Of a stretch of DNA of 64,000 bases, positions 1-64,000 are shown piece by piece. The stretch is from Parcubacteria group bacterium (GTDB lineage: Bacteria; Patescibacteriota; Minisyncoccia; Phycocordibacterales; UBA2135). Location of the stretch: the NCBI GenBank assembly GCA_016180525.1, contig JACPBB010000002.1:48824-112823 (forward strand), in the 5' to 3' direction. Under the pieces are notes generated by a model. It did not search any database and had not been told where the DNA came from. It worked only from the letters and a program-made list of their open reading frames with translations. Positions within the stretch are counted from its first letter, which is position 1. Every line of letters starts with the position of its first letter. A program made the position numbers and the translations under genes.

Positions 1-1
1 G

Positions 2-116
2 CCGTGGTTTTTCGTTGATAATTCGGTCATTTTTGAGGACGATGCTCAAGACTACGGAGCGGGCCCCGGATTCGGCATGAAATTCATCTGGGAATTGCTA
101 CGACAATATGTATAAA
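2..116 (+). CDS. 3' end of an unidentified gene (partial, open frame to TAA at 114-116)
   Basis: Open frame running off the window start. It ends ...GFGMKFIWELLRQYV* just before a hairpin terminator. Confidence 0.3.
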
Positions 117-125
117 AACAATAAA

Positions 126-149
126 GCGGCGCAATGCGCCGCTTTTTTT
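126..149. terminator. Bidirectional rho-independent terminator (GCGGCGCAATGCGCCGC hairpin + T7)
   Basis: Perfect GC-rich palindrome followed by a T-run. It lies between convergent gene ends. Confidence 0.6.
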
Positions 150-155
150 AATTTT

Positions 156-422
156 TTATTCCCGAAAGACAAGCGGGCGGACTAAAGTAACCCTACCCTC
201 ATCGTCGGTGCAAAATTTTACTAAAACATCAGCCTGTAGTCCTTTTTTACTAAATTGAGTGAGTTCGCGGAGACGCTCCCCGCTATAACTCTCAATCTTA
301 TCAAGCGTAAACGGATATTCTCTCCCATTTTTCCCCTCTTCAATAATAAAGACAATATTAGACTGAATCCTCGCCACCTTTCCCAAACGGAATCTCATGT
401 TTGGCTTCCCTCTCCGGTACAA
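156..422 (-). CDS. hypothetical small protein (88 aa)
   Basis: ORF of plausible length with a terminator downstream of its stop. No recognisable family. Confidence 0.45.
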   Translation of the reverse strand: MYRRGKPNMRFRLGKVARIQSNIVFIIEEGKNGREYPFTLDKIESYSGERLRELTQFSKKGLQADVLVKFCTDDEGRVTLVRPLVFRE

Positions 423-460
423 TCTTTAATTATCTTAACAGGAAAATAAGAAGTTGGCTA

Positions 461-1516
461 TTAATTAATTTCAATGTCTATGTGTTTCACTGAAGGAAAT
501 GCCGCCATTATTTTTTTCTCCGCTTCGTCAATTTTTCTGCCGACAAGACGCGGAACACGGTTTGTCTGATACGCAACGAATCTCTTAAACTCTTCAAAAT
601 CTTTTTTGATAACTTTAAATTCACTCTCCATATCATCCTGCTCCATAATTTCTTCAATAAGAGCAGCACCGTTGAATTCAATCTCACACTTTACGCGATA
701 CTTCCCGATATCAAGAACTTCTGATTTAAAATCAATTATTTTTTCAATGTAAGGCTCCGTAAGGAGCATCGTGGAAATTTCCTCCGCGATATCTTCGGGA
801 ATACTTTTACCCATAAGAAACTCGCGATTTTTTTTGATAAGAAAAATGGCGATAACCGCTAAAATAATTCCGACAATAACAGAGCCAACAGCATCCCAGA
901 TAAAACTTCCAGTGAGATATGAGATGAGAACAGCAGAGAGAGCAACAATAACTCCGAGCACCGCGGCCGCATCCTCATAGACGACCGCAATGGTGACAGG
1001 GTCCCCATGCTGTAGCGCTTTATAGAAAGTATCTTTTTTATGGTGCGAACGCAGTTCTTGGACAGCCTTGTATAACGTAAAAGATTCAATGAGAAGCGAG
1101 ATAGAGAGAATCGCAAAAATAGTGCCGCTGATCTCCGCTTCATGATGCTCAATAATTGTCATAATTCCGTGATAGATGGTAACTCCCGCACCCAAGAAAA
1201 AAATACCGCAGGCGGATATAAGCGCCCAAAGAAAGCGCTCACTTCCGTACCCGTATACATAGTCCTCGTCTGCCGCGCGAGTTGAACGGCGAAGCCCTAT
1301 AAGAAGAAGCCCTTGGTTCATGGTGTCTGCCAAGCTATGCACCGCCTCACTAAAAAGAGAGCTTGAGCCGGAGAGAAAATACCCAATAAACTTAAGAATG
1401 GCGATGCAAAAATTGCCGCTCAAGGCAAAAATGACCGATGTTGTACCCGGAGTTGTGCCGCGAGATTTCATAGATATGCATAAGTATAGCACTCTCGGAG
1501 ACGCCGCATCAGACAA
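461..1516 (-). CDS. cation diffusion facilitator (CDF) family metal efflux transporter
   Basis: Six TM-like hydrophobic segments and an HSLADTMNQ-type motif. The C-terminal cytoplasmic domain is typical of CzcD/FieF. Confidence 0.85.
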   Translation of the reverse strand: MSDAASPRVLYLCISMKSRGTTPGTTSVIFALSGNFCIAILKFIGYFLSGSSSLFSEAVHSLADTMNQGLLLIGLRRSTRAADEDYVYGYGSERFLWALISACGIFFLGAGVTIYHGIMTIIEHHEAEISGTIFAILSISLLIESFTLYKAVQELRSHHKKDTFYKALQHGDPVTIAVVYEDAAAVLGVIVALSAVLISYLTGSFIWDAVGSVIVGIILAVIAIFLIKKNREFLMGKSIPEDIAEEISTMLLTEPYIEKIIDFKSEVLDIGKYRVKCEIEFNGAALIEEIMEQDDMESEFKVIKKDFEEFKRFVAYQTNRVPRLVGRKIDEAEKKIMAAFPSVKHIDIEIN

Positions 1517-1875
1517 TTTTTATGATGAGTTCAGTGAATAATCTTTAATATTATCGCAGAATTCCATGGGCGTAAGCCCGTGGAGAAGTTAAGCAATGCG
1601 AGCGGGGCGAAGCATTGCGACCCAAAACCCTCCATTCTAGAAATAAATCTCCGCGCCTGTAAGGGCGTAGAGATTTATAATAAGGACGTATTGATTTATC
1701 TAACGCCAACAAAAAATTTTTTCATTATTTAAAAAGAAATATATTTGGGGCGCCCCACCTACGCCAAGGCTTTGACGGGCAAGCGTCGTAGAGGATGCTT
1801 GCCCATCCGTAGCTTTAGCGAAGGAGGGTTAGAACTGTAATACACCAAACGAGTAAGAATTTTTATATTCCTCTC

Positions 1876-2742
1876 TTATCTATTTGAAATAACAATTAAA
1901 TAATCTTTGAAGTCCAAATAATTGCTCCTTTGGTATTTTTTGATTTTATTAAGAAACGTTTTCGCTTCTGAGTCTTTGGGGAATGAATCTGTGTTATGAA
2001 TGAAACGGTAGAAAATTTTCAGGTCAAAGGTTTTTGTTGTGTTTAAGATATCTCCAACAAACATTCTCATTTTGAGCTTTTTAGCTTTAACTTTAAGATT
2101 TAATTTTTTATAGAAACTCATTATATACTCTGCATAATTAAATGTTGGATATATTTGATGAAGCATTATCTGATAGTGAGCACTTTTTTCTGGAAGGGTT
2201 AAAATAAGAAGTTTGCCTTTTGGTTTCAAAAAAGTGACCAATTTTTTAAGTTGTCGGTCGTAATCCTTTTGATTAAGCGCCCAGTAATAGTTTGTATGTG
2301 ACGTAAAAATTGTGTCATATTTCTTTTGGGGATTAAACGACGCGAGAGAGCGCGGAAATAGTTCTCCAACATTATTTTCGGGCTCAAGAAATGCTTCCGC
2401 TGAAGCAAGGGCATTTTCATTCGGTTCCAGCAAGTCACAGGTGTAATTCCCTTTTATCCTGTCAAGAACTTGTTTTGTGGTATGCCCTTCGCCGCACCCC
2501 ACGTCAAGGATTTGTTTCCTTCCCTTAACCTTAACAGAATCAACCTCTTTAACTATTTCAGCAATAATATTAATCCAGTCCTCATTGAGAGCACGGATAT
2601 ACATGTTTTCATATACATCAGAGAATTCCTTCTCTCCCCAAAAATGCCATTTTGCCATGAATTTTATTATATCAGTTCCAGCGACCCGATGAGGTAGTTT
2701 TTTAGACCCTACAAAATAAAACTCTTTTAGATGGGTGCTCAC
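1876..2742 (-). CDS. class I SAM-dependent methyltransferase (start probably the internal ATG at 2658)
   Basis: LDVGCGEGHTT motif I. The longest ORF overlaps tRNA-His, so the internal Met (MAKWHFW) is the more likely start. Confidence 0.75.
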   Translation of the reverse strand: MSTHLKEFYFVGSKKLPHRVAGTDIIKFMAKWHFWGEKEFSDVYENMYIRALNEDWINIIAEIVKEVDSVKVKGRKQILDVGCGEGHTTKQVLDRIKGNYTCDLLEPNENALASAEAFLEPENNVGELFPRSLASFNPQKKYDTIFTSHTNYYWALNQKDYDRQLKKLVTFLKPKGKLLILTLPEKSAHYQIMLHQIYPTFNYAEYIMSFYKKLNLKVKAKKLKMRMFVGDILNTTKTFDLKIFYRFIHNTDSFPKDSEAKTFLNKIKKYQRSNYLDFKDYLIVISNR

Positions 2743-2806
2743 TGAGAATTGAACTCAGATTAAAGGCTCCACAGGCCTCTGTGTTAACCGTTACACCATG
2801 AGCACC
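2734..2806 (-). tRNA. tRNA-His (anticodon GTG) with encoded G-1
   Basis: Cloverleaf read by eye with a 7-bp acceptor stem and an extra 5' G pairing the discriminator C. Anticodon loop is CTGTGGA; T-loop is TTCAATT. Confidence 0.85.
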
Positions 2807-3134
2807 ATAAAACTTTTGCTCTGCAAAAGTAAATTTCTAAAAACTAAACACTAACCGCTGAATCCTATTTATAATGCGGATTTTTCTCTCTAATTCCTCT
2901 CTTGAAGTTAACAAATCACGCGAGCGCAAACAAGAGCGATGAATCCCGTTCCAAATCGCAGGCGCGTCCCCAAAAATCTCACGCTTTCCGCTTTTTCGTG
3001 TCAAAAAATTTGGTAGTGCCTCAACCCCCTTTCCTGTATATAACATGCAGAAGGATTATAATACGCGAACTTGCTGTTGTAAAGATATGTTTTCTAAGAT
3101 TAATTGATTATTATGTACTAAGGCGTTTAGAAGC

Positions 3135-5183
3135 ATGGAGTTTGAAATGACCCCGATCGATGTTGATAAGCTCATTAAAAATGATATTGAAAGAAAGAAA
3201 AAGCGTCACAGCAAGCATCAGCATATCACATTTAAAGAGTACCTTGAATTAGTGAAGCAGAACCCGCGTATTGCCCAAAACGCATTCGCACGAGTGCATC
3301 AAATGATAATGCATGCCGGCATTGAAGAAATTCCGGAACATGAACGTTGGCTCGGTGTTGATCGGCGCCTTCTATTCTTTGCCCAAAAACTATTTGGCAT
3401 TGATTCTTGCGTTGTACAACTCACCGACCACATGGAAGCAGGCGCAAACCGTGCCTCAACGGGCAAACAAATCCCCCTTTTGGTTGGTCCGCCGGCGAGC
3501 GGAAAATCAAGCATTGTAAAAATGCTCAAACAAGGTTTGGAGCACTATGATCTCTTGCCCATTTTTGCAATCTCTGGATGTCCGAAGCACGAAGAGCCCC
3601 TACATCTACTTCCGAGAAATACGCGGGAAGAGATTGAAAAAGACCTTGGAGTACGTATTACTGGAGACCTGTGCCATGTATGTCGGCACCGCTTAAAAAC
3701 TGAATTTAAATCTGATGACGGCACTATTCGTTGGTGGGAATTCCCCGTTGAGACATTTACATTTTCTATTCAAGGAGCTCGCGGTATTACTTCATTTGAA
3801 CCTTCCAATGAAAAGGCGTCCGATATAACGGCTTTGACCGGAAGAGAAAATGTCGGTGTTACTTCAAATCCAAATCGTGGATACAAAGACCCTCACGCAT
3901 TTGAACTCTCTGGAGAAATTCCAAAGGCAGAGCGTGGAATTTGCGAAGGAAGAGAGCTTACTTCAAGCGACCCGGAAGTGCTTAATGTGTTCTTCAGCGT
4001 TGCCGAGGAACAAGAGTTGAAAATTACCGGTTCTAACTTCCCTCACCTGTCAGTGGATGCTGTCATTATCGGGCATACGAATCTAACGCCATATAAAAAC
4101 TTTGCGGGGGACAAGAAACACGAGGGACTGCATCAACGATTTTATGTGATTCCGTGTCCATATCCGCTTCGTATTCAGGACGAAGTCCGTGTATATAGAA
4201 AGCTCATTGAACAAGAAAGTGATTTTGTCCGTCTGAAGAAATGCCACATTGCCCCCGGCTCGCTTGAGCTCGCGGCAACGTTTGCTGTCATTACACGATA
4301 TGTAGAGTCTGACAAAGTCGGACCAATCACAAAGGCAAAAATCTACAATAACGAAAAGGCGCTTACAGAACTCGAAAACGCAGAAAGCAGGCCTCGTGAT
4401 ATTCAAGAATTGCTTGATGAAGGCCAGGGACATGCGGATATCGCAAAACGCGAAGGAATGTTCGGCGCAAGTGCGAGAGACGTGCTCGCGGCGCTCAACA
4501 ACGCACTCGTGCGCGAATCGACGCGCGGCAAGTGCTTAACCCCGCTTACCGCAATTCGTGCTATGCGCGATATATTCCAAGGTGAACACCGCATGGGATA
4601 CACTCCTGAGCAAATACAGAAATTCTTGGAGCTACTCTCTGCCGCAGAGGGAGAGAGTGTCATGACAGAGTACAAAGAGTTTGTCGTGACGGTCGTGAAC
4701 AAAGCGTATCTTAGGGCATACGGATCTCTTGCGGAAGAATTGTTTAGAAAGTACATTGCGGAAGTTGATCATTATCGCGACACAAAAAGAAAATATGTTC
4801 GCGGAAAACAAGTTGAGATTAAACGAGATATCGTAACGAACAAACCCAAGGAGCCTGATATCAAATTTCTCCGCTCTATTGAACAGCACATTCCGCTCAC
4901 GGAAGCAGAAGCAGAAGTGTTTCGCGGAGAAGTTCTTGAGTGTAAGGCAAGCATGAAGGACTTTTCTTACTCAACATATCCCCCCCTTGCGCGCGCGGTT
5001 GAGAAAAAGCTTCTCGCAGACAGTAAGTCCAGCCTGACGCTTGTGCTCGCGAGCGACAAACCGAAGGGAACCGAGGAAAAGAAACGAGTTGAAAACCTGT
5101 TCGCCTCTCTCGGCGAAAGTGGATTCTGTGAAGTGTGCGCTAAAGAAGTTGTTGAAAAAGCACAAGAGTTTTTGAGAGAATAA
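3135..5183 (+). CDS. prkA: PrkA family serine protein kinase (YeaG-like)
   Basis: Walker A motif LVGPPASGKSS. Length and overall similarity fit PrkA/YeaG. It is followed by yeaH and spoVR, as in the conserved trio. Confidence 0.9.
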   Translation: MEFEMTPIDVDKLIKNDIERKKKRHSKHQHITFKEYLELVKQNPRIAQNAFARVHQMIMHAGIEEIPEHERWLGVDRRLLFFAQKLFGIDSCVVQLTDHMEAGANRASTGKQIPLLVGPPASGKSSIVKMLKQGLEHYDLLPIFAISGCPKHEEPLHLLPRNTREEIEKDLGVRITGDLCHVCRHRLKTEFKSDDGTIRWWEFPVETFTFSIQGARGITSFEPSNEKASDITALTGRENVGVTSNPNRGYKDPHAFELSGEIPKAERGICEGRELTSSDPEVLNVFFSVAEEQELKITGSNFPHLSVDAVIIGHTNLTPYKNFAGDKKHEGLHQRFYVIPCPYPLRIQDEVRVYRKLIEQESDFVRLKKCHIAPGSLELAATFAVITRYVESDKVGPITKAKIYNNEKALTELENAESRPRDIQELLDEGQGHADIAKREGMFGASARDVLAALNNALVRESTRGKCLTPLTAIRAMRDIFQGEHRMGYTPEQIQKFLELLSAAEGESVMTEYKEFVVTVVNKAYLRAYGSLAEELFRKYIAEVDHYRDTKRKYVRGKQVEIKRDIVTNKPKEPDIKFLRSIEQHIPLTEAEAEVFRGEVLECKASMKDFSYSTYPPLARAVEKKLLADSKSSLTLVLASDKPKGTEEKKRVENLFASLGESGFCEVCAKEVVEKAQEFLRE

Positions 5184-5192
5184 CATACCCCA

Positions 5193-5225
5193 AAGCCCCC
5201 TCTTTTATGAGGTGGGCTTTTTTGC
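5193..5225 (+). terminator. intra-operon hairpin + T-run (attenuator-like) between prkA and yeaH
   Basis: AAGCCCCCTC...GGTGGGCTT stem followed by TTTTTTG. Confidence 0.4.
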
Positions 5226-5267
5226 TACACTCTAACATAGAGTATCCTTGAAAGACGGAGAATATAG

Positions 5268-5804
5268 ATGCCAATTATTGTCTCAGAACATATTCAAGAA
5301 CGCGGCAAGGGAGATGCGCGACGACATCGCGACAAGCAGCGAGAGGCTATAAAGAAAAATCTTCCTGAAATACTTTCGGAAGAATCAATTATCACTGGAA
5401 GGCCGGGGAAAATTATAAAAGTCCCCATTAAGAGTCTTGATATACCGCATTTTAAACACGGGCGAGGCAAAGACGAAAATGACGCCGGAGTTGGTCAAGG
5501 TAAGGGAAAGCCAGGGGATGTTATTGGTCGTCGGCCAGGAAAAGGAACAAAACCTGGAGGACCGGGAACTGAACCAGGGGTAGACTATCTTGAGGCAGAA
5601 TTTACCATTGAAGAATTGACGGAATTATTCCTTGAAGATATGGGTCTCCCCCGACTTGAGAAAAAAAATGTCCGTGAAATTGAAGTAGAGCTTGGATTTA
5701 AAGTAAGAGGAACCCAGCGCACAGGGCCGCATGTCCTTTTAAATCGCAAAAAAAACAGCGCAAGAGGGAATGAAGCGGTTTTGGAGCTTTCTCCAAGCAC
5801 TTAA
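5268..5804 (+). CDS. yeaH: YeaH/YhbH (DUF444) family protein, N-terminal part (frame 0; interrupted)
   Basis: N-terminal DUF444 region (lysine/arginine-rich, GRPGKGTKPGGPG). The frame terminates at 5804 while the C-terminal part continues in another frame. Confidence 0.6.
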   Translation: MPIIVSEHIQERGKGDARRHRDKQREAIKKNLPEILSEESIITGRPGKIIKVPIKSLDIPHFKHGRGKDENDAGVGQGKGKPGDVIGRRPGKGTKPGGPGTEPGVDYLEAEFTIEELTELFLEDMGLPRLEKKNVREIEVELGFKVRGTQRTGPHVLLNRKKNSARGNEAVLELSPST

Positions 5805-6597
5805 ACAAGAAACGGGAAAATCTGAACTGCACTGTTACGAAGCATTGAAGCGCACAGACGGCCGTTTTGCCGACGCGCTTGAATTGCTCAACGCAGGAAA
5901 AATTGTGCTGACAGACGAAAGTCACGTTTCTGTTGATCCATTCCCGATTCTTCACCATGAAGATTATCGATATCACAAAATAGAAGAAGATGTTACAAAA
6001 GAATCTCAGGCTGTGGTCATTGCGATTATGGACGTTTCCGCGTCAATGACTCCTCTCAAAAAATATTTCGCTCGCACAATGATCTTCTGGCTTGTAAATT
6101 TCCTACGGCAAATATATAAACGAGTTGACATCCGTTTTATCGCCCATGATACCGAGGCACGAATCGTCGATGAAGAAAATTTCTTCAGAGTTGGAGAAAG
6201 CGGCGGAACACACTGTTACGCCGGATATGAACTCGCAAACTCACTCATAGAGACTGATTATCCGATAAGCCAATGGAATGTGTATGTATGGCACTTCTCT
6301 GACGGAGAAGATGGAAACACAGCACGTTCTATGGAAGAGGCACGGAGGCTTTTTGAGCGAAAGATTAATATGTTCGGCTATGGGGAAATATGTCCTGAAA
6401 AAGAATATTGGCCACCTGAACTTCTAAAACAATTTATTAAGACCTTTGATCTCAAAGAAGTTAAAGAAGAAAAAGATTTCACGGTTCATGTAAGTTTTGA
6501 CGAAAAATATCCGTTCTTGGGTGTCGCGATGCAGGAAAAAAAACATATCTGGCAAGCCCTTAAGGCGTTTCTCAAGCGAGATAGGTGGTCGTCATGA
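5770..6597 (+). CDS. yeaH: YeaH/YhbH (DUF444) family protein, C-terminal vWA-like part (frame +1; open from 5743)
   Basis: VVIAIMDVSASM metal-ion-dependent adhesion motif and the conserved C-terminus of YeaH. It overlaps the upstream ORF, consistent with a 1-nt indel in the A8 tract at 5748-5755. Confidence 0.6.
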   Translation: MKRFWSFLQALKQETGKSELHCYEALKRTDGRFADALELLNAGKIVLTDESHVSVDPFPILHHEDYRYHKIEEDVTKESQAVVIAIMDVSASMTPLKKYFARTMIFWLVNFLRQIYKRVDIRFIAHDTEARIVDEENFFRVGESGGTHCYAGYELANSLIETDYPISQWNVYVWHFSDGEDGNTARSMEEARRLFERKINMFGYGEICPEKEYWPPELLKQFIKTFDLKEVKEEKDFTVHVSFDEKYPFLGVAMQEKKHIWQALKAFLKRDRWSS

Positions 6598-8105
6598 AAA
6601 AGCACGAACTAAAGCGTCTTATACAAATTGAGAAAGAAATAAAAAAGATCGCGGTTGAAGAGTGCGGCCTCTTAACGACCGATATCGTATTTGAGGTTGT
6701 CCCCGCAAGAAAAATGATTGAGGCAATGGCGTATCAGTTTCCGGTCAACTTTTCACACTGGTCCTTTGGACGCGATTATGACAGGCATCGCACCATTTAC
6801 GAACACACCGGAGTTGGAATACCATATGAACAAGTGTGGAACTTTGAAATTCCTAAGGCACTTCTCGTTGATACCAATCCACTTCCGTTAAATGTGTTGG
6901 TAATAGCCCATGTATACGGACACGTTGATTACTTTTTAGGAAATCGCTACTTACAACACGGTCGTTCTTTTTCCGATATCGCCGAAGAAGCACGGTATGC
7001 GGCGACACGGTTTAAAGAATATGAAGTCCGATTTGGAATAGAGTGGGTTGAAAAAGTAATTGAGGCAGGTATGGCGCTACAATGGCACCAGCCGCTTGAT
7101 CCCTTCCTGGAAGAGCCGCGTGAAGAAGATGCTCGTGCATATCTCATGAAATTGGAAAAAGAGAAAATGCGGTACGTTCAGACACACGCGGTCTCGTCAA
7201 ATAAAAAGAAGACTGAACAAGAGTTACGGAGACTGGAAGCACAGCTTAAAATACTCGCGCACAAAACTCCACCTGAACCAGTATATGATATACTCCAATA
7301 CATTATTAAACACGCCCCACGCCTTAAGGAAGAGGAGCGTGATATTTTAACGGTTATCAGAAATCAAGCGCGAGCACTGGCTCCAAATCGCAGAACGAAA
7401 CTGCTCGATGAAGGATGGGCGACATACTGGCACACCCGTATCATGCGCCGACTATTTGAAAAAGGACTTTTGAGTGCTGAAGAACATGGAGTCTTCCTTG
7501 ACTATCACGCAAAAGTAACTCAAGCGAGTAAGCGACAATTCAATGTATACAATATCGGTCCCGCACTCTTTGAGTACATAAAAGAGCGTTGGGACAGAGG
7601 GCAGTTCGGAAAAGAGTATGAGGAATGTAGGAACCCTTTTGAACGAAATCGATGGGACACAAAAGTAAACAGGGGAACAGAAAAAATATTTGAAGTTCGT
7701 TCTTCATATACTGACCGCATGGCAGCAGAAGAGTTTTTTACTCCAGATTTTATACGAGCATGTGAGTTATATATTTATGAAGATCGTCAAGATGGCTTAG
7801 GAAACATTGTGTCTGTCGTTGTGGAAAAGAGACCCGCAGAAGTTCAAAAAATCTTCAAAAGAATATATGCTCTCTACGGCACGCCTCAAATATGTGTCAT
7901 TGACGGCAATTATAAAGACAAAGGATTTTTGTATCTTGCCCACAAACCCTTCGGGGATGGGGAGCTTGATCAAACATACCGAAAAGGAGCTCTTGAATAT
8001 GTTTATGCATGTTGGAAACGCCCGGTTTTTCTGGAGACACAAATCGGCAAAGATGTTGTTGTATGTTCTTTTGATGGAACAAAACACAAGATTGTACCTA
8101 AATAA
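6585..8105 (+). CDS. spoVR: SpoVR family protein (YcgB-like)
   Basis: Full-length similarity to SpoVR/YcgB. Its start overlaps the yeaH end. Confidence 0.9.
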   Translation: MVVMKKHELKRLIQIEKEIKKIAVEECGLLTTDIVFEVVPARKMIEAMAYQFPVNFSHWSFGRDYDRHRTIYEHTGVGIPYEQVWNFEIPKALLVDTNPLPLNVLVIAHVYGHVDYFLGNRYLQHGRSFSDIAEEARYAATRFKEYEVRFGIEWVEKVIEAGMALQWHQPLDPFLEEPREEDARAYLMKLEKEKMRYVQTHAVSSNKKKTEQELRRLEAQLKILAHKTPPEPVYDILQYIIKHAPRLKEEERDILTVIRNQARALAPNRRTKLLDEGWATYWHTRIMRRLFEKGLLSAEEHGVFLDYHAKVTQASKRQFNVYNIGPALFEYIKERWDRGQFGKEYEECRNPFERNRWDTKVNRGTEKIFEVRSSYTDRMAAEEFFTPDFIRACELYIYEDRQDGLGNIVSVVVEKRPAEVQKIFKRIYALYGTPQICVIDGNYKDKGFLYLAHKPFGDGELDQTYRKGALEYVYACWKRPVFLETQIGKDVVVCSFDGTKHKIVPK

Positions 8106-8112
8106 ATACGCA

Positions 8113-8150
8113 AAACCGCTCTGGTATACATCAGAGCGGTTTTTTCTTTT
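8113..8150. terminator. rho-independent terminator after spoVR
   Basis: AAACCGCTCTG...CAGAGCGGTTT hairpin followed by a T-run. Confidence 0.6.
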
Positions 8151-8155
8151 GGTGC

Positions 8156-8215
8156 GCAGGAGAGGAATTTCACTACTCGTCGCTCCGCCAGTTGGCGGAG
8201 CTCCTGCGCTTTCAA
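8156..8215 (-). other. tRNA-Leu-derived pseudo-tRNA remnant
   Basis: On the minus strand it reads GCGCAGG...ATTCCTCTCCTGCGCACCA. It shares the 5' acceptor strand and the last about 18 nt (T-stem plus acceptor plus CCA) with the bona fide tRNA-Leu 190 bp away. The internal region is replaced by a single hairpin. Confidence 0.45.
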
Positions 8216-8308
8216 ACCACTCGGTTTGAAGAATCCTCCACGGGAAAACTACAGTTTTCCCGGCCCCTTTCGTGTTCAAATCCTCACCGTGCTCAAAAAC
8301 ATCACAAC

Positions 8309-8343
8309 AAAAAAACCGTACTGTTTGTGAGTACGGTTTTTTT
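8309..8343. terminator. hairpin + T-run immediately downstream of tRNA-Leu
   Basis: CCGTAC...GTACGG stem flanked by an A-run and a T-run. Confidence 0.45.
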
Positions 8344-8347
8344 GTTT

Positions 8348-8434
8348 TGGTGCGCAGGAGAGGATTTGAACCTCCACGACCTTGCGGCCACTAGCCCCTC
8401 AAGCTAGTGCGTCTACCAGTTTCGCCACCTGCGC
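8348..8434 (-). tRNA. tRNA-Leu (anticodon GAG), class II with long variable arm, CCA encoded
   Basis: Cloverleaf read by eye. Anticodon loop is TTGAGGG, variable arm GGCCGCAAGGTC, T-loop TTCAAAT, and the acceptor stem is GCGCAGG/CCTGCGC. Confidence 0.85.
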
Positions 8435-8484
8435 AAAAATCAGTATTTAGTATAGAGTATTTAGTATGAAGTTTCAAGAAAACT

Positions 8485-8516
8485 AAAAACCTTTCGATGC
8501 TGTCGAAAGGTTTTTA
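8485..8516. terminator. bidirectional terminator downstream of rplS
   Basis: AAAACCTTTCGA...TCGAAAGGTTTT hairpin. Confidence 0.5.
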
Positions 8517-9005
8517 GTTTTCTTTTTCTGATTTTGCCTCTGCCGCAAGGACAACGGGTCCTTTGCTTGTACTCTCTGCTTCGACCGCTTCACTATTCTC
8601 GGCCGCAAGTACTGTGGGCAACTCTTTCTTCTCTTCTTTCGGCTCAACGGGAACAAAGTCAGCGAGTCCTTTCATTTTTCTCCTGATTTCCCGAGCTGTT
8701 TTTTCGCGAATGTAATAGAGCTTGCTCCGACGAACTTTAGAGCGACGAATGACTTCAATTTTATCTATAACCGGTGAGTAGAGCGGAAAAATTTTCTCAA
8801 CCCCAACTCCGGAGGCAATTTTCCTTACAGTAAAAGTAGCTCCTGGCTCTCTGCCATGCTTACGAGCAATGACGAGCCCCTCAAACGCCTGAAGGCGTAT
8901 TTTGCCTTTTTCATCCTTTATTTTCTGCCACACGCGTACAGTGTCCCCCGCCCGTATGAGAAGCGCGCGTCGTTCGTTTATATTAACCGGTGAAAGTGTA
9001 ATCAT
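8514..9005 (-). CDS. rplS: 50S ribosomal protein L19 with C-terminal extension
   Basis: GDTVRVW...[11 protein letters not shown]...[22 protein letters not shown] core is typical of L19. Confidence 0.85.
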
Positions 9006-9030
9006 AAAATATGAAAGTTACTGTATCATA

Positions 9031-9753
9031 TTATAATTTTATATTCAATGTCGTGAGCGCCGCTTTGAAATCAGGAGGTATCGGTGCCTCAAGACGAAGC
9101 GCTGCCCCGCTCGGAGTTTTGATTTCAATGCTATATGCGTGAAGCGCGAGCCGACCCATCTCTTTCGGACATGAGCGTTTGGGAGCATAGAGCGTGTCAC
9201 AGAGTATCGGGTGACCAATTGATTTAAGGTGTACTCTTATTTGGTGGGTTCTGCCCGTCTGCGGCAGAACCGAAAGATACGAGAAGGCGGAAGTTTCTGA
9301 AATAACCGAATATCCAGTCTGTGCGGGACGCTTCAGTCCGCGAGCACTCGGCTCTGCCGAACGAGCCCTAAAATCTTTTGAGCTTCTGCCGATTGGTTTA
9401 TCAATAACGCCTCTTTTTACTTTGAGCAAACCGTAGACAATGGCGCGGTACTCTTTTTTAACGCTTCGTTCTTGAAATTGTTTTTTAAAAAATAAAAAAG
9501 CGTTTTGATTTTTTGCGAACAGCACAAGCCCCGAAGTTTCTTTATCAAGCCTATGCACAATGCCCGCCCTATGTATTATTTCCCCCGATGAGAGTTTGAG
9601 CGGCTCTCCGATTGTTTCCAATTTAGGATATTTTTTTACAACAAAATCAACAAGCGTTTGAGCTTGAGTTTTCCCATCTGAATGAACAGTAAGACCTGCG
9701 GGTTTATTCACGGCCACAATATCATCATCTTCAAAAACAATGCTTGGTTCCAT
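9031..9753 (-). CDS. RluA family pseudouridine synthase
   Basis: HRLDKETSGLVLFAKN catalytic motif. Confidence 0.85.
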   Translation of the reverse strand: MEPSIVFEDDDIVAVNKPAGLTVHSDGKTQAQTLVDFVVKKYPKLETIGEPLKLSSGEIIHRAGIVHRLDKETSGLVLFAKNQNAFLFFKKQFQERSVKKEYRAIVYGLLKVKRGVIDKPIGRSSKDFRARSAEPSARGLKRPAQTGYSVISETSAFSYLSVLPQTGRTHQIRVHLKSIGHPILCDTLYAPKRSCPKEMGRLALHAYSIEIKTPSGAALRLEAPIPPDFKAALTTLNIKL

Positions 9754-9765
9754 GTGCTATATAAA

Positions 9766-10446
9766 TTATTTTCCCCTCCTTCTCTCACGCTCACCAAATT
9801 CTGCAAGAATCATCTCAAATTCTTTTTTTGAAAAATCAGGCCAAAATGTATCAATAAAAAAAAGTTCACTATACACTGATTGCCACGGTAAAAAATTAGA
9901 AAGTCTTTTTTCGCCTCCCGTGCGAATAATAATATCCGGATCGGCAATTCCAACAGTAAAGAGATGATTCGCAAAATCTGCCTCCGCAATTTCCTTTTGA
10001 GAACTTGCGAAAGAGCAAAGCGCCTGAGCGGCAGAGATAATTTCCGCACGTCCGCCATATGAGAGCGCAATACCAAGCGTGAATTCTTTTTTATCCTTCG
10101 TTTTTTCCTCCGCCTCATGCATCAGTGCTTGCATATCTTCTGGAAAACGATTCCGTGTTCCCAAAAAACGAATTTTTGTGTCTTCTCCTGAGAGAGTTTC
10201 AATCTCGTTTTTAAGAACCTCGCGGAATAAATCCATAAGATACGACACTTCTTCCTCCGTTCTATTCCAATTCTCCGTTGAAAATGCGTATACAACAAGG
10301 ACCTTGACGCCAACCTCTTTGGCCCACCCGACAACTTCTTTCAATTTTTCATATCCCTTTTTGTGCCCTTCATATGTAGGAAAACTGTGAGCCATTGCCC
10401 ACCTACGATTGCCGTCCATAATAATACCGATACATTTTGGAATCAT
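9766..10446 (-). CDS. uppS: isoprenyl transferase / undecaprenyl diphosphate synthase
   Basis: N-terminal GIIMDGNRRWA motif and overall UppS similarity. Confidence 0.9.
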   Translation of the reverse strand: MIPKCIGIIMDGNRRWAMAHSFPTYEGHKKGYEKLKEVVGWAKEVGVKVLVVYAFSTENWNRTEEEVSYLMDLFREVLKNEIETLSGEDTKIRFLGTRNRFPEDMQALMHEAEEKTKDKKEFTLGIALSYGGRAEIISAAQALCSFASSQKEIAEADFANHLFTVGIADPDIIIRTGGEKRLSNFLPWQSVYSELFFIDTFWPDFSKKEFEMILAEFGERERRRGK

Positions 10447-10484
10447 ATACTTAGGGGTTAGTAGTTAGCGTTTAGGATTTAGTA

Positions 10485-10766
10485 TTAATAGAGGATTTTA
10501 AAGCCTTGAAACTTCTCTACCGGCTCATGCCACTCTACTTTAACATTCGCGACTCGTGCAAGAAACGGACCTTTGTGAAGATATTCTAAAAGCTTTTCCA
10601 AACTCTCTTCGGTTCCTTGCGCAAAAACTAAAACTGAGCCGTCTTCCTGGTTTTCAACGGTCCCTGAAATGTTAAGTCCGCGCGCTTTGCGCTGAACAAA
10701 ATCCCTGTACATAACAAGCTGGACCTTCCCGCTTATTTTACATCGTATTTCTTTTATCATAATCAA
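10485..10766 (-). CDS. acyP: acylphosphatase
   Basis: VQLVMYRDFVQRKARGLNISGTVENQEDGSV resembles the acylphosphatase signature. Confidence 0.85.
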   Translation of the reverse strand: MIMIKEIRCKISGKVQLVMYRDFVQRKARGLNISGTVENQEDGSVLVFAQGTEESLEKLLEYLHKGPFLARVANVKVEWHEPVEKFQGFKILY

Positions 10767-10818
10767 ACAATGCGCGCTAGGACCTTCTCATATTCCATAA
10801 AATTAATACATTAATTTT

Positions 10819-10892
10819 ATGGACGCTAGAGGACTCGAACCTCTGACCCTCTCGGTGTAAACGAGATGCTCTACCAACTGAGCTAAGCGTCC
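10819..10892 (-). tRNA. tRNA-Val (anticodon TAC)
   Basis: Cloverleaf read by eye. Acceptor stem is GGACGCT/AGCGTCC, anticodon loop TTTACAC, T-loop TTCGAGT. Confidence 0.85.
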
Positions 10893-11044
10893 ATTTGAGT
10901 GTGGAGACAAAACTGAGTCCCGACGTTTTTGTCGGGACCCCGACCGCTTTGCGCGTCGGGGCTAAGCGTCCCCCACATTTGTCCATACTATACTTAACTA
11001 TACTAAAAATACAAATAAAAAAGGCGGGCGCAATGCGCCCGACC

Positions 11045-11570
11045 CGAGTTTGAACAATCTGTTTTTCATTATTCTCGCCTGAGCTGCCCAATAAGCAGTC
11101 GGCGGGTTTTTTCTTCCCAGGGTCCGTCTTTGTTAGGCTTACTGGTAGCCAACCTTGGCTTCGAGATAAGCCTTCAGGGTACGATATACGCACCCTCGTG
11201 AGTCCATCCACATCGAAACCTCCTGTGAAAAGTGGTGGAAAGAACGCACATGAGGCCTCGCCGCTATTTATAATGTAAAAACATATGTGTTAAGGGAGGC
11301 CTCATGCGCATTCTCTCGCCTCTATGAACCATATTCTAATTCTTAACTCCTATTATACACAAATATAAAATTTTGTCAAGTTTTCACTAAGGAGGTAGTT
11401 TTTAATCCTCTTGGGATAAAAATAAAGTCATCCCGATTTGTATTGAGACTCGTTTGTTTTTTACGCAGGATACTTGAATTAGGGCGAACCCACCGCGCCT
11501 TCGGCGCGGCAGAACCCCCGCCAAAAATGCAGGCGGCGAAGCCGCACCGCTGACAATTTCAAGTTTTTTT
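11045..11570 (+). ncRNA. rnpB: candidate RNase P RNA (rnpB), bacterial type with insertions; boundaries approximate
   Basis: In the correct order, between tRNA-Val and a GC-rich islet:
- P4 5' strand-like AGTCGGCGGG (about 11098).
- CR-II/III-like CTGTGAAAAGTGGTGGAAAGAACGCAC (about 11224-11249).
- A long P12-like hairpin CATGAGGCCTC...GAGGCCTCATG.
- A UUCG-capped hairpin immediately before GGCAGAACCCCCGCC, the P4 3' strand (about 11507).
- Possible P2 pairing CGCCTG/CAGGCG and terminal T8.
No ORF of 60 aa or more lies in 11212-11618. rnpA is present elsewhere in the window. Confidence 0.45.
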
Positions 11571-11736
11571 TGACGGCGAATAAATCCAAGAATTCGCGAA
11601 GCGAATACCTTGAATGAACTAAATATAGAAAATTATGACAATAATTTCAATTTTAGAAAAAGTGAGAGCCCCGAGCAGATTTTTGGTCCGCGAGGGGCTC
11701 GGGTTGAGGGCGATGTTTGTGCGTGCCAGGCCACGA

Positions 11737-11910
11737 CTACTTCGTCTTGTAGAAGATCGTGATCGTGACGTCGTGGTCCAGGCGTCCGGAGGCGTCCTGC
11801 ATGGTTCGCGTGATCTCGATCTTGTCGCCCATCTTGTCGAGCCACGCATTGATCCGCTGTTCCAAGCCCTCCGCATCGTTGCAGCCGTAGAAGACTTTCA
11901 CTCGTTCCAT
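11737..11910 (-). CDS. small hypothetical protein (57 aa) in a GC-rich islet
   Basis: Strong RBS GAAGGAGG lies 8 nt upstream of the ATG (MERVKVFYGCNDAEG...). A hairpin plus T-run lies downstream. GC content is clearly higher than the surroundings. Confidence 0.5.
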   Translation of the reverse strand: MERVKVFYGCNDAEGLEQRINAWLDKMGDKIEITRTMQDASGRLDHDVTITIFYKTK

Positions 11911-12202
11911 TTCGCGAACCTCCTTCAAGGTGCTGTTTTCGGCGGCACTTTACCGCAGAAGTCAGCGGGTTTTTGGAATTCCGATGACACAACTAATATA
12001 GCATATTCCTTGCTTAAAGTCAAGGGCAAGTGGGAAAACAGAAAAAGCCCATATTTTAGGGCTTTTTCTGTGGTTTCGTATTGGATTAAAAATTTTTCTT
12101 CCCCTCAAACGAAATCGCGAATTCCGTTTTGAGCCGAAAATACAATACGCGCGAGCCGCCGAGCAACGCGAGGCGGCGAGCTCTGACTTGCAATTTCCTT
12201 TC

Positions 12203-12277
12203 TGGTGCCCTCGGCAGGAATCGAACCCGCATCAACGCCTTAGAAGAGCGCTGCTCTATCCATTGAGCTACAAGGGC
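12203..12277 (-). tRNA. tRNA-Arg (anticodon TCT), CCA encoded
   Basis: Cloverleaf read by eye. Anticodon loop is CTTCTAA, T-loop TTCGATT, acceptor stem GCCCTTG/CGAGGGC. Confidence 0.85.
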
Positions 12278-12359
12278 AATAATAATGTTGTTCAGTTAAA
12301 AAGTTTTAAAGCATAATTGGTCTTTATAACTTTATAAACTTGATAACTTTATAACCGAT

Positions 12360-12692
12360 TTACAATGATGGGTCAATTATTTCCGGTCGATTGCTGAAAA
12401 GCTCTTGAAACAAAATTTCTTTTTCTTTAAACAATTTGAGTACCTCCTTAAGCGCATCCACATGCACGACCTCAGAGCGCAAGGCTCCGACAGTTTCTAT
12501 ATTGGCTCCTTCGTCAGTATTGATGATAACAAAAAGATACACTGCGATCGTTACGAGTAAAACACCGACAACGAGCATGAGGATGATAAGAATAAGCCAG
12601 TCTCTATACGGATTAATGTCAAAACTTCCCTTGTGAGAAAGTTTTAGAAACGAAAACCCTTTTTTTATTGTACTAATTATATTTTGGAACAT
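12360..12692 (-). CDS. hypothetical single-pass membrane protein in pilus assembly cluster
   Basis: Central hydrophobic TM segment. It is co-directional with pilO/N/M-like genes. Confidence 0.45.
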   Translation of the reverse strand: MFQNIISTIKKGFSFLKLSHKGSFDINPYRDWLILIILMLVVGVLLVTIAVYLFVIINTDEGANIETVGALRSEVVHVDALKEVLKLFKEKEILFQELFSNRPEIIDPSL

Positions 12693-12712
12693 AAGAATTA
12701 AAAATTGAGTTA

Positions 12713-13327
12713 TTATTTTGGATCAAAGCTAAGAACCGTAAGCGTAAACACGGCGTGCCATGTATCTGTCGCCTTCCGTTTTTCAAGACCACGGGGAGTT
12801 TCTTTATCAAGTAAAAATTTTTCAAGCGAAATTTTAACAGGAATATGCTCCACAATTTCCAGAAAATAAAATATTTCACTGAAACTCCCGAGTGTTTCAA
12901 ATTCCATAGCAAGAACATTTTCTGTTTCTCGAATATTTACAAAATTAAATCGCAAAAGAACGTTTGCGTGCCTACCCGCCTGCTCTATGTCCTCAATAAA
13001 TGCAACTAATTTTTCCTCGTTTATAAAATACCTATTAAGTGCTTCCCGCTCCGTTTCTGTGTCGCGAAAACTATCGCGGAGCGCGTAGAGCTGTTGTTCT
13101 TTAAGTTGCTCGGTGTCGAGCATACTTGTCGCCTCGGTAATCGCATCTTTTTTGTTCAGTACAAATCCAAACAAAAACGCATACCCTAAAAGTGCCAGCG
13201 TGGTCAGCGCCATGAGCAGAATAATACTGTAACGAACCGACATTTTTTTTCGATCCGACTCAACAATTGAAATCGGGGAAGACCGCGGTTTAAAAGAAAT
13301 TTCTTTGGAATTATTTTCCATCTTCAT
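12713..13327 (-). CDS. PilO-like type IV pilus assembly protein (putative)
   Basis: N-terminal TM followed by a coiled-coil-like region. Placed by position after the pilN-like gene. Confidence 0.45.
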   Translation of the reverse strand: MKMENNSKEISFKPRSSPISIVESDRKKMSVRYSIILLMALTTLALLGYAFLFGFVLNKKDAITEATSMLDTEQLKEQQLYALRDSFRDTETEREALNRYFINEEKLVAFIEDIEQAGRHANVLLRFNFVNIRETENVLAMEFETLGSFSEIFYFLEIVEHIPVKISLEKFLLDKETPRGLEKRKATDTWHAVFTLTVLSFDPK

Positions 13328-13874
13328 CGTTGTTAAATTGTAATGAAACAGAAAAAGGAATGTCAGAACTTTTTACAAAATTTGAAACAGGAAGCTCTAC
13401 ATTTGTAAAAACAGGTTCTTTCTCAAGCGCGTTCACAAACGCAAGAAGCGTTTGTCGGTCTTTTGCGACGCCTGAGACCGTCATCCGTACTCCTTGTGAG
13501 CTTCCTGGGATATTTTCGTAAAAAAACGCGGTGAGTGTAACATTAAAATTTTTCCGTGCCATGGTTTTTTCTATTGCTTCGTATATAAAAATATATCCGC
13601 TCTTTTCTTCCTGAAGCAGGGAGATTTTTTTGTTTGTGTCCGATACGCTTTTCTTTAAATTTTTGCGCTCTTCAACAGAAACAATTTCTGAGACAACAGT
13701 AAGACGATCAAGCGCCACTTTCTCTTTTACAAAGCCCCACAACAGAGCAGGTGAGAGTGCCACAACCCCAAACCCTACGGTTATCACGAAAAATATGAGC
13801 CCAACAATTAAAAGACGGGATTTGTATGTATTTTGTATTTTTACTTTCTCTGAAACTGGTAATAAATTAACCAT
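13311..13874 (-). CDS. PilN-like type IV pilus assembly protein
   Basis: N-terminus MVNLLPVSEK is followed by a TM segment, as in PilN (INLLP motif). Adjacent to pilM. Confidence 0.6.
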   Translation of the reverse strand: MVNLLPVSEKVKIQNTYKSRLLIVGLIFFVITVGFGVVALSPALLWGFVKEKVALDRLTVVSEIVSVEERKNLKKSVSDTNKKISLLQEEKSGYIFIYEAIEKTMARKNFNVTLTAFFYENIPGSSQGVRMTVSGVAKDRQTLLAFVNALEKEPVFTNVELPVSNFVKSSDIPFSVSLQFNNDEDGK

Positions 13875-13886
13875 GATTTTAAAATT

Positions 13887-14975
13887 CTACGATAGAGTTC
13901 CTAACGCAAGCCCAAGCGCAGTTGCGTATCGGAGCGCGTGATTACTAGGGATCTCGGGAACATACTGTGCGAGTGAATTAATATTAATCCACGGGTTCGC
14001 AATTTCTATGTCTATGTTGAGTGTTGTTGCTAAATAATTGGGGAGCCCCGGAACGTTAGCCTCTCCGCCGCAGATTATAATACGGTCAATCGCATCACCA
14101 CCTTTTTCAATAATATTTTCGTGAGAGCGGGCGTATTCATAATGCTTACTGATTTCATCACGTAAAATAGCTAGCCGCGCGACAAGCGCCCGATAGAGCG
14201 GGTCCTCTTTTCCGTGAAGTAAGCCTTCGCTTTCTTTGCGCCGCTGTGCTTCTCCAAAAGAAATATTGAGGGAGCGCGCTACCGCTTCCGTTAAAGAGTG
14301 CCCTCCAACTTTTATCGTAGAGGTAAATGTTATAACTCCCCCTGACTGGACCGCGACCCCAGTTCTTGTGCCCCCAATGTCAAGCAAGAGAAACGTGCCG
14401 CAATCGCCTCTCTGTACGATTGCCCTCGCAATAGAGTGCGCCTCAAATTCAAAAGAAAGCGGCGTTAATCCGGTATTTTCAAAAATTTTAAGATAACCCT
14501 CTACAACTCTATGCGGCATAACCGACAAACCGACCTTGTAATTTCCCTCACTCCGTGAGACTCCGCAGGTTACCAGCTGATAATCAAAAACAGCCTCGTG
14601 GGGAGAGAGCGGAACATGGTCTGCGAGTTGCAATTCCAAACTCTCATATATTTCTTCCGGCTTAACGCGTGGTATTTCAATTTTGAGCGAATATCCCTGC
14701 TCTTCGGGAAGCGACGTCCGAACAAAAGAAAAACCATGTTTTTTTTTCATACCCACAAGTATTTTGCGCATTTCATCGTGTTTGCGAATAAGCCCCTCAA
14801 CGACAATGCCGGGAGAAATTGATTGTTCGCCAAATTTTCCCAACACAAGGCCGTGAGAAGCGCGTTTCAACTCGGCAAAACGAATAGACTGATCTGAGAT
14901 ATCAAGGCCAACCGCTGGCATTTCCAAAAACTGCGGTGGAGGAAAAAAACGGAAAAAACGATTATTATACAGCAT
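13887..14975 (-). CDS. pilM: type IV pilus assembly protein PilM (actin-like ATPase)
   Basis: VGLDISDQSIRFAEL N-terminus and an actin-fold (FtsA-like) architecture. Confidence 0.8.
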   Translation of the reverse strand: MLYNNRFFRFFPPPQFLEMPAVGLDISDQSIRFAELKRASHGLVLGKFGEQSISPGIVVEGLIRKHDEMRKILVGMKKKHGFSFVRTSLPEEQGYSLKIEIPRVKPEEIYESLELQLADHVPLSPHEAVFDYQLVTCGVSRSEGNYKVGLSVMPHRVVEGYLKIFENTGLTPLSFEFEAHSIARAIVQRGDCGTFLLLDIGGTRTGVAVQSGGVITFTSTIKVGGHSLTEAVARSLNISFGEAQRRKESEGLLHGKEDPLYRALVARLAILRDEISKHYEYARSHENIIEKGGDAIDRIIICGGEANVPGLPNYLATTLNIDIEIANPWININSLAQYVPEIPSNHALRYATALGLALGTLS

Positions 14976-15147
14976 TATTTTAAGTATACCCCCACACTAA
15001 TATATTTTGAAATTGATGTGGGGGTATAAGCAATAATCCCGCAGACGTATATGTTTTTAGCCCCATCCCGCCGTATACTCCTTATATGCCTACAATACAA
15101 ACACAGTTTGAAATAACAATGTGTGACACCCTTACGGACGCAGAGAT

Positions 15148-15747
15148 TCAACGAACAAAGAGTACGAACGCAATAATTATAATAGCCACAATAATAGAAA
15201 TAGTGTTGAAATAAGTAAAAATGAGATTTCCCAACCGGTCGCCGAATTTTTGAGCACAGAACGCAACAATAAAAAATCGTAAGGCGCGCCCAATAATTGA
15301 CGCAATAATAAAAATCATAAGAGAGATATGAAAAAAGCCAGCACTTAGTGTAAACACTTTATACGGGATTGGACTAAACGCAGATACAAAAATGGCAAGA
15401 AACGCGTTATCGGCAAAGAGAACTCCGACTTTCTGCATTTCATCTCCAAAATGATATGCCTCTATGATTTGTTTTCCAATTACATCAAACAAAAAACTGC
15501 CAATAAAATAGCCGGCAACTCCGCCCAGCACTGAGGTAATAGTGGTAAGTGTTGCATAATATATCCATCGCTCTTTCCGCGCAATTAAAATAGCGATAAG
15601 TAAAATATCCGGAGGAATGGGAAAAAACGTTGCTTCCGCAAATGAAAAAAAAGAAAGCCATGCTTTCATGTGTGGACCTTCAGCGTGACGCACAAACCAG
15701 TCGCGTATCCTAATCTTAAGCAGTGTTTTGTTGATATCATTTTCCAT
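15148..15747 (-). CDS. DedA/YqaA family membrane protein (VTT domain)
   Basis: Multi-pass membrane protein with an FFPIPPD-like motif typical of DedA/YqaA. Confidence 0.7.
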   Translation of the reverse strand: MENDINKTLLKIRIRDWFVRHAEGPHMKAWLSFFSFAEATFFPIPPDILLIAILIARKERWIYYATLTTITSVLGGVAGYFIGSFLFDVIGKQIIEAYHFGDEMQKVGVLFADNAFLAIFVSAFSPIPYKVFTLSAGFFHISLMIFIIASIIGRALRFFIVAFCAQKFGDRLGNLIFTYFNTISIIVAIIIIAFVLFVR

Positions 15748-16138
15748 TATTGTATTTTCTCTTATCTAAAAAACTCTGTAAAATAATCGCAGCCGCAGAA
15801 TCATCTACGGGGACATTGCTCTCTTTTTCTCTGCTACGCCGAGCTTCCTGCGAAGTAAGCACCTCTGATTCAAACGCAATTGGAAGGCTTGTAGTTTTTT
15901 GGAGCCTCTCTTTAAAATCAGCTATTTTTTTCATGACCGGATTCTCTGTCCCTCCATACATGCGTGATTCCCCGATAACAATTTGAGAAACACTTTCTTG
16001 TTTGCATATGTCGTGAATGCTTTTTATAAGACGTGCATCGTTGTTTAAAATACTGTGAGGAAAAGCTAGCATTCCATTCTCATCGGAGAGGGCTATGCCA
16101 ATTCGTTTTTCCCCATAATCAATGCCGAGAAAACGCAT
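15737..16138 (-). CDS. ruvX: Holliday junction resolvase-like protein RuvX/YqgF
   Basis: MRFLGIDYGEKRIGIALSD N-terminus, as in the YqgF RNase H-like fold. Confidence 0.85.
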   Translation of the reverse strand: MRFLGIDYGEKRIGIALSDENGMLAFPHSILNNDARLIKSIHDICKQESVSQIVIGESRMYGGTENPVMKKIADFKERLQKTTSLPIAFESEVLTSQEARRSREKESNVPVDDSAAAIILQSFLDKRKYNNGK

Positions 16139-16311
16139 AGTATGTAGTATATCGCATCTTGCCTTGCCCGGTAGCGAGCCTTGCTCTGGTACTGGGGTAG
16201 TTTTGTATATATAACAATAATGAACCCTTAAAGATACAGGGTTGTTTGATACTTTATACTTGATATCAGAGCACTAAACACTCTTTTTGTGCTTTTAGTG
16301 CTCGACCGAGC

Positions 16312-16354
16312 ACATAATTTGCAAATTATGTGCTCGGGCTTTATACTTGATAAT
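16312..16354 (+). promoter_or_regulatory. 13-bp-arm inverted repeat (CGAGCACATAATTT/AAATTATGTGCTCG) fused to GGCTTTATACTT promoter-like element, abutting a start codon
   Basis: Near-identical architecture recurs at 45121-45165 upstream of pilB. TATACT lies about 10 nt before the ATG, consistent with a leaderless transcript. Confidence 0.45.
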
Positions 16355-16600
16355 ATGCCTTCATTAGAATTATTTTTTGAGCAAAATTTGTGGGTGCTGG
16401 TAGTTGCAATGCTCTGGGTTTTGCCGTGGAAAGGCTATGCCCTCTGGAGCGCCGCGCAACTGCGCCACAAATGGTGGTTCATTATTTTGCTCGTGGTAAA
16501 CACACTTGCAATTTTGGACATTATCTACATCTTTGCTATCGCCAAAAAAGGTAGCGCGCTTTTTGGAAAGAAAGATAGAGTTTCATCTCAAAACGAGTAA
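16355..16600 (+). CDS. small two-TM membrane protein (81 aa)
   Basis: ATG immediately follows the promoter-like motif. Two hydrophobic helices. A tRNA and terminator follow. Confidence 0.5.
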   Translation: MPSLELFFEQNLWVLVVAMLWVLPWKGYALWSAAQLRHKWWFIILLVVNTLAILDIIYIFAIAKKGSALFGKKDRVSSQNE

Positions 16601-16735
16601 CAAATTAATTGCTTTATTCTCCTTTTTGTCATATTCTCAAAGAGAAGTATTTTTTGTGTAGAATAAAGAATAATTTTACTTCGTAAAATTTGCTTCCATA
16701 AACATTCTTTATTTAAGACGAAAAAGTATTTTAAG

Positions 16736-16822
16736 GGAGGAGTCGCATAGTGGTCTAGTGCGGCGGTCTTGAAAACCGCTAGGTCTTTATCGGCCTCGTG
16801 AGTTCGAATCTCACCTCCTCCG
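16736..16822 (+). tRNA. tRNA-Ser (anticodon TGA), class II
   Basis: Acceptor stem GGAGGAG/CTCCTCC, anticodon stem GCGGT/ACCGC with loop CTTGAAA, long variable arm, T-loop TTCGAAT. Confidence 0.85.
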
Positions 16823-16827
16823 TTTTT

Positions 16828-16866
16828 ACGTCCCTTTCCGATAGATATCGGAAAGGGACGTTTTGC
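16828..16866 (+). terminator. rho-independent terminator after tRNA-Ser
   Basis: ACGTCCCTTTCCGATA/TATCGGAAAGGGACGT 16-bp stem followed by TTTTG. Confidence 0.65.
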
Positions 16867-16930
16867 ACAGCTCATTTTTCAACAAGATAGTTTCTGATGA
16901 TATAATAAAGACAAGTAATGCACGTTATTC

Positions 16931-17398
16931 ATGGAAGAAGAACAAAAAAATATCACCTGGAAAACACTTGAACATAAACATGCCCACAAAGACCCTGACT
17001 GGTTTTGGGGTATTGGCATTATTGCCACATCAATCGCGATTATATCCATCATTGGCGGAAATCCGCTGTTTGCCGTTTTAATCGTTATTGGAGCAGTTAC
17101 ACTTTTCCTGCACGCAATAAAAATACCCCAGAATATAGAGGTGCGTGTCAGCGCGGATGGTATTTTAATTCACAATGCTCTTTTCTCATATGAACAGCTT
17201 GAGTCATTTAATGTTGAAAATAACGAGCACGACTCCTTTATTATTTTAAAATCAAAAAGAATTTTAACCCCACGAATTATTGTTCCGCTCAAGGCGGGAC
17301 TGGAAAAAGACGCACGGGGTGTGCTTCTCAAGTATCTCAAAGAAGAAAAACTTGAAGTTCCGATATCGCATCGCCTTCTTGAATTTTTAGGATTATAA
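16931..17398 (+). CDS. hypothetical membrane protein (155 aa)
   Basis: Two N-terminal TM helices. A terminator follows at 17404-17439. Confidence 0.55.
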   Translation: MEEEQKNITWKTLEHKHAHKDPDWFWGIGIIATSIAIISIIGGNPLFAVLIVIGAVTLFLHAIKIPQNIEVRVSADGILIHNALFSYEQLESFNVENNEHDSFIILKSKRILTPRIIVPLKAGLEKDARGVLLKYLKEEKLEVPISHRLLEFLGL

Positions 17399-17403
17399 AG
17401 AAA

Positions 17404-17439
17404 ATCGCCCCGATTAATATCGGGGCGATTTTCTTTTTT
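17404..17439 (+). terminator. rho-independent terminator
   Basis: ATCGCCCCGATTAATATCGGGGCGAT hairpin followed by TTTCTTTTTT. Confidence 0.6.
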
Positions 17440-17467
17440 GTATATTGCAATCTAAAATTTGAAATTG

Positions 17468-18196
17468 TTAGAATTCCTCAAATTCCGGAATAAGCGTCAC
17501 TACAGCGCTATCTGAAAGCTCGCCTCCTTCGTTTTGGCACGTTAGTATAAATGTGCTTTGCACAGTAATCGGGCCAGAGGGCGCAGAGCCCGAAATGCCG
17601 GTTTGTGAAAATCCATTAGGGCCGGTCACCGTACAGCTGTCAACGTTTGTCGCGGACCATGTAACTGTTGACTGATTGCCAGACTTTACCGAAACCGGAC
17701 TTGCAGAAATGCCAACATCAGGGTTAAGCACCGTTACTCCAACTGATGATTGAAGCGACGACGGAGAGTATGTGCCAGGATTATAAAAGCATACAACAGT
17801 GTACGTCGTGTCTGTTGTGGGAGAAACAACAACCGAACCAGAAATGGCTCCCCCCGTTGAAAAATTAAGACCATCGCAACTCGTCGCTCCGGTGGCATTC
17901 CATTCAATTGTTACGCTACCCCCTTGGTTTATGGTGATAGCCCCCCCGCTTTCACCAGTTTCATTATTTTCTCCAAATAAATTAAGTGCGGGCGGAGCAC
18001 ATTCTCCCGGGGTATGCTCGTATGAGGGACACGACGCGGGAATCGCAAACCCGCCGCTTATCCCTTTAGGAGAAAGAGATGTAACGCCAACCTCCACAGA
18101 TTTTTGCGGCAACATAGTAAGGCCGGCGCCCCAAAATATCCACCCGATAAGAAGTAGCGCGAGCACAGCGACAATAAGTTGAGGAATGTTTTTCAT
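17468..18196 (-). CDS. secreted Gly/Ser/Thr-rich surface protein (hypothetical)
   Basis: N-terminal signal/TM segment (MKNIPQLIVAVLALLLIGWIF), then a low-complexity G/S/T-rich region. Confidence 0.55.
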   Translation of the reverse strand: MKNIPQLIVAVLALLLIGWIFWGAGLTMLPQKSVEVGVTSLSPKGISGGFAIPASCPSYEHTPGECAPPALNLFGENNETGESGGAITINQGGSVTIEWNATGATSCDGLNFSTGGAISGSVVVSPTTDTTYTVVCFYNPGTYSPSSLQSSVGVTVLNPDVGISASPVSVKSGNQSTVTWSATNVDSCTVTGPNGFSQTGISGSAPSGPITVQSTFILTCQNEGGELSDSAVVTLIPEFEEF

Positions 18197-18235
18197 GCTA
18201 ATAATTATATCAAATAGAGCCAAAAACAAAAACAA

Positions 18236-19006
18236 TTATTTGCCGGCGGTTAAATTAATATTAAATCGTATGGCTTCTTTCATTTCATAAACCCCTTGTC
18301 CCGCAACGTTTGGATCGTTTCCGGGGTATGCCCTATGCCAATCTGATTCTGTAAGAGTTTCCGCCCAAAAAAGCGCCTTTTGAAAGTAAATCTTGGCTTT
18401 TTCATTATTGCCTAGGTTCATATGCGCAAGCGCTGTCATATTTAAAAGCCACGGGTTATTCGGAAAATGCGCGAGTCCGCCCTCCGCAGTTTGCCGTGTT
18501 TTTTCATAGTTCCCCTGTTGAAAATAAATCCACGCCAGGTCGTTGTACACAGCCCAGTTATTTCTATCCCATTCAAAAAATTTCAAAAAATTTTTCTCCG
18601 CTTTTTCATATTCTTTCGTATATCCATAAATGAGCCCGCGGATATAATATGAAGACATAAGCGAGTCGCCATGCAGCTCAATTTGTGTATTTATCTTCTC
18701 GAGTGCCCCATCAAAATCCCCGCGCAAAAAATCAATCCGCGCAAGCTGGTGCCACGCATCAGACACGTTCGGATCGACTCCGAGCGCTTTATTAAAATAT
18801 TCTGCCGCCCTGTCTAAGTCATACTTCCCGCTTCCGCCAACATTGAAATAATAATTTCCCTTTTGCACGAATACGTTCGCGTCATTCCCCCGCAAAGAAA
18901 ACATATCAAAAACAACTGCTCCCGTTTTTGTTCGTGTCAACACAAGTACTACAAGCACAAAGATTACGAAAATAAAGATAAGTTTTTTATTCAGCGAGAT
19001 TTGCAT
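18236..19006 (-). CDS. TPR repeat-containing membrane-anchored protein
   Basis: N-terminal TM segment plus multiple TPR-like repeats (AEYFNKAL, WHQLARIDF, etc.). Confidence 0.7.
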   Translation of the reverse strand: MQISLNKKLIFIFVIFVLVVLVLTRTKTGAVVFDMFSLRGNDANVFVQKGNYYFNVGGSGKYDLDRAAEYFNKALGVDPNVSDAWHQLARIDFLRGDFDGALEKINTQIELHGDSLMSSYYIRGLIYGYTKEYEKAEKNFLKFFEWDRNNWAVYNDLAWIYFQQGNYEKTRQTAEGGLAHFPNNPWLLNMTALAHMNLGNNEKAKIYFQKALFWAETLTESDWHRAYPGNDPNVAGQGVYEMKEAIRFNINLTAGK

Positions 19007-19129
19007 TATTTCTCTATTATACCAAAAACACTATAAAATAAGGATTTTTTTAAATATTGACAGATATGTATTTATTTGTTATAATTAACGATAAAGATCT
19101 TTACAATTCGATTCCACCTTCATGAAAGG

Positions 19130-19723
19130 ATGAAACAAATGAGATACTTTGGATTCTTGTTTTCCATCTTTGCGCTCATTTTTGCCTTGACATTACAAAA
19201 TAGCGCAGAGGCGGCTCTCCCGTCGCCGCAGGAAAACGCTCGTCCGGAAAACGTTACACCACTTTCGGTCTCCAAAACATGGACCATTCCTCAAGAAAAA
19301 AGAAGCGCCTACTATCCGAACGCGGAAGCGTTCGAGGCGATGGTAGACAACCTTCACGTGCGTGGAACCGACGCGGGAGAGGGCACGCACAGGGTGATCC
19401 TGACGCTCACCGCCGGCACCCCCCGCACTGAGGGCTCGGTTGCGTACTTCTTCATATCCCCAATTGCGTTTGAAGGTATATTCATGTGGATGCTCGAAGA
19501 ATACGAAGAGCGTGAAGGAGGTCTCAACGTGAGGTTCTGGTTCTTCTCCGATGAAATTCGGAGTTACGAAGCGGATCTGTTTGGCGGTGCGCCACCCAGT
19601 CCGTCAGAATATTTCATGCCAGAGAATCCGGGATGGGACACGGCAGTGAAGAAATCCCGTCTTGCGTGGAAATTGCTCTGTGAGAAATACGGATGCATCC
19701 CGCACCGCTATAACGCGTTCTAA
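19130..19723 (+). CDS. secreted hypothetical protein, GC-rich (likely horizontally acquired)
   Basis: Signal peptide MKQMRYFGFLFSIFALIFALTLQNSAEA. Codon usage and GC are clearly elevated against flanks. A terminator hairpin lies at about 19758-19788. Confidence 0.6.
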   Translation: MKQMRYFGFLFSIFALIFALTLQNSAEAALPSPQENARPENVTPLSVSKTWTIPQEKRSAYYPNAEAFEAMVDNLHVRGTDAGEGTHRVILTLTAGTPRTEGSVAYFFISPIAFEGIFMWMLEEYEEREGGLNVRFWFFSDEIRSYEADLFGGAPPSPSEYFMPENPGWDTAVKKSRLAWKLLCEKYGCIPHRYNAF

Positions 19724-19813
19724 TCAGAAAATTCTCCCGCCACCGTGGCAAAACTCGACAACCCTTGCGAAAGTAGGGGTTGCTTTTTTTATAAAAATAT
19801 TACGCAAAAAATT

Positions 19814-20560
19814 TTAATATCCTCCGACAATAATACTCTCTCCTGAAACGGCGGTTGCCAGATCCGAAGCTAGAAACAAACAAGCGTTCGCAATATCAAC
19901 AGATGTTGGTAATTTTTTTAAAAATGTCTGGTCTGCGATAGAAGAATATTTTTTTGAAAAATTTTCATCATTCTCTTTGTTGACAAAGCCCGGAATAACC
20001 GCGTTTATTCTAATACCGTCCTCGCCGAGTTCTTTTGCAAGTCCTAGCGTCAAAGACAAAAGAGCTCCTTTTGAAACAATATAATGAATCCCCGTCTGAG
20101 AAAAAAGTGGCCTCAAGGCGGCAATTGAGGAGATGTTTATTATAGATGGATTTAATCTTTGTTTTAAAAGCGGAGTCATTTTTTTTATTAAATGAAACAC
20201 TCCAAAAAAATTCGTTCGTAGAGCGTCTTCCCATATTTCATCACTTATATTCTCAAGAGAGTTCCATTGTCGAAGCGCGGCGTTATTTATGAGAATATCA
20301 AGGTGCCCAAAACGATTCTTAATTTGAGAAACAATCTCTTCAACTGCTCCTGCGTCTCCGATATCAGCAGATATGCCAATTACTGCATACCCCTTTCCTT
20401 CAAAAATATCTACCACTTTCTGAACAGTATTTTTCACCCTTCCATTAATAATTATTTTAGCCCCCTGTTCAGCAAATGCTTCGGCAATAACATACCCAAT
20501 TCCACGTGTAGATCCGGTTACCAAAACAACTCTCTCTGTAAAATTTAAATATTGCTTCAT
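19814..20560 (-). CDS. SDR family oxidoreductase (3-oxoacyl-ACP reductase-like)
   Basis: VLVTGSTRGIGYVIA Rossmann motif and a YxxxK-type catalytic region. Confidence 0.85.
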   Translation of the reverse strand: MKQYLNFTERVVLVTGSTRGIGYVIAEAFAEQGAKIIINGRVKNTVQKVVDIFEGKGYAVIGISADIGDAGAVEEIVSQIKNRFGHLDILINNAALRQWNSLENISDEIWEDALRTNFFGVFHLIKKMTPLLKQRLNPSIINISSIAALRPLFSQTGIHYIVSKGALLSLTLGLAKELGEDGIRINAVIPGFVNKENDENFSKKYSSIADQTFLKKLPTSVDIANACLFLASDLATAVSGESIIVGGY

Positions 20561-20604
20561 GCCCCATTCGTTTTTGAATTAGAATTCATTGAATAAAGTT
20601 TTGT

Positions 20605-22251
20605 CTAATTAGTAGCGGAAATCGCAACAATGTCTGCTAAAAAATCATTGTTGTTAAGAAAACCACTAATAATACCTGTAAGAGAATCCTTTTTTGTAAA
20701 ACAAAAATAATAATAATTTTTATTCCCCGCAGAAAATGTAAAGCTGACACAATTGCCCTTTATAACAAAATTGTCAAGTGATCCATCTTCTGCACCAATA
20801 CTTGATTCAAAAAATCGTCCCGATAACGCTTCTTTGCCGGATGAATGGGAAAAGCTCATTTTAAATGTTCCTGAACTAAATCTCCCCGGACCTTCAGTTC
20901 GTTCCCATGACACGTTCCATGGAGAATTTTGTACAAGAATTTCCGCAAAAGACTTTGAGCCGCTGGGGGTATTTGTTTCTAATTTTAACAAAATCTCAGA
21001 AAGACGGAAGCCACGAGTTGCTCTATTGTTGGCTGAATTTATTTCAAGTGCATTTTTGTACGCAGGTTGTGCTAACTCAAATTCGCCTAGTCTCATATAA
21101 ATATCTCCAAGAACACGATACGGCGCGCTAATTTTGTCCAGCCTTTCGGGGGTATTGTATCCACGAACTTCATATCCTGGAAAGTCTTTAAACGGCTTGT
21201 CTAAATCATGATTAAACTCAACCGCAGAAAGAGCATATTTTTCCGCTTCTTCCATTTTCCCAAGAGCAAGTTTTGCTTCTGCCAAAACATGCAACGCAAA
21301 TACTTTAAAGTATGGGGGCATAAATTCTAAAAATTTTTCATCATTCACCACTCGTTCTAGATGACGCTCTTCTTCTATATAATTATTTTTTGAAAGCGCC
21401 CTCATCCCAATGGTGTAGTTTTTAAACATTTCTTCGGTTTCTTTCATCACGATTCCGCGTGGAGGATATGGTGTCTCTTCTAAATTTTTTATTTTATTTA
21501 ATGCCATTGCTAAATTTTTAGGCTGAATAATAAGATATTGATTCTGGCCACTTGGTGACATTATATTTTGCAATCTTTGAAAGTCTTTAAAACTTAATTC
21601 ATAATTATTTCCAAGCCAATAACTCTGAAATATCAATTTTCCATTGGGTTCGTCAATGCCAATAAGTACTGTCGCGGGATAATAATGAAATGTTGAATTA
21701 AAAGGTTGGCTCTCCGTTAATGGCAGGAGCAAAAAAAGTGGAGTTCTCACTTCTTCATTAATATATTTTTTTACTTCGTTAAGGGTAAGTCGTTCTTTTT
21801 TTACCACGTAATATCCAGTCTCCTGAACATATTTCTCCACACCATCAGTTGAGAAATCAAATGAACCTGACCTTACCAACCTCTCAGTAATTTCCGCGGG
21901 GGTTATCTTTCCCGGATTCCAATATTCTAACACTGAGGCCACCGCCCCGCTTACATCACCTACAATAAAACTATTTTTCCCAATATGATTATGGACACCA
22001 ACATACGGAACTCCTGGAATTGTGTATCTAAACGTTCCTGCGGGTATACGAACAGATTCTGTACCACCAATAACTTCTCTAATTTCTCCTGGCTTTATTA
22101 TTGACTCAAGCGAGGAGGTTTTTAAAGAAAAAAAGTACCAGGTAAAACCTCCCGCAACAAGCAGTAAAAGAACGCTTACCCAAGCAACAATAGTTACTGG
22201 AGTTGCTAATTTATTTTGATCAAAGGCATTCTTTTGATTATTGTCTTCCAT
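20605..22251 (-). CDS. membrane-anchored hypothetical protein with N-terminal EYWN-motif domain and C-terminal TPR-like region
   Basis: N-terminal TM segment. Shares a VxEYWNxG motif with the two downstream paralogs. TPR-like helices are present. Confidence 0.55.
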   Translation of the reverse strand: MEDNNQKNAFDQNKLATPVTIVAWVSVLLLLVAGGFTWYFFSLKTSSLESIIKPGEIREVIGGTESVRIPAGTFRYTIPGVPYVGVHNHIGKNSFIVGDVSGAVASVLEYWNPGKITPAEITERLVRSGSFDFSTDGVEKYVQETGYYVVKKERLTLNEVKKYINEEVRTPLFLLLPLTESQPFNSTFHYYPATVLIGIDEPNGKLIFQSYWLGNNYELSFKDFQRLQNIMSPSGQNQYLIIQPKNLAMALNKIKNLEETPYPPRGIVMKETEEMFKNYTIGMRALSKNNYIEEERHLERVVNDEKFLEFMPPYFKVFALHVLAEAKLALGKMEEAEKYALSAVEFNHDLDKPFKDFPGYEVRGYNTPERLDKISAPYRVLGDIYMRLGEFELAQPAYKNALEINSANNRATRGFRLSEILLKLETNTPSGSKSFAEILVQNSPWNVSWERTEGPGRFSSGTFKMSFSHSSGKEALSGRFFESSIGAEDGSLDNFVIKGNCVSFTFSAGNKNYYYFCFTKKDSLTGIISGFLNNNDFLADIVAISATN

Positions 22252-22308
22252 GTTGTTTATGCTTTTTGTACGCGCTCATCGCCAATTAAGACAAAAAGAG
22301 AAAGCGAC

Positions 22309-23208
22309 TTATGCCGTATTGCCAAACGAAATAAGTTTATTTGCAAAAGACAACATTGCCTCTCTTGCTCCTTTCTTATTTATCGAAACATGGGGCATAA
22401 CTCCTAAGATTTTATGAATGTCAAATTCTTTTTTCTTGTTAAAAATTTCTCCGGCAGTCCAATCTCTGTAATGTGCTCGAAGCAGTAAGTATGCTTCTCT
22501 GCTTTTATCTTCTACTTGCCCTGTAATTTCTATAGATTCGCTGGGCTCAAGCAAAAGGCCGTCACTGTCTTTCATTTTTTTCCATATGTTTTGTGTATTT
22601 CCGATGGCGTGCGCCTTAGATGTGTTTTTTGTTTTTATGTTCTGATGATTAACCCCCTCCGTCTTCTCAATGGCATTTTCTTCAAATACATGAATGTCTT
22701 TAAATTTTGAATCAACTATTAATTCTGTGTTTTTAGGATACACGACCCGAAGTAGGGAAAGATGGTCAATAAAACTTTCTTCGGGCTCAATTTCTTTTAT
22801 CTGAGCAATAAAGTGTCCATCCCTCAGTTGTACATTATTCTGAATTCGATATAGATCCGGCGTAATCTTTCCGCTTTCATACATTTGCATTCCTTCCTTT
22901 TTATTAGTAAACAACGTATTAGGTTTCCCAAACAAAAAATCATTTTCAAATATAAATGTTTTCCCGTTCCACGTAGATATAAAAGGGGTACTGAAACCGC
23001 CGTCATGATCTGCACAACCGCTGTCACAGCCACCGTCGCCGCCACCGTCGGCTCCATCACCGCTAGAGTCAAGTATAAAAAAGGGGGAAAGAAAAACGCC
23101 CATACTCATCTCAAAATACTGAGAGGCAATGAGCATCGCTAGTAAAGAAACTATCTTTATTAGAAATGATTTTTCGATTACGAAACATTTTGTAATTGAA
23201 GTTTGCAT
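22309..23208 (-). CDS. membrane-anchored hypothetical protein with Asp/Gly/Cys-rich linker (paralog of 23227-24018)
   Basis: TM segment, then SSGDGADGGGDGGCDSGCADHDGG, then an STWNGKTF domain. Confidence 0.55.
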   Translation of the reverse strand: MQTSITKCFVIEKSFLIKIVSLLAMLIASQYFEMSMGVFLSPFFILDSSGDGADGGGDGGCDSGCADHDGGFSTPFISTWNGKTFIFENDFLFGKPNTLFTNKKEGMQMYESGKITPDLYRIQNNVQLRDGHFIAQIKEIEPEESFIDHLSLLRVVYPKNTELIVDSKFKDIHVFEENAIEKTEGVNHQNIKTKNTSKAHAIGNTQNIWKKMKDSDGLLLEPSESIEITGQVEDKSREAYLLLRAHYRDWTAGEIFNKKKEFDIHKILGVMPHVSINKKGAREAMLSFANKLISFGNTA

Positions 23209-23226
23209 ATATATTTTAAAGATATT

Positions 23227-24018
23227 TTATGACAAAACCGGATTCTTGCCCTTATTTTGATATGTATTAAGCGTGTATAATTTTTTTAAAAATGATTTTG
23301 AGTCCAAATCAAGCCGTCCTGCCCAATCCCCCGCTTCTTTTTGGGCCTCTTCGCTTGCCGCTGTGTACACGCCCCCTGCTTGAAGCATAAAAGCATATTG
23401 TTCGTTAGAGGAAATATTCGGCTTCACTACTTTAAAAGAAACGTCAACGACATCGCCTGGGATTGTGTGGAGATATTCACCAGAGCGTGGAGAATTAAGA
23501 ATCCTTGCATAATCTTTTTCTTCTCTTTTATGATATGCTCTCGCAACTGAAAATTGTTCTGTCTCGTAAGAAAGATTTTTCTTTGGAGAAATGAGTCCGG
23601 CAAAATATACCTTATGTTTTTTTGTCGCAGTTACCCGCAATTGCACATTTCCCCTTTTTTGTATTGCTTCTTTGGGAATAGTAATTGTATTCAATGTCGG
23701 CTGATAATACCGTGGTGAATAAATATCAAGTGGCACAAAAGAAATACCGTTCCAATATTCAATTATTAAAGAGCATCCTCCGCCAGACCCGCCACCGCAT
23801 CCAGGTGGGGGGGGCGGGGGTGGAGTATCGGCGTGTGCCAAGGGAGTACCCTTTGTAGAACCAAATAAAATATTGTGCGCCTTTTGAGAAAGCGTGAGTG
23901 TTTTGCCCTCATCGCCTTGACTCCCAGAGATTGTTTTAAGTACAAAAAGAATAAACAATCCAAATAAAAGCGCTATTCCTTTAAATATTTTTTTTATTTT
24001 ATTTTGCGTGTAAACCAT
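23227..24018 (-). CDS. membrane-anchored hypothetical protein with Pro7 and GCGGGSGGGCS segment (paralog of 22309-23208)
   Basis: Signal anchor, then PPPPPPPGCGGGSGGGCSLIIEYWNG, then a conserved domain. Confidence 0.6.
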   Translation of the reverse strand: MVYTQNKIKKIFKGIALLFGLFILFVLKTISGSQGDEGKTLTLSQKAHNILFGSTKGTPLAHADTPPPPPPPGCGGGSGGGCSLIIEYWNGISFVPLDIYSPRYYQPTLNTITIPKEAIQKRGNVQLRVTATKKHKVYFAGLISPKKNLSYETEQFSVARAYHKREEKDYARILNSPRSGEYLHTIPGDVVDVSFKVVKPNISSNEQYAFMLQAGGVYTAASEEAQKEAGDWAGRLDLDSKSFLKKLYTLNTYQNKGKNPVLS

Positions 24019-24175
24019 AATGCCTACGAGTAATTATGAAAATTACAAAAATTTATAAAAATAACTATAAAAAGCGCGAATACAACATTATATCATAAAT
24101 ACGACAGAGCCTACGAGCAATTATGAAAATGATACAAAATTGGTGTATTTATAGTATATTATACATACTATCCTT

Positions 24176-25666
24176 ATGAAAGAGTTTGATGTGGAAGTTA
24201 CCACAAACGTTGTGGAATATTTAAAACAAAGACATTTTCGTCCATATAAGCGAAGCATTTTAAAGTTATGCCTAAAAATGCTTGAAAAATACACGGGAGA
24301 GAATATTACTATACCCGTCTCTCGAGAGCTTCAATTACTTGGAGGAACATCGGTTTATCTTTGGAATTCAATAGAGACGCTCTACGCACTGCAGTCTTTG
24401 GGTATCGTTTCGCATTTCTCAAAAAATATGCACTACCCAGACGAGCCGCGTCTTCACGGATATAGCGCGGCATATTCAACCTCAGCAAATCGTTCACTAA
24501 GTAGAGCAAGCGGGGTTGATTTCTTTGACAAAAAAAAGGCTTTCTTCCGAATGCTTGGCGAATCAGTTGAGCGGCATTTGTGGTCTTGCACAGATTTTTT
24601 TTCAAGAAATCAAATAATGAAACCTTATAAAGAAATTAAAAATAAATCATTGAATATATTTTTACTTGCCGGATTCACGAAAGAACAAAAAAAACAATAT
24701 AGAGAGCTCCAGCTTACCGAAAATACACCACTTGCGTGGATTCCCGCCACATCACTTGTAAGTGAAAAGAAAATATGGTGTCCAACACAACTATTGAGCG
24801 TCCGTTATTTTAGAGAAAATGTGAGAACGCCAAAGAGACCCGCGAAACCAGAGCCAATGCTGCGGTGGTGTGTTACCACAGGTCTTGCAACGGGAAAAAC
24901 ACTAGAGGAAGCAATCGTTGCTGGGATATTGGAGGTAATAGAAAGAGACGCATTTATGATTACCTTTTTAAATAAACTCTCTCCTCCACTCATAGATTTG
25001 GAATATGTCGCAAGCCAAGACAAAGACATAGATACTATTTTGAAAAAATTTAAACGATACAATCTTGAAGTATATATGATCGCGCTTCCCACTGATTTTC
25101 CTGTACACGTTGTGTTGAGCCTCGTTATTGACCCATCGGGACGAGGCCCGGCTACAAGTGTGGGAGCAAGTGCTGATTTTGATTTAAAAAGATGCATCCT
25201 TGACGCATTATCTGAATCTCTCTCAGTAAGATACAATATAAAAAATAAATACAAGGATCCGATTGATTTGCAACATATTGGAAGAGAAGAGAGAATATTA
25301 TATTGGGCAAAAGAAGAAAACGTGCCTGGTCTTGAATTTTTAACAAAAGGGAAAAAAAATAAAGTTGAGTTAAATAAACAACATGTTTCGCAAAACTCAG
25401 AGATTCGTCATGACAAAAAACAACTTGATACACTTAGAGTAGAATTTAAAAAACAAAATCAAGAAGTATGTTTTGTAGAGCTTTCCTCAAAAGAAACCAG
25501 AAAACTTGGCTTTAGAACGGTTTTTGTGGTTGCTCCGGAAATGCAGCCAATGCACCTTGATGAATCAATCCCCTATTTTGGTGGCAAGCGCCTCAAGGAA
25601 GTACCTGAGAAACTGGGATACAAACCAGCGAAAGAATTAAATAAGGAGCCACATCCCTTTCCTTAA
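24176..25666 (+). CDS. YcaO domain cyclodehydratase (TOMM D-protein-like) with about 100-aa N-terminal extension and C-terminal PxPxP
   Basis: FFRMLGESVERH and GLATGKTLEEAIVAGILEVIERDAF YcaO signatures. The C-terminus ends EPHPFP (PxPxP motif). Confidence 0.85.
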   Translation: MKEFDVEVTTNVVEYLKQRHFRPYKRSILKLCLKMLEKYTGENITIPVSRELQLLGGTSVYLWNSIETLYALQSLGIVSHFSKNMHYPDEPRLHGYSAAYSTSANRSLSRASGVDFFDKKKAFFRMLGESVERHLWSCTDFFSRNQIMKPYKEIKNKSLNIFLLAGFTKEQKKQYRELQLTENTPLAWIPATSLVSEKKIWCPTQLLSVRYFRENVRTPKRPAKPEPMLRWCVTTGLATGKTLEEAIVAGILEVIERDAFMITFLNKLSPPLIDLEYVASQDKDIDTILKKFKRYNLEVYMIALPTDFPVHVVLSLVIDPSGRGPATSVGASADFDLKRCILDALSESLSVRYNIKNKYKDPIDLQHIGREERILYWAKEENVPGLEFLTKGKKNKVELNKQHVSQNSEIRHDKKQLDTLRVEFKKQNQEVCFVELSSKETRKLGFRTVFVVAPEMQPMHLDESIPYFGGKRLKEVPEKLGYKPAKELNKEPHPFP

Positions 25667-25668
25667 TC

Positions 25669-26415
25669 ATGCTTTCTAAATTATTTCACAAAAAAATCAC
25701 AAATGAACGACCATATACACCAAGAGACCCAAAAGATTGGCCGATTTCATGGCGTACCGTGTATTTTAAAGAATACCCAAGATTTGATAGAGTAATGCTG
25801 CCAATAAATTTTTTAGAGCTGAAAAATTTAAAAGATGTTTTAGAAAAAAGACATTCTACCAGAACGTTTGACATAAAAAAAGAAATAACTCTACAGGAAC
25901 TCTCAACAATGCTTTATTATTCAGCCGGCATAAAAGGGACGCCTGGCAAATATAGAGACAAGCCGCAAATGGAAAAAAATAAATCAAGGCGATTCTATCC
26001 GTCCGGCGGAGAGCGATATCCGCTTGAAGTGTACGTCGCAATAAAGCGAATTTCCGAGATAAACTCTGGAATATACCACTATAACTTGCCCAATCACTCT
26101 CTTGAACAATTGTCAGATAAAGAATGTTTAAGCGAGTTTTATGAAGCACTTGGCGAACCATGGGCAAAAGACGCTGCGGTAGTTTTTATTATAACTGCTG
26201 TCTGGGATAGAAATTTTATAAAATATCAAGACTTCGGTTACAACATAATTCTTACCGAGACGGGACATATGGCTCAAAATCTAATTTTACTTTCAGAGTC
26301 TTTGGATCTACACTATTGTCCGTTTATTGGATTTGATAATAAAAAAATAAATAAAATTTTAGACATTGATGAGGAAAATGAGTCTTCTTTATATATGATT
26401 GCAGGAGGAAAATAG
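25669..26415 (+). CDS. SagB-type dehydrogenase (nitroreductase superfamily, TOMM B-protein-like)
   Basis: RHSTRTF and PSGGERYPLEVY motifs. Its start lies 3 nt after the ycaO stop. Confidence 0.8.
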   Translation: MLSKLFHKKITNERPYTPRDPKDWPISWRTVYFKEYPRFDRVMLPINFLELKNLKDVLEKRHSTRTFDIKKEITLQELSTMLYYSAGIKGTPGKYRDKPQMEKNKSRRFYPSGGERYPLEVYVAIKRISEINSGIYHYNLPNHSLEQLSDKECLSEFYEALGEPWAKDAAVVFIITAVWDRNFIKYQDFGYNIILTETGHMAQNLILLSESLDLHYCPFIGFDNKKINKILDIDEENESSLYMIAGGK

Positions 26416-26457
26416 TATTATTGATTCTTTAGAGAAATTTTATGTGCTATTAATTGT

Positions 26458-27483
26458 ATGTTTTTTATAAAAAACCTTTCACAAAACAACACAGAGCATG
26501 AAACCGTATTACAGGATCAGCTCTTGGCAACGCACTACTTAATTACTCTCACACACACAACACTTGAGCGTCTGGGCCTTTTTGATGTCTTGAGAAAAAA
26601 AACAGAGCCAGCAGCAATTGATGAGCTATCAAAAATAATAAAAGTAAGAACTGACATTTTAGAGGCTTGTATTAATTTCTTGTGGTCTACGACCAATTAT
26701 CTAGAAAAAAACGGGCAAAAAATTATTTTGAAAAATAATCCGCCAAAATGGTTTTGGATAGCAACGTATAAACCTGTATTTGACAACTTAGAAAGTTTAT
26801 TAAAAGGAACAAAAAAATATGGAAATGATGTTGTTCGTGATGGATATTATTTACAAAAAATGTCTATTACAATCAATAATCCGGTTGAAAATTATATAGT
26901 CCAACAGCTTCAAGAAATTAAAGAAAAAAGTATCCTTGTCGATTTGGGCTGCGGCCCAGGGACACTTCTTTCACGGGTAAGCGCTGCAAATCCATTAATA
27001 GAGGGGCTTGGCATAGATGTTGACCCAATCATAACCGACATTGCTCAAAAAAACGTAATGCGTTCGCGTCGTCCAATAAAAATTATCACGGCAGACGTGA
27101 CAAAAATACATTTCTGGAAAAAACACATTCCATCAAATGTAAATCTTATATTCTCAGCAAATTCCATACTCCATGAACTCTTACGAGACGGAGAAGAAAG
27201 GTTCATCTCTTTTTTAAAAACACTCAAGGGCGCGTTTCCGGGCTCTCGATTTTTTGTAACAGAAATTAACGCGCTTTCGCCTCAAGAAATAAAAAATATG
27301 CGGAGCAACGATTACAAATTTTTTATGGCAATGTTTATGTTCACCCATCCGCTTACTGAACAGGGATTGCCACGATCCAAAAAAGAATGGCTTTCTTTTT
27401 TTAAAAAAAGCCAGTGGTCCGTCATGCGAACAGAACAACCTAAAAATAATGACGCGCGAATTATCTATGACTGTCTCTTATGA
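26458..27483 (+). CDS. class I SAM-dependent methyltransferase (O-MT-like with N-terminal dimerisation region)
   Basis: ILVDLGCGPGTLLS motif I. Confidence 0.75.
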   Translation: MFFIKNLSQNNTEHETVLQDQLLATHYLITLTHTTLERLGLFDVLRKKTEPAAIDELSKIIKVRTDILEACINFLWSTTNYLEKNGQKIILKNNPPKWFWIATYKPVFDNLESLLKGTKKYGNDVVRDGYYLQKMSITINNPVENYIVQQLQEIKEKSILVDLGCGPGTLLSRVSAANPLIEGLGIDVDPIITDIAQKNVMRSRRPIKIITADVTKIHFWKKHIPSNVNLIFSANSILHELLRDGEERFISFLKTLKGAFPGSRFFVTEINALSPQEIKNMRSNDYKFFMAMFMFTHPLTEQGLPRSKKEWLSFFKKSQWSVMRTEQPKNNDARIIYDCLL

Positions 27484-36518: not shown

Positions 36519-36797
36519 ATGATTTTAAATTTTTTGTCTATGTGGTATTACGTATATATACTTCGTTCATTAAAGGATAAAAAATTTTATATAGGATATA
36601 CTACTAATTTAAAATCACGATTTGAGGCACATTCAAAAGGGCATGTAGAGTCAACAAAGAAAAGAGGTCAACTAAAAATTGTATATTCCGAAGCGTGCCT
36701 CAATAAAAAAGACGCGTTGCATCGTGAAAAATATTTTAAAACACATCATGGTAAACAATTTTTATATAAACGCCTCAAATCGTATTTAACAGGGTGA
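36519..36797 (+). CDS. GIY-YIG nuclease superfamily protein (YhbQ/UPF0213-like)
   Basis: YVYILRS...KFYIGYTTNLKSRFEAH matches the GIY-YIG motif. Confidence 0.8.
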   Translation: MILNFLSMWYYVYILRSLKDKKFYIGYTTNLKSRFEAHSKGHVESTKKRGQLKIVYSEACLNKKDALHREKYFKTHHGKQFLYKRLKSYLTG

Positions 36798-36834
36798 TGA
36801 TTTTAATAGTCATTTCATTCCTTAAAAATCTATC

Positions 36835-37716
36835 ATGGACATGCTCAAATGGATAATTTTTATACTTGTTATTCTTTGGATCGTTTGGTTTTTAACCGGC
36901 GGTCCAAAAAGCGGATTTGTCAGTCAGCCGTTTTTACGCCCTCCCGCCCCTCTTGATACCGGGGAGCTTTATGGAGAACCGCTTTCAATTCCAGGCTTTG
37001 AAAGCAGAAGTGAAACGGGGTCTGCACAAGAAGAGAGCGCGCCTACATCAATATTCAGCGGAAGTATACAGCTTGCGGTTGGCAACCCCTACACTCAAAG
37101 TCCGCAGGAAGAATATGTTGAGATACGAGCCTCTTACAGCAACACGCAACCAATTAACATAACTGGCTGGGAAATAAAAAGCGCGATAAGCGGACTTGGC
37201 GCAAAGATCGGACAGGGAGTATACCTGCCGGCGTCTGGATTAGTAAACAGAGAAGAGCAAATTTTTCTAAATCCAGGTGACCACGCCGTTATAAACACGG
37301 GGCGATCCCCAAACGGCGTTTCGTTTCGGCTTAACAGTTGCACCGGGTACTTTGAACAATTCCAAGATTTTGCTCCGCAGCTTCCCTCGCAATGTCCGCT
37401 TATTGAAACTAAAGATCTGCCCGCAGTTGGAGCAGGAGGATTAAATGATGCCTGTATAAATTATATAGAACGTCTTCCGCAGTGTTTTGCTCACGTGCTT
37501 GCGGTCCCCACAGAGCTTTCTTCGGCATGCGGTGAATATATAAATAAAAATATCCATTACAGCGGATGTGTAGCCGCGCATAAAAATGATTCGGATTTTT
37601 ACAAGTCAGAATGGAGAATATTTCTAAATCAAAATACCGAATTGTGGCGCCAAACTAGAGAAACAATAAAGTTGTTTGATGCGCAGGGAAAAGTCATAGA
37701 CTCGCTTTCCTATTAG
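36835..37716 (+). CDS. hypothetical membrane-anchored Cys-containing protein
   Basis: N-terminal TM segment. No recognised domain. Confidence 0.5.
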   Translation: MDMLKWIIFILVILWIVWFLTGGPKSGFVSQPFLRPPAPLDTGELYGEPLSIPGFESRSETGSAQEESAPTSIFSGSIQLAVGNPYTQSPQEEYVEIRASYSNTQPINITGWEIKSAISGLGAKIGQGVYLPASGLVNREEQIFLNPGDHAVINTGRSPNGVSFRLNSCTGYFEQFQDFAPQLPSQCPLIETKDLPAVGAGGLNDACINYIERLPQCFAHVLAVPTELSSACGEYINKNIHYSGCVAAHKNDSDFYKSEWRIFLNQNTELWRQTRETIKLFDAQGKVIDSLSY

Positions 37717-37723
37717 GAATTAG

Positions 37724-37782
37724 GCACTAGGCGTTAGAATTTAAATTTTCTAGAGCCTAACGCCTAATACCTAGAGCCTTTT
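37724..37782. repeat. TTAGGCG-heptamer palindromic intergenic element (convergent-gene terminator)
   Basis: aggcactaggcgttagaa...ttctagagcctaacgcctaatacctagagcc. The same element family occurs at 59355-59415, 61395-61440 and 62425-62520. Confidence 0.5.
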
Positions 37783-38339
37783 TAAATATTTAAAATTCTG
37801 AAGAGGGCAGCCCCAGCTGCGACAGAGACATTGAGTGACTCCTTTTTCCCCTTCATGGGAATTTCCGCGATGATGTCGCAGTATTTGAGCACAGACGCGG
37901 GAATTCCCGACACTTCATTTCCAAAAACAAATGCTGTTTTTTTCTTCGGATGAATAGTTTTATAATCAATAGATTTTTTATCCTGCTCAATCGCAATAAC
38001 ATAAAAGCCATTTTGTCGTAATAACTTAATGAGCGGCACAACTCCAGTAACCTGCTCCCAGAATACTGTTTTTTCGGCCCCAAGCGCGGTTTTTTGAATC
38101 TCTTTTTGAATTCTACTAAATCTATCTATGGGCGCCGGGGTATGCCCCACAAGATATATTTTTGAAACTCCAGCTGCTTCTGCTGTCCTAAATATTGAGC
38201 CGACATTGTGGGTGCTTCGAATATTATGGAGCACAACTACAACTTCTTTATGGTTTCTCATGCGAAAACTATACCATATAATCTCTATGATATACTCATA
38301 GTATGATCTCTTTGTTTCCAGACTTTCTTTCGTTCGCAC
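37782..38339 (-). CDS. SpoU/TrmH family RNA 2'-O-methyltransferase
   Basis: VVVLHNIRSTHNVGSIFRTAEAAG motif. Confidence 0.8.
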   Translation of the reverse strand: MRTKESLETKRSYYEYIIEIIWYSFRMRNHKEVVVVLHNIRSTHNVGSIFRTAEAAGVSKIYLVGHTPAPIDRFSRIQKEIQKTALGAEKTVFWEQVTGVVPLIKLLRQNGFYVIAIEQDKKSIDYKTIHPKKKTAFVFGNEVSGIPASVLKYCDIIAEIPMKGKKESLNVSVAAGAALFRILNI

Positions 38340-38650
38340 TCATTGCACCATTTATCATTCGGCTCTGTCTTGGTTTTTATTTTTTGCTGTACGCAATTCG
38401 GCTTTTTAAAAACCCACCACCTGTGGGCAGTGCCCATAAAGGATATATTCTTGCGACAATTGCTCTCTTGGGAAGCGTCTTTGTGCTTCTCGGCCTTTTC
38501 ACTCAGGGGGCGGCAATTGTTCTTGGGCTTCTCTCTCTTTACCGAATGAAGCGCTCGCAAAATAAAATTCTCTACGCGCTTCTCTTCGGCATGGCGCTCT
38601 CGCTTCTCTTCTCCGGCGCGGGGCTTTTCGCGTTTGACTTGCCCTTGTAA
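38303..38650 (+). CDS. DoxX-like small membrane protein
   Basis: Four hydrophobic helices. 115 aa. Confidence 0.5.
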   Translation: MISLFPDFLSFALIAPFIIRLCLGFYFLLYAIRLFKNPPPVGSAHKGYILATIALLGSVFVLLGLFTQGAAIVLGLLSLYRMKRSQNKILYALLFGMALSLLFSGAGLFAFDLPL

Positions 38651-38700
38651 TTCTATATTGAAAATTGTATAGTGAACCCAGAAAAAAAGGAGTTGCCACA

Positions 38701-38964
38701 ATGAGTTACGCCAATATTGATCAACGAATTAAAGAATTAGAAGAAGAAATTGCCGACGGAAGCGAACATCAGATAGAAACTTGGGAGCATGGTGGCTGGG
38801 GGGTTGGCTATGGACTTCTTGCACAGGGCAGTAGGCTTGAGAAAAAACGTAAAAAACTTTCATCATTAAGAAAAGTGAAGCGGCTCTATGAGGCATTGGA
38901 CATGTTTTTGAAGCATATTCGCATTTTTTTTCGTAGCCTCGGGGGTGTGGGGACACGCCGATGA
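38701..38964 (+). CDS. hypothetical protein
   Basis: AAGGAG RBS lies 9 nt upstream of the ATG at 38701. ATGA-coupled to the next ORF. Confidence 0.45.
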   Translation: MSYANIDQRIKELEEEIADGSEHQIETWEHGGWGVGYGLLAQGSRLEKKRKKLSSLRKVKRLYEALDMFLKHIRIFFRSLGGVGTRR

Positions 38965-39317
38965 GCCACGTTGACATTGACGCGTGTATTGCATTTTCTA
39001 AAGAGGGAGTCACGCGTTGTGAGAAAATGATAATGGAGATGTTTGGAGATGGCGGCTGTTGCATTGCCCAGTCATTTGCTTTGGCAAAACAGAGACACTT
39101 ACTCAATATTGAATTGTTGGAAGAACTGAAACAAAAATACGAAAATTTAAATGATCTTCAAAAACAAGCCCTCATACAATCTTTTCTTGCAAAAATAATT
39201 ACTGAATTTCATACTGATGTGCTAAAGAGAAAAATAGAGATTCTTGAGAGAACAATAATCAGACTGCTTCCTGAAGCTGCCCAAAAATTTGTTCACACAA
39301 CTCCAAAAGCCGCATAA
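38961..39317 (+). CDS. hypothetical protein (118 aa)
   Basis: Coupled to the upstream ORF. A terminator hairpin follows. Confidence 0.5.
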   Translation: MSHVDIDACIAFSKEGVTRCEKMIMEMFGDGGCCIAQSFALAKQRHLLNIELLEELKQKYENLNDLQKQALIQSFLAKIITEFHTDVLKRKIEILERTIIRLLPEAAQKFVHTTPKAA

Positions 39318-39371
39318 AGCGGCTTTTTCTTGTTTTGAGTTTGAAATTTTAAACTTTTATGATATAAAAAT

Positions 39372-39396
39372 AATGACGCATGTGCGTCATTTTTTA
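39372..39396 (+). terminator. rho-independent terminator
   Basis: AATGACGCA-TG-TGCGTCATT followed by TTTTT. Confidence 0.5.
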
Positions 39397-39397
39397 T

Positions 39398-39470
39398 CCG
39401 CCCATAGCTCAGCTGGTAGAGCAGCTCCCTTTTAAGGAGAAGGTCCCAGGTTCGATTCCTGGTGGGCGGA
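39398..39470 (+). tRNA. tRNA-Lys (anticodon TTT)
   Basis: Acceptor stem CCGCCCA/TGGGCGG. D-arm GCTCAGCTGGTAGAGC. Anticodon loop CTTTTAA. T-loop TTCGATT. Confidence 0.85.
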
Positions 39471-39888
39471 TTTGATAAAAAGGAAAATTTGTTTTAAAAA
39501 CAAAAGTTATCCACATATGATATTGCTCCCTTCGCGTCACAAGATACAATAAAGGCAGACCTGAAATACGTCTTATTGAAAAACTTTAGCCGGTAAGGCC
39601 TCAACATTTCGTTCAATACAAAGACGCATTTCAATTGTTCCATTAAAGTCATTTTTTGACTCTATTTTTTAAAGCCCGATTGCTAGAAACCCGCAAACCA
39701 TTGCGGGTTTCATTATTGCCAAATTTTAATGAGTTTAAACGAATATAAAATTTGAGCACCCCGTTAGAAGTTTTTATGTTATACCAGCATATTATTGATG
39801 GTAGCCGTAGGCGGATTCGCTTGCGTATATTATTTCACCTCTTGGCGCGCGCTGAACTTTCTAATGGGGTAAGCCCACAAAATATTTT

Positions 39889-40599
39889 TTAGAGATTAAG
39901 CACGAATCGCTCAAGCGCAACGCGCATGTCATGGAGCCCGCGCCGCGCGTCGTGGTAGAGAGAAACGAGGGCCTCCGAGAGATTTTCAAGCTCTTCCGTA
40001 GAATAGTTATTCGCAAACCGTTTTGTTTTCTGATACACAAAGGGGTGAAGTCCCGGATTTTCTCCTTCCCGCTTCACCAAAAGCATATTTTTGATTTGAG
40101 AAAAAAATGTGCCAAGTATCTGCTCCGGCTTAAGACCTTCTCCATCAATCGCCTTACAAAACAATACCCATGTTTTTTTGCGGTCTCGTGCGCCAAATGC
40201 GTCTCCAAGCGCAAAGGAGTTAATGTTTCTTTTTTGTCCTTTTTCTTTCTCTGACTTCCATATTTTCTGCGCGTGCGCAGTAATCTTTTTTATAAACGCC
40301 GCCTCAATTTTCTCTTCAAGTAATACAAAAACATTCGGGGATTCCGCAAACTCTTTTAAACGTTCTTCAATAAATGCTTTCGCCTCCGGCGCAAGAAGGG
40401 CATTTCGCAAAAGAATAATATGCTCGCGCTCAAAAAGTCCCTGCCCGTGTAGGAGCTCTTCAATATCCCGAATATTAAAATTTTCCTCTCCGTATTCAAA
40501 AAAGGACGCGTTCGGTTTTTTCTCAAACAATTTTTCTAAAAACATATCGCACTTTTTGCGACTTTCATCAGCGTTGTTTCCATAAAAAAGATAAATCAT
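39889..40599 (-). CDS. holA: DNA polymerase III subunit delta (HolA-like)
   Basis: MIYLFYG N-terminus and a delta-subunit-like helical C-terminus. Adjacent to polA. Confidence 0.65.
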   Translation of the reverse strand: MIYLFYGNNADESRKKCDMFLEKLFEKKPNASFFEYGEENFNIRDIEELLHGQGLFEREHIILLRNALLAPEAKAFIEERLKEFAESPNVFVLLEEKIEAAFIKKITAHAQKIWKSEKEKGQKRNINSFALGDAFGARDRKKTWVLFCKAIDGEGLKPEQILGTFFSQIKNMLLVKREGENPGLHPFVYQKTKRFANNYSTEELENLSEALVSLYHDARRGLHDMRVALERFVLNL

Positions 40600-40619
40600 G
40601 CTAAATTTTAAATTTGAAA

Positions 40620-43007
40620 TTATAAATTTGCAATTTGCAATTTTTTCAACTCTCCCCAATTATCTCCTACAGATACATCAACAATGAATGGAATGTCGGT
40701 TTTAACAATATGTTCCATAATGTGTTTAATTTTTGGCACAACTGCTGAAACTGCGTCTTTTTTAATTTCATAAACAAGCTCGTCGTGCACCTGTAAAAGT
40801 AAAAATACCTTATCAGCTAGATTTTCTTTAGTGAGCATTTCATTCACGCGGATAATCGCGAGTTTAATAATATCCCCCGTTGCGGTCCCTTGTATGGGGG
40901 CATTCACTGCCATGCGCTCTGCCGCGCTTCTGATATAGGGAATATTTGAATGAATACCCTCAATATAGCGACGTCTTCCAAAAAGCGTTTCCGTATAGCC
41001 CCTCTTCGCGGTTTCTTGTTTTATGTGCTCAATATACTTCGCGATTCCAGGAAATTTTTTAAAATAATCATCATAAAATTTTTGCGCTTCTTCGCGGGTA
41101 CTTTTGAGTGACCGCTGAAGCGATGTAATCCCCATACCATAAATAATGCCGAAATTAATCACCTTCGCCTTCCTGCGCATATCTTTATTTACTTTGTGAA
41201 GAGTGACCCCGAATATGTGAGCGGCAACGGCCGCGTGCACATCAACTCCCTCCTGTAAAATTTTCGTAAGTGTTTTCTCTTTTGATAACAACGCAAGAAC
41301 CCGCAGTTCAATCTGCGAATAATCAAGTGCGACAAGCGAAAATCCTTTGTCCGCGCGAAATGCCATCCGAATTTCGTCTCCATATCCTCCGCGCGCGGGA
41401 ATATTCTGCATATTCGGGTCTTTTGACGACATGCGACCCGTTGTTGTTCCTGTTTGAATAAATGTTGTATGCAGTCGCCCATCTTTTGAAACCATCTGCG
41501 GAATATTATCAACATATGTTGAAAGTAGCTTTTGCAGTTCCCGATAGCCTAAAATGTGCTCAATAATGGGGTGAGCGCCCTCAAGTTTTAAAAGTTCCGA
41601 CTCGCGAGTTGAGCGCGCACCTCCCTCTGTTTTCCGCAACCCTTTGAGAGAAAGTTTCAGGTGATCAAAAAGCACAACCGAAAGCTGCTGTGATGAGTTA
41701 ATATTAAATCTTTCCCCAGCTTCTTTCCAAATGTTATTTTGGAGTTTTTCCAGTGCGTCGTGATATTTTTTAGAAAGTTTTTTCAGGTATGCGGTATCAA
41801 CAATAATTCCCCGCTCACTCGCCTGTTTGAGAAGCGGCAGAAGTGGCAATTCAATGTCGTAGTATACTTTTTCTAGATTTCTTTTTTTGAGTTCTTCAAA
41901 AATACGCTTTTTTGCGCTTGCAAAAGAATCTGTGTGAACAAATTGCAAAATATCTTCTTTTGTGGGACTTGTGATGTTGGAATTAACAAGCCAGAGCGCG
42001 AGAGCAGTTTCTGCAACTTCTTTTTGAGAAATGCTCTCTGATTTCGATGCCTCTTTTTCTTCTGTTGTCTCAACGTCTCCAAACATTTTTTTTGCCCGCT
42101 CGGTGAGCGTTCTGAATTCAAGCTCGTGAAAAAGCGCCGCAACTTTTGAAACATCAAACGACTCCGCAAATGATTTTTCCGGAAGAGAAAAAGAAATGGG
42201 GGCATCGGCGCGAATTGTCGCGAGCGTTTTTGAAAAAAGCGCTTCTTCTTCGCCTTCTTGTAAAAGTTTTATTATGCGCGGCGTTAGACTCTTTTTCGCA
42301 AACTGTTTCTCGTCTTTTTTAAGCGCCCTATACATCTCTTCAATACTTCCAAATCCTTGAATTAGAATTGTCGCTGTTTTCTCTCCGATACCCTTAATTC
42401 CCACAATGTTGTCCGACGGGTCTCCCCGCAAGCCTTTAAAATCAGGAAGAAGTTTTGGAGAGAATCCGAAACGTTTTTCTACGGCCTCTTCGTCGTAGAG
42501 TACCGTGTCGTTTATTCCTTTTTTAAGGGTAAATACCTGTACCCGCCTATCGTCTACAAGCTGGAGCGTGTCCATGTCACCCGAGGCAATCACTATTTCA
42601 ATATCGCCCTTCTGAAGTTTTTTTTTCATCTGCGCGACAATGGTGCCGAGCATATCGTCAGCCTCAAACCCCAATTTTTCATAGATGGGAATGTTAAACG
42701 CCTTGAAAATATCCCGCGAGCGATTCATTTGCGCGATAAGGTCATCTTCCGCTTTGGGCCGCTTCGCTTTATATGCTTCATACGCGACGTGCCTGAACGT
42801 GGGGCCCGGCATATCGTAACAAGCGGCAATATAATCCGGCTTCAAGTCGGCAATGATTTTCATGAGCATAGCGGAGAGACCATAGAGAGCTCCTGTCGGC
42901 TCGCCCTTGCTTGAAGAAAACTCAGGCATGGCGTGATAGCCACGATGGAGAATCGCGTGCGCATCCAGAAGCACTAATCTCTTTGATTTTTTAGATATGT
43001 TTACCAT
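40620..43007 (-). CDS. polA: DNA polymerase I (5'-3' exonuclease + polymerase domains)
   Basis: N-terminal 5' nuclease domain. C-terminal family A polymerase motifs: DYSQIELR, RRxAKxxNFGxxYG and QVHDELV. Confidence 0.9.
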   Translation of the reverse strand: MVNISKKSKRLVLLDAHAILHRGYHAMPEFSSSKGEPTGALYGLSAMLMKIIADLKPDYIAACYDMPGPTFRHVAYEAYKAKRPKAEDDLIAQMNRSRDIFKAFNIPIYEKLGFEADDMLGTIVAQMKKKLQKGDIEIVIASGDMDTLQLVDDRRVQVFTLKKGINDTVLYDEEAVEKRFGFSPKLLPDFKGLRGDPSDNIVGIKGIGEKTATILIQGFGSIEEMYRALKKDEKQFAKKSLTPRIIKLLQEGEEEALFSKTLATIRADAPISFSLPEKSFAESFDVSKVAALFHELEFRTLTERAKKMFGDVETTEEKEASKSESISQKEVAETALALWLVNSNITSPTKEDILQFVHTDSFASAKKRIFEELKKRNLEKVYYDIELPLLPLLKQASERGIIVDTAYLKKLSKKYHDALEKLQNNIWKEAGERFNINSSQQLSVVLFDHLKLSLKGLRKTEGGARSTRESELLKLEGAHPIIEHILGYRELQKLLSTYVDNIPQMVSKDGRLHTTFIQTGTTTGRMSSKDPNMQNIPARGGYGDEIRMAFRADKGFSLVALDYSQIELRVLALLSKEKTLTKILQEGVDVHAAVAAHIFGVTLHKVNKDMRRKAKVINFGIIYGMGITSLQRSLKSTREEAQKFYDDYFKKFPGIAKYIEHIKQETAKRGYTETLFGRRRYIEGIHSNIPYIRSAAERMAVNAPIQGTATGDIIKLAIIRVNEMLTKENLADKVFLLLQVHDELVYEIKKDAVSAVVPKIKHIMEHIVKTDIPFIVDVSVGDNWGELKKLQIANL

Positions 43008-43009
43008 TC

Positions 43010-43456
43010 TTAAATCTTAATAGTTATTTTTCTTTCATGCTCACTAATATGTTCAAAATATATTTTTATTGCGTTTTTGGGAATTGCTTTTTCTATTCTG
43101 TCCGCCCATTCAACAAGAATAATGTTGCGCGAATCTTTTTTTATATCATCCCAGCCGATTTGATGTAGCTCGCCCTCATCTTTGAGCCGATACGCGTCAA
43201 TATGTATAAATTTTGTAAAATCATTTTTTAAAATATCATATGCCCGCAAAAGTATAAATGTAGGACTTGGAACGGTTTCCTCTACTCCAAATTCTTTCGC
43301 GGCCGCTTGAGCAAAATTCGTCTTTCCACTTCCTAAATCTCCGTAGAGCGCGAGCATCGTGGCTTCTTTCCGTTTTGTGTCAGAGAGAATGTTTGCAACT
43401 ATTTCGCGAGCTATTTTTTCCGTCTCTTTCGGATTGTGAGTAATGTGCTCTGTCAT
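43010..43456 (-). CDS. tsaE: tRNA threonylcarbamoyladenosine biosynthesis protein TsaE
   Basis: LYGDLGSGKTNFAQ P-loop and the SPTFIL motif. Confidence 0.85.
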   Translation of the reverse strand: MTEHITHNPKETEKIAREIVANILSDTKRKEATMLALYGDLGSGKTNFAQAAAKEFGVEETVPSPTFILLRAYDILKNDFTKFIHIDAYRLKDEGELHQIGWDDIKKDSRNIILVEWADRIEKAIPKNAIKIYFEHISEHERKITIKI

Positions 43457-43552
43457 ATTTATTTAATTGTAACACGACATTATAAATAGAAAGGGCGCGC
43501 CATCCAAATCCGAAGATTGGATGTCGCGCCCTTGAGTTGTTGGCCGAGTTGC

Positions 43553-44029
43553 TTAGCGCACGCCGCAGAACGGCGAGCCCCAGCCGTGCACACGGCACTG
43601 TTCGGCCGCGTCATTCCAGGCCTGGTTATCGGCGGCATTGCGGACCCACTGGGCTCGAACGTCACCGAGATTCGCGCCGCCCTGGCCGATGCCGAAGCCG
43701 ATGGTGGCTTGCGGCGCCTGAAAGATGACGCCCTGCTGCTGCGGAACCGGAACGATAATGATCTGCGGCTGCTGGTAGACCACGACAGGCGGCTGTGGAG
43801 CCTGAATGATGACCGTCTGGGTCGGATACGAGTGACCGTAGACGACCTGCGGCGGCGTCAGTATCCGGTCGAGCACGAAGCCGGTGAAAGTGCCAGCCGC
43901 GAATGCACCCCAACTGTTACCGCCGTGATTGTGGTGACGGCCGCCGGCGTTGGCGTCGTTGGCGAAGCCAGTGAAGCCGATGGCGATGATCGAGAAGATG
44001 GCAAGCGAAGAGAGAATCTTGCGAACCAT
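43553..44029 (-). CDS. secreted Pro/Gln-rich hypothetical protein, GC-rich islet
   Basis: Signal peptide MVRKILSSLAIFSIIAIGFTGFANDANA. GC is much higher than the surrounding genes. Confidence 0.55.
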   Translation of the reverse strand: MVRKILSSLAIFSIIAIGFTGFANDANAGGRHHNHGGNSWGAFAAGTFTGFVLDRILTPPQVVYGHSYPTQTVIIQAPQPPVVVYQQPQIIIVPVPQQQGVIFQAPQATIGFGIGQGGANLGDVRAQWVRNAADNQAWNDAAEQCRVHGWGSPFCGVR

Positions 44030-44223
44030 TTTTTTGGCCCTCCTTAGGCCGATGTTGAATGGAACCACTTCTAAGCTAATGTAATTATATCATACTTTGA
44101 TATATAAAGTCAAGCCCCCAAACAGTTAAAATACCCTTATTTTACAATCATAAAAATTCAGTTCCAAGGCCTGGCCTTGGAACGGTAAAAATAAAAAGAG
44201 GCGGCATCGTGAGATGCCGCCGG

Positions 44224-44388
44224 CTAGAGATAGAATTCCGGTACTTTTTTTGAGAGGCGCCTACGATTGTGTTTCTCCATCCACTCTCCAGCACTGTCTA
44301 TGAGCCGAAGAGCGGAGATAAGCGTCGCGGCGATTGCGACGATTGCCCACTCTGCAAATTTTCGGGCATTGTCATCTTTCATGTTCAT
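44224..44388 (-). CDS. small single-TM protein (54 aa) in GC-rich islet
   Basis: GGGAGG RBS lies 6 nt upstream of ATG AAC ATG. TM segment WAIVAIAATLISAL. Perfect 9-bp hairpin plus T-run lies downstream. Not in the supplied ORF track (<60 aa). Confidence 0.4.
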   Translation of the reverse strand: MNMKDDNARKFAEWAIVAIAATLISALRLIDSAGEWMEKHNRRRLSKKVPEFYL

Positions 44389-44508
44389 GATCTGCCTCCC
44401 TTAAAATGTTAAATCTGATTGCTTTTTATTATATCAATAAAATATATTTATGTCAAGTGTCTAAAATAATATAAAAGCGCCCCTAACTTGAGGGGCGCGA
44501 TTGCGAAA

Positions 44509-45000
44509 TTAATTAACGATTCTCCATGAACCATCCGGATTTCTGCACGCTGTGCCATAGGCTCGCACCTTCTTGCCGCCGACAGTTACTTCCTGCTGAT
44601 ATTCGCGACAGTATTCACCAGAAGAAGTCTGATATGTGCGAGTAGGCATAATCATTCCAGAGTGTCCGGAATCAGGATTGTGCCACGGAGTTCCGACCCT
44701 GGTGGGATTCGTTTCAAGAGCTACCATAGCAGCGCGCTCAGCGTACATTCTGTCAGCGCGGTCAAGCGAGGCGCCGACTTCACTACCAGCCCATGCACCG
44801 AGAAGGACGCCGAGTGCAGTTGCCGCAAGCTGACCCTTGCCCGAGCCAATCTGCGAGCCAGCGAGTCCGCCGATAGCCCCGCCGATAAGCATTCCGCCTG
44901 TTTGTTTGTTCCCCCATCCATTTGACTGACATGCCGAAACCGAAATCATGAGCGCAAACACAAGTCCAACGCTTAGAATGGCTTTCATTATTCTTTTCAT
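44509..45000 (-). CDS. glycine-zipper lipoprotein (17 kDa surface antigen/SlyB-Pcp-like family), GC-rich islet
   Basis: Lipobox VSAC. Gly-zipper GGAIGGLAGSQIGSG. C-terminal YCREYQQ...GTACRNPDGSWRIV module. GGAGGGG RBS. Terminator hairpin GCGCCCCT...AGGGGCGC lies downstream. Confidence 0.65.
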   Translation of the reverse strand: MKRIMKAILSVGLVFALMISVSACQSNGWGNKQTGGMLIGGAIGGLAGSQIGSGKGQLAATALGVLLGAWAGSEVGASLDRADRMYAERAAMVALETNPTRVGTPWHNPDSGHSGMIMPTRTYQTSSGEYCREYQQEVTVGGKKVRAYGTACRNPDGSWRIVN

Positions 45001-45120
45001 TGACCCCTCCTTTTTGGGCCGCATTGTGGGTGTCAAAACCCGCACAAAGTTTATATGAAGAGAGATTGTGGGTCAAGCTAACCCACCTTTATACCTTATA
45101 CAGAATACCGAAGCACCGAA

Positions 45121-45165
45121 CACATACTTTCAAAGTATGTGCTCTGGCTTTATACTTAAAGATAT
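45121..45165 (+). promoter_or_regulatory. 13-bp-arm inverted repeat (GAACACATACTTT/AAAGTATGTGCTC) fused to GGCTTTATACTT promoter-like element abutting the pilB start
   Basis: Near-identical to 16312-16354. Confidence 0.45.
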
Positions 45166-46845
45166 ATGGTTACATTTGACGAGAACAGGCAAAACAAACA
45201 ACTGGAGATACTGCGCCGCTCTGAAGAAGAGGACGTGGTAAAAATACTTTCTCAAAAATACGGAATTCCCTATCTTGACCTTGGAAGTATTCCTATAAAC
45301 ACGGACGCACTCCGCCTTATTCCCGAAGAAGAGTCGCGAGAAGCAGAGGCCGCCGGTTTTAAGCTTGTCGGCAAAAAAATTTTTGTGGCGGTTCTTTCTC
45401 CCAAAAAAGAGAGAACTCTCATGGCTTTAAAAGAACTTGAGCGCAAGGGATATGAGCCGCTCCTTAATCTTGTCTCAAGACAAGGCCTTGAGCGCGCTTG
45501 GGAGCGTTATAAAGAAATTTCTTTTGCCGAAGAGACGGAGGCGGGGGTTCTTGAAATTTCAAGTCAAAAACTCTCTTCGTTTGTTGAAGAGCTCGGGACA
45601 ATAGAGGACCTTAAAAAACTTATTACCGAAACGATGGGGTCATCCACAAAATATCATGTATCCCACATTCTTGAAATTCTAATTGCTGGCGGCATGGCAA
45701 CTGAAGCTTCCGATATTCACATTGAACCGGAGGAGACTTCCGCAAAATTGCGGCTACGGCTTGATGGAGTGCTTCAAGATTTAATGTTTATTGAAAGCAA
45801 AATATATACCCTCATCAACTCACGCATTAAATTGCTCTCGGGACTCAAGCTTAATGTTAAAGATGAGGCTCAGGACGGCAGATTTAGCATAAAAATTAAG
45901 GATAACGATATAGAAATCAGAACTTCAATAATTCCCGGCGCATATGGAGAGTCAATTGTAATGCGTCTGTTAAATCCTAAAAAACTTTCTGTTTCTTTTG
46001 AAAATCTTGGGATAGAGCCGCGGCTTCTTTCAATTATTGAGCGTGAGCTTGAGAAACCAAACGGAATGATATTAAATACCGGCCCGACGGGATCTGGAAA
46101 AACAACCGCGCTCTACGCTTTTTTAAAAAAAGTGCAAACTCCTGGAATAAAAATTATCACCATTGAGGATCCTGTTGAATATCATCTGCCGGGAATCACG
46201 CAAACCCAGGTTGACGAGGAGGGAGAGTATACATTCGCGCAAGGAGTCCGCTCCGTGCTCCGACAAGACCCTGATGTCATCATGATTGGAGAAATCAGGG
46301 ACAAAGATACCGCACGAACCGCGATTCACGCGGCTTTGACCGGACATTTGGTTCTCGCAACGCTTCACACAAACAACGCTGCCGGAACAATTCCGCGTCT
46401 TATTGATCTGGGAGTTAACAGTAAAGTTATTGGCTCCGCGCTTACGGCGACAATGGCGCAGAGACTCGTGAGAAAAATATGCCTTGAGTGCAAGAAAAAA
46501 CGGGCACCCACCGCCGCTGAAAAGAAAATTATTCAAACTATTATTTCCCGTATGCCCGATATATATAAGCAAGAAATGCCAAAAACATACTCACTGTGGG
46601 AGGGAGAGAAGTGTCTCAAGTGCCACAACACCGGCTATAAAGGAAGAATTGGTATTTTTGAAGCAATACTGATGGATGAACAGGTAGAGAAAGTAACAAC
46701 CCAAAATCCAAGCGAGCGTGAAATTACAAAAGCTGCCGAATCCCAAAATATACTGTCAATGCGGGAAGACGGACTGTTAAAAGTTATGCGGGGCATAACT
46801 TCTCTTTCTGAATTAGAACGAGTGGTTGGACTTGAAGGAGACTGA
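45166..46845 (+). CDS. pilB: type II/IV secretion system ATPase (PilB/GspE family)
   Basis: Walker A GPTGSGKTT. Asp/His boxes. C-terminal CxxC...CxxC zinc motif (CLECK...CLKCHNTG). Confidence 0.85.
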   Translation: MVTFDENRQNKQLEILRRSEEEDVVKILSQKYGIPYLDLGSIPINTDALRLIPEEESREAEAAGFKLVGKKIFVAVLSPKKERTLMALKELERKGYEPLLNLVSRQGLERAWERYKEISFAEETEAGVLEISSQKLSSFVEELGTIEDLKKLITETMGSSTKYHVSHILEILIAGGMATEASDIHIEPEETSAKLRLRLDGVLQDLMFIESKIYTLINSRIKLLSGLKLNVKDEAQDGRFSIKIKDNDIEIRTSIIPGAYGESIVMRLLNPKKLSVSFENLGIEPRLLSIIERELEKPNGMILNTGPTGSGKTTALYAFLKKVQTPGIKIITIEDPVEYHLPGITQTQVDEEGEYTFAQGVRSVLRQDPDVIMIGEIRDKDTARTAIHAALTGHLVLATLHTNNAAGTIPRLIDLGVNSKVIGSALTATMAQRLVRKICLECKKKRAPTAAEKKIIQTIISRMPDIYKQEMPKTYSLWEGEKCLKCHNTGYKGRIGIFEAILMDEQVEKVTTQNPSEREITKAAESQNILSMREDGLLKVMRGITSLSELERVVGLEGD

Positions 46846-46852
46846 GAAAAAC

Positions 46853-46881
46853 AAAAATCCGACACATGTCGGGTTTTTGTT
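46853..46881 (+). terminator. rho-independent terminator after pilB
   Basis: AAATCCGACACATGTCGGGTTT followed by TTTGTTT. Confidence 0.6.
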
Positions 46882-47245
46882 TGCTATACCGTTACACCTC
46901 AAATTTACATATTTTCAAGATTGCGGAGTATTAAAAAATAGAGAAAATGAATTCCAAAGATTCATATGTTTACATAGGTCGGTACGACACCTTTATTCTC
47001 TAAGCAATCCTTTTGAGTCAGAAAACAAAAAAGACAGGCAAATCGCTAAGGGGAACTCCAGCATACACACCGAAGCGGGCACCCAGAGTATCCTCGCAGA
47101 ATACCCTAAAGCCCGAAAGGCCCGATTGCCTAGAGAATAAAAGGTCCTACCGTGTTAAAGAGACTTTATAAGAGTCGCTTGATATAATGAGTATGCAAAT
47201 CAAAAAGCATTAACTACTAATACATGCTAGCATAAATAATAAAAA

Positions 47246-48262
47246 ATGTCAAGTACTCCAAAAAATAAAGATTCCGAACCAAAGTTCTTAGACAACACGC
47301 TTCGCCCGTCAAAATGGGACGAGTATATCGGGCAACGAGGAGTTAAAAATAATCTTCGCATTCTACTGGATGCTGCGGGCGGAAGAAAACAGCCACCCGA
47401 GCATCTCCTCTTCTACGGACCTCCGGGGCTCGGTAAAACAACGCTCGCGCATTTAATCGCGCAAGAAACACGTTCACAGATGAAAGTTACTTCCGGTCCC
47501 GCGATTGAAAAAATCGGAGACCTTGCCTCGCTCCTTACAAATTTATCTCCGGGAGATATTCTTTTTATAGATGAAATACACCGTTTGAGTAAAGTTATAG
47601 AAGAAGTGCTCTACCCCGCGATGGAGAACGGCTCGCTTGATATTATTATCGGCAAAGGCCCTTCGGCGCGCACGATACAACTTGAGCTTCCTCCATTTAC
47701 CCTTATCGCTGCGACGACACGCATAGCCCTTCTCTCTTCGCCTCTGCGAAGCCGTTTTTCGGGCGGAGTATTCCGACTTGAATTTTACAGCGAAGAAGAG
47801 ATCCAGCAAATATTAAAACGCTCCGCGGGGCTTCTTAAAACAAACATTAATGCTGATGCTCTTGCCGAAATCGCGCAAAGAAGCAGATACACTCCGAGAA
47901 CCGCAAATTATCTATTAAAACGATGTAGAGATTTTGGACAAGTAAATAAAAAAAGAGAGCTCACAAAAGAAATCGTAGAGGAGGCTCTTTCTCTTCTTGA
48001 AATTGACGCGCGAGGCCTTACCTCATCAGACCGAAAAATACTTGAGTCAATTATTATGAAATTTAACGGTGGACCCGTCGGAGTAAACACGCTCTCTGCT
48101 GCGACGTCAGAAGAGAGCGCCACCATTGAGGAGGTCTACGAGCCGTATCTCTTACAAATCGGCATGCTTGAGCGAACACCCCGCGGACGGATGGCGACAA
48201 AAGCCGCATATGAGCATTTGGGGCTTCCCCCGCCGCAAGACCCGCAAGAGAGGTTGTTATAA
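47246..48262 (+). CDS. ruvB: Holliday junction branch migration helicase RuvB
   Basis: LLFYGPPGLGKTTLA Walker A and an AAA+ RuvB architecture. Confidence 0.9.
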   Translation: MSSTPKNKDSEPKFLDNTLRPSKWDEYIGQRGVKNNLRILLDAAGGRKQPPEHLLFYGPPGLGKTTLAHLIAQETRSQMKVTSGPAIEKIGDLASLLTNLSPGDILFIDEIHRLSKVIEEVLYPAMENGSLDIIIGKGPSARTIQLELPPFTLIAATTRIALLSSPLRSRFSGGVFRLEFYSEEEIQQILKRSAGLLKTNINADALAEIAQRSRYTPRTANYLLKRCRDFGQVNKKRELTKEIVEEALSLLEIDARGLTSSDRKILESIIMKFNGGPVGVNTLSAATSEESATIEEVYEPYLLQIGMLERTPRGRMATKAAYEHLGLPPPQDPQERLL

Positions 48263-48472
48263 CGAGTGTAGTGAGTATATTTTCTTAACCGAGAGCACTC
48301 AACGTATTGAGTGCTTGGTGCTCAAAAAATGTGGTCGCTTCGCTCCCTATTTATTTGGCATGTCTGGTCATAACAAATGGAGTAAAATTAAACACCCTAG
48401 TATCACAGCGCGAAGCGCTGGCTACGGGGCGGGAAGTGGTAATACAGACTTATCAGAGTAAAATTACATACG

Positions 48473-49006
48473 ATGTCGGGACATAACAAATGGAGTAAAA
48501 TTAAACACAAAAAAGCGGCGGAAGATGCTAAAAAAAGCAAGGCATTTTCAAAGTTTACCCGCCTCATAACGCTTGAGGCAAAAAAAGCAGCCGGAAACAA
48601 AGACGCTCCCGGGCTGCGAACTATCATTGAGCGCGCACGAGCAATTAACATGCCTGCCGATAATATTGAGCGAGCAATTAAAAAAGGTTCTGATAAAGAA
48701 TCCGCAAATCTTGAGGAGGTAACATATGAAGCATACGGTCCGGGCGGAAGCGCGCTCATTGTAGAGGGACTCACTGATAACAAAAACAGGACTTTGGGAG
48801 AATTAAAAATATTATTCGCTGATTATGATACAACTCTTGCCGAGCGCGGAGCAGCACTCTGGGCGTTTGAAAAAACTCCCGACAAAAAGTGGCACCCAAA
48901 AACTACCATGTCTCTTTCAGATGAGAATAAGGAAAAATTAAAACAACTGATTGATATGTTGGAGGAAAACGATGATGTGCAAGCAGTATATACTAATGGC
49001 GGTTAG
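48473..49006 (+). CDS. yebC: YebC/PmpR family DNA-binding transcriptional regulator
   Basis: MSGHNKWSKIKHKKAA N-terminus is characteristic of YebC. Followed by ruvC, as in many bacteria. Confidence 0.85.
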   Translation: MSGHNKWSKIKHKKAAEDAKKSKAFSKFTRLITLEAKKAAGNKDAPGLRTIIERARAINMPADNIERAIKKGSDKESANLEEVTYEAYGPGGSALIVEGLTDNKNRTLGELKILFADYDTTLAERGAALWAFEKTPDKKWHPKTTMSLSDENKEKLKQLIDMLEENDDVQAVYTNGG

Positions 49007-49062
49007 CGTAGAGCGTTTAGCATGAAACACAAGGTTGTTTCCAAATTAAAACAATACATTGC

Positions 49063-49584
49063 ATGAATCGCGACACACGATACAAGTTACACGATATAAG
49101 AGTGCTTGCTATTGACCCAGGATTTGAGCGACTCGGTATCGCCGTCATCGAAAAAAAACAAAAAGGACGAGAGATTCTTCTCTTTTCTTCGTGTTTTAGA
49201 ACTTCCCCGAAATTGCCATTCCCAGAACGCCTAGAATCTGTGGGAAAAGAAATAGAAAAAATGATAAAAAAGTTTAAGCCGCGAGCGCTTGCGATTGAAA
49301 CACTTTTTTTTAACACGAACCAGAGAACAGCCATGCGAGTCGCAGAAGCGCGGGGCGCGATTATGTTTGTATCAAAAAAAATGGGACTTGAAATTTTTGA
49401 ATATTCACCTCTTCAGATTAAAATAGCCATTACCGGATATGGCCGCGCGACCAAAGAACAGATTACGTTGATGATTCCCCGCCTTATAGATATTAAAAAT
49501 AAAGGGGGAAAAACGGATGATGAATATGATGCCATCGCGGTAGGACTTACCCATTGCGCCTCCACGCTACCTGTGGACAAGTAA
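49063..49584 (+). CDS. ruvC: crossover junction endodeoxyribonuclease RuvC
   Basis: RVLAIDPGFERLGIAV and the catalytic acidic residues of the RuvC fold. Confidence 0.85.
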   Translation: MNRDTRYKLHDIRVLAIDPGFERLGIAVIEKKQKGREILLFSSCFRTSPKLPFPERLESVGKEIEKMIKKFKPRALAIETLFFNTNQRTAMRVAEARGAIMFVSKKMGLEIFEYSPLQIKIAITGYGRATKEQITLMIPRLIDIKNKGGKTDDEYDAIAVGLTHCASTLPVDK

Positions 49585-49698
49585 GTGTTCTTAACTATAG
49601 ACAAAAAAACGGGATTTGATACAACTATGGGGACTGCGTGTAACGCATTTAAAAAGGTCATTTAATTTATTATTAGTCATTAAATTCGTAGTATTATA

Positions 49699-49791
49699 AT
49701 GGACGACGAACTTAATGTTTTAGACGAAGAAGAAGCAGAAGACGACGCTCCGATTATGGATGATATGAGCGAAGAAGACGAAGAAGAATAA
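49699..49791 (+). CDS. putative 30-aa highly acidic peptide (MDDELNVLDEEEAEDDAPIMDDMSEEDEEE)
   Basis: ATG directly follows a TATTATAAT -10-like box. A terminator hairpin lies 10 nt after the stop. Not in the ORF track (<60 aa). Confidence 0.3.
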   Translation: MDDELNVLDEEEAEDDAPIMDDMSEEDEEE

Positions 49792-49798
49792 CAAACTA

Positions 49799-49830
49799 AA
49801 AATCATCCCGATTCCTCGGGATGATTTTTA
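49799..49830. terminator. bidirectional terminator (tyrS / acidic peptide)
   Basis: ATCATCCCG...CGGGATGAT stem followed by TTTTT. Confidence 0.6.
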
Positions 49831-49835
49831 GTTTG

Positions 49836-51077
49836 TTATTTTACTTTTATTTTTAAAAATTTTTTCTTTCCTATTTTTAAATTTATATCTGCGTTGATAC
49901 GATAACTGATACTGTCCAACTTAACGCCAGTTTCTGTATTCATAATCGCTCGCCCTTCAATAAGTCTTCTAAATTCAGACTTGGAAGAAACGATGTTTTT
50001 TGCCAATAAAATATTTTCAAGAGTGGCATCCCTAGCAACAGAAATCTCAGTGGCGTCGCTGGGAAATTCTTTTCTCTGAAATGTGCTGACAAAATGTTTT
50101 TCCGCTTCCTCCGCTTTTTTTGCTCCATGATATAGGGCAACAATTTCCTTCGCTAGCTTCATTTTAATGTCTCGAGGATTAATACCCGCCCTCAGTTCTT
50201 TTTTAATGTGCTCTATTTCAGAAAGAGACACGAGGGTGCAATCAATAAACACTTGAATAATGGTGCTGTCTGGAAGCGCCATAACTTTTCCATACATGTG
50301 AGCCGGAGTATCGCAGAGCGCCACATAGCCTCCCTCACTTTTACTCATAAGTTTTCTGCCAGTTTTTGGATTCTCAAGAAGAGTCGTCGCTATAATAAAT
50401 TTTTCTTTATTGTTATATTTCCTCTGAAGTATTCTGCCGGCAAGCATATTAAAAATCTGGTCAGAGCCTCCAATTTCAATGTCTACATCCATCGCAGTGC
50501 TGTCATACCCCTGCATCAACGGATAAAAAAATTCATGCATATATATCGGCCTCCCCTCTTTCATTCGTTTTTCAAACATATCTCGTTCAATCATGTGCTG
50601 CACCGTAAATGAGGACGCTAGTTTCAAAATCTGCTCAAATCTTAATTTCTTAAGCCACACGCTGTTTTGTAATATCTTTGCCGGATTTTTTTTGTCAGTA
50701 AACGAGAGAATGGGAGCAATTTGTTTTTTCCATGTTTTTAAATTCTTTTTTATCTCCTTCAGAGAGAGCGCAATACGCGCGGAATCTTTCCCCGATGGGT
50801 CTCCTATCATCGCGGTAAAATCGCCAAACAAGACAATTACCTCGTGCCCCAGTTTTCGCAATTTTTCAAGCAATATAAAATTTGTTGAATGCCCTAAATG
50901 TAATTCAGGCCCCGTCGCATCAGCCCCAATATAAATACGCAAACGCCTGCCAGAAAGTAGTTCTTTTTTAAGCACTTCCCGCGAAGGAAGAATTTGAAAA
51001 ACACTCCGCGAAAGGAGTTCGTCTATTGCTTTTTCCTCAGTAACAATAAAATTTTTTTTCTTTGCGGAGCGTATCAT
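49836..51077 (-). CDS. tyrS: tyrosyl-tRNA synthetase
   Basis: HIGH-type LHLGH motif and a KMSKS-type KLMSKSEGG motif. C-terminal S4-like domain. Confidence 0.85.
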   Translation of the reverse strand: MIRSAKKKNFIVTEEKAIDELLSRSVFQILPSREVLKKELLSGRRLRIYIGADATGPELHLGHSTNFILLEKLRKLGHEVIVLFGDFTAMIGDPSGKDSARIALSLKEIKKNLKTWKKQIAPILSFTDKKNPAKILQNSVWLKKLRFEQILKLASSFTVQHMIERDMFEKRMKEGRPIYMHEFFYPLMQGYDSTAMDVDIEIGGSDQIFNMLAGRILQRKYNNKEKFIIATTLLENPKTGRKLMSKSEGGYVALCDTPAHMYGKVMALPDSTIIQVFIDCTLVSLSEIEHIKKELRAGINPRDIKMKLAKEIVALYHGAKKAEEAEKHFVSTFQRKEFPSDATEISVARDATLENILLAKNIVSSKSEFRRLIEGRAIMNTETGVKLDSISYRINADINLKIGKKKFLKIKVK

Positions 51078-51149
51078 AATATATACAATAACATACAATA
51101 GAAAACTTTGACAAAACAAAAAAATCTATTTATGATACGATGAATATCG

Positions 51150-53702
51150 ATGGTAAAAAGGAAAAAACATCGTCTGCAAAATCTATTCCTGTTCTTCGTT
51201 GGACTGGGCTTTTTCGGCGCGGGCGGGATACTCCTCTGGGCCGCGGTGCTCCCCATTCCCGATTTAAATACATTTGAAGACCGTATTGTAGTTGAGTCAA
51301 CAAAAATATATGACAGAACAGGAGAGGTGCTTTTGTATGATTTTCACGAAAATGTACGGAGAACTGTCGTTCCTATTGAAGAAATATCACACAACCTCAA
51401 AAATGCCACAGTTGCGATTGAGGACGACACATTCTACGAGCATTACGGAGTGCGGCCGCTTGCGTTTCTCCGCGCAGTATTGGTAAATATACTCAACTTG
51501 GAATTCTCGCAGGGTGGTTCAACATTAACTCAACAAGTCGTAAAAAACTCAATTTTAACGGCACAAAAAAAGATTTCACGAAAACTAAAGGAGTGGGTTC
51601 TTTCGGTAAAATTAGACGCAACGCTCTCAAAAAATGAAATCCTTGGGCTTTATCTCAACGAAACTCCGTACGGAGGAAACGTCTACGGAGTAGAAGACGC
51701 GAGTAAATTATTTTTTGGAAAAAGCGCAAACGAAGTAACGCTCGCCGAAGCAGCCTACATTGCTTCTCTGCCACAGGCGCCAACATATTATTCGCCATAT
51801 GGAAACAACAGAGAAAAATTGGAAGAACGAAAAAATCTCGTACTCACCCGGATGCGAGAACTTGATTTTATAAGCGAAGAAGAATACAACTCAGCTCTTG
51901 CCGAAGTCGTTGAATTTAAACCGCGCGCCACATTTGGCATTCGTGCTCCACACTTCGTGTTCTTTGTTCAAGAATATCTTGAACAAAAATACGGAAGAGA
52001 GGCGGTGGAAAGAGGGGGGCTCCGCGTAACAACAACTCTTGACGCAGAATTGCAAGAAAAAGCAGAAAATCTTGTCACGCAATTCGCGGACGTCAACGCA
52101 AAAAATTACAACGCCCATAACGCTGGCCTTGTCGCAATTGACCCAAAAACTGGAGAGATTCTCGTCATGGTAGGGTCTCGTAATTATTTTGGGGAAAGTT
52201 TCCCTGAAGGATGCACTTCTGGAGTTAATTGCGCGTTTGACCCGCAAGTAAACGTTGCGGCTCTAAAACCGGGACGACAGCCTGGTTCTTCATTTAAACC
52301 GTTTGTATACGCAACTGCCCTCCAAAGAGGATATACCCCCGAAACAGTCGTATTTGACCTTGAAACACAATTTCATTCGGGTTGTGACAGTGAAGGAAAA
52401 CCAGTTGATCCAACTGTAAAAGAAGAAGAGTGTTACAAACCGATAAATTATGACGAAGTATTTCGCGGACCGGTAACATTTCGCAATGCCCTTGCGCAAT
52501 CAATTAACATTCCTGCTATAAAAGTTTTATACCTCGCGGGGCTAAGAGAGTCTTTGCAAACGGCAAAAAAGATGGGTATTTCTTCACTCGCAGATATTAA
52601 TCGGTACGGCCTTACGCTCGTGCTCGGAGGCGGAGAAGTGTCGCTCTTAGAAATGGCAAGCGCGTACGGAGTATTTGCAAATGAAGGGATAAAGAATCCT
52701 CCCACAGGGATACTTAAAGTTGAGGACAGAAATGGAAATATTTTAGAAACATTTTCTCCGAGGCCGGAGCGGGTGCTAGAGCAAAATATTGCTCTTCAAA
52801 TTTCAGACATTCTCTCCGATGAGGAGGCACGTTCTCCCGCCTTTGGTGAGCGTTCGTTCCTTTATATTCCGGGGCATGACGTGGCTGCAAAAACCGGAAC
52901 TACAAATGATTATAGAGATGCGTGGATTATTGGATACACACCAAGTATTTCCGTCGGCGCATGGGCCGGAAACAATGACAACAGCGAGATGGAAAAAAGG
53001 GTCGCAGGGTTTATCATAGCGCCACTCTGGAACGCGTTTATGAAAGAAGCCCTCGCGCAAACGCCACAAGAGCCATTTAAAAAACCTGAAAATACTTCAG
53101 AAAAAAATATAAAGCCGATTTTACGCGGAGTATGGCGCGGCAATGAATCATATTTTATTGATAAAATTTCCGGAAAATTAGCAACGGTATATACTCCGGA
53201 GGAAACAAAAGAAGAGCGCGTGATAACAAACGTGCATTCAATTTTGTATTGGGTTAAAAAAGAAGACCCGCGCGGTGAAATACCTTTAAGTCCACAAACT
53301 GATCCTCAATTTTCATTGTGGGAAATACCTGTACGCAAATGGGTTTTGGAAAATAATATTATAGAAGGAGGAGCTGAGTCAAAGCCAAAAGAATTTGATA
53401 CCGTACACAGGCCAGAACTTGCTCCTAAAATTAAAATATACGGCATAGACACCAGCGCAGAATATGACCCGACTCAAAAATTAACATTTACCGTGGTGGG
53501 GATTGGAAATTATCCGGCAACTCGTTCTGATTTATTTATAAATGGAGTATATTTGTCATCCACAAATAAAATTCCATTTATTTTTTCTTTTGTTCCAAAC
53601 GACATAACAAATATAAAAGAAGAAAACGAAATTCGAGCAATAGTTTACGATTCGGTCATGAACAGAAGTGAGAGTGCATTTACTTTAAAAATTCGCCCAT
53701 AG
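51150..53702 (+). CDS. penicillin-binding protein 1A (bifunctional transglycosylase/transpeptidase)
   Basis: N-terminal TM segment. GT51 motifs (EDDTFYEHYG, GGSTLTQQ). Transpeptidase SSFKPF (SxxK) motif. Confidence 0.9.
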   Translation: MVKRKKHRLQNLFLFFVGLGFFGAGGILLWAAVLPIPDLNTFEDRIVVESTKIYDRTGEVLLYDFHENVRRTVVPIEEISHNLKNATVAIEDDTFYEHYGVRPLAFLRAVLVNILNLEFSQGGSTLTQQVVKNSILTAQKKISRKLKEWVLSVKLDATLSKNEILGLYLNETPYGGNVYGVEDASKLFFGKSANEVTLAEAAYIASLPQAPTYYSPYGNNREKLEERKNLVLTRMRELDFISEEEYNSALAEVVEFKPRATFGIRAPHFVFFVQEYLEQKYGREAVERGGLRVTTTLDAELQEKAENLVTQFADVNAKNYNAHNAGLVAIDPKTGEILVMVGSRNYFGESFPEGCTSGVNCAFDPQVNVAALKPGRQPGSSFKPFVYATALQRGYTPETVVFDLETQFHSGCDSEGKPVDPTVKEEECYKPINYDEVFRGPVTFRNALAQSINIPAIKVLYLAGLRESLQTAKKMGISSLADINRYGLTLVLGGGEVSLLEMASAYGVFANEGIKNPPTGILKVEDRNGNILETFSPRPERVLEQNIALQISDILSDEEARSPAFGERSFLYIPGHDVAAKTGTTNDYRDAWIIGYTPSISVGAWAGNNDNSEMEKRVAGFIIAPLWNAFMKEALAQTPQEPFKKPENTSEKNIKPILRGVWRGNESYFIDKISGKLATVYTPEETKEERVITNVHSILYWVKKEDPRGEIPLSPQTDPQFSLWEIPVRKWVLENNIIEGGAESKPKEFDTVHRPELAPKIKIYGIDTSAEYDPTQKLTFTVVGIGNYPATRSDLFINGVYLSSTNKIPFIFSFVPNDITNIKEENEIRAIVYDSVMNRSESAFTLKIRP

Positions 53703-53708
53703 AATTAT

Positions 53709-53969
53709 TTATCGAATATCGGAAATTTGTTTTTTTTCAATTTGTTCACGCATTCTTTCTAGAAGAATCGGCTTTTTTATGTGCATCTCGCTTTTTATAG
53801 CAGGAGAAGCTGCAAGGTAAATGGTGTTATGTTCAACTCGTATGTCTTTCGGCTCTATGTCTATGTTTATTTCTTCTTTAACAATAGTTATAAAAATTTT
53901 TTTAAGAAAATCATCTGGAGGAGTTATGTGTTTATACTTTTCAAGATATGAGCCGATATTAAAATCCAT
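53709..53969 (-). CDS. small DUF721/DciA-like protein (tentative)
   Basis: 86-aa ORF immediately downstream of dnaN. The family call is weak. Confidence 0.35.
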   Translation of the reverse strand: MDFNIGSYLEKYKHITPPDDFLKKIFITIVKEEINIDIEPKDIRVEHNTIYLAASPAIKSEMHIKKPILLERMREQIEKKQISDIR

Positions 53970-54038
53970 ATGTTAAGTATTTCGTATCTCGTATTTAGTA
54001 TTAATAAAATTAAATAACTGTATACCAGATACTAAATA

Positions 54039-55136
54039 CTACTTATTGAGCGGCATCACGAGGTACATGAATGATTTGTCCCCCACTCCTCGTATGACAA
54101 GCGGGCGAGCTTCGCCGCTAAATTGAAAGACAACGCTGTCTTTTGGTATTGAAGCAAAACATTCAATCAAATATCTCTGATTAAAACTCAAAGAAAGTTT
54201 TTCTCCGGAAAGAGCTCCTTCTATATTCGCCACATGCTCTCCAACATCCGCATTTTGGGAATGAACTGTAAACTCTTTTCCTTTAGGATCAACTGAGAAA
54301 TCAACCTGATTTAATTTATCTGAAAATATATTGGATATTTTTAGGGCATTTATCATATCTTCTTTTAGTATCGTTGCTTCTGATTTAAATTCTTTGGGAA
54401 TAATCTGTTGATAATCCGGAAAGACGCCGTCAATAATGCGGGAAGTTATATACATATTTTCAGTCACAAAAGAAATTTGATTTTTATCAAAATGAACTTC
54501 AACATCTCCAGAAACTTCGTCAAGTATTCGTATTATTTCCAATATATTTTTTAACGGGATAAGCACCGGAGAAAATTGTTCTCCATGGGAAACAGATAAT
54601 TTTTTTTCAGCAAGACGAAACGAGTCGGTCGCGACTAGCGTAACTGTGTCAGAGTCTCCAAAAATATAAACGCTTGATATTTCAGGTTTTATATCGGATA
54701 GTGAGGCACTGTGAGAAACTGATTTAAGTCCCGAAACAAATTTATGCGAATCAATAATAAAAGGATTTTTATTTTTTATATGGGGTAATGTCGGAAAATC
54801 TTCATATGGGTAACTTTTAATAACCGTTGATATATTTTTTGTTGAAACTGAAAGATTATTATTTTTAAGCTTCAATGAAACCGTCTTGTCATGCATATTT
54901 GATAGCAGATTATTAAGTACTCCACCGGGAATTGCGGTTACCCCTTCTTCTTCTACTTTTGCAGGAACTATAATTTCAACTCCTAAATCAAGATTCGTTG
55001 CCCGTATACGCACCATTTGTCCTTTAGCGACAAAAAGTAAAGAACTCAAAATAGGCAATGTAAGATTTTTACCGGTTACTTTTTCTGCAATACTGACAGC
55101 ATTTTTTATTTTTTCTTTTACACATTCTATTCTCAT
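54039..55136 (-). CDS. dnaN: DNA polymerase III subunit beta (sliding clamp)
   Basis: Three-domain clamp length. Position next to dnaA. Confidence 0.9.
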   Translation of the reverse strand: MRIECVKEKIKNAVSIAEKVTGKNLTLPILSSLLFVAKGQMVRIRATNLDLGVEIIVPAKVEEEGVTAIPGGVLNNLLSNMHDKTVSLKLKNNNLSVSTKNISTVIKSYPYEDFPTLPHIKNKNPFIIDSHKFVSGLKSVSHSASLSDIKPEISSVYIFGDSDTVTLVATDSFRLAEKKLSVSHGEQFSPVLIPLKNILEIIRILDEVSGDVEVHFDKNQISFVTENMYITSRIIDGVFPDYQQIIPKEFKSEATILKEDMINALKISNIFSDKLNQVDFSVDPKGKEFTVHSQNADVGEHVANIEGALSGEKLSLSFNQRYLIECFASIPKDSVVFQFSGEARPLVIRGVGDKSFMYLVMPLNK

Positions 55137-55440
55137 AAATAATCTATTTTAAAAAACTATACACCACTGTTTATAAAATATAATGTTTTGATTATAAATA
55201 TATAATGATGATTATAGTGTTGTTGATATGTTTATAAAACTTATATTGTCTTTAAATTCAAAGGTTTATTTGAAACTATAATTTTTAACATCGTGTTGAA
55301 AATTAAAATGAAATGTTTACATTTTTTTTATATCGGTAATTACAGAAATTATATCCATATCATGCACATGTTTTAATTCGATATTTCCACTCACTGTTCA
55401 CATTTTTATATAAGATGTAAACAGTGTTATAAACAATTCT
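55137..55440. promoter_or_regulatory. AT-rich dnaA-dnaN intergenic region with DnaA-box-like motifs (candidate oriC part)
   Basis: About 300 bp of very AT-rich DNA between dnaN and dnaA, with TGTTATAAACA/CTATACACC-like boxes. Confidence 0.35.
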
Positions 55441-56796
55441 TTAAAACATTGAACGAATTCTTTCAACCTCCTGAACGAGCATATTGTTTTCTTTTAGGTT
55501 GTTTCTGATTTTTTCACACGAATGTATAACGGTTGTGTGATCTCTTCCTCCCATTTTTTGTCCAATAGTTGGATAAGAAATATTAAAATCTTCCCGCAAA
55601 ATATACATAATTATCTGGCGAGGCTTAACAATTTCTTTACGCCTGGTTTTCTTATAAATATGATCTCGTTCTACATTGTAAAAATCAGAGACCACACGCA
55701 CCACATCATCAACGGAAAGCATTTTTTTAGGGCGTTCATTGTGTTTTATAAGAGACTTAATTTCTTGAATGGATAATTCTCTGTTTTTTAATTGAACTTG
55801 GCAGATAATCATATTTAATATTCCTTCTAATTCTCTGATACTGCTTTGCGTGGCAGAAGAAACATACTCAATAATTTCATCCGGCAATTCAAAATTTGCC
55901 TGCTTTGATTTTGATTTGAGGATAACCACTTTTGACTCAAAATCAGGCTCCATAATATCAACGATCATTCCCTGCCCAAGTCTAGATTTAAGGCGCTCCT
56001 CAAGTTCTGCGTAGTTGTAGTGTCTATCAGCGGAAAATATCATTTGTTTATTGTTGTTGTACAACGTATTAAACAAATGGAAAAATTCATCCTGTGTTCC
56101 GCCTTTTCCTTCAAAATAATGTATATCGTCCATTATGAGCACGTCATATTTACGGTATTTTTCCTTAAAAATACTTATTTTATTCATTTGCACTGAGTTT
56201 ATATAGTCAAGATAAAACTTTTCGGCAGTGAGATAATACACCTTTTTATTTTCATGAGCCTGTTTTATGCCATTCCCGACAGCTTGCATAAGATGTGTTT
56301 TACCAAGGCCAGTTTTCCCATAAATAAATAAGGGATTATAGGCATCGCCTGGCTTTTTCATGACCGATTGAGCAGCTGCATAGGCAATCTCGTTAAAGGG
56401 GCCTACCACAAAAGACTCAAAACCATATCGAGGGTTTAAATTATCTTCTTTATTTATATAAAGGTCTTTAAGAGGCAGTTCTCCGGCATAGGCTGGAGCT
56501 TTTTCCTCTAATTGTACGGCCTCTTTTACCTCTCGTGGCTCATTTTTTGTGATGATATACTCAATACTCCGCACGCCCTCGTTTAAATTCCGCAGAGAGC
56601 GCAGTATAGACTTATGATACTTATTGGAAAGCCACTCTCGCGCGAATCCATTGGGAACACCCAAAAAAATGATTCCATTTTCCTGCTTTACAATATAGGT
56701 GTTTTTAAACCATGTACTAAAATTTGCTTTGGAAACGCCTATCTCGAGGTCGCTGAGTACATTTTCCCAAAGTTGTTTGTTGTCCATAGTGAGCAC
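55441..56796 (-). CDS. dnaA: chromosomal replication initiator protein DnaA
   Basis: Walker A GKTGLGKTHL. AAA+ motifs. C-terminal DNA-binding domain (GGRDHTTV). Confidence 0.9.
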   Translation of the reverse strand: MLTMDNKQLWENVLSDLEIGVSKANFSTWFKNTYIVKQENGIIFLGVPNGFAREWLSNKYHKSILRSLRNLNEGVRSIEYIITKNEPREVKEAVQLEEKAPAYAGELPLKDLYINKEDNLNPRYGFESFVVGPFNEIAYAAAQSVMKKPGDAYNPLFIYGKTGLGKTHLMQAVGNGIKQAHENKKVYYLTAEKFYLDYINSVQMNKISIFKEKYRKYDVLIMDDIHYFEGKGGTQDEFFHLFNTLYNNNKQMIFSADRHYNYAELEERLKSRLGQGMIVDIMEPDFESKVVILKSKSKQANFELPDEIIEYVSSATQSSIRELEGILNMIICQVQLKNRELSIQEIKSLIKHNERPKKMLSVDDVVRVVSDFYNVERDHIYKKTRRKEIVKPRQIIMYILREDFNISYPTIGQKMGGRDHTTVIHSCEKIRNNLKENNMLVQEVERIRSMF

Positions 56797-57080
56797 GTTT
56801 TAAAGAGATTCTTATTTATTATTTATTAATTATATATGACTTGAAATTACTGCAAACTTGTTAAATTGGTTGCAGTGTGTTGATAATATGTGGAAAATGG
56901 TGATAAAAAAATTTGACTTTTAAATTTTTTGATAGAAATTAAAACAGGGCGTATTTTATAAATAAATCAAAAAAATTTTGATGCATTGATGCGCTCGTAT
57001 ATTAAATTTTTTTAATGCGAACCTTGTCCAAGGCGGGCGGGGGTTTACTAACATCACCTTTTGGTATACACTACCTGTTA

Positions 57081-57218
57081 ATGTCTAAAACATATCAACC
57101 CAAGAGGAAAAAAAGAAAAACAACGCATGGTTTTCTTGTTCGAAGAAAAACTGCCGGCGGAAGAAATATATTGAAGCGAAGAATGAGAAAAGGAAGGAGA
57201 CGTCTAACTGTTAAGTGA
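57081..57218 (+). CDS. rpmH: 50S ribosomal protein L34
   Basis: [29 protein letters not shown] matches L34. Confidence 0.8.
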
Positions 57219-57320
57219 ATATAACACGAAATGTTCGAAAAACATTCGAAATCTATGAAAATATAATGTTTTTAATTTCATAATTTCGCATATGATTTTT
57301 TAGTTCCGCATTATTGTTTT

Positions 57321-57671
57321 GTGCTAAAAAAAAATCAAAAAATAAAACGGAAAGAATTTCTTGACGTTATGGCGCGAGGAAAAATATTTCACTCCCAGCA
57401 CCTCTCTTTGAGGGTTTCTAAAAAAGAAACTCAAAAAAATAATTCTCCCAAAATTTCTTTTGTTGTATCCGCCAAAGTCGCGCGAAAAGCAGTCGATAGA
57501 AATAAATTAAAACGAAGAGGATATATCATTGTTCGCGCGTTGCTCAAAAACATAAAGCAAAATTATTTTTTTGCTTTTTTCTTTAAAAAAGATTCTACTA
57601 CGCTTTTATTTGAAGAAATAAAAAAAGAAATTATTTTTTTATTAAGGCGTGCGGATGTTTTGTATGACTAA
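57321..57671 (+). CDS. rnpA: ribonuclease P protein component
   Basis: Basic protein directly downstream of rpmH. RnpA-like KLKRR motif. Confidence 0.8.
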   Translation: MLKKNQKIKRKEFLDVMARGKIFHSQHLSLRVSKKETQKNNSPKISFVVSAKVARKAVDRNKLKRRGYIIVRALLKNIKQNYFFAFFFKKDSTTLLFEEIKKEIIFLLRRADVLYD

Positions 57672-57888
57672 AAAAATTGCAACATTTTTAATAACTTTTT
57701 ATCAAAAATTTTTTTCTCCCGACACAGGAATTACTGGAAGGAGAAATATTTGCGTTCTTTACCCAACTTGTTCTGAATATGCCAAAATCGCCATTGAAAA
57801 ATATGGGTTTATTAAGGGCGTAGTAAAATCAGTAGCACGCATTTTTCGGTGTCATCCGTGGCAGAAAAATCATATAGATGTACCGTAA
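57649..57888 (+). CDS. yidD: membrane protein insertion efficiency factor YidD
   Basis: YQKFFSP...CxxxPTCSEYA...GxxxRxxRCHPW motif. Confidence 0.8.
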   Translation: MRMFCMTKKIATFLITFYQKFFSPDTGITGRRNICVLYPTCSEYAKIAIEKYGFIKGVVKSVARIFRCHPWQKNHIDVP

Positions 57889-58011
57889 AACATATAACGT
57901 AAAACGCAAAATGTGGATTATAAAACCTGAAGTATAAATTGCAAAAATTCTTGAGTTATACGCCTTACGTTATGTGTTGCGCGTATTGTGTAAATCCCGT
58001 ACAATACGAGG

Positions 58012-58776
58012 ATGATTGCCGATATTTTTAATACGATTCTCTATGAACCCCTCTTAAACGGGTTGATTTTTTTAGTGGGCGTTATTCCTTATGGAGATGT
58101 CGGATTTGCCGTCATAATTCTTACGCTTTTGGTAAAAATTATTCTCTTCCCCCTTTCTCATAAATCAGTTAAAACACAGCGGAAAATGAAAGAGGTTGAG
58201 CCTGAAATTAAAAAAATAAAAGAAAAATATAGCAAAGACAAACAAGAACAGGCAAAAAAGGTAATGGAACTATACAAACAGCACAGCCTTAATCCTTTTT
58301 CTGGATGTTTATTTTTTGCCATACAGATGCCTATCATTATTGCTCTCTATTGGGTTTTCTGGAAAGGACTTACAAACGGCATCAACGCGGATCTTTTGTA
58401 TTCATTCATAACAGTTCCTGAATCAGTGCACTTTAACTTCTTGGGGTTTATCGATATGACCGGGCGTAGTTACTTTTTGGCGGCGTTTGCGGGCATCTCT
58501 CAATATATTCAACTCCAACTCTCTCTTCCTGCAACTCCGGTGTCATCGCTTAAGGCGGGGGGCTCGTTTAAAGATGAATTTGCAAGAAATTTTACGTTTC
58601 AGATGAGGTACGTGTTTCCTGTCTTTGTGTTTATAATTTCATATACGATTTCTTCCGCAGTTGCCTTATATTGGGCAGTATCAAACATCTTCATGATAGG
58701 GCATGAGCTTTTGGTGCGGCGGAAAGCAAGGGCTATCGCCAGCAATCCGGATACTCCGAATAAAATATCCGAATAA
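58012..58776 (+). CDS. yidC: membrane protein insertase YidC (short form)
   Basis: Five-TM core with conserved YidC helices. Operon position. Confidence 0.85.
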   Translation: MIADIFNTILYEPLLNGLIFLVGVIPYGDVGFAVIILTLLVKIILFPLSHKSVKTQRKMKEVEPEIKKIKEKYSKDKQEQAKKVMELYKQHSLNPFSGCLFFAIQMPIIIALYWVFWKGLTNGINADLLYSFITVPESVHFNFLGFIDMTGRSYFLAAFAGISQYIQLQLSLPATPVSSLKAGGSFKDEFARNFTFQMRYVFPVFVFIISYTISSAVALYWAVSNIFMIGHELLVRRKARAIASNPDTPNKISE

Positions 58777-58866
58777 CTCGAATAGAGTTGCTACCGCTTG
58801 ATTTTATCTCTCAATCAGGTATATTCGGAGTATTCGGATACTCATTCATATATTCTGATTATTATC

Positions 58867-59358
58867 ATGGAAACCGCATTTATACAAAAAACAATAGAAG
58901 ACATATTGAGGTGCCTTTCTGTTGACGCCACGTTTTCGGGCATTGTTGAAATAAACAACGGAGATATTATAAAATTTTCAATTAAAACAAAAGAGCCCTA
59001 TATTTTGATAGGAGATGAGGGTAAAGTACTCATGGCTTTTAATCATTTGATTAAAAAGATTTTTGAGACTCAGTCCGTGAAACAAAATTTTAAACCACTT
59101 AATTTTATTGTGGATATTAATGATTATCAGGAGCAGAAAATTGAAGATATAAAAAATAAAGCTCGCATGATGGCGGAGCGAGCGCGCTTTTTTAAAAACA
59201 ATGTTGAGCTACCTGCCATGAATCCGTATGAACGAATGATTGTGCATTCGTTTTTCACGAATACGCCCGATATAGAAACTGAATCAACCGGCACAGGCCT
59301 CGAGCGCCGCGTCGTGATTAAATATGTAGGAACAACAGAAGAGGCTCTAGGAAACTAG
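58867..59358 (+). CDS. Jag/KhpB-like RNA-binding protein (KH/R3H domain)
   Basis: C-terminal R3H-like MIVHSFF...GTGLERRVVIKYV. Position after yidC. Confidence 0.7.
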   Translation: METAFIQKTIEDILRCLSVDATFSGIVEINNGDIIKFSIKTKEPYILIGDEGKVLMAFNHLIKKIFETQSVKQNFKPLNFIVDINDYQEQKIEDIKNKARMMAERARFFKNNVELPAMNPYERMIVHSFFTNTPDIETESTGTGLERRVVIKYVGTTEEALGN

Positions 59359-59410
59359 GCTTTAGGCGTTAGGAAAAATTAAAAAACCCTAAAGCCTAGA
59401 GCCTGACGCC
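59359..59410. repeat. TTAGGCG-type palindromic intergenic element
   Basis: ctaggctttaggcgttagg...cctaaagcctagagcctgacgcctaaggcctaa. Lies between convergent genes. Confidence 0.5.
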
Positions 59411-60645
59411 TAAGGCCTAATTTTCAGGCTCCACAACGAGGAGTCTTTTTTGTTTCTGAAGATAAGGAGTGTTTCATCTAGAGAAAGCTCCGGATCAATG
59501 AGGTCAATCTCTGTTCGGGCGTCGTCTTCCGGAATCGCGAGAATGTTTAATGCGCCCGTTTCCGTATTTATTTTCCATATTGTGTCGGAGAAGGAAACTT
59601 TTCCTTGGTACCAAAAGTCAGGGTAGTCTCCTGTTTCAACTGAACGCGGCGCTCCACAGAAAAGCGTTACGTCATCCTTACTCCACGCACACTTTTCAGG
59701 AAGAGTTGTAATGGGGAATGCGGTTATCCCCCGCGTTCCTGTTCTGTGGAGAAATGTTTCAAAAGAATCGCTCGCACTTGCCGAAAAAATGACTTTGCTT
59801 TTATCATGTGAAACAAGTGCGGTTAACCCGGGGACATCTCCGAGCAGTTTACTCAAAACCCCAGTTTTACTATTAAGAGTGTACAAAAAACCTCTTACTA
59901 ACGCGGATGGCTTTGGAAGAAGAGTAATGGTGTTTGTGTCTACCCACTTCGGGATCCAGCCAACTATTGCAGATTCAAAAATTTGCTTTTTACTGCTCCC
60001 ATCAATTTTTGATATTGTTCCTATTGCTGCGTTTCCAAGAGAGAGAATATAAAACAAGTCTTGTCCGCTCGGAGAGATGGAGAGATTGTGAATATTGTCT
60101 GGAAGAAATGTTCCATTTAATGCTCCGTTGCTTCCCGTTGTTGTTGAAATTGCGATATTCGCCGCAACTGTTTTTATCGCGTTATTGTTTTCAAGATATT
60201 GAAATATGAGGTTTTCTCCACTTGCCCCCCACAGTATTTTTTGGATTCCCGGGACGGTTGTATTTGAAATCCTTTCCGCGCGCGCTCCACCCGACCCTAT
60301 TTCATAAACATGCCCTGTTTGTTTTTCTATATATCGTATAAAAGTTTTACCGTCTTTTTCAAAGACGACTGCCCCCGCGACGGGGCGAGAAGATATTTGC
60401 CGAAGACCACCCTTAAGGGGTTCTGCCGCTTCTTGTTTTTCTCCATCTCTGCTTATAGATGGTATTGTGGGGGCACCACCGGTGTCCCGAGAAGACCCTC
60501 CTCCAAAAGGAGAGATTTTGCTCGTTGTTAAGGGTTCTACACCTGGAATCTTGCCTTGCTGTATTAAAATAAATCCTCCCACAAAGAGCGCAATACCGAG
60601 CACGGCGAGAATCCCTATTGTTATGTAAATTGTTTTTTGGTGCAT
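59410..60645 (-). CDS. membrane-anchored hypothetical protein (beta-rich, possibly propeller)
   Basis: N-terminal TM segment. No confident family. Confidence 0.5.
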   Translation of the reverse strand: MHQKTIYITIGILAVLGIALFVGGFILIQQGKIPGVEPLTTSKISPFGGGSSRDTGGAPTIPSISRDGEKQEAAEPLKGGLRQISSRPVAGAVVFEKDGKTFIRYIEKQTGHVYEIGSGGARAERISNTTVPGIQKILWGASGENLIFQYLENNNAIKTVAANIAISTTTGSNGALNGTFLPDNIHNLSISPSGQDLFYILSLGNAAIGTISKIDGSSKKQIFESAIVGWIPKWVDTNTITLLPKPSALVRGFLYTLNSKTGVLSKLLGDVPGLTALVSHDKSKVIFSASASDSFETFLHRTGTRGITAFPITTLPEKCAWSKDDVTLFCGAPRSVETGDYPDFWYQGKVSFSDTIWKINTETGALNILAIPEDDARTEIDLIDPELSLDETLLIFRNKKDSSLWSLKIRP

Positions 60646-60648
60646 GTT

Positions 60649-61392
60649 TTATTGTTTGACTTCACACACATAAGTGCCTGCAAAGTTTTGAGCAGTTCTT
60701 AAATATGAATAAGAAAATTCCCCTCCCTGTTTACTGCATACAATTCCAGCGGCCTTAACTTGTTCACCACTTACGTTTCCGGTTACGACTGCTTCAAAGT
60801 ATTTTCCTGTTTTGGGATCAAAATTAGTATATTTTAAAACATTTTCTTTTCTCCCGAGTAAGTCTTTGCCCGTAACGCTTGTTCCTGTTTTTGCGGCATT
60901 TTCTGCCTCTTTGACTGATGGTAGCGGAACTGTGGTTACATTTCTTGTCTCCGGAGAAAATTTAAATACCACCAAATCGGGGTTTATAGTTTCAAGCAAA
61001 AGATACCCGCCAAACGCTATGGCAAGTCCGAAAATCGCCATAGTAATTTTATTTTTCGCGTCCTCTTTTTTCGTAAACGCGTCGCTTCCCATGTATTCTA
61101 TCCCAGCAATAACAATAACAAGGACCGCAAGAACAATAGCAAGGCCGATACCCAAGAAAATAAGATTTTCAAGATACCCGATTGCGTTTGTTGTACCAAT
61201 TCCTTGCTGTCCCGGAAGTGAGGTAAGCGAAGTGTAGGAAACCTGAGCCACTTGCTCGTCACTTGCCACAGCAGCGGCATTTTGCTGGCCAGATTCATTC
61301 CATGCATATAGGCCGCCAATCATAATAAGCATTGTGGCGGTAACAATAAGAGGATGTTTTTTTTCTTGGACGAGTTTTAAAATTTTTTCCAT
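60649..61392 (-). CDS. hypothetical membrane protein with TrbC/VirB2-like two-helix pilin-like segment (tentative)
   Basis: Two long hydrophobic helices separated by a short polar loop (LIFLGIGLAIVLAVLVIVIAGIEY...ITMAIFGLAIAFGGYLLL). Adjacent to a VirB4-like ATPase. Confidence 0.45.
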   Translation of the reverse strand: MEKILKLVQEKKHPLIVTATMLIMIGGLYAWNESGQQNAAAVASDEQVAQVSYTSLTSLPGQQGIGTTNAIGYLENLIFLGIGLAIVLAVLVIVIAGIEYMGSDAFTKKEDAKNKITMAIFGLAIAFGGYLLLETINPDLVVFKFSPETRNVTTVPLPSVKEAENAAKTGTSVTGKDLLGRKENVLKYTNFDPKTGKYFEAVVTGNVSGEQVKAAGIVCSKQGGEFSYSYLRTAQNFAGTYVCEVKQ

Positions 61393-61436
61393 ATAATTTT
61401 TTTCTAAATCCTAATACCCAATATCTAGAGCCTAAT

Positions 61437-62423
61437 CTAAAACCTTATAATTAATTCTGCCGCTGCCTCCTGAAGAATGTTTATTGCATTTTTTATTTCA
61501 AGAGCAACTTGTGCAATGCCTCCCGCGGTATCTCGTTTAAGCGTTATCTCGTTAATTTTTTCAGAAGATTCAACCGAATTGCTGTTCAGGGACCATCCAA
61601 AATTCACCTTCCGCGAAGCGAAGTCTTCTCCCGAGAAAAAATAAGGCTCCGCGCGAAGCGTTATCTCTTCTTGCGAAAGATTTAGCTGTGGTCCAAGCGC
61701 GTTGTCGTATTTGATTCCCTCTGTCGGATGTTTTTCATAAAAAATTATTTCAGGATTTCTTGACTCAATAACAACTGCGCTTCGCGCTTTGTATATTCCA
61801 TCTTGAGACGAAACAGAAACAGAAATATTGCTTGTTTGAAATAGTCCGGGGGCCGTAATAAAAATACTTTCTTTCCCCGTGCCAGAGAAGGACCCTAAAA
61901 CTCTTCTGTCCTGTTGCCAGGTATATATAAGACTATTTGAAGATATTTTCTTTCCGTTTTCAGAAATAAAATGTGGTATTGCCGCTATTTTTATTCTGCT
62001 TTTTGAGCTCGCGAGAGACTTTCCTTTATAAAACGGCGGAGCGTAAGTAAACGCTTCCCAAACAAGGTCAACTTCCGCGGGGTGCACTTCAAAATTTCGT
62101 TCAATGATTTCGTTTTCTGTATTTATTGTAATTTGAACCATAGACACAGAGCCCAACTCGCCTGTTTTAAAGGTGAATGTTGTTTTGCCGACACCATCCT
62201 GTTCCAATTTGTTATTTAGTCGCCAAGAGATACGCGCGGTATTTAAATTGATAGAAAAACTCTCTAATGCTACCAAAACATCTTCATAGGCACGGGGCTC
62301 CCCAGGGGTGATGCTTATGTTTATAGACGGTGCTATTTGAGCGTGCGCAGTAAAACCAGCAATTAAGAAAAATACTGAAATAATTGCTATTTGGGATGCT
62401 GTTTTTTTGATAAAAGATGTCAT
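61437..62423 (-). CDS. secreted hypothetical protein
   Basis: Signal peptide MTSFIKKTASQIAIISVFFLIAGFTAHAQ. Confidence 0.5.
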   Translation of the reverse strand: MTSFIKKTASQIAIISVFFLIAGFTAHAQIAPSINISITPGEPRAYEDVLVALESFSINLNTARISWRLNNKLEQDGVGKTTFTFKTGELGSVSMVQITINTENEIIERNFEVHPAEVDLVWEAFTYAPPFYKGKSLASSKSRIKIAAIPHFISENGKKISSNSLIYTWQQDRRVLGSFSGTGKESIFITAPGLFQTSNISVSVSSQDGIYKARSAVVIESRNPEIIFYEKHPTEGIKYDNALGPQLNLSQEEITLRAEPYFFSGEDFASRKVNFGWSLNSNSVESSEKINEITLKRDTAGGIAQVALEIKNAINILQEAAAELIIRF

Positions 62424-62424
62424 G

Positions 62425-62517
62425 ATTTAGGCGCTAGGCCTTAGGCGTTAGGCGTTAGGCGTTAGGATTTAATTTATTTTTCTAGAGCCTAACGCCTAAT
62501 GCCTAAAGCCTTATTAA
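62425..62517. repeat. (TTAGGCG)n / (CGCCTAA)n inverted tandem-heptamer palindromic element
   Basis: ttaggcgctaggccttaggcgttaggcgttaggcgttagg...ctagagcctaacgcctaatgcctaaagcc. Confidence 0.55.
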
Positions 62518-63999
62518 TTATACCCCACTCTGTCTGTTTTGAGGCAACTCAACTCTGTTCGGTGCAGACCCGCCTTGACTCGTCGGCGAGGCAGGCGTCT
62601 CACCCTGTAAAATTTCTTTGTCTCGCTTTGCTTTCTTAATGGCTAAAATTTCAGATGGTTTTGAGGTTATGAGCTGGTCTTCAGTGTAGGATGCGATTAC
62701 TTTGAGGGCTACGTGTTTTAGCCCTGCAAAAAATATCCCCTCTCCCACATCGGACTCAAGCAAGAGATATTTTTCCTCATCGGTTAAGTTGAACGTTTTC
62801 TGAATCAGGTCAATTGCCGTCGGCGACTGTTTAAAAAGAATTTGAATCGCAGAGTTTGTAAGCATCGCGTTTCCATATGAAGAACGGAGAAAATCCCCCA
62901 CATCTTGGGTAATAGTTGCAAGCCCAAGATAATATTTGCGGCCTCGTTTTGCCATACTGAAAAGAAACGAGGCCGTATCGTCTGCTTTCATCATCCACCA
63001 CGCCTCATCAATCACTAGCAGTCGTTTTTTAAGGTTTTTTCGTACTGCGTTCCAAATAAAATGAGTAATAATGTACATTGCAACCGGCTTTAGCTCGTCC
63101 TCCATGTCGCGAACGGAAAAGACGACGAATTTTTTATTTATATCAACGTTGGTCGGTCTGTTGATAAACCCGGACCATGTGCCCTTGGTATATTTGGAAA
63201 GTTTTTGTGATAGTGTTCCGCCCCCCTCCATGCCGGCAAGCACAAGCTCAAAATCAGAAAGGAGCGGCGGCTCTATATTACTAAAATTAGAATCGGGCGT
63301 AATGTCTTTTAGGGCATATGTTTCGGAAATCGCACGGTCTATAATAGCGTCTTCCTCTGGAGTGAGCCCGTTAAGCATTACTCTGAAGAGACCAACGAGA
63401 TTTACAATATTTGAACGCAGCACATCTGCCGGTGACTCATCTTCTCCGACTGGAGGCAAATCAAACGGATTAATATGGTGCTCGGAAGTGAGAGAAATAT
63501 TGAAATATCGTCCGTCTGCCGCTTCCGTCAGGTACTCATATTCTTTTTCCGGATCAATAACGATTACATCTGTGTCAAACATAAGGCTTCTCAGTATTTC
63601 AAGTTTAGTTGCATAAGATTTTCCTGCGCCGGAAGTCGCGAACATGACAGAGTTGTAGTTTTCCATTGAAAATCGGTCAAATAGAATTAAGCTTGAATTG
63701 TGGCGGTTTACTCCATAAAGGATTCCACGGTCAGAAGTAAGGTCAAATGACACAAACGGGAAGAAACTTGAAAGCGGAGAGGAATTGAGTTTGGAATGCG
63801 TTTTAAGCTGGTCGTCTGCTATGGGGAGCACGCTTTTGAACCCCTCTTCTTGCTGGAAGAGTGCTGGCCGGATATATATTAATTTTGATTCAAGTATTGA
63901 TTTAATTTCTGACTCTATTTTATCGAGCTCTTTTTCATTATCCGCGTATATACTGAGGTACAAGCCGACATCAAAGAGCTTTTCCCGCGCTTGCTGCAA
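62518..63999 (-). CDS. VirB4/TrbE/TraC-like type IV secretion ATPase, C-terminal portion (N-terminus beyond window end)
   Basis: Walker A FATSGAGKSY, a DEAW Walker B region, and a conserved C-terminal TQ...D region. The ORF is open to the window edge. Confidence 0.75.
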   Translation of the reverse strand: MQQAREKLFDVGLYLSIYADNEKELDKIESEIKSILESKLIYIRPALFQQEEGFKSVLPIADDQLKTHSKLNSSPLSSFFPFVSFDLTSDRGILYGVNRHNSSLILFDRFSMENYNSVMFATSGAGKSYATKLEILRSLMFDTDVIVIDPEKEYEYLTEAADGRYFNISLTSEHHINPFDLPPVGEDESPADVLRSNIVNLVGLFRVMLNGLTPEEDAIIDRAISETYALKDITPDSNFSNIEPPLLSDFELVLAGMEGGGTLSQKLSKYTKGTWSGFINRPTNVDINKKFVVFSVRDMEDELKPVAMYIITHFIWNAVRKNLKKRLLVIDEAWWMMKADDTASFLFSMAKRGRKYYLGLATITQDVGDFLRSSYGNAMLTNSAIQILFKQSPTAIDLIQKTFNLTDEEKYLLLESDVGEGIFFAGLKHVALKVIASYTEDQLITSKPSEILAIKKAKRDKEILQGETPASPTSQGGSAPNRVELPQNRQSGV

Positions 64000-64000
64000 C

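Follow-up and report, generated by a model that had tools for sequence, protein, structure and literature searches.

Downstream of the tRNA-Leu gene in this genome of a Parcubacteria group bacterium, pieces of the tRNA recur in both orientations within a few hundred nucleotides, and part of this region is found again behind a tRNA-Arg gene. What are these two loci, and how did the tRNA pieces get there? We analyzed a stretch of 64,000 nucleotides, hereafter the window. The original prediction listed a terminator, a hairpin, T-arm fragments, the motif GCGCAGG, and a repeated 3' end downstream of tRNA-Leu, all of which are present, and read the two loci as small, possibly decayed, integrative elements that target tRNA genes. 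The segment shared by the loci (8234-8285 on the minus strand, 33995-34046 on the plus strand) has 81% identity over 52 nt, for an earlier estimate of approximately 85%. It is the core of a conserved structured element with two covarying hairpins and purine-rich linkers. Both loci are probably copies of one family of mobile elements of Patescibacteria, around 160 to 250 nt long and without genes, whose insertion would be guide-selected and which would restore the interrupted gene with their own copy of its displaced end. We call this copy R', the native displaced end R, and the left flank of the insertion point L.

The unit at the Leu locus comprises, in this order, R', a terminator at the apex of a long hairpin, a returning arm that we call the guide, a conserved core, and an L-like tail (Table 1). 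The functional tRNA-Leu is now completed by R', which we count as part of the element by analogy with the EF-G loci described below. Within the guide, GAGGATTTGAAC (8274-8285) is the exact reverse complement of nt 53-64 of the T-arm of tRNA-Leu and spans the insertion point; beyond it, an imperfect extension runs antisense to the acceptor 3' strand. The core is made of the linker ACGAAAGGGGC, hairpin 1 (CGGGAAAACTGTAGTTTTCCCG, 8241-8262), a UGGAGGA linker, and hairpin 2 (8211-8230). The GGAGGA motif resembles a Shine-Dalgarno site, and no conserved ORF follows it. The tail contains a third hairpin (GCTCCGCC-AACT-GGCGGAGC, 8182-8201) and ends with GTAGTGAAAT (8167-8176), which mimics the T-loop sequence GGTTCAAAT. 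The exact position of the junction is uncertain by a few nucleotides because this tail mimics the target. The 7-nt 5' acceptor strand GCGCAGG also recurs in the tail (8203-8209). Its presence next to a tRNA 3' end had been taken for a 60-nt pseudo-tRNA; both parts are there, but instead of a decayed tRNA gene they are the 3' tail of the element fused to the displaced native end of tRNA-Leu. After R comes a native bidirectional terminator (8112-8143), which also serves the SpoVR gene. Transcription of the Leu element is putative: seen from the tRNA, the guide and core lie beyond the internal terminator, and the promoter scan gave no good candidate for the element at this locus.

The Arg locus has the same layout, a feature absent from the original prediction. 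The 3' end of tRNA-Arg, TCCTCGTGGGCGCAT (33956-33970), is repeated at 34116-34130, so that the insertions duplicate the tRNA 3' end at both loci as had been proposed, over 15 nt here and 20 nt at the Leu locus. The guide CCGCGAGGAATTGAAT pairs with GGTTCGATTCCTCGTGG of tRNA-Arg through 17 contiguous pairs, including G-U, across the junction (seven on the L side and 10 on the R side). In the core, hairpin 1 (34018-34039) and hairpin 2 (34075-34096) are separated by an insertion at the position of an optional hairpin. The tail GGAGTGAGATAGCGAAGCG, as found at this locus, is also present in loci L001, L015, L018, L086, and L109, behind five different tRNAs. At each of the two loci of the window, the antisense T-arm fits its own tRNA and not the other one. 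The hairpin pattern had no match in 100 shuffles, and a covariance model of the core identified exactly two copies in the 64 kb of the window (75.5 and 65.8 bits). The two loci belong to a single family of small, gene-less elements, in line with the original prediction.

Table 1. Features of the Leu and Arg loci, with positions in the window.
Feature	Positions	Strand	Basis or remark
tRNA-Leu(gag)	8348-8434	-	ARAGORN; Rfam tRNA 53.9 bits; final 17 nt (8348-8364) from the R' copy of the element
Promoter-like site of tRNA-Leu	8477-8449
Whole Leu-locus unit, 198 nt	8167-8364	-	Delimited by the 20-nt direct repeat of the tRNA 3' end
R', element-borne tRNA-Leu 3' end TCCTCTCCTGCGCACCAAAA	8345-8364	-	From U60 in the T-loop through CCA and 3 nt more; identical over 20 nt to 8147-8166
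Intrinsic terminator within the Leu element	8306-8346	-	Terminator scan, RNA fold; apex of the long P1 quasi-palindrome
Leu guide (returning arm)	8274-8296	-	Direct reading, guide-target statistics, predicted P1 helix z = -8.8
Leu conserved core	8199-8276	-	Covariance model R1, 65.8 bits, E = 2e-15; family covariation
Leu element 3' tail	8167-8210	-	Homologous tails in other tRNA-class copies end ..GAGCAGTGAAAT and ..GAGTGAGAT
R, native tRNA-Leu 3' end, displaced	8147-8166	-
tRNA-Arg(gcg)	33898-33969	+	ARAGORN, Rfam; final 14 nt from R'
Whole Arg-locus unit, 160 nt	33956-34115	+	Bounds are the two copies of TCCTCGTGGGCGCAT
Arg guide CCGCGAGGAATTGAAT	33991-34006	+	Guide-target pairing, fold
Arg conserved core	34004-34107	+	Covariance model R1, 75.5 bits, E = 7e-18
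Arg L-like tail GGAGTAAGAT and AGCGAAGCG mini-hairpin	34097-34115	+
R, native tRNA-Arg 3' end, displaced	34116-34130	+	Native terminator next, 34136-34175

More than 230 copies of the element were found, nearly all in the ultra-small Patescibacteria (CPR). In genomes, the core is present at more than 119 loci, and metagenomes contribute more than 120 others; nearly all the named ones belong to this group, and no copy was detected in the viral contigs searched. Matches to the hairpin only, in Oscillospiraceae, Planctomycetota, and others (L021, L034, L062, L079, L112), were rejected as unrelated. Further copies next to tRNAs are plentiful, as anticipated, with 31 out of 114 in genomes and 43 out of 122 in metagenomes. 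Around one third of all copies follow a tRNA gene; these tRNAs represent 18 or more amino-acid types, and the junction is in the T-loop in every case. Targeting is not specific to tRNAs, in contrast with the initial view, since around two thirds of the copies are at other conserved sites with the same architecture: the P-loop codons of EF-G, LepA, and TypA, the 5' end of dnaX, and the 3' ends of LepA and EF-G. The layout is also found at LeuRS and at a site upstream of SecA. Everywhere, the order is target-left, new copy of the displaced end, returning arm, core, degenerate mimic of target-left, and native displaced end. The units encode no protein and are 160-250 nt long across the approximately 230 copies. 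It had been considered that the shared segment might be a ubiquitous terminator or REP sequence with no particular link to tRNAs. It is indeed ubiquitous in Patescibacteria, but it is neither a terminator nor a REP; it is the scaffold of an insertion element matched to its target.

The duplicated segment spans 12-61 nt and reaches the gene end, and it is invariably the short end of a gene that is duplicated, irrespective of gene direction. In every tRNA-adjacent copy with a readable far side, the tRNA 3' end from around U60 is repeated 65-125 nt past hairpin 1; direct repeats of this end (12-30 nt) were found in 28 of the 31 other tRNA-adjacent copies. The element is antisense to the gene in EF-G, LepA, and dnaX. 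In one Taylorbacteria MAG, a unit of 205-207 nt is repeated at 14 or more unrelated sites with 99-100% identity, and tandem re-insertions occur at L008, L019, L025, and L075. We searched for the target and ends of the class-d 205-nt unit, which could not be placed. Assemblies break at the element. Comparisons with empty sites for both loci of the window (SpoVR, L19, S20) gave no closely related pair of filled and empty sites: the contigs with the exact proteins all stop at the element or at the tRNA, and the closest SpoVR homologue is only 60% identical. Two Logan contigs (L120 and L121) were rejected as an empty site; they join the 3' half of the Leu element to the 5' half of another tRNA, which we attribute to assembly chimerism or recombination through the core.

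One could also think of a regulatory or processing RNA of the host, controlling for example tRNA maturation by sequestration of the T-arm. The Arg-locus element is co-transcribed with its tRNA, and the P1 helix predicted there by folding would sequester the T-arm. Yet, the guide in protein genes has the sense of the mRNA itself and thus cannot pair with it, the presence of the element is sporadic (behind two of the seven tRNAs of the window), and leftover pseudo gene ends, a foreign R', and bursts of many copies are typical of insertion rather than of a conserved host gene. We therefore regard such a host function as highly unlikely.

The core spans around 80-130 nt, and its consensus fold consists of two or three simple hairpins following one continuous guide arm. 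In the aligned family, 96.9% of the cells are paired, against 85.5% in shuffles. Compensatory changes were found in 11 of the 18 pairs (235 cells), which none of 500 shuffles reached, and eight of the nine pairs of hairpin 2 covary. Hairpin 1, the top of hairpin 2, and the linkers are extremely conserved in sequence across distant lineages, although for hairpin 1 and the first linker this is partly due to ascertainment, because the loci were gathered with patterns fixing one or the other of these parts. An element with a strongly conserved core, covariation in both hairpins, and at least 14 nearly identical copies in one genome does not fit the possible decay that had been suggested for it. 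One variant of hairpin 1 resembles helix 45 of the 16S rRNA. A search for a pseudoknot or covariation of the second linker with the loop of hairpin 2 gave an association that is unconvincing by eye. We found no Rfam 15 family for the element at the gathering and permissive (E = 10) thresholds in the window, 18 loci, and the 207-nt unit; at the gathering threshold, the window and the 18 loci match tRNAs and one RNase P only. Matches to LOOT, Thr-leader, and miRNA families were discarded as noise (the best sub-threshold LOOT match has 21.8 bits for a threshold of 46.4).

Such a fold raises the question of a very small self-splicing or self-cleaving intron-like ribozyme, in which the guide would be an internal guide sequence (P1/P10) and which would propagate by splicing in reverse into RNA or ssDNA and then being copied. 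The geometry of the guide is that of group I IGS or group II EBS pairing, R' at the start of the intron resembles R at the start of the 3' exon, as is expected of alternative P1-extension/P10 pairings, and the excess of G-U over A-C on the sense strand (25 vs 7) fits a folded transcript. Group I introns are common in Patescibacteria, where tRNA genes have them in the anticodon loop at position 35/36, and they are also found in tmRNA T-loops (PMC13011429). They have in common with the element the host phylum, tRNA-type targets, and a guide-like pairing across the junction, but they interrupt the gene and match the Rfam group I model, whereas the element lies in the T-loop, has no match, and leaves the gene intact. 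It is also antisense in protein genes, unlike these introns, and splicing cannot serve the host there. The Rfam models of group I, group II, and small ribozymes had no match even at E = 10, and the core consists of purine-rich linkers and local hairpins only, without long-range pairing of the P3/P7 type. Moreover, the host gene, e.g., a tRNA, is complete without splicing, the Leu copy has an internal terminator, and the optional hairpins bear C-GNA-G triloops, which are typical of stable DNA hairpins rather than RNA hairpins. Hence, a ribozyme of this type is unlikely.

The scaffold is constant, with at least 60 guide classes among 226 copies. The guide arms, 10-25 nt long, are complementary to the target across the junction: on the element's own strand, they pair with 4-10 nt at the end of the left flank and with the initial nucleotides of the right one, and the pairing ends 0-2 nt before a conserved CGAA. 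The contiguous complementarity between a guide and its own target has a median of 13 nt and reaches at least 12 nt in 63% of the cases, against a median of 7 nt and 3.5% for mismatched guide-target pairs. The matching is not always good, as the guide of L022 makes only six contiguous pairs. Together, the L end with R' and the returning arm form a long quasi-palindrome, whose apex is often a terminator hairpin.

To which lineage do the duplicated ends belong? At the EF-G loci, sequence comparisons identify the displaced copy as native and the functional copy as imported. In element-free relatives, the non-coding sequence that precedes fusA can be aligned with what lies upstream of the displaced copy but not of the functional one. 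R' and R of L003 differ by 10 synonymous and two non-synonymous codons, and R' of L031 has 86% identity to the native 5' end of another lineage. Since R' and R derive from different lineages, a target duplication by staggered cuts was ruled out. These data also bear on a scenario with no dedicated enzyme, in which template switching or gene conversion would be promoted by guide-target complementarity, R homology, and polymerase-stalling hairpins. Quasi-palindromes are classic template-switch substrates, and the long one described above has a terminator apex; tandem copies are frequent and no enzyme was found. However, three ordered switches would be required, a local copy of R' is predicted where that of the EF-G loci is foreign, and the extreme conservation noted above for parts of the core (hairpin 1, hairpin 2 at its top, the linkers) would be left unexplained. 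We find this scenario quite unlikely.

No recombinase, transposase, or reverse transcriptase was found in or near the approximately 230 copies, and none of them carries cargo. Clustering of the ORFs within 3 kb on either side of 110 copies revealed no shared recombinase and only host genes, as did a search for an autonomous version among multi-copy ORFs over 900 kb. In a long-range search for R'/R pairs up to 4-5 kb, all repeats were at most 145 nt from the core. Pfam searches on 40 ORFs of the window gave no recombinase, transposase, or reverse transcriptase. TnpA (Y1 HUH) and TnpB were not found in the 8-14 kb around the copies (around 1.7 Mb of flanking DNA), and no DEDD recombinase was found next to any of the approximately 230 copies, whose conserved neighbor ORFs are host genes only.

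The original prediction implied decayed tyrosine-integrase islands, i.e., attL/attR scars or CIME-like cis-mobilisable elements, shrunk to around 200 nt. In favor of it, copies of the tRNA 3' end lie in direct orientation on both sides of the insert, and integrases that use tRNA genes are known to cross over in the T-loop. Against this, the copies are uniformly small and none has an integrase, their interior is a conserved covarying structure and not a decay product, near-identical copies occupy 14 sites in one genome, and one core serves at least 60 sites, including protein-coding genes, which is impossible for a single protein-specified att system. The integrase model is thus very improbable and largely refuted. 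The family does resemble tRNA/tmRNA integrase islands and homing-endonuclease elements in that it inserts in highly conserved essential sequences, supplies a replacement gene end, and leaves the native end as a pseudo-fragment with a flanking direct repeat; homing-endonuclease elements can introduce a foreign version of the end that they displace, as in the Allomyces atp6 case. Yet, those elements encode a protein that recognizes the site, whereas here there is a nucleic-acid complement of the site and no protein, and an island family has one site specificity where at least 60 guide/target classes here share one core. The element also differs from a classical MITE: we found no terminal inverted repeats, the duplication extends to the gene end instead of having a short fixed length, and one copy is foreign.

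Since no catalyst was identified, we infer mobility by guide-directed strand exchange from the anatomy of the copies. The unit, read 5' to 3' as R', loop or terminator apex, guide arm, core, and short degenerate L-like mimic, would insert at a fixed point of a highly conserved sequence, here the tRNA T-loop between nt 59 and 60. The guide would determine the targeting, picking the site by pairing with the same strand to which the element is joined, and strands would be exchanged at equivalent points of the donor junction (L-like/R') and the target (L/R). R' would take the place of the displaced gene end and leave the native end stranded downstream; the host gene stays intact because R' replaces this end. 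The active form may be RNA or ssDNA, and the chemistry may be carried out by a factor supplied in trans or possibly by the folded nucleic acid itself.

By analogy, this logic resembles the guide-and-hairpin ssDNA transposition of IS200/IS605 or the bridge-RNA recombination of IS110. Hairpins with an adjacent guide are present here and may correspond to the strand-specific hairpins near both ends of IS200/IS605 and the gene-less PATE (HUH TnpA, ssDNA "peel and paste"), in which a guide directly 5' of the left hairpin pairs with the cleavage or target site outside the element; the putative right-end cleavage site would likewise resemble the target. PATE derivatives also have no transposase, and the ssDNA-typical triloop hairpins fit this model. 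However, the known guides of IS200/IS605 have 4-5 nt and are fixed per element, far from the lengths and the at least 60 kinds found here, a right-end guide was not identified, and the known elements bring no substitute for the gene that they interrupt. The two copies of the window have opposite orientations with respect to the replication origin at around 57 kb, so that they give no sign of a lagging-strand bias (n = 2). Modules made only of ncRNA, e.g., Ssr9 of ISPpu9, belong to the bridge RNA/seekRNA systems of IS110/IS1111 (PMC12288879) and can be mobilized by a transposase encoded elsewhere. The element would share with these systems a structured non-coding module, of similar size (around 100-180 nt), that sets target and donor by base pairing, with a programmable target. 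It differs by the absence of an adjacent DEDD recombinase, by one continuous arm in a long hairpin where bridge RNAs have two internal loops, each with a guide split into left and right parts, by the duplication of 12-60 nt of gene end instead of the 2-nt core of IS110, and by the lack of sequence or Rfam similarity.

A full-text literature search found no description of the element, which looks like a previously undescribed, programmable way of DNA insertion. We tentatively propose that it may represent a new class of programmable nucleic-acid-guided insertion element, in which a module of around 100 nt with an exchangeable 10-25-nt guide inserts precisely into essential genes and repairs them with the gene end it carries, the catalyst being a widespread host factor of Patescibacteria or its own folded RNA/ssDNA. 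If the guide truly sets the site, the element would provide a natural, minimal, and programmable means of DNA insertion without any linked protein gene. It would then stand beside bridge RNAs, omega RNAs, and group II introns among the forms of nucleic-acid-directed integration, and its partner enzyme or self-catalysis would be of interest for genome engineering. The covariance model could become a new RNA/DNA family for annotation. The element accounts for the recurrent "pseudo-tRNA" fragments, duplicated gene starts, and assembly breaks beside Patescibacteria tRNAs, and it documents the horizontal import of short pieces of essential genes. The reduced genomes of these bacteria tolerate a parasite of their most conserved sequences (T-loops, GTPase P-loops, the clamp-loader motif), with the gene always restored.

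The tRNA-Leu(gag) and tRNA-Arg(gcg) genes of the window are each followed by a gene-less insert built on the same plan, with the gene end repeated on its far side.

Features of the Leu and Arg loci. Positions are those of the window; Leu-locus features are listed in tRNA orientation, downstream of tRNA-Leu and in order of occurrence.
Feature	Position	Strand	Basis or remark
tRNA-Leu(gag)	8348-8434	minus	ARAGORN, Rfam
Strong terminator, first feature past tRNA-Leu	8346-8306	minus	terminator scan
GAGGATTTGAAC		minus	exact reverse complement of tRNA-Leu T-arm nucleotides 53-64; after the terminator
ACGAAAGGGGC		minus	between GAGGATTTGAAC and hairpin 1
Hairpin 1, CGGGAAAACTGTAGTTTTCCCG	8262-8241	minus	
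UGGAGGA		minus	between first and second hairpins
Second hairpin	8230-8211	minus	
GCGCAGG		minus	between second and third hairpins
Third hairpin	8201-8182	minus	
GTAGTGAAAT		minus	between third hairpin and repeated tRNA-Leu end
Second copy of last 20 nt of tRNA-Leu	8166-8147	minus	
Bidirectional terminator	8143-8112		common to the locus and the convergent SpoVR gene
Putative mobile unit, Leu locus (198 nt)	8167-8364	minus	by analogy with the EF-G loci
tRNA-Arg(gcg)	33898-33969	plus	ARAGORN, Rfam
tRNA-Arg 3' end, TCCTCGTGGGCGCAT	33956-33970 and 34116-34130	plus	second copy precedes a terminator
Putative mobile unit, Arg locus (160 nt)	33956-34115	plus	by analogy with the EF-G loci

The tRNA calls and a reading of the sequence recovered the features that the original prediction had described at the Leu locus. 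The segment it had seen in both loci (the Arg locus serving as comparison only) is real: 52 nt of the Leu locus are 81% identical to 33995-34046, and the hairpin pattern was matched in none of 100 shuffles. The antisense T-arm of the Arg locus, CGAGGAATTGAAT, fits tRNA-Arg and not tRNA-Leu. The supposed pseudo-tRNA remnant consists of the tail of the element joined to the native tRNA end that has been displaced. That end shares its terminator with a PrkA-DUF444 (two ORFs)-SpoVR operon (window 3135-8105), whose SpoVR has widespread homologues among Parcubacteria at 50-60% identity.

A hairpin scan over 185,579 species genomes returned more than 119 loci, and a pattern drawn from the first linker gave at least 120 more in JGI metagenomes, which bears out a family of small non-autonomous elements duplicating tRNA 3' ends. 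Among the genome matches listed, almost all are Patescibacteria, including Parcubacteria lineages (among them Taylor-, Kaiser-, Nomura-, Yonath-, Vogel- and Wildermuthbacteria) and also MAGs labelled Saccharibacteria; one Candidatus Wildermuthbacteria locus (L057, JACOVZ010000045) is identical to the Leu locus. The viral contigs scanned held no copy, and no Rfam 15 family matches the element, even at permissive thresholds. A same-strand tRNA lies directly ahead of the element in 31 of 114 genome and 43 of 122 metagenome copies among the matches listed, covering at least 18 amino-acid types. In all such copies with a readable far side, a repeat of the tRNA 3' end that begins at about U60 in the T-loop lies 65-125 nt past hairpin 1. 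The family is not tRNA-specific, as had been supposed, since the same plan occurs at other conserved sequences. In 19 loci these are the codons for AHIDAGK/AHIDHGK in EF-G, LepA and TypA; elsewhere they are those for KYRPQTF in dnaX, the leuS 5' end, the lepA and fusA 3' ends, and a conserved site that lies upstream of secA, close to DnaA boxes.

In the orientation of the element, the order is always left flank (L), R', apex, returning arm, core, L-like tail and R, where R' is a copy of the right flank to the gene end or slightly past it (16-61 nt) and R the displaced end. At tRNAs and gene 3' ends the element lies in sense orientation, at gene 5' ends in antisense; therefore the short end of the gene is always the one duplicated, as viability would require. 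The L-like tail imitates the left flank with slight mismatches, in a form specific to each class: GUGAGAU in place of GUUCGAU for tRNAs, and GACGAUGGGUGC in place of GCAUCAAUGUGCGC for GTPases (AHID becoming APIV). The GTPase tail does not change between EF-G, LepA and TypA hosts and is therefore part of the element.

Which gene end is native can be read at fusA. In L003, an EF-G locus, the two gene starts differ at ten synonymous and two non-synonymous codons, and therefore both descend from functional genes. The element is absent from EF-G relatives at about 91% identity. Of these relatives, L255 and L256 have 9 nt between S7 and fusA, and in L248 and L251 an unrelated ORF fills the spacer. 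The latter insertion (L248:530-1200, L251:555-1200), of about 650 nt, is found in some Parcubacteria, and its ORF of 110-120 aa has no Pfam match. In L003, L031 and L058 it is the DNA upstream of the displaced copy that aligns with the non-coding DNA upstream of fusA in L248 and L251; the region upstream of the functional copy is unrelated to it. The functional copy in L031 shares 86% identity with the native start found in the L255 lineage. Hence R is native, and R' arrives with the element, together with its new upstream or downstream signals. The mobile unit is R'-apex-guide-core-L-like. A simple target duplication by staggered cuts is ruled out, as R is native but R' is element-borne.

Elsewhere in the window (48360-48508), a yebC/TACO1-family gene has its first 36 nt (MSGHNKWSKIKH) in two copies, which lie 113 nt apart and differ at two synonymous positions only; the 77 nt between them hold a mini-hairpin, AGCGCGAAGCGCT, and a partial third copy, AGTAAAATTA. 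This duplication does not match the covariance model described below and may represent another element that duplicates gene ends, or a degenerate one.

The returning arm is complementary to its own target: the median number of contiguous pairs is 13, and at least 12 are reached by 63% of arms, against 3.5% of shuffled guide-target pairs. The pairing crosses the junction and ends 0-2 nt short of the conserved CGAA. The outer part of the arm is an imperfect reverse complement of the entire R', and with the last 4-10 nt of the left flank it forms a long quasi-palindrome whose apex is often a terminator. At least 60 different arms sit on one scaffold across 226 copies among the matches listed.

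The minimal core spans about 78 nt: NCGAARGGGGU; hairpin 1 (9 bp, loop UGUA, AGUU or AGCU); YGNNGGARR; an optional hairpin, whose loop is frequently a C-GNA-G triloop; hairpin 2, in which the lower stem varies and the top, with a triloop, is conserved (GAACC-GWG-GGUUC); and a purine-rich tail. The covariance model R1, built from this core, has exactly two matches in the window. Run on the first 100 loci, it finds 111 copies, among them diverged tandem copies that the pattern had not caught. In the R1-based alignment, 96.9% of cells are paired versus 85.5% in shuffles, with compensatory changes at 11 of 18 pairs (235 cells), a signal lost when the pairing partners are slid. Most covariation sits in hairpin 2; the conservation of hairpin 1 is partly fixed by the pattern used to collect loci. 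On the element's sense strand G-U pairs outnumber A-C pairs (25 versus 7), and therefore the folded form is the sense strand, as RNA or ssDNA. GNA triloops closed by C-G (GAA, GCA, GGA and GUA were seen) are typical of unusually stable DNA mini-hairpins, and hint at, without proving, an ssDNA form. A tiny ribozyme or intron and a host regulatory RNA were both considered as rival explanations of the element. The hairpin-1 variant at L008:1712-1790, GGGGAACCUGCGGUU, is identical over 15 nt to the helix-45 region of 16S rRNA (E. coli sequence), and in the core a Shine-Dalgarno-like GGAGGA directly follows hairpin 1; these likenesses may be coincidence or mimicry.

The original prediction had read the loci as small, possibly decayed elements of a tRNA-targeting integrative kind. 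The family is not decayed: its core is conserved and covaries, and one Taylorbacteria MAG (MHSB01) carries a 205-207-nt unit in 14 or more copies, 99-100% identical and in unrelated contexts. Two of these copies have in turn received a different, unrelated MITE of about 100 nt (L023:2260-2358, L030:2687-2797, L007:3251-3352), with terminal inverted repeats beginning GGGACTGTTGCCGAAT and a TTGAG duplication of 5 bp; a DDE-type transposase is therefore active in MHSB01. Insertions in tandem, double or triple (L008, L019, L025, L049, L075), are expected if the restored site stays a target. In Logan assemblies, the window's own population shows one further copy at least, which follows another tRNA. 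Contigs L120 (SRR12113385) and L121 (SRR12113383) switch within hairpin 1 from the 3' half of the Leu element to the 5' half of an element that follows another tRNA (with the 3' end ..GGTTCGAATCCTGCCGCCTCCGA), by either assembly chimerism or recombination between copies; such switching explains assembly breaks at element loci. No integrase, transposase, reverse transcriptase or nuclease is common to the neighbourhoods of the approximately 230 copies listed, none of which carries cargo, and the recombination genes among the 40 window ORFs are housekeeping only (RuvABC, RuvX, PolA). Judged by these neighbourhoods the family is not integrase-based; decayed integrase islands and spread by replication template switching without an enzyme were also considered as rivals.

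The two window copies face opposite ways relative to the replication origin, therefore a strict lagging-strand rule is not evident (n=2; viability constrains orientation). The genes dnaA/dnaN lie at 54.0-56.8 kb and rpmH lies at 57.08 kb; the order dnaN, dnaA, AT-rich gap, rpmH (54039-57216) places the chromosomal origin at about 56.8-57.1 kb, the remainder of the window lying on one replichore. The window also holds TTAGGCG-type heptamer arrays (e.g., AGGCGTTAGGCGTTAGGCGTTAG; 37713-37789, 59335-59420, 62422-62533), which form inverted repeats with their complement, CTAGAGCCTAACGCCTAATGCCT, one pair bracketing about 3 kb (59356-62505). Genes for a YcaO cyclodehydratase, a nitroreductase-family protein, a methyltransferase and a DegT-type aminotransferase follow in a row (24176-28580), an arrangement that resembles a RiPP (thiazole/oxazole-modified peptide) cluster, here in a genome of the Patescibacteria.

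The anatomy supports a guide that pairs, across the junction, with the same strand that receives the element, and a donor junction (L-like/R') that is a weakened image of the target (L/R). Over the rivals considered we favour a guide-directed strand exchange, which would be catalysed in trans and proceed through an RNA or ssDNA form. The logic of this anatomy is that of IS200/IS605 ssDNA transposition, where the flanking cleavage site is read by a hairpin-adjacent guide and the cleavage sites at the two ends, left and right, are related; bridge-RNA recombination and reverse splicing share it. PATEs, solo IS110 ncRNA modules (PMC12288879), tRNA-integrating islands, gene-end-restoring homing elements and Patescibacteria group I introns (PMC13011429) have single features in common with the element. 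It lacks defining features of the last four, and differs from PATEs in having a guide far longer than the 4-5 nt known in their family. No description of it was found in the literature searched.

Follow-up and report, generated by a model that had tools for sequence, protein, structure and literature searches.

pilB and a gene for a small DUF5652 membrane protein, in the genome of an uncultured bacterium of the Parcubacteria (CPR), are each preceded by a palindrome that covers a −35-like hexamer and is followed by a −10-like TATACT a few nucleotides ahead of the start codon. Comparison of the two sites suggests, as the best explanation, that they are paralogous copies of a lineage-specific promoter cassette of 45 to 55 nt. 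The cassette looks like a promoter that works through a palindromic operator overlapping its −35 element, and in its evolution it resembles a small family of putative mobile promoters (PMPs). The analysis covered 64,000 nt of contiguous DNA (the window; GC content, 40.7%), whose PilB, PilM, and DUF5652 proteins each match, at 100% identity, an NCBI protein labeled "MAG: Parcubacteria group bacterium."

Anatomy of the two cassettes

Copy 1 lies upstream of the gene for the 81-amino-acid (aa) DUF5652 small membrane protein (positions 16355 to 16600, + strand; Pfam PF18893, E=1e-18) and reads, in order, GATACTTTATACTTGATATCA, hairpin A, GA, CCGAGCACATAATTTG abutting CAAATTATGTGCTCGG, GCTTTATACTTGATAAT, and ATG. 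An identical 81-aa DUF5652 protein is present in NCBI with the same start annotated, and DUF5652 orthologues begin at the same Met-Pro. The main palindrome (16306 to 16337, unstranded) is perfect over 32 bp, with arms CCGAGCACATAATTTG (16306 to 16321) and CAAATTATGTGCTCGG (16322 to 16337) and zero spacer. A −35-like TTGCAA (16319 to 16324, + strand) is located at the palindrome dyad, 17 bp 5′ of TATACT, and a simple sigma-70 scan returned TTGCAA-17-TATACT at 16319 to 16347. The palindrome runs into GGCTTTATACTT (16337 to 16348), in which TATACT occupies 16342 to 16347; after a further 7 nt comes the ATG at 16355.

Both hairpins of copy 1 are bracketed by an exact 14-nt direct repeat, CTTTATACTTGATA. 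Its upstream copy, Box 1 (16252 to 16265, + strand), includes a −10-like TATACT at 16255 to 16260 and is, from its sequence, a possible upstream promoter, P1, with no recognizable −35 element; its downstream copy, Box 2 (16339 to 16352, + strand), holds the −10 TATACT at 16342 to 16347. Hairpin A (16269 to 16303, + strand; GAGCACTAAA, 15 nt, TTTAGTGCTC) is present in copy 1 only, has arms of 10 bp (16269 to 16278 and 16294 to 16303), and has a GAGCAC...GTGCTC stem base in common with the main palindrome of copy 1. Alignment of the copies leaves ~33 extra nt in copy 1.

Copy 2 lies upstream of pilB (45166 to 46845, + strand), which encodes a GspE/PilB type IV pilus ATPase of 559 aa (PF05157 and PF00437), and it reads CTTTATAC..., GAACACATACTTT, c, AAAGTATGTGCTC, T, GGCTTTATACTT, AAAGATAT, and ATG. 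Its main palindrome (45118 to 45144, unstranded) spans 27 bp, with arms GAACACATACTTT (45118 to 45130) and AAAGTATGTGCTC (45132 to 45144) that are complementary at 12 of 13 positions and 1 nt apart. The −35-like hexamer TTCAAA (45129 to 45134, + strand) is again at the palindrome center, here 16 bp 5′ of TATACT, and the same sigma-70 scan returned TTCAAA-16-TATACT at 45129 to 45156. GGCTTTATACTT follows at 45146 to 45157 (+ strand), and its −10 TATACT (45151 to 45156) is 9 nt ahead of the ATG at 45166. Farther upstream, Box 1′ (CTTTATACCTTATAC; 45087 to 45102, + strand) is a degenerate duplicate of the −10 box, with hexamers TATACC (45090 to 45095) and TATACA (45097 to 45102); the latter ends 7 nt short of 45110, where pairing in the extended copy 2 hairpin begins.

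The inverted repeat and junction before a start codon described in the first-pass annotation are thus present in the sequence, and so is the same composite upstream of pilB (copy 2, 45118 to 45157, in the same register). A few details needed correction. The arms, given as 13 bp, are 16 bp in copy 1; the half-copy placed at 16257 is a true repeat, extending over the 14 nt of Box 1; and the second palindrome of copy 1, hairpin A, was credited with 9-bp arms. The module had also been placed about 10 nt before the start codon, which holds for the −10 box (ending 7 to 9 nt before the ATG) and does not hold for the palindrome itself, which ends 18 to 21 nt before it.

Proposed copying of the cassette

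From ACCGA to the ATG, the cassettes match at 47 of 56 aligned columns (84%). Their local alignment scored 61 to 63; of the 435 pairwise comparisons made among the upstream regions of the window, the runner-up scored 30. The palindrome pattern had 0 matches in 100 shuffles, and exact GGCTTTATACTT is found in the window at two sites only, copy 1 and copy 2. In both copies, the palindrome stands in the same register to the −10 box, with the right arm filling the −35/−10 spacer. Relative to copy 1, the arms of copy 2 show a compensated A:T-to-C:G change and an uncompensated G-to-A change. Identity between the copies continues into asymmetric flanking bases (ACC upstream, CTCNGG downstream), which argues for copying of a cassette rather than for independent operator sites.

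PMPs have been defined as upstream regions of at least 50 nt and at least 80% identity that precede nonhomologous genes (PMC3488235). Families with just two members account for 68% of the total, and two members with ~92% identity are the commonest case (PMC3488235; Matus-Garcia, Nijveen & van Passel 2012). The cassette pair falls within these limits of length and identity, although it is borderline in length (56 columns, 84%), and its neighboring coding sequences are nonhomologous both downstream (DUF5652 versus a T2SSE ATPase) and upstream (RuvX versus a 17-kDa-antigen/glycine-zipper protein). Like PMPs, it consists of highly similar promoters directly 5′ of nonhomologous genes in one genome; unlike them, it owes part of its similarity (CTTTATACTT) to the general promoter consensus of the clade, and no mobilizing mechanism was identified.

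Leaderless starts

A −10-like hexamer ends 6 to 9 nt ahead of the start codon in 10 of the 57 genes of the window, compared with ~1 expected, and a Shine-Dalgarno (SD)-like 4-mer was found for only 4 of the 57. Examples of leaderless-type starts in the window are those at 14983 to 14988 and 16146 to 16151 and those near 18 kb, 33.7 kb, 43.4 kb, and 58.0 kb. The geometry is kept in orthologues. TATACT stands 6 to 7 nt before ATG-GTT/ATT in pilB orthologues (85, 84, 79, and 72% identity), 6 to 8 nt before the conserved ATG in the DUF5652 orthologues of L013 (67% PilM identity) and L022 (89% DUF5652 identity), and 8 nt before the conserved MLY..RFFRFFPPP start in pilM orthologues. The ATG follows the end of TATACT by 7 nt in copy 1 and by 9 nt in copy 2, so that transcription would start at the start codon or within 2 nt of it. 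The reading of TATACT as a promoter −10 element placed for a leaderless mRNA, or for one with a leader of 0 to 2 nt, is well supported by these comparisons.

The first-pass annotation had proposed leaderless translation for the module in particular. The gene counts and the conservation among orthologues give good support to leaderless translation itself; by the same evidence, the geometry is a genome-wide style and not a property of the module. The genome appears, from its start regions, to rely largely on leaderless, SD-free starts from a stereotyped CTTTATACTT promoter. A literature search found no account of such a style for Parcubacteria. On sequence, the cassette can be compared with the promoters of leaderless mRNAs in Actinobacteria, Deinococcus, and archaea.

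The promoters of the clade are highly stereotyped, with tandem heptamers (CTACTTT / NATACTT) leading into the −10 element (L005, 1700 to 1770; L022, 1950 to 2063; L008, 1680 to 1741; window, 16246 to 16265). A 19-nt stretch, ACTTTATACTTAACATATG, is identical 5′ of pilB in L005 and 5′ of the DUF5652 gene in L022, a different species, and a 23-nt stretch, TTTCTACTTTCTACTTTATACTT, is common to the upstream regions of pilB in L005 and ruvX in L022. Since such stereotyped stretches are shared across loci, part of the similarity from promoter to promoter reflects consensus and not mobility.

Distribution in the source genome and in relatives

Logan contigs of the same species, 100% identical to the window and without strain polymorphism, extended it by 6.9 kb on the left and by ~100 nt on the right. 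No further copy was found in the 6.9-kb left extension, so that the cassette has two copies only in ~71 kb of the source genome (the window plus 6.9 kb). The palindrome pattern had one unrelated match, in a Dehalococcoidia metagenome-assembled genome (MAG), among 185,579 species genomes, a set that does not include the source genome; this match was judged to be due to chance. A flexible hairpin-plus-junction pattern had two unrelated chance matches in JGI metagenomes (also without the source genome); in IMG/VR, the palindrome pattern had one chance match in a coding region and the junction pattern had none. An nhmmer profile of the two copies, run over the window and all retrieved loci, yielded no convincing third copy. 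A weak match at 40099 to 40137 (E=0.006) covers the right half only (AAGTATCTGCTCCGGCTTAAGAC), has no left arm, and lies within the holA coding sequence on the opposite strand; it is probably a chance match.

The palindrome is absent 5′ of pilB in four relatives (L005 to L008; 72 to 85% aa identity) and 5′ of the DUF5652 gene in two (L013 and L022), and on these alignments it is lineage-specific. Beyond the two known copies, ~71 kb of the source genome yielded none, the collections yielded chance matches at most, and the relatives lack the palindrome at both loci. The existence of two copies only, which the first-pass annotation had named as a refuting result, applies to these ~71 kb, and the small regulon envisaged there is not supported so far.

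The pilM promoter was considered as a third member. An inverted repeat at 14985 to 15028 surrounds its −35 element, but the arms and the register differ. The repeat (TATACCCCCACA...TGTGGGGGTATA, − strand) flanks a TTCAAA −35 hexamer and overlaps the −10 element. Two relatives have a different repeat at the same place 5′ of pilM (L011, 1 to 51; L022, 838 to 958), of the form GCGTTGTCA-N7-TGACAnnGC with conserved arms and a variable spacer. Either a terminator of dedA that overlaps the pilM promoter or a distinct operator could account for the pilM repeat; its location after the codirectional dedA favors the former reading, an overlap of terminator and promoter. The contigs of L011 and L012 start 51 and 178 nt 5′ of pilM, respectively, with both assemblies breaking there, which may point to repeats or hairpins in the intergenic DNA.

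A copied insert as a possible alternative

The spacer between ruvX and the DUF5652 gene is 114 nt long in L022 and 216 nt long in the window, and L022 becomes homologous to the window precisely from position 16339, the first base of Box 2. In L005, two CTTTATACTT boxes are adjacent, with nothing between them. Such shorter, "empty" sites would be expected if the palindrome were a copied or mobile insert with no dedicated regulator, forming a two-member PMP family, an explanation that we regard as possible, if rather unlikely. The insert could be MITE-like or REP-like, or it could have spread via hairpin-mediated template switching or gene conversion. It would have landed in the −10 region of two leaderless promoters, duplicating the target box, and would persist because, by chance, it supplied a usable −35 element and left a functional −10 element beside the ATG. 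Homology of the cassettes over 47 of 56 columns between unrelated genes on both sides is consistent with this account, as are the direct repeats of the local promoter box that flank the insert (14 nt in copy 1, 8 nt in copy 2) and the inverted outer ends of the copy 1 insert (AGAGCACTAAA ... TTATGTGCTCG). However, there are only two copies, none was found in the other genomes or metagenomes scanned, and the search of the window turned up neither a transposase gene nor a RAYT or IS200/IS605 gene. The direct repeats, moreover, are unequal in length, unlike a transposase footprint. The −10 boxes of the clade are tandem even where the insert is missing (L005 and L022), and the flanking repeats therefore need not be target site duplications.

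Correia elements of Neisseria, other MITEs, and REP/BIME sequences occur in tens to hundreds of copies, end in defined inverted repeats, and make fixed target duplications. Like the cassette, they are short intergenic palindromes that can add promoter hexamers and have short flanking direct repeats; unlike them, the cassette has two copies and unequal flanking repeats. With two copies in ~71 kb, flanks of 14 and 8 nt, and neither transposase nor RAYT in the window, the cassette does not match a MITE- or REP-type repeat. A more specific joint claim, which we consider improbable, is that the cassette represents a miniature palindromic element specialized for leaderless promoters. It would insert at the start region of a TATACT promoter, duplicate the box, and contribute a −35 element of its own at the hairpin apex. 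A cruciform or hairpin would then possibly serve as a control or transposition intermediate.

The palindrome as a putative operator

The reading that we tentatively take as the best explanation, with considerable reservation, is that the palindrome is the operator of a dimeric repressor on a recently copied promoter cassette. Each cassette would be a sigma-70-type promoter (TTGCAA or TTCAAA, 16 to 17 bp, TATACT) yielding a leaderless mRNA, and the 27- to 32-bp palindrome (half-site GA[G/A]CACATA[A/C]TTT), centered on the −35 element at about −33 from the start, would be the predicted site of a dimeric DNA-binding protein. Binding of this putative protein would keep RNA polymerase off the −35 element and spacer and would also block transcription from the duplicated upstream −10 box. 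The outcome would be corepression of pilB and of the DUF5652 gene adjoining pilMNO, the cassette having been copied from one of these loci to the other. The sequence itself shows the anatomy of the cassettes, their homology, the leaderless geometry with its conservation, and the lack of the palindrome in relatives; protein binding, repression, and coregulation of the two genes are what we infer from the arrangement.

Several features of the cassettes argue for an operator. Both copies have the same register to the −10 box, with the −35-like hexamer at the dyad, and the arms are conserved between them over 13 nt per half. An operator dyad near −33.5 is the classic position for promoter occlusion by bacterial repressors, and the dyad of the palindrome lies at about −33.5. 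Both genes belong to a type IV pilus neighborhood: the DUF5652 gene is beside ruvX-dedA-pilMNO in the window and beside a pilin gene in L013. The leaderless geometry is conserved in orthologues, the palindrome lacks the A-run and T-run flanks of the true terminators of the window, and no Rfam family matched it. The dimeric regulator site suggested in the first-pass annotation is plausible given a dyad centered on the −35 element, but the orthologous promoters of relatives do not have the palindrome.

Other observations weigh against an operator. The cassette has only two copies in ~71 kb of the source genome, the palindrome is missing in relatives at both loci, and the window yielded no regulator gene. 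A Pfam scan of ~50 window proteins, which bears on the co-occurring helix-turn-helix regulator that had been anticipated, detected no regulator of that type, the only candidate being YebC/TACO1 at 48473 to 49006. Half-sites of 13 to 16 nt exceed the need of one helix-turn-helix contact, and the identity in asymmetric bases fits recent copying better than selection for a binding site. Hairpin A repeats GAGCAC...GTGCTC at another spacing, which a rigid dimer would not tolerate. Like the repressor operators of TetR, MarR, Xre, and LexA type that overlap the −35 element or spacer, the cassette is dyad symmetric near −33 and in the same register in two promoters; in contrast to them, its symmetry of 27 to 32 bp is longer than most, it comprises two sites with no known cognate regulator, and its palindrome is not conserved in orthologous promoters. 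The palindrome falls short of the conservation and of the cognate regulator expected of an established regulon.

Two known operators were compared with the palindromes and rejected. The CIRCE operator of HrcA is TTAGCACTC-N9-GAGTGCTAA and is found upstream of groE and dnaK. The arms of hairpin A (GAGCACTAA ... TTAGTGCTC) superficially resemble its half-sites, but they are everted, with a core of GCAC versus GTGC and a spacing of 17 instead of 9 nt, and the genes are not chaperone genes. The Gram-positive LexA box (CGAAC-N4-GTTCG) does not fit in half-site order or spacing.

The compensated A:T-to-C:G change between the copies fits pairing, or hairpin homogenization, better than readout by a protein. 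It counts in favor of an element acting at the RNA level, which we judge unlikely, in which transcripts from P1, the upstream duplicate box, would begin with the hairpin or hairpins. A 5′-terminal stem-loop might shield a leadered mRNA from 5′-to-3′ decay, or an attenuator/terminator might end P1 transcripts in the U-rich CUUUAUACUU and leave the leaderless promoter, P2, as the only productive one. The −10 hexamers of the upstream boxes are placed exactly 7 nt before the first paired base (16269 and 45110); as the sequence of copy 1 reads, the Box 1 hexamer ends 7 nt before base 16268, one base ahead of the start of hairpin A. Both folds are far more stable than those of shuffled sequences (z = −8.0 for copy 1 and −3.8 for copy 2), and a simple terminator scan accepts copy 1, on the basis of 14 pairs and a GCTTTATACT tail. 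The 5′-to-3′ exonuclease RNase J is retained in CPR bacteria (PMC12641178). On the other side, P1 has no recognizable −35 element and was missed by the promoter scan, copy 2 fails the terminator scan, and the uncompensated G-to-A change produces an A-C mismatch on the + strand (G-U on the − strand). Two sequences are too few for covariation, and in Rfam 15 only tRNAs reached gathering score in the window, with best local E values of 0.17 to 0.84, far below gathering scores.

Termination in particular would concern only the hypothetical P1 transcript. Both copies have divergent genes on their upstream side, which leaves the palindromes no gene to terminate, and the palindromes differ from the genuine terminators of the window, which are A-run/stem/T-run hairpins with clear T-runs at gene ends.

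Finally, the position of the −35 hexamer at the apex of copy 1 could be taken to indicate a supercoiling-driven cruciform switch, in which extrusion would put the −35 element in a hairpin loop and turn the promoter off with no protein involved. The perfect 32-bp palindrome of copy 1, with zero spacer and an AT-rich center, would suit extrusion, and arm symmetry is kept between the copies. We nevertheless consider such a switch highly improbable: the mismatch and shorter arms of copy 2 lower the chance of extrusion, and to our knowledge natural cases of cruciform promoter switching are scarce.

Other features of the window

Inverted heptamer arrays, (CCTAACG / TTAGGCG)n, occur at 37713 to 37773, 59355 to 59420, and 62427 to 62513, with a further occurrence at 10451 to 10462. 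They occupy at least three intergenic regions (19 matches compared with 4 expected) and form long hairpins, mostly between gene ends; as a family, they outnumber the promoter palindrome. A region with a GIY-YIG nuclease gene (36467 to 36837; open reading frame [ORF], 36519 to 36797) has 87% DNA identity to L022 positions 11434 to 11796, and its neighbors have 64 to 76%. In L022, the gene is in another context, between YcaO and nitroreductase genes, and it looks like a recently mobile gene of the homing endonuclease type. Genes for a YcaO cyclodehydratase, a nitroreductase family protein, a methyltransferase, and a DegT aminotransferase stand in a row at 24176 to 28580 and may form a CPR gene cluster for RiPP or azoline-type modification. 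A PrkA/DUF444 (two ORFs)/SpoVR operon at 3135 to 8105 is a stress module of the yeaG-yeaH-ycgB type. The replication origin neighborhood at 54039 to 59358 contains dnaN, dnaA, rnpA, yidC, and a jag/R3H gene; AT-rich repeats lie there at 55171 to 55216 and 56812 to 56837.

Significance

We know of almost no experimental work on the control of transcription in Parcubacteria or other CPR bacteria. The apparent leaderless, SD-free style of the genome is the broader and firmer result; the module itself has two copies, is restricted to one species, and is of a familiar kind. Should the palindrome prove to be an operator, it would provide a handle on a regulator that couples the pilus motor PilB to DUF5652, which we take to be a widespread, CPR-specific membrane protein with no known function. 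If the miniature-element account were true, it would describe a leaderless promoter that is portable and could rewire gene expression in a reduced CPR genome. If the cassette was copied from one locus to the other, it would exemplify the spread of a promoter within a very small genome.

Follow-up and report, generated by a model that had tools for sequence, protein, structure and literature searches.

Comparison of the gene neighbourhoods of about 45 related loci points to the Gly/Cys/Ser tracts of two adjacent membrane-anchored proteins, P1 and P2, as the likeliest targets of the thiazole/oxazole-forming enzymes encoded beside them in the window (the whole 64-kb stretch of DNA analyzed here). 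The cluster probably represents a variant of the TOMM/LAP systems with anchored or protein-embedded cores, the tether that joins anchor and folded domain being the putative substrate of YcaO and SagB; from the sequence, we assign this reading a probability of about one half. ORF calls, translations and family matches confirmed both ORFs, both tracts and the divergent adjacent YcaO/SagB operon of the original prediction. The features are:

19814..20560, minus strand: short-chain dehydrogenase, SDR (PF13561, E 1.2e-52).
20605..22251, minus strand: anchored 548-aa TPR protein, the downstream operon partner (Pfam TPR repeats).
22309..23208, minus strand: P1 gene, 299-aa ORF.
22444..22995, minus strand: P1 beta-sandwich domain; STPFISTWNG ... 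ENDFLFGKP ... EIEPEESFID ... YRDW are invariant columns in the family alignment.
22996..23067, minus strand: P1 tract SSGDGADGGGDGGCDSGCADHDGG, candidate core with Cys61, Ser63 and Cys65, by translation.
23071..23166, minus strand: P1 anchor (about aa 15-46), a hydrophobic helix plus the short VFLSPFFIL segment, from the sequence and the family alignment.
23227..24018, minus strand: P2 gene, 263-aa ORF.
23230..23772, minus strand: P2 beta-sandwich domain (aa 83-263).
23770..23823, minus strand: P2 tract PPPPPPPGCGGGSGGGCS, candidate azole-forming core with Cys74, Ser78, Cys82 and Ser83, by translation.
23821..23838, minus strand: A-H-A-D-T-P motif, closing the leader-like part of P2.
23938..23979, minus strand: P2 hydrophobic anchor helix IALLFGLFILFVL (about aa 14-27), preceded by a K-rich tail, as read from the sequence.
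24019..24175, no strand: divergent intergenic region of 157 bp, separating P2 from YcaO.
24176..25666, plus strand: YcaO cyclodehydratase of the SagD/TOMM type (PF02624, E 4.6e-48).
25669..26415, plus strand: SagB-family FMN dehydrogenase, azoline to azole (TIGR03605, 147.8 bits against a cutoff of 78.4; PF00881).
26458..27483, plus strand: SAM methyltransferase, MT (Pfam methyltransferase domains), adjoining YcaO in many related loci.

P2 (nine homologs, 51-65% identity) consists, from the N- to the C-terminus, of a basic tail, a hydrophobic anchor, a spacer, the A-H-A-D-T-P motif, a Pro7-Gly/Cys/Ser tract and a beta-sandwich domain. P1 comprises an anchor ending in a PFFIL motif, a Gly/Asp/Cys/Ser tract and a beta-sandwich domain; its 26 homologs are mostly P1-P2 fusions of ~500 aa, and its family counts 989 representatives (E <= 1e-3). 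Neither protein has a Pfam or NCBIfam match. The location of the tract right after the signal anchor, as initially described, holds for P1 but not for P2, where about 35 residues including A-H-A-D-T-P lie between the tract and the helix (in the model of a fused homolog, residues 281-307 form the corresponding helix). The motif has the family consensus A-x-A-D-[TVA]-P, conserved in three family alignments. The tracts hold both P2 Cys (C74, C82) and, of the three in P1, C61 and C65; the folded domains of the two proteins contain none. All eight stand-alone P2 homologs with a tether have a Cys where tract and domain meet, or directly beside that point (C-S-L in seven, C-G-S-L in one), and the length of the tract differs widely among them. 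The P1 tract is hypervariable among homologs, with no tether at one extreme and ten Cys at the other.

In most relatives from Patescibacteria, P1 and P2 are fused into one protein of ~500 aa with the order anchor, tether, beta-sandwich, anchor, tether, beta-sandwich; in the window, the two ORFs are separated by 18 nt. P1 and P2 are therefore two different domains of one unit and, by every sequence test, not the paralogs that had been claimed: BLASTP gave E 0.36 (a 10-residue match only), and hhalign of the domain profiles gave a probability of 1.6%. A very remote relationship may exist, as both are modelled as beta-sandwiches. The best explanation is that the two genes encode the halves of a surface protein that is membrane-anchored and specific to Patescibacteria. 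The P1 domain (residues 77-261 of the AF2 model) is modelled as all-beta with high pLDDT. The models suggest that the domains of both proteins are carbohydrate-binding-module-like beta-sandwiches, sharing just 7-15% sequence identity with the galactose-binding-like jelly rolls CBM32, CBM35/36, BcsB and discoidin; a Foldseek search gave nothing at E < 0.01.

Across the family, the P1 anchor has K/R of 2.1 on the N-side versus 1.0 on the C-side, and this charge bias clearly predicts an N-in, tether-out orientation of the first anchor. For the second anchor of the fused proteins the bias is ambiguous, and the placement of both domains on the same side is not given by the charges. No twin-arginine motif was seen. 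Given that the domain folds are typical of extracellular modules, the N-in bias would leave the tether outside and out of reach of the enzymes, which work in the cytoplasm and depend on ATP and FMN; only a modification that precedes export would avoid this. At its end the P1 anchor has SPFFIL, where the anchors of relatives have LPLF or IPLI. The possibility of a bacterial lipoprotein (lipobox [LVI][ASTVI][GAS]C) was rejected: many relatives have Leu at -1 in ...PL[IFLM]xLC..., their first Cys is not conserved, and at this position P1 of the window reads FILDSS, without Cys. Precursors of graspetides combine the leader motif Phhx(1,2)h with an adjacent ATP-grasp ligase (PMC8939145). An ATP-grasp-like gene, X419, is located before MT-YcaO in co-directional loci; no homolog of it was found in the window.

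The window YcaO scored 217.9 bits (E 2e-64) against TIGR03604 (SagD family), slightly below the cutoff of 219.25, and its ortholog in locus L007 scored 263.7. The closest solved structures are the azoline-forming heterocyclases MusD, TruD and LynD, matched in the YcaO domain only; the ~120-aa N-terminal extension had no match in profile or structure searches. The C-terminus (...KEPHPFP) is a PxPxP motif, a feature of azoline-forming YcaOs, and the corresponding termini in L027 and L076 read PHPFA and PHPFD, respectively. The SagB gene starts 3 nt past the YcaO stop, and the methyltransferase shows weak similarity to the RiPP methyltransferase ApyS. By sequence, the predicted set has both the YcaO type and the adjacent SagB expected of a TOMM/LAP system; an E1-like partner (SagC/McbB, Ocin-ThiF) or a fused RRE was not found among the cluster proteins of the window using Pfam and NCBIfam. 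In the YcaO-TfuA system, YcaO thioamidates a single Gly of full-length McrA and needs TfuA and a sulfur donor; as in our proposal, YcaO acts there on a full-length protein and not on a leader-core peptide. The match of the window YcaO to TIGR03266 is weak (66 bits against a cutoff of 365), and its partner being SagB, not TfuA, points to azole formation.

In about 33 loci, counted without redundancy, the P1P2 gene has YcaO and SagB next to it, and the gene order takes at least five forms: co-directional X419-MT-YcaO-SagB-(SDR)-P1P2, with the SDR between SagB and P1P2 in L007, L009, L031 and L041; divergent, as in the window, L001, L004, L027, L040, L042, L054 and L067; YcaO-P1P2-...-SagB (L052); downstream (L032, L076); and SagB(-)/YcaO(+)/P1P2 (L063). 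About 12 loci keep the P1P2 protein without YcaO inside 5-10 kb, and the neighbour-joining tree contains at least three separate groups lacking YcaO. The co-occurrence suggested earlier as a check was thus borne out as usual, not invariable. Relatives without a YcaO neighbour, whose wide distribution was to speak against the prediction, make up a minority of the loci and have few Cys in their tethers, as expected if the tether is the substrate.

These data bear on a simpler explanation, namely that the tracts serve as plain flexible tethers of Gly/Pro/Asp in which the Cys form a small disulfide loop or a metal site on the outside, that YcaO and SagB serve another peptide or role, and that the adjacency is inherited synteny. 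The wider neighbourhood is indeed syntenic across many loci (MurC-like ligase, RuvA, S20, TPR, RuvX, PilM), and the occurrence of the family without YcaO also agrees with such tethers, but the adjacency of YcaO and P1P2 outlasts the different rearrangements listed above. The tethers are disordered in the AF2 model (pLDDT about 30) and hypervariable in length and composition, from none in P0014 to Gly-only in P0011 and P0013 and S/Y/Q-rich or D/T-rich in other clades; some resemble classical LAP cores (L013, LCACDCDCSCDGGSGDCSGTCGCGNGG; P0133, SCSSCTSCTSCTSCSSCTSCTSC). The expected topology, with the tether outside, and the patterns CxxxC in P1 and Cx7C in P2 next to Cys-free domains are compatible with disulfide loops, whereas the Cys counts of tethers are often odd (1, 3 or 5), which fits poorly with disulfides alone.

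The distribution of Cys also speaks against ordinary tethers. The mean number of tether Cys is 2.6 in YcaO+ loci (n=30) and 0.56 in YcaO- loci (n=9), with Mann-Whitney p = 2e-4 and, when free peptides are counted, Fisher's test p = 0.003, kinship being ignored in both tests. The enrichment is specific to the presence of YcaO inside subfamilies as well; one of them has GVQCGCSCACL or GVQCGCGCECL with YcaO and GTQGGCCL or GAQSGCSF without it. In extra look-ups, picked by tether Cys content, five of six fitted and one missed. Exceptions occur in both directions: L075 has a 4-Cys tether and no YcaO within 5-10 kb, while P1 of L001 and the tether of L040 are Cys-free despite the YcaO link. Since, in addition, Cys-rich free peptides with the same leader lie beside YcaO where the tethers lack Cys, and neither the window nor the related loci yielded a further precursor, we consider ordinary flexible tethers an unlikely explanation.

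The free-standing peptides (92-130 aa) are encoded beside YcaO, twice in L027 (one copy at 1059-1382) and also in L067 and L076 (16190-16582 in the latter). All three loci belong to a clade with Cys-poor P1P2 tethers and are the YcaO+ loci found there. In the peptides an anchor and xAD[TV]P are joined to a tail rich in Cys and Gly, and they align to the first 83 residues of the window P2 (..AxADxPPPP[GS]CGG..). The possibility that AxAD-P is a generic export signal was rejected, as among the window and the loci compared the motif is confined to the P1P2 family. No conserved short precursor ORF emerged when about 1,150 small ORFs were compared all-vs-all by BLAST; the only hits were tRNA and S20 artefacts. 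A Cys-rich filter and a six-frame regex retrieved free-standing peptides in L027, L067 and L076 only and none in the 64-kb window, where a leader-like part followed by a Cys/Ser/Thr-rich tract occurs solely inside P1 and P2.

The pairing of YcaO with separate Cys-rich peptides in these three loci, next to Cys-poor P1P2 tethers, could also mean that P1/P2 serve an azole peptide as surface receptor or anchor, or in its export or immunity, with a separate precursor of the same kind elsewhere in the genome. A binding role is suggested by the CBM-like folds, and P1P2 is always accompanied by envelope partners, PD40/TolB-like beta-propeller and TPR proteins. However, such a peptide is missing from the window and from most YcaO+ loci; P1P2 itself holds a Cys-rich tract behind the same leader motif in the YcaO+ loci without free peptides; and the retention of P1P2 where YcaO is absent indicates that it is not a dedicated accessory. 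An accessory role thus appears improbable.

The reading of the tracts as azole substrates, put forward in the original prediction, therefore gains from the adjacency of YcaO, the tracking of Cys and the free-standing peptides, while the outside topology and the missing E1/RRE partner weigh against it. The linker-like variability of the tract and the persistence of the family without YcaO likewise count against a substrate role. From the observed architecture, enzyme types, adjacency, Cys correlation and free-standing peptide homologs we infer the occurrence of the modification, its timing with respect to export and its purpose as follows. In lineages with a TOMM-type YcaO and SagB beside the P1P2 gene, the tether would have gained Gly-flanked Cys/Ser, and the anchor with its conserved end motif (A-x-A-D-[TV]-P in P2, P-F-F-x-L in P1) would serve as the leader. 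YcaO would cyclodehydrate tether Cys/Ser to azolines, consuming ATP, and SagB would then oxidise the azolines to thiazoles and oxazoles. The modification would necessarily be cytoplasmic, before or during membrane insertion. The surface domain would then sit on a rigid azole segment that resists proteases and possibly binds metal. More tentatively, we propose that YcaO and SagB act on full-length CPR surface proteins (260-550 aa), placing thiazoles and oxazoles in the tether next to the membrane, and likewise on anchored mini-proteins with the same leader, yielding azole-containing proteins rather than diffusible peptides, as a structural or metal-binding modification of the envelope of ultra-small episymbionts.

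We know of no experimentally shown precedent for azole formation by YcaO/SagB on tethers of whole membrane proteins, and among the papers searched none connects YcaO to such anchored proteins in Patescibacteria. The cluster shares with microcin B17 (McbA and McbBCD) a Gly-rich core with Gly-flanked Cys/Ser and genes for a YcaO cyclodehydratase and an FMN dehydrogenase beside the substrate gene. McbA, in contrast, is a peptide of 69 aa that is soluble and has a hydrophilic leader, whereas the tracts of the window follow a membrane anchor and precede a folded domain of ~180 aa. Only YcaO (McbD-like) and the dehydrogenase (McbC-like) are present, with no McbB and no McbEFG-type export/immunity genes. 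The label microcin B17-like is thus apt for the Gly/Cys/Ser composition, and the resemblance is compositional only. The available part of Sharrar et al. 2020 (PMC7298704) describes 110 LAP/TOMM clusters in 93 CPR genomes, a nitroreductase adjoining YcaO in 89, with an 84-aa peptide from a Microgenomates genome as one example precursor; neither anchored proteins of two domains nor Cys-rich peptides with an anchor are named there as possible substrates. Common to those clusters and the window is a YcaO gene that adjoins a nitroreductase/SagB gene in Parcubacteria, and the window cluster most likely belongs to the CPR LAP kind. Modification before export is known for bufferins, RiPP precursors bearing a Sec signal, the Cys of which are modified prior to export (PMC11626156); cytoplasmic enzymes convert Cys to heterocycles in bufferins and other MNIO-modified proteins, and the substrates can be small proteins (PMC11626156, PMC11252979). 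Bufferins differ from the window proteins in enzyme (MNIO/DUF692 versus YcaO/SagB) and product (5-thiooxazole versus thiazole), and there is no sequence relationship.

YcaO/nitroreductase (LAP) clusters are common in CPR genomes, and anchored Cys/Gly tracts, if modified as proposed, would supply their substrates. Azole formation would then no longer be confined to short secreted peptides but would also include the tethers of whole membrane proteins, with a signal-anchor followed by AxAD-P as a possible new leader type, and would be relevant to the building or hardening of the cell surface in organisms with a minimal genome.

The position of the 548-aa TPR protein is kept in L001 and L004, and its N-domain is weakly papain-like (C70/C39-like; Peptidase_C70 E 0.008, under its cutoff). 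A scan found no tandem repeats in the tract DNA, and a promoter and terminator scan yielded sites no more numerous than in shuffled sequence. The intergenic region carries a 33-nt direct repeat (24022-24054 and 24109-24141, 85% identical), which may be a shared operator of the divergent genes.

P2 (263 aa) and P1 (299 aa), the anchored proteins that carry a Gly/Cys/Ser tract (tether) before a beta-sandwich domain, have the same sequences as NCBI entries HYT93_02150 and HYT93_02145 from a Parcubacteria-group (CPR/Patescibacteria) genome. Their genes are the first of four consecutive minus-strand genes with gaps of 18-58 nt, and a plus-strand set lies across a 157-bp spacer:

19814-20560, minus strand, short-chain dehydrogenase (SDR)
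20605-22251, minus strand, anchored TPR protein, 548 aa
22309-23208, minus strand, P1, 299 aa, starting 18 nt after P2
23227-24018, minus strand, P2, 263 aa
24176-25666, plus strand, YcaO gene, across the spacer from P2
25669-26415, plus strand, SagB-family dehydrogenase
28605-31853, plus strand, PRTase / PQQ-propeller / AMMECR1 fusion, 1082 aa
plus strand, same set, SAM methyltransferase, DegT aminotransferase and Asp/Asn beta-hydroxylase

The spacer contains a 33-nt direct repeat (24022-24054 and 24109-24141, 85% identical, 87 nt apart), one copy stopping 4 nt short of the start codon of P2; the repeat is possibly an operator used by both sides, or else a leader region that was duplicated.

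Both tracts translate exactly as stated in the original prediction. P2 has both its Cys, and P1 two of its three, in the tract, and the folded domains have none. The prediction's observation is real except for the term "paralogous", which the sequence tests do not support: BLASTP gives only a 10-residue match (E 0.36) and hhalign of the two domain families a probability of 1.6%. Judging from their homologues, P1 and P2 are two halves of one protein. Most P1 homologues are fused proteins (P1P2) of about 500 aa with an anchor, tether 1, the P1 domain, a second anchor, an A-x-A-D-[TV]-P motif, tether 2 and the P2 domain, and the split, order-swapped form occurs only in the window and a few close relatives. 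Searching 1.84 billion representative proteins with the family profile gave 989 members at E <= 1e-3, 401 of them at E <= 1e-10, and most are of 470-550 aa; neither domain has a Pfam or NCBIfam model. An AlphaFold2 model of the fused homologue P0016 (50 aligned sequences, mean pLDDT 79, pTM 0.71) predicts two all-beta sandwiches with confidence, together with a pair of long hydrophobic helices; the tethers are disordered.

The neighbouring enzymes are, by their sequences, of the azole-forming kind. The window YcaO scores 217.9 bits against the SagD/TOMM model TIGR03604, slightly under the 219.25 cutoff (its orthologue in related locus L007 scores 263.7), and its closest solved structures are the cyanobactin heterocyclases MusD, TruD and LynD; it ends in PHPFP, the PxPxP motif of azoline-forming YcaOs. 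SagB scores above the TIGR03605 cutoff. Pfam and NCBIfam reveal no E1-like or RRE partner among the window cluster proteins, and the YcaO N-terminal extension of about 120 aa matches no domain. In the closest relative (HYT27) a GIY-YIG endonuclease gene between YcaO and SagB (L004:7383-7640, L005:8083-8340) suggests a mobile intruder in the cassette.

The comparison covers 80 loci, taken from genomes and metagenomes and by exact-protein look-up; the window cluster proteins were placed on 74 of them by tblastn, and the last six were read from gene and Pfam tables. The co-occurrence asked for by the original prediction was found in part: about 33 non-redundant loci have YcaO and SagB immediately next to P1P2, and about 12 P1P2 loci have neither enzyme, so the family can do without YcaO. 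The adjoining loci show at least five arrangements: co-directional X419 (ATP-grasp-like)-methyltransferase-YcaO-SagB-(SDR)-P1P2; divergent, as in the window; YcaO-P1P2-...-SagB; YcaO/SagB downstream of P1P2; and SagB(-)/YcaO(+)/P1P2. The genes have stayed adjacent through all this rearrangement, which points to a functional tie. The loci cannot be counted as independent, because wider synteny is common to many; window genes at 17468-19006 (minus strand), for a 256-aa TPR protein and a 255-aa secreted repeat protein, share 62-64% identity with L007 genes that come after the P1P2/PD40-like pair, and the syntenic block therefore reaches past P1, P2 and YcaO.

Tether composition follows the enzymes. 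The two tethers hold on average 2.6 Cys in YcaO-linked loci (n=30) versus 0.56 in YcaO-less loci flanked by 5 kb or more on either side (n=9; Mann-Whitney p = 2e-4, without phylogeny correction), and YcaO-less loci form at least three separate groups in a neighbour-joining tree of the P1 domain. Within one Sungbacteria-like subfamily, YcaO-linked tethers read GVQCGCSCACL, GVQCGCGCECL or GTQCPGCLCL, and YcaO-less ones GTQGGCCL, GAGQAGCSF or GAQSGCSF. Some tethers resemble textbook LAP cores (L013, LCACDCDCSCDGGSGDCSGTCGCGNGG; P0133, SCSSCTSCTSCTSCSSCTSCTSC). Six further proteins were picked by tether Cys content and their contigs then looked up for YcaO/SagB:

P0040 (L077), 5 tether Cys: directly upstream; fits
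P0045 (L078), 5 tether Cys: directly upstream; fits
P0047 (L079), 0-1 tether Cys: none nearby; fits
P0031 (L080), 2 tether Cys outside Gly context: none nearby; fits
P0048 (L076), 0 tether Cys: 3 kb downstream, with a free-standing Cys-rich peptide; fits the extended rule
P0033 (L075), 4 Cys in tether 2: none within 4.8 kb upstream or 10 kb downstream; a miss

Counting tethers and free peptides alike, at least two Cys in either occur in 25 of 33 YcaO-positive and 3 of 12 YcaO-negative loci (Fisher p = 0.003, without phylogeny correction).

The free-standing peptide of L076 is a 130-aa ORF divergent from YcaO, in which an anchor is followed by VVHADTP and then the tail TSCGGGGGGDGSACGGG...SCMCRDASCPSCGSNDSSCGASCGSSNCSSQCSSPGMF. 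When all loci and the window were scanned in six frames, such peptides (92-130 aa; anchor, xAD[TV]P, very Cys/Gly-rich tail) appeared in three loci only, one each in L067 and L076 and two in L027:

L027:1059-1382, plus strand
L027:2819-3097, plus strand
L067:6339-6647, plus strand
L076:16190-16582, plus strand

L027 and L067 are the YcaO-positive members of a clade with Cys-poor P1P2 tethers in the P1-domain tree; L076, whose P1P2 protein is absent from that tree, has the same pattern. The peptides align to P2 residues 1-83 (...AxADxPPPP[GS]CGG...), and P2 is in effect such a peptide with an appended beta-sandwich domain. Searches revealed no other precursor-like ORF in the window and none shared among the loci. 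Both L027 peptides end in GDELY, those of L067 and L076 in PGMF. The public annotation of L076 reads the wrong frame here and gives an 86-aa Val/Ala-rich product; genes of this type are therefore probably under-annotated.

The speculative YcaO link is thus backed by three sequence-based lines, neighbourhood, composition and peptide homologues, and we put the probability that the P1/P2 tracts are YcaO/SagB substrates at about one half. It is unlikely that the tracts are plain linkers and YcaO coincidental or otherwise occupied; the tracts are as variable as free linkers, Cys is missing from a few YcaO-linked tethers (L001 P1, L040), L075 has a Cys-rich tether and no YcaO nearby, and no leader-recognition partner of YcaO was found, all of which count against modification. 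Less likely still, P1/P2 are a non-substrate component of the YcaO system. As to modification by YcaO/SagB, the tether should lie outside the cell, since the first anchor is charge-biased (K/R 2.1 N-side vs 1.0 C-side, the latter acidic) and the domain folds are typically extracellular; the second anchor of fused proteins is ambiguous in topology. With YcaO/SagB cytoplasmic, modification would have to precede export, as is possible for the Sec-signal-bearing bufferin precursors (PMC11626156), although the bufferin-modifying enzymes belong to a different family.

Sharrar et al. (PMC7298704) counted 110 YcaO "LAP" clusters, mostly with a nitroreductase, in 93 CPR genomes, 51 of them Parcubacteria; that paper gives one example precursor, of 84 aa, and the window cluster is most likely of the kind counted there. 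In the literature searched, neither anchored two-domain proteins nor anchored Cys-rich mini-proteins are tied to CPR LAP clusters as possible substrates. If the tracts are substrates, this would be a TOMM/LAP system with signal-anchored, partly protein-embedded cores. The predicted likeness to microcin B17 is compositional only; McbB and McbE/F/G equivalents are absent from the window. The P1 anchor ends in P-F-F-x-L, which is reminiscent of the leader motif of graspetides, Phhx(1,2)h (PMC8939145); this is only a lead, because the window has no ATP-grasp-like gene X419. X419, with weak PreATP-grasp and BesA-like matches, stands first in the co-directional X419-methyltransferase-YcaO-SagB-P1P2 operons (L007:4111-5370, L009:2560-3858 and equivalents), and with P-h-h-x-h at the P1-type anchor end it hints at a second, possibly graspetide-like modification in these lineages.

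The 548-aa TPR protein occupies the slot of the PD40/TolB-like partner that elsewhere follows fused P1P2 genes; it combines an anchor, TPR repeats and a weak papain-like match (Peptidase_C70, E 0.008, below cutoff), with Ser, judged by eye, at the catalytic-Cys site of C39-type peptidases (...GDVSGAVASVLEYW...). The 1082-aa protein joins an orotate-PRTase-like domain, a PQQ-type beta-propeller, AMMECR1 and an alpha/alpha-toroid-like C-terminus; its relatives are two genes instead (554 aa and 644 aa in L007), near the YcaO cassette in many loci. At L027:29-5488, each of the two peptides follows one of two paralogous proteins (339 and 438 aa), and a 408-aa polytopic membrane protein, a 385-aa beta-propeller-like protein, SagB and YcaO come after; the biosynthetic cluster here seems more complete than the window's.

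Follow-up and report, generated by a model that had tools for sequence, protein, structure and literature searches.

The window analyzed here is a stretch of 64,000 nucleotides from a contig of a Parcubacteria metagenome-assembled genome, with groundwater as its source. The contig is 412,640 bp long, and proteins P0001 and P0121 bear Parcubacteria group names. Parcubacteria are tiny, single-membrane and probably symbiotic bacteria. Three small ORFs, and no others, lie on the minus strand in a 1.6-kb region between tsaE and a divergent pilB-type ATPase gene. The three ORFs and both flanking genes had been reported in an earlier reading made without database searches (the sequence-only reading), and all were found where it placed them, with Pfam matches for the flanking genes. 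The features of the region are listed in Table 1.

Table 1. Features of the region between tsaE and pilB, with positions in the window.
Feature	Position	Strand	Description
tsaE	43010..43456	-	left flank of slot; Pfam TsaE 114 bits; Shine-Dalgarno (SD) site absent; TGTTACAAT -10 box 10 nt 5' of ATG
Intrinsic terminator, secreted-protein gene	43491..43533	-	inverted repeat, 17-bp arms; -28.7 kcal/mol, z -5.7
Secreted protein, 158 aa	43553..44029	-	NCBI HYT93_02265; signal peptide (ANA|GG)
SD TAAGGAGG, secreted-protein gene	44039..44046	-	within small GGCC...GGCC hairpin
Promoter, secreted-protein gene	44084..44113	-	TTGACT-18-TATAAT, 11/12, extended -10 TG
Perfect 11-bp palindrome GTTCCAAGGCC-N-GGCCTTGGAAC	44161..44183	.	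T-rich flanks on both sides; -16.6 kcal/mol, z -5.2
Intrinsic terminator, peptide gene	44200..44221	-	9-bp stem and T run; -18.6 kcal/mol, z -5.2
Single-pass membrane peptide, 54 aa	44224..44388	-	NCBI HYT93_02270; SD GGGAGG at 44395-44400
Consensus promoter, peptide gene	44428..44456	-	TTGACA-17-TATAAT, 12/12, extended -10 TG
Intrinsic terminator, lipoprotein gene	44477..44498	-	8-bp GC stem and T run; -17.2 kcal/mol, z -3.8
Lipoprotein, 163 aa	44509..45000	-	signal peptide, lipobox VSAC (Cys24), glycine-zipper helical hairpin, C-terminal beta domain with Cys131/Cys152 pair
SD AAGGAGGGG, lipoprotein gene	45004..45012	-	5 nt 5' of ATG at 45000
Promoter-like site, lipoprotein gene	45048..45076	-	TTGACC-17-TAAACT, 9/12
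pilB-type (T2SSE) ATPase gene	45166..46845	+	divergent right flank of slot; Pfam T2SSE 384 bits

Parts of the order pilB, lipoprotein, peptide, secreted protein, tsaE recur in at least five other Parcubacteria contigs. Contig L160, from a different species and a different sample, includes both borders and reads ruvB-pilB, lipoprotein, secreted protein, tsaE-polA. L154 holds pilB and the lipoprotein, L158 the lipoprotein, the peptide, and the promoter of the secreted-protein gene, L157 the lipoprotein and the start of the secreted-protein gene, and L161 the peptide, the secreted protein, and tsaE.

The secreted protein is composed of a His/Gly-rich stretch, a hydrophobic zipper-like helix, a Pro/Gln/Val-rich disordered stretch, and a C-terminal helix with two cysteines. 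Its structural model is poor (pLDDT 55). It belongs to a small, fast-evolving family, and its orthologues in L160 and L161 occupy the same slot. A further relative, P0129, is weak, is found on contigs of 66% G+C, and matches mostly in low-complexity sequence. In L163, the zipper half of the lipoprotein is joined to the C-terminal half of the secreted family, a chimera produced by domain shuffling.

The peptide has orthologues of 61 aa in L158 and L161 (52% identity). Its gene is absent from L160 and L157. The peptide had been described as unannotated; in the public record, both it and the secreted protein carry an NCBI entry. Both appeared to be orphans in word-index searches, which exhaustive search and DNA alignment traced to a limit of sensitivity.

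Expression signals and base composition

The SD sites of the three genes (AAGGAGG, GGGAGG, and TAAGGAGG) lie 5-6 nucleotides upstream of the three ATGs. An SD of at least 5 nucleotides is missing in 49 of the 54 larger ORFs of the window, ribosomal protein S20 included. S20 was considered as evidence that highly expressed host genes use an SD and was rejected, as the motif is internal to S20 and the true start is without one. The anti-SD motif has been reported missing in about half of Parcubacteria (PMC9297842).

The sequence-only reading had pointed to strong ribosome-binding sites and GC hairpins on all three genes as features unlike those of the host. The former holds, given that most host genes are SD-less, and a hairpin does follow each gene. 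The hairpins themselves do not set the genes apart, since perfect hairpins with arms of 9-25 bp are present all over the window; hairpin terminators are common host features.

Conservation of these signals differs by gene. Lipoprotein orthologues have TTGACT-type promoters in the same place, and the GGAG-type SD is kept in L154, L157, L158, and L160. The peptide-gene promoter is conserved in L158, and its terminator in L158 and L161. The promoter, 5'UTR, and SD of the secreted-protein gene form a module conserved in L157, L158, L160, and L161, and present twice in L163. A regulatory RNA in the leaders was rejected as a candidate: the sole structure in an alignment of six secreted-type leaders was a 4-bp GGCC hairpin enclosing the SD, and it showed no covariation. 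Rfam identified only tRNAs in the whole window.

If SD-led, GC3-rich units form a class of their own (see the speculative reading below), that class is concentrated in the gap between tsaE and pilB, with further members at 11.7, 19.1, and 32.8 kb, and most other genes would be SD-less and apparently leaderless.

The perfect palindrome previously described upstream of the secreted-protein gene is present as claimed, with one occurrence in the window (0 expected), and was therefore rejected as an element repeated there. It was flagged as terminator-like and is most likely a second (bidirectional) terminator or an insulator hairpin. It sits in a stretch of approximately 44 bp that is missing from L158, and it is absent from the L161 spacer. 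The L160 spacer contains a related palindrome at another place.

In 500-nucleotide bins, G+C is 63% at 43501-44000, 53% at 44501-45000, and approximately 40% elsewhere. The GC-rich block of the sequence-only reading is thus present in two bins, but it is not uniform. The four spacers are host-like at 33-44% G+C, and GC3 is 0.78 for the secreted protein, 0.55 for the peptide, and 0.48 for the lipoprotein, compared with a host mean of 0.38 +/- 0.08. Among orthologues, the GC3 of the lipoprotein ranges from 0.31 to 0.71, a spread as expected for an old gene.

The lipoprotein and its relatives

The lipoprotein matches Pfam PF16998 (17kDa_Anti_2) at residues 80-162 with 39.5 bits (gathering cut-off 26.6) and PF05433 (Glycine zipper 2TM) at residues 36-76, N-terminal to the antigen domain, with 28.9 bits (cut-off 24.2). 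Both scores are above the cut-offs. The VSAC lipobox, glycine zipper, and 17-kDa-antigen type first proposed for this protein are confirmed. NCBIfam gave zipper matches only, all sub-threshold. In an alignment with 39 family members, Cys24 of the lipobox, the predicted lipidation site, falls at their invariant Cys. The glycines of the zipper do not vary in the family, and the C-terminal two-Cys motif is fully kept (C131, R132, E133, C152, R153, D156, G157, and W159). All 33 invariant residues of the RT0821/Lpp0805 family are present (33/33). Judged by sequence, the protein is a bona fide member of this family (17kDa_Anti_2 / glycine-zipper-2TM). That these bacteria use lipoproteins is suggested by lipoboxes in several relatives.

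In the predicted structure, the C-terminal domain is modelled at pLDDT >90, and no solved structural relative of this domain was found. The match to SlyB (7ojf) is limited to the zipper hairpin (query residues 15-83, E 1e-3), and no whole-length sequence similarity to SlyB was found. The predicted lipid-anchored helical hairpin fold is as in the SlyB family.

A total of 1,710 homologues of the lipoprotein were found. The best 80 loci in GTDB species genomes are all from diderm lineages, almost all Pseudomonadota and mostly Alphaproteobacteria/Rhodospirillales, with no Candidate Phyla Radiation (CPR) copy among them. In a neighbour-joining tree of approximately 156 columns, the five Parcubacteria copies group together as one clade among the proteobacterial sequences, with modest support (bootstrap 87/200 and 131/200, or 44-66%). 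The named relatives are all Proteobacteria, which supports inter-phylum transfer. The transfer proposed earlier therefore stands for the lipoprotein, with its diderm best loci and nested copies, but not for a single recent 1.6-kb island. No proteobacterial counterpart of the secreted protein or the peptide was found beside the RT0821 gene in 80 proteobacterial loci, and the idea that the secreted protein was transferred along with the lipoprotein was rejected.

The variable slot between tsaE and pilB

The synteny polA-tsaE / pilB-ruvB is kept in more than 30 relatives. The gap between tsaE and pilB ranges across the clade from 58 bp (L093) to 6.6 kb. By a crude rule applied without a background control, 28 of 32 slots contain one or more tsaE-strand ORFs with a signal-peptide-like start. 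The smaller occupants often have an SD and a high GC3, and in many relatives the contents are unrelated proteins. Across the clade, the gap serves as a variable slot that takes up secreted proteins and lipoproteins.

Synonymous sites are saturated, with dS >1 in all pairs but one secreted-protein comparison (0.81). The lipoprotein has a dN/dS of 0.10-0.21 and tsaE one of 0.12-0.15; the values are 0.39-0.56 in the secreted protein and approximately 0.32 in the peptide. The lipoprotein is thus under purifying selection at a level like that of tsaE. No recent gain was apparent from presence and absence among close relatives; the closest found, with PilB 81-83% identical, all carry the genes. The same gene order in other contigs, together with the saturated dS, indicates that the acquisition is old and not recent. 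Homologs native to the lineage had been named as evidence against transfer. This is half the case here: the genes are native to a Parcubacteria sub-clade, and the lipoprotein is ultimately alphaproteobacterial.

No integrase, recombinase, tRNA, or meaningful flanking repeat was found at the borders, and the nearest tRNA is 4 kb away. A search of plasmid and phage DNA gave no match to the region. At the protein level, the only replicon matches are to Azospirillum and other proteobacterial replicons, along with one weak phage match; an Azospirillum plasmid carries a homologue annotated RT0821/Lpp0805. A mobile vector was rejected on these results.

Interpretation and comparison with known systems

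The region is probably the local content of the clade-wide slot, with a lipoprotein gained once from an alphaproteobacterium and inherited vertically thereafter. The slot would be filled by separate one-gene units, three in this genome, each encoding a small exported protein. Each unit would consist of a sigma-70 promoter with an extended -10 box, a 40-60-nucleotide leader, an SD site, and a hairpin terminator. The sub-clade ancestor would have acquired the lipoprotein from a Rhodospirillales-like alphaproteobacterium, with purifying selection acting since. The 54-aa membrane peptide would be specific to the sub-clade, and the secreted protein would be a fast-evolving, largely disordered member of a small family with a zipper-like helix. 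The slot and vertical inheritance do not account for the persistently high GC3 of the secreted-protein genes.

The lipoprotein would be exported by Sec and lipidated on Cys24. CPR bacteria have been placed in a monoderm clade (10.1101/2021.05.31.446380), and in a monoderm lineage the protein cannot be an outer-membrane protein. In bacteria with no outer membrane, its lipid anchor would sit in the outer leaflet of the only membrane. Domains of the outer membrane are stabilised by the glycine-zipper lipoproteins SlyB and YfgH (10.64898/2025.12.22.696046). The zipper hairpin may dip into the membrane and self-associate as they do, and this would stabilise membrane proteins, lipid patches, or a host-cell contact zone. 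The disulfide-bonded beta domain would face outward. The protein is likely a SlyB/YfgH-like candidate for membrane stabilisation or host contact.

A more speculative reading, to which a low probability is given, is that small exported proteins from GC3-rich, single-gene units with a leader and SD are a distinct accessory class of captured and reshuffled foreign genes for the host contact surface. The lipoprotein would then be host-derived and reused for docking to the host envelope or for mimicking it, and Rhodospirillales-like bacteria would be indicated as the host.

The locus could also be an attack or competition module, in which the glycine-zipper proteins would be effectors that damage the membranes of the host or of competitors, and the 54-aa peptide would confer immunity. 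Glycine-zipper segments have been reported in membrane-damaging toxins (PMC12955049). Zipper-type helices are present in both larger proteins, the small membrane peptide sits between their genes, the secreted protein evolves quickly, and the locus is variable. This is nevertheless unlikely. In Alphaproteobacteria, RT0821 proteins are widespread lipoproteins encoded by one chromosomal copy, with no toxin context in the loci seen, and the lipoprotein here is predicted to be lipid-anchored to its producer and is constrained at the tsaE level. L160 and L157 lack the peptide although they carry both partner genes, which is unusual for an immunity gene.

Quite unlikely is that the genes are accessory components of the type IV pilus, kept by pilB for joint work such as anchoring or as a substitute for an envelope secretin. 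Divergent adjacency to pilB is conserved across the clade, and all slot occupants are exported envelope proteins. However, the content of the slot is not conserved, down to the 58-bp gap of L093 and the unrelated proteins of many relatives, and each gene is served by a promoter and a terminator of its own.

A recent three-gene island, received as a block from a single GC-rich diderm donor and still to take on the base composition of its new genome, is very improbable and largely refuted already. It would fit the high G+C and GC3 of the secreted-protein gene, the raised G+C of the lipoprotein gene, the SD sites missing from host genes, and the proteobacterial relatives of the lipoprotein. It does not fit the shared arrangement at the same place in at least five other contigs with saturated dS, the GC3 spread of the lipoprotein orthologues, the host-type spacers, promoters, and terminators, the 80 proteobacterial loci with nothing resembling the secreted protein beside RT0821 genes, or the lack of mobility features and of plasmid or phage DNA matches.

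A misjoin of proteobacterial DNA into a Parcubacteria contig, which the sequence-only reading had named as a possible refutation and for which the composition jump is the sole point, is excluded: Logan contigs of two other sequencing runs span both borders at 100% identity (SRR12113430 and SRR12113431; matches over 39441-50029 and 39441-47024), L160 has the same order across both borders, and the coding sequences sit in AT-rich, host-type spacers.

The lipoprotein is thus a real case of old inter-phylum gene transfer, and neither an assembly error nor a recent island. To our knowledge, hosts and surface biology are unknown for most Parcubacteria. A diderm outer-membrane-type lipoprotein kept in a single-membrane episymbiont lineage offers a testable case of inter-phylum capture into the cell envelope, and its donor lineage is a candidate clue to the host. 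The locus is also a natural contrast of SD-led and SD-less genes in one small genome. Because the lipoprotein family is known and the gene already annotated, the finding adds context and not a new kind of system.

Three known systems can be compared with the locus. The RT0821/Lpp0805 proteins of Alphaproteobacteria, of the rickettsial 17-kDa-antigen type, have the same length and architecture as the lipoprotein here, with 55-63% identity, and share its C-terminal W-N-P-D-S-G ... C-R-E ... C-R-x-x-D-G-S-W. The CPR copies differ from them in substitutions of their own, such as CQ[ST]NGWG after the lipobox and GA for GK before SLDRAD, and the lipoprotein here differs in its monoderm lineage, Parcubacteria-type expression signals, and variable slot. 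SlyB and YfgH, glycine-zipper lipoproteins of the E. coli outer membrane, assemble into rings and keep membrane domains stable; the C-terminal domain of the lipoprotein is unrelated to them in sequence, and their ring formation and stress role apply here as an analogy only. Hypervariable surface-protein loci (replacement or 'flexible' islands) resemble the slot in their fixed position between conserved genes, in exported proteins that differ by relative, and in fast evolution and domain shuffling. In contrast to such loci, the slot units are very small and monocistronic, have no mobility genes, and carry a common promoter, leader, and SD module in a genome whose other genes are mostly without an SD.

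Composition and expression signals of the three genes

Three minus-strand ORFs lie between tsaE and pilB at exactly the positions given by the sequence-only reading (listed in the table with the other features). The peptide, which that reading called unannotated, already has an NCBI entry. The region had also been described as a GC-rich block. This holds for the coding sequences but not for the four spacers, which are host-like at 33–44% G+C. In 500-nucleotide bins over the two larger genes the G+C content is 63% and 53%, and the rest of the window is at about 40%. Third-codon-position G+C (GC3) is 0.78 for the secreted protein, 0.55 for the peptide, and only 0.48 for the lipoprotein, with a mean of 0.38 ± 0.08 for window ORFs of at least 150 aa. 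The region is a mosaic of GC-rich coding sequences within host-like DNA rather than a uniform island.

Judged by its sequence signals, each gene forms its own transcription unit, composed of a promoter, a leader, a Shine-Dalgarno (SD) site, and a hairpin terminator. The peptide promoter is TTGACA-17-TATAAT (12/12 consensus, extended -10 TG) and that of the secreted protein is TTGACT-18-TATAAT (11/12, also with TG). The lipoprotein promoter site is weaker than both. A leader and an SD of 5–8 nucleotides precede each gene, and the terminators range from −17 to −29 kcal/mol. We regard the separate transcription units and the SD-led design as established.

The proposed contrast in SD use between the region and the host genes was borne out. 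An SD of at least 5 nucleotides is absent from 49 of the 54 larger window ORFs, many of which have a TATAAT-like box 5–10 nucleotides before the ATG, and these two features suggest that most mRNAs of this genome are leaderless. The gene for ribosomal protein S20 also has no SD. The anti-SD motif is reported missing from about half of Parcubacteria (PMC9297842). Contrary to the sequence-only reading, hairpins do not set the region apart from the host, since more than a dozen perfect ones with 9–25-bp arms occur throughout the window. The longest of these, with arms of 16–25 bp, are apparently bidirectional terminators between genes. Runs of A and T lie alongside several of them.

The palindrome noted upstream of the secreted-protein gene is real and occurs once in the window. 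It folds as a 10-bp hairpin with a T-rich tail just past the peptide's own terminator. It falls within a stretch of about 44 bp missing from the orthologous locus L158, and it was not found in the L161 spacer. In L160, a perfect palindrome related to it, TTACCAAGGTC-C-GACCTTGGTAA, lies in the equivalent spacer but on the opposite side of a shared TGTAAAATAAGG motif. A CCAAGG/CCTTGG core is common to the palindromes of the window, L160, and L085 (a relative found by its PilB), and CCAAGG cores recur at non-homologous positions. The simplest reading is that the palindrome would act as a second bidirectional terminator or insulator, because its flanks are T-rich and such hairpins are common in the genome.

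Features of the region, of the window, and of related loci
Feature	Position	Strand	Description
tsaE	43010-43456		left flank
Secreted-protein ORF	43553-44029	minus	158 aa, HYT93_02265
Palindrome	44161-44183
Peptide ORF	44224-44388	minus	54 aa, HYT93_02270
Lipoprotein ORF	44509-45000	minus	163 aa
pilB-type ATPase gene	45166-46845		right flank, divergent
Signal-peptide protein	32846-33277	plus	143 aa, 58% G+C, GC3 0.77
ORF without signal peptide	11737-11910	minus	57 aa, GC3 0.86, strong SD GAAGGAGGT
Signal-peptide protein	19130-19723	plus	197 aa, GC3 0.60, promoter, ~45-nt leader
Ribosomal protein S20 gene	34183-34446	minus
Examples of SD-less starts	2658, 18196, 19006, 33747, 43456
Very long perfect palindromes	8476-8524, 16306-16337, 16828-16861, 17397-17436, 34136-34175, 49787-49840		arms 16–25 bp
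Two palindromes, tsaE–pilB gap	L085 3180-3215, 3310-3345		~27 bp, GGTCTGGCCTTGAGCCAAGGCCAGACC (GGCCTTG/CAAGGCC)
Chimeric lipoprotein	L163 961-1389		142 aa, Hainich groundwater contig, adjoins P0127 (secreted-protein family)
L154			Hainich groundwater; lipoprotein 68% identical, divergent from a pilB 81% identical to that of the window
L157			Logan assembly, run SRR22388032; lipoprotein 67%, directly followed by secreted-gene promoter, leader, SD, and start
L158			ENA metagenome assembly ERZ4903072; lipoprotein 64%, 61-aa peptide orthologue 52%, then secreted-gene promoter
L160			JGI sample; ruvB-pilB / lipoprotein 57% / secreted protein 52% / tsaE-polA
L161, L162			same project as window; peptide / secreted protein (P0125) / tsaE

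Origin and age of the lipoprotein gene

Identical copies of the lipoprotein and the secreted protein are recorded for a "Parcubacteria group bacterium", on a contig of 412,640 bp. The independent Logan contigs L083 and L084 stop at window positions 44428 and 44474, within the AT-rich spacer between peptide and lipoprotein. The possibility of a chimeric assembly, raised in the sequence-only reading, is excluded for practical purposes, because Logan contigs of separate sequencing runs, 100% identical to window 39441-50029 and 39441-47024, span both borders, and because L160, from a different organism and sample, has the same gene order across both.

The gene family is already known, and the lipoprotein gene is annotated as a glycine zipper 2TM protein. 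The lipoprotein scores above the Pfam gathering cut-offs for 17kDa_Anti_2 and glycine zipper 2TM. An alignment of 39 family members has 33 invariant residues, and the lipoprotein retains every one of them, among them Cys24 of the lipobox, the glycines of the zipper, and the pair Cys131/Cys152. The AlphaFold2 model (pLDDT 81, above 90 in the C-terminal domain) predicts a signal helix, a long helical hairpin, and a five-stranded beta domain. A "putative CprR" of a freshwater phage (MW462191.1, 34172-34429) matches the C-terminal domain of the lipoprotein (residues 73-159) at 40% identity.

A search of 5.8 billion proteins gave 1,710 homologues, and the named ones are "RT0821/Lpp0805 family surface proteins" of Alphaproteobacteria. 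Among GTDB genomes (one per species), 414 stretches encode a relative. The best 80 of the 414 are all from diderm lineages, nearly all Pseudomonadota and mainly Rhodospirillales-like Alphaproteobacteria, and include no genome of the Candidate Phyla Radiation (CPR). The four top non-self matches and P0099 come from Parcubacteria-type contigs. Neighbour-joining trees group these five lipoproteins in a single clade that is nested within the alphaproteobacterial sequences, with a bootstrap of 87/200 when 120 unnamed homologues are used and 131/200 when the set is 76 named homologues. The inter-phylum origin proposed earlier is thus upheld. Its direction was from Proteobacteria to CPR, because the family is broad in the former and a single narrow clade in the latter.

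A recent island was considered as an alternative. Between the window and the orthologous loci, dS is saturated (1.1–3.5) in flanking and island genes alike, with the exception of one secreted-protein comparison (0.81). The dN/dS of the lipoprotein is 0.10–0.21, comparable to 0.12–0.15 for tsaE. The secreted protein has a dN/dS of 0.39–0.56 and the peptide one of about 0.32. These values therefore indicate that the presence of the genes predates the divergence of these species and that selection maintains the lipoprotein. The GC3 of its orthologues ranges from 0.31 (L160) to 0.71 (L157), which would be expected for an old gene drifting to host composition. Gene-specific high GC3 persists despite the saturated divergence. 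The peptide orthologue in L158 has the same promoter and terminator as that of the window. We consider the family membership, foreign origin, and vertical retention of the lipoprotein under selection to be established.

Secreted proteins and the variable tsaE–pilB gap

Word-index searches with the secreted protein and with the peptide gave self matches only. By an exhaustive HMMER search, the secreted protein could be placed in a small family composed of P0123 (E 7e-20; from L160), P0125 (from L161), and P0127, with weaker members P0126 and P0129. Its members have in common a signal peptide that ends in ANAGG, a stretch rich in His and Gly, a hydrophobic helix rich in Gly, a segment rich in Pro, Gln, Val, and Tyr, and a two-Cys C-terminal helix. 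The structure model is poor (pLDDT 55) and mostly disordered. In the proteobacterial loci examined, the neighbours of the RT0821 genes include no relative of the secreted protein. The chimeric lipoprotein of L163 consists of an N-terminal half with the lipobox and glycine zipper of the CPR type, followed by a C-terminal half that belongs to the secreted-protein family. This union of two halves is direct evidence for shuffling of domains between units. The chimera and P0127 genes each lie behind the same promoter, leader, and SD module.

A PilB-based metagenome scan gave 69 relatives (PilB 38–63% identical), and 32 of these have polA-tsaE and pilB-ruvB as divergent neighbours, as in the window. 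The shortest tsaE–pilB gap measures 58 bp (L093) and the longest 6.6 kb (L111). On the tsaE strand, 28 of the 32 gaps have one or more ORFs whose start resembles a signal peptide, as judged by a crude rule without background control. In short gaps the occupant is often a single small lipoprotein or secreted protein whose gene is rich in GC3 by the standard of its own genome and is preceded by a strong promoter and a long leader with an SD (for example L085, L090/L091/L143, L104, L121, and L141). The closest relative in the scan, L085, encodes a lipoprotein of 126 aa whose glycine zipper scores 32.6 bits (PF05433) but whose C-terminus is different and Gln/Pro-rich. Because these other occupants use the same design, the expression signals are native to the lineage and not imported with the foreign gene.

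The SD-led, GC3-rich design recurs in three other small window genes, encoding proteins of 143, 57, and 197 aa, none of which has a Pfam match. The first has a TTGACA-17-(TG)TATAAT promoter, a leader of about 55 nucleotides, a weak SD, and a hairpin terminator, as in the island genes. The second has its own promoter, long leader, and terminator. It lies opposite a 165-aa plus-strand ORF that is probably spurious. It is rather improbable that genes with persistently high GC3 and an SD form a distinct, acquired class of surface genes tied to host contact. Such a class, if true, would raise the weight of the finding.

Proposed role of the lipoprotein

New here are the phylum, the envelope type, and the age and retention of the transfer, as well as the variable slot with its common expression module and the domain shuffling. 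The lipoprotein would be exported and lipidated at Cys24. It would be placed on the outer face of a single membrane, given that the clade to which CPR bacteria belong is monoderm (10.1101/2021.05.31.446380). There the zipper hairpin may insert and self-associate in the manner of SlyB and YfgH, two proteins with a stabilising effect on membrane proteins or lipid domains during stress (10.64898/2025.12.22.696046). Alternatively, the lipoprotein may work at the contact zone with a host cell. A pilus accessory and a toxin/immunity module were also considered.

Follow-up and report, generated by a model that had tools for sequence, protein, structure and literature searches.

Does the likeness of two promoters in one genome reveal a shared regulator, or can it arise in another way? 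In the 64-kb stretch of DNA analysed here (the window), nearly the same palindrome stands before pilB, a gene for a type IV pilus ATPase, and before a gene for a small DUF5652 membrane protein. An earlier note read the two as copies of a conserved operator through which one putative regulator would couple the pilus to the membrane protein. To our knowledge, next to nothing has been established about gene regulation in Patescibacteria. With some reserve, we think it probable that the palindrome is not an ancestral operator but an ORF-less copy of a mobile hairpin repeat associated with GIY-YIG genes, whose loop supplies a new -35 element.

Palindromes at two putative leaderless promoters

The pilB/gspE-type gene (45166-46845, forward strand; 559 aa; Pfam T2SSE, E 5e-115, plus MshEN) encodes an N-terminus that is kept across 49 homologues, and its start has no Shine-Dalgarno site. 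A strong intrinsic terminator, called from inverted repeat and sequence, lies directly 3' of the gene (46849-46882, forward strand), so we regard pilB as monocistronic; a pilB-ruvB-yebC-ruvC operon was ruled out by this terminator and by the separate promoter of ruvB. The sequence before pilB is as previously quoted, and the module is indeed followed by the pilB ATG. Its core, GAACACATACTTT-C-AAAGTATGTGCTC, is a 27-bp near-perfect palindrome (copy 2, or P2) at 45118-45144, whose 13-nt arms contain one mismatch and flank a single central nucleotide; the site had thus been correctly recognised, but its start had been placed 3 nt too late, at 45121. With its imperfect outer pairs, CCGAACACATACTTT-C-AAAGTATGTGCTCTG, the palindrome extends over 45116-45146 (no strand assigned), and as a DNA hairpin it has a dG of -8.2 kcal/mol (z -5.1). 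The core is followed by TGG, CTTTATACTT (45148-45157), AAAGATAT and the ATG at 45166-45168.

A consensus scan supported the claim of a promoter directly abutting the pilB start, with the sigma-70-like order TTCAAA (45129-45134), 16 nt, TATACT (45151-45156), 9 nt and ATG, all on the forward strand. The -10 hexamer lies within the CTTTATACTT box, which is kept in orthologues. The dyad covers this promoter core: the -35-like hexamer falls in the loop at its centre, and the -10 starts 6 nt past the right arm. Among 54 genes of the window, just 3 are preceded by a 4-mer of Shine-Dalgarno type, and the distribution of -10-like hexamers has its maximum 7-9 nt upstream of start codons; together these results suggest leaderless mRNAs, of which the pilB mRNA is probably one.

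Before the DUF5652 gene (16355-16600, forward strand; 81 aa), copy 1 (P1b) is a perfect 32-bp palindrome, CCGAGCACATAATTTG/CAAATTATGTGCTCGG, at 16306-16337 (no strand assigned), with a hairpin dG of -15.6 kcal/mol (z -7.5); next come GCTTTATACTTGATAAT and the ATG at 16355. The layout repeats that of the pilB promoter: the scan placed a -35-like TTGCAA (16319-16324) at the centre of the palindrome, 17 nt before a -10 TATACT (16342-16347, forward strand). Global alignment of 16303-16357 with 45113-45168 gave 47 identical columns out of 58, and the local alignment of the two modules scored 35, whereas none of 20 shuffles scored above 19. The likeness claimed for the two copies is therefore real and far above chance, but the description of a base-for-base match broken by a few substitutions overlooked three small indels. 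A search of the window returned no copies beyond these two.

The copies differ where an operator might be expected to be rigid. Copy 1 is centred on the dinucleotide GC and copy 2 on a single C, and a joined copy from another genome, L058, described below, has TG there; the spacing of the half-sites, which differs by 1 bp between copies 1 and 2, is not fixed. The arms are otherwise conserved, apart from position 12, where A has become C in both arms of copy 2. These features bear on the possibility that the palindrome is a working operator, at which a dimeric protein (a transcription factor, the cognate GIY-YIG or a derivative) would bind the -35 dyad and co-regulate pilB and DUF5652; in one variant, a repeat that was at first mobile may afterwards have been co-opted for this role. 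Near-perfect dyads that are centred on the -35 and placed alike in two promoters speak for such a site, yet the shift in half-site spacing, the unconserved centre and a symmetric double substitution that is unexpected if one protein reads both sites speak against it. Binding sites of LexA (a Cheo-box-like CGAACA occurs in copy 2), CIRCE/HrcA, NrdR, Fur and CRP were rejected for misfits of spacing and orientation. Weighing this together with the comparative evidence below, we consider a working operator unlikely.

Compensatory change in the arms and a variable loop would also fit selection on structure, as expected if the hairpin acted at the RNA level. Transcripts from a distal TATAC box would then carry the stem-loop and be terminated or attenuated before the leaderless start, or offer an RNase III site, and where the nuclease gene is present, its mRNA would be enclosed by the paired arms. 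A second TATAC box does lie upstream at both the pilB and the DUF5652 locus, and copy 1 was flagged as terminator-like, with a 14-bp stem and then GCTTTATACT. That flag was borderline, however, and copy 2 went unflagged in the terminator scan; the distal boxes have poor -35 elements, and each copy stands between divergent genes, where no upstream gene in the same orientation calls for termination. We judge an RNA-level role improbable.

The copies stand in direct order, 28.8 kb apart, which raises the question of whether a 29-kb segment is bounded here by the targets of a site-specific recombinase, be it dif/Xer-like or invertase-like. In chromosomal dif/Xer systems there is one such site, at the replication terminus, and its centre is asymmetric and 6-8 bp long. 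The sequence GAGCACATAAT-TTGCAA-ATTATGTGCTC has an 11-6-11 layout, and the CATAAT/ATTATG of copy 1 is presumably common to the E. coli dif site. Against this, the window holds dnaA, dnaN, rnpA and yidC, the mark of an origin region and not of a terminus, and the copies lie 10-40 kb from dnaA/dnaN. Moreover, the centre measures 5 nt in copy 2 and is symmetric in copy 1, the window contains no recombinase gene, and the insert at DUF5652, of 72 nt, is no island junction. The origin genes and the size of this insert largely refute a dif/Xer site or an island junction, and we give recombination sites next to no credence.

Orthologous promoters in related genomes

If the palindrome were a conserved operator, it should recur before the same genes in close relatives. 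We compared the pilB promoter with those of orthologues at 85, 84 and 79% amino acid identity (L075, L076 and L001) and the DUF5652 promoter with those of orthologues at 89, 81 and 70% identity in three related genomes (L082, L084 and L088). At pilB the TATAC box and ATG core are kept, at DUF5652 the -10 and ATG core are kept, and the palindrome is absent from all six of these nearest relatives. None of the 51 loci recovered by a PilB search of genome contigs had it, and the tally of 49 pilB loci was likewise without it. In sister genomes, pilB and DUF5652 already have a nearly identical core, ACTTTATACTTAACATATG, so much of the match 3' of the palindrome is an older promoter core typical of the lineage.

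The DUF5652 comparison locates the insertion exactly. In the three relatives the promoter reads TTGATA, 17 nt, TATACT, 7-8 nt and ATG, and the window has 72 nt extra (16268-16339, forward strand), falling precisely between GATATC and TTATACTT. Besides P1b, this insert holds P1a, an imperfect GAGCAC...GTGCTC palindrome at 16269-16303, and P1a and P1b together fold as DNA with a dG of -25.5 kcal/mol (z -9.4). Because of the insert, the ancestral -35 TTGATA (16246-16251, forward strand) now lies 90 nt from the -10. On the pilB side, alignment with L075 and the upstream sequences point to a probable 46-nt insert holding P2, AGAATACCGAAGCAC...CTCTGG (45102-45147, forward strand), between two TATAC boxes that adjoin each other in L075; the alignment is short and ambiguous, and the segment is consistent with an insertion. 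No clear target-site duplication was apparent for the GAGCAC family in the DUF5652 alignment.

On these comparisons the palindrome is a lineage-specific insert, and its absence from the orthologous promoters leaves the idea of a conserved operator for one regulator not supported. Neither did the coupling of pilB to the membrane protein hold up: Pfam revealed no regulator gene in the window (greedy non-overlapping gene map, ORFs of at least 70 aa), and DUF5652 lay within 6 kb of pilB at none of 49 related pilB loci. Two look-alike promoters in one genome are poor ground for inferring a regulon.

The palindrome could also have formed at pilB itself, through templated inverted duplication of a half-site that was already there, and have reached DUF5652 by gene conversion, its match to GIY-YIG arms elsewhere being unrelated. 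In L001 the place of the left arm (ACACATACTTTC in the window) is taken by ACACATATTCTC, and the flanking TATAC boxes common to both promoters could guide conversion. This account is contradicted by the other genomes described next, where the same arms, identical at 15-17 nt plus flanking bases, already occur at unrelated loci in two further genomes (L093/L094 and L058/L090); about 10 positions match beyond the search pattern, for which the chance is about one in a million. We regard an origin in place as very improbable.

The same arms around a GIY-YIG gene

In L093/L094, related Paceibacteria of one species, the arms ACCGAGCACATAATTT(T) and complement, 15-17 nt long, enclose, exactly from start to stop codon, a gene for a single-domain GIY-YIG protein of 75 aa, in the arrangement ACCGAGCACATAATTTT|ATG...GIY-YIG...TAA|AATTATGTGCTCGGT. 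Each flank in L093 holds a single arm, the hairpin being split by the GIY-YIG ORF. This unit sits between FtsK and HTH_25 genes, where the gap is 362 nt in L093/L094 versus 33-71 nt in L091, L095 and L097, from which it is absent.

Gene-less, joined arms also occur in a third genome, L058/L090, where 33 of 33 nt are identical outside the centre. They lie 235 nt upstream of recA and 225 nt from the recA promoter, have no adjoining -10 box, and are embedded in a 362-nt structured mosaic of hairpins; relatives are without the element at that site, and a second copy of the 362-nt element in L058 carries a different hairpin in the same place. The proteins of L058 are singletons. The Rfam matches in the window were tRNAs alone, and L058 gave no match. 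The joined form upstream of recA would make pilB, pilM and recA a plausible competence regulon and thus lends some weight to an operator, but its distance from the recA promoter and the missing -10 box count against one, as does the use of the same sequence as inverted repeats of a nuclease gene.

A metagenome scan with a strict 21-base palindrome pattern gave 19 loci: 16 were one unrelated site in a gut organism of 23% GC, 2 were one marine site, and 1 was L058. We took the gut and marine matches to be chance and counted only L058 as real. Two viral scans, which covered the joined as well as the split arms, yielded nothing beyond chance matches, and L058 was the only locus with GAGCAC...GTGCTC hairpins in about 635 kb of related loci. 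With one other joined-form genome from a single strict scan and no other hairpin in those loci, the repeat is not abundant. Within the window, the copies amount to two clear ones, P1a and a possible degenerate relative, the weak GAGCAC-based hairpin CCGAGAGCACTCAACGTATTGAGTGCTTGGTGCTC between ruvB and yebC (48292-48323, forward strand).

The layout of a gene within a split palindrome recurs in the window with different arms. A small GIY-YIG gene (36519-36797, forward strand; Pfam GIY-YIG, E 3.9e-15), in a unit spanning 36509-36797, is nested between inverted 12-nt arms, ACCCTGTTAAAT (36509-36520) and ATTTAACAGGGT (36784-36795). Its protein, for which exact look-up found no record, is 42% identical to the GIY-YIG of L093 (E 2e-11), and its nearest solved relative is UPF0213 BH0048 (1zg2, E 3e-6). 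A second palindrome family is represented at the pilM promoter (14985-15028, reverse strand), where the inverted repeat TATACCCCCACATCAAT...ATTAGTGTGGGGGTATA surrounds a -35 TTCAAA, its gene-side end forms the -10 TATACT, and the ATG follows 7 nt further on. These same arms recur at a different promoter in L088 (5045-5091), and the pilM promoter of L082 has no palindrome; TATAC is duplicated at the pilM palindrome, GTATAC itself being palindromic. As an analogous dyad around a -35, the pilM site adds to the case for an operator, though its arms and spacing are not those of the pilB and DUF5652 dyads.

The mobile hairpin repeat that we favour would account for these observations as follows. In the full form, the arms bracket a GIY-YIG gene; in the window, they are joined head to head without it. 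Such gene-less copies would have landed in the core promoters of pilB and DUF5652, just 5' of an existing CTTTATACTT -10 box that predates the insertion and from which a leaderless mRNA would start. The insert has moved the old DUF5652 -35 TTGATA about 70 nt away, and the A/T-rich centre of the palindrome (TTGCAA or TTCAAA), 16-17 nt from the -10, is probably its replacement, so that both promoters are probably active and the genes stay expressed. The two modules would be alike because the core of -10 and start was already common to them and the same repeat came to lie at the same relative place, either through two insertions or through a single insertion, later copied over by way of the flanking TATAC boxes. 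Of this account, the insertion at DUF5652, the lack of the palindrome at orthologous promoters, the match of its arms to those around a GIY-YIG gene and its presence away from any promoter are shown directly, and promoter activity, the substitute -35, the way in which the repeat spreads and any part played by the nuclease are inferred.

Several observations count against a mobile repeat, among them its low abundance, the want of a clear target-site duplication and the short, ambiguous alignment on the pilB side. Both copies in the window occupy an identical promoter position, to be explained by a preferred target, by gene conversion or by selection; were the selection for shared regulation, it would speak for the operator view of the earlier note. 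A GIY-YIG gene between these particular arms was seen in one species only (L093/L094). Finally, we know of no GIY-YIG enzymes that act as transposases.

Palindromes at Patescibacteria promoters are easily taken for operators, and here one can be a recent nuclease-associated hairpin insert that apparently rebuilds the promoter that it interrupts. The type IV pilus machinery of these bacteria is thought to serve attachment and DNA uptake, and if the link to GIY-YIG genes is general, the insert would be a concrete example of mobile DNA rewiring type IV pilus promoters.

Comparison with known repeat and operator systems

The nearest parallel is Ssn, a single-domain GIY-YIG protein of about 75-95 aa tied to an approximately 30-nt hairpin repeat (NTS/SRM) that is also scattered, without the gene, in the neighbourhood of genes for transformation and recombination (Chenal et al. 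2025, Nat Commun 16:2388, PMC11893778). As in that system, a small single-domain GIY-YIG gene is physically tied to the repeat, in L093/L094 and not by these arms in the window. Canonical Ssn-type GIY-YIG genes flanked by GTCATTCCCGCGAAGGCGGGAATCCAG-type SRM hairpins occur in the same Patescibacteria clade, with SRMs present in L091 and L097. The present repeat shows no similarity to the SRM/NTS consensus CGTCATTCCCGCGMAVGCGGGAATCYRG, no SRM was found in the window, few copies were seen, and the gene lies inside one split palindrome versus between two complete hairpins. The nested nucleases also look closer to UPF0213/YhbQ-type proteins than to a demonstrated cd10448 member; the L093 and window proteins match the Ssn-like protein of L091 only at E 1e-5 to 3e-8. 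If the GIY-YIG link is general, the idea of Ssn and its hairpin repeat would extend to another nuclease subgroup and to a new layout, with the gene inside the hairpin. A bolder proposal, which we offer as speculation and think unlikely, is that the GAGCACATAATTT palindrome defines a new Patescibacteria hairpin-repeat family whose partner is a UPF0213-like GIY-YIG encoded in the hairpin loop, and whose copies without a gene serve leaderless promoters as portable -35/operator cassettes. Type IV pilus genes and recombination genes would then be marked, and perhaps controlled, by these copies in concert with the Ssn/SRM hairpins that surround recA in the same clade, which would tie a selfish nuclease-repeat pair to natural transformation in ultra-small bacteria.

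REP/REPIN elements and their RAYT proteins (IS200/IS605-related) share with the present repeat short extragenic palindromes as non-autonomous copies and a single-copy nuclease gene flanked by inverted repeat copies, and the L058 element is a mosaic hairpin cluster, like BIMEs. No Y1 transposase stands beside the arms, however, there is no GTAG head, and we find 2-3 copies per 64 kb inside promoters rather than in 3' regions. The Correia elements of Neisseria are promoter-bearing MITEs of about 100-150 nt; like them, the present repeat is an inverted-repeat insert beside genes that some close relatives have and others lack, and it would supply promoter hexamers that alter or sustain the expression of its neighbour. 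Its unit is 27-32 nt, it has no clear TA-type target duplication in the GAGCAC family, and it probably gives a -35 from its loop, the -10 belonging to the host. As is usual for MITEs, it is variably present at orthologous sites and has a gene-carrying partner with the same terminal inverted repeats (L093/L094).

A homing endonuclease is suggested by a GIY-YIG ORF that lies exactly at the centre of a sequence uninterrupted elsewhere (P1b, P2 and L058), as it would if the unbroken palindrome were its target, but the intact site is itself inserted at non-homologous loci instead of belonging to a conserved host gene, and there is no intron or intein context. With the classical operator of a -35 repressor, the palindrome shares a dyad over the core promoters of two genes; it differs in its absence from orthologous promoters, in the variable length of its centre, in that Pfam turned up no regulator among the window ORFs, and in its occurrence both around a nuclease gene and away from promoters.

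Two related palindromes at the pilB and DUF5652 promoters

The palindrome before pilB, GAACACATACTTT-C-AAAGTATGTGCTC (copy 2), spans 45118-45144 and is followed by TGG, CTTTATACTT, AAAGATAT and the pilB ATG at 45166. After copy 1, a perfect 32-bp palindrome at 16306-16337, come GCTTTATACTTGATAAT and the ATG that opens the gene for an 81-aa DUF5652 protein. Aligned globally, 16303-16357 and 45113-45168 agree in 47 of 58 columns, with three small indels, and the local score between the copies was 35 (shuffles reach at most 19), which bears out the earlier note's description of a copy-2 module resembling copy 1 and abutting the pilB start. The module is where that note placed it, but its start is 45118, making 45121 3 nt late. 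The 64-kb window held no third copy of the palindrome, leaving only these two. As DNA hairpins, copy 1 and copy 2 had energies of -15.6 and -8.2 kcal/mol, both well below shuffles.

A consensus scan gave TTGCAA, 17 nt, TATACT for DUF5652; TTCAAA, 16 nt, TATACT for pilB; and TTCAAA, 17 nt, TATACT for pilM. At all three, the centre of an inverted repeat holds the -35-like hexamer and the start codon lies 7-9 nt after the -10, so the reading of the module as a promoter is supported. Because Shine-Dalgarno-like 4-mers precede only 3 of the 54 window genes, and TAnn[AC]T hexamers peak 7 and 9 nt ahead of start codons (15/54 genes), leaderless mRNAs appear common in this organism, a Parcubacteria/Paceibacteria MAG. 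pilB encodes a PilB/GspE-type ATPase of 559 aa (Pfam T2SSE, E 5e-115) and is a single-gene unit, since a strong terminator lies immediately 3' of it (46849-46882) and ruvB has a promoter of its own.

Between that terminator and the ruvB promoter, about 290 nt (46890-47170) contain no convincing gene; a 104-aa ORF there had no Pfam match and is uncalled in L071. This interval has the short motifs CAGAATACC and ACCGAAGC in common with sequence just upstream of copy 2. Between ruvB and yebC, a hairpin AGCACTC-N8-GAGTGCT (48292-48323) resembles the CIRCE heat-shock operator, whose spacer is N9, as well as the GAGCAC base seen in the promoter palindromes.

Orthologous promoters and the operator reading

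Four contigs of the same strain were identical at pilB. In pilB orthologues of 85% (L075), 84% (L076) and 79% (L001) identity, the TATAC box and ATG are kept and the palindrome is absent; it was missing from 49 more distant pilB loci as well. The synteny pilM-VTT-ruvX | DUF5652 is kept in three relatives (DUF5652 89, 81 and 70% identical), all with a DUF5652 promoter reading TTGATA, 17 nt, TATACT, 7-8 nt, ATG. In the window this promoter is longer by 72 nt, 16268-16339, placed exactly between GATATC and TTATACTT and made up of an imperfect palindrome (P1a) and perfect copy 1. This insert parts the old -35 from its -10, and the palindrome centre then lies at the right distance to stand in as a putative -35. 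The likeness 3' of the palindromes is an older promoter feature of the lineage, because sister genomes already share ACTTTATACTTAACATATG between pilB (L075) and DUF5652 (L082).

The arms are conserved, and the centre varies in sequence and length among copies (GC, C, TG). At arm position 12, copy 1 has A and copy 2 has C, each in both of its arms; by a rough estimate, a single mirrored change among the four arm substitutions would arise by chance with a probability of about 0.09, which makes it only suggestive. The variable centre and mirrored change are easier to reconcile with a hairpin, or with a palindrome whose symmetry templated repair maintains, than with two sites of one rigid dimer, and an operator bound by a protein is unlikely. 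Both copies do hold the same promoter position, which calls for target preference, conversion between promoters via shared TATAC boxes, or selection. The earlier proposal of a conserved operator under one regulator is not supported, given orthologous pilB and DUF5652 promoters without the palindrome and the same arms elsewhere.

In sister genomes, tandem 7-nt CTACTTT repeats, possibly slippage-prone promoter spacers, stand immediately before the TATACTT -10 boxes of pilB, ruvX and DUF5652 (L075:1700-1770; L082:1950-2063). Many Nomurabacteria-type genomes (L008-L049) conserve TGTCAAG upstream of pilB, about 25 nt before the -10, and also carry two overlapping -10-like boxes (TTATACGATATAAT).

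The same arms and GIY-YIG genes

A metagenome scan returned one true relative, CCGAGCACATAATTT-TG-AAATTATGTGCTCGGG in L058, which agrees at about 10 positions outside the search pattern. This copy stands 235 nt upstream of recA and has no adjacent -10 box; it is part of a highly structured element of 362 nt (z -6.9). Relatives lack such an element between HTH_25 and recA; at 92-93% RecA identity, this interval spans only 60-104 nt. A second copy, 81% identical, lies on the other side of recA, with an unrelated 18-nt hairpin replacing the palindrome; recA is thus flanked by two direct, strongly folding elements of about 290-360 nt (L058:52-326 and 1346-1707; also L090). In L058 and L090, the elements contain hairpins of the SRM-like type CCCGC...GCGGG, and one hairpin position in them is swappable.

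In L093/L094, of the same clade, the arms stand apart: ACCGAGCACATAATTTT directly precedes the ATG of a 75-aa GIY-YIG ORF whose TAA overlaps AAAATTATGTGCTCGGT. The FtsK/HTH_25 gap holding this unit is 362 nt there versus 33-71 nt in L091, L095 and L097. Because the same arms bracket this ORF, the window palindromes most likely represent the arm pair of a GIY-YIG-bracketing inverted repeat, joined with no gene between them, a nuclease between these particular arms being seen in one species only (L093/L094).

The window has a GIY-YIG gene of its own (36519-36797), whose product is 42% identical to the L093 protein (E 2e-11). It sits between other 12-nt inverted arms, within 36509-36797, and among solved structures its nearest relative is UPF0213 BH0048. 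A direct repeat, (A)TGATTTTAA, follows each arm. At the pilM promoter, a second palindrome family, TATACCCCCACA...TGTGGGGGTATA (also TATACCCCCACA...TGTGGGGGTATAC; 14983-15028, minus strand), has arms that recur at a different promoter, L088:5045-5091. The end of this palindrome forms the -10 box of pilM in the window and of a DUF5673-gene orthologue in L088. It is absent from the L082 pilM promoter, where GCTTATAC|TTA is uninterrupted, and seems to be an insertion within a TATAC box.

Other gene sets were observed in the window. A possible peptide-modification cluster of a Patescibacterium occupies 24176-32596, where a YcaO cyclodehydratase and a nitroreductase-family gene precede a methyltransferase, a DegT-type aminotransferase, a 1082-aa beta-propeller/AMMECR1 protein and an Asp/Asn beta-hydroxylase. 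PrkA, DUF444 (YeaH-like) and SpoVR lie at 3135-8105, with DUF444 in two overlapping ORFs (5268-5804 and 5770-6597) that may reflect a frameshift. The replication-origin neighbourhood (53709-59358) has a DciA-like gene, dnaN, dnaA, a 524-nt gap (56797-57320), rnpA, yidD, yidC and jag. Runs of the 7-nt unit TTAGGCG / CCTAACG in several intergenic regions (37721-37773, 61393-61436, 62436-62511) make long inverted repeats adjoining T4SS-like genes, among them a pilin-like gene (60649-61392) and a TraG/VirB4-like P-loop gene (62518-63999).

Comparison with known systems

Canonical Ssn-type GIY-YIG genes of 93-94 aa with flanking NTS/SRM hairpins (GTCATTCCCGCGAAGGCGGGAATCCAG) occur in Patescibacteria at L091:3780-4130 and L097:4370-4760 and 11005-11275, with further SRM hairpins just downstream of recA in L097; these genes match the system of Chenal et al. 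2025 (PMC11893778). The systems closest to the window palindrome are Ssn/NTS-SRM, REP/RAYT and promoter-bearing MITEs, and its membership in any of them is not demonstrable. A Y1 transposase is absent here, and the window repeat lacks the SRM consensus. Whereas in Ssn the gene lies between two hairpins, here it lies inside the hairpin, and the nuclease seems nearer to UPF0213 proteins.
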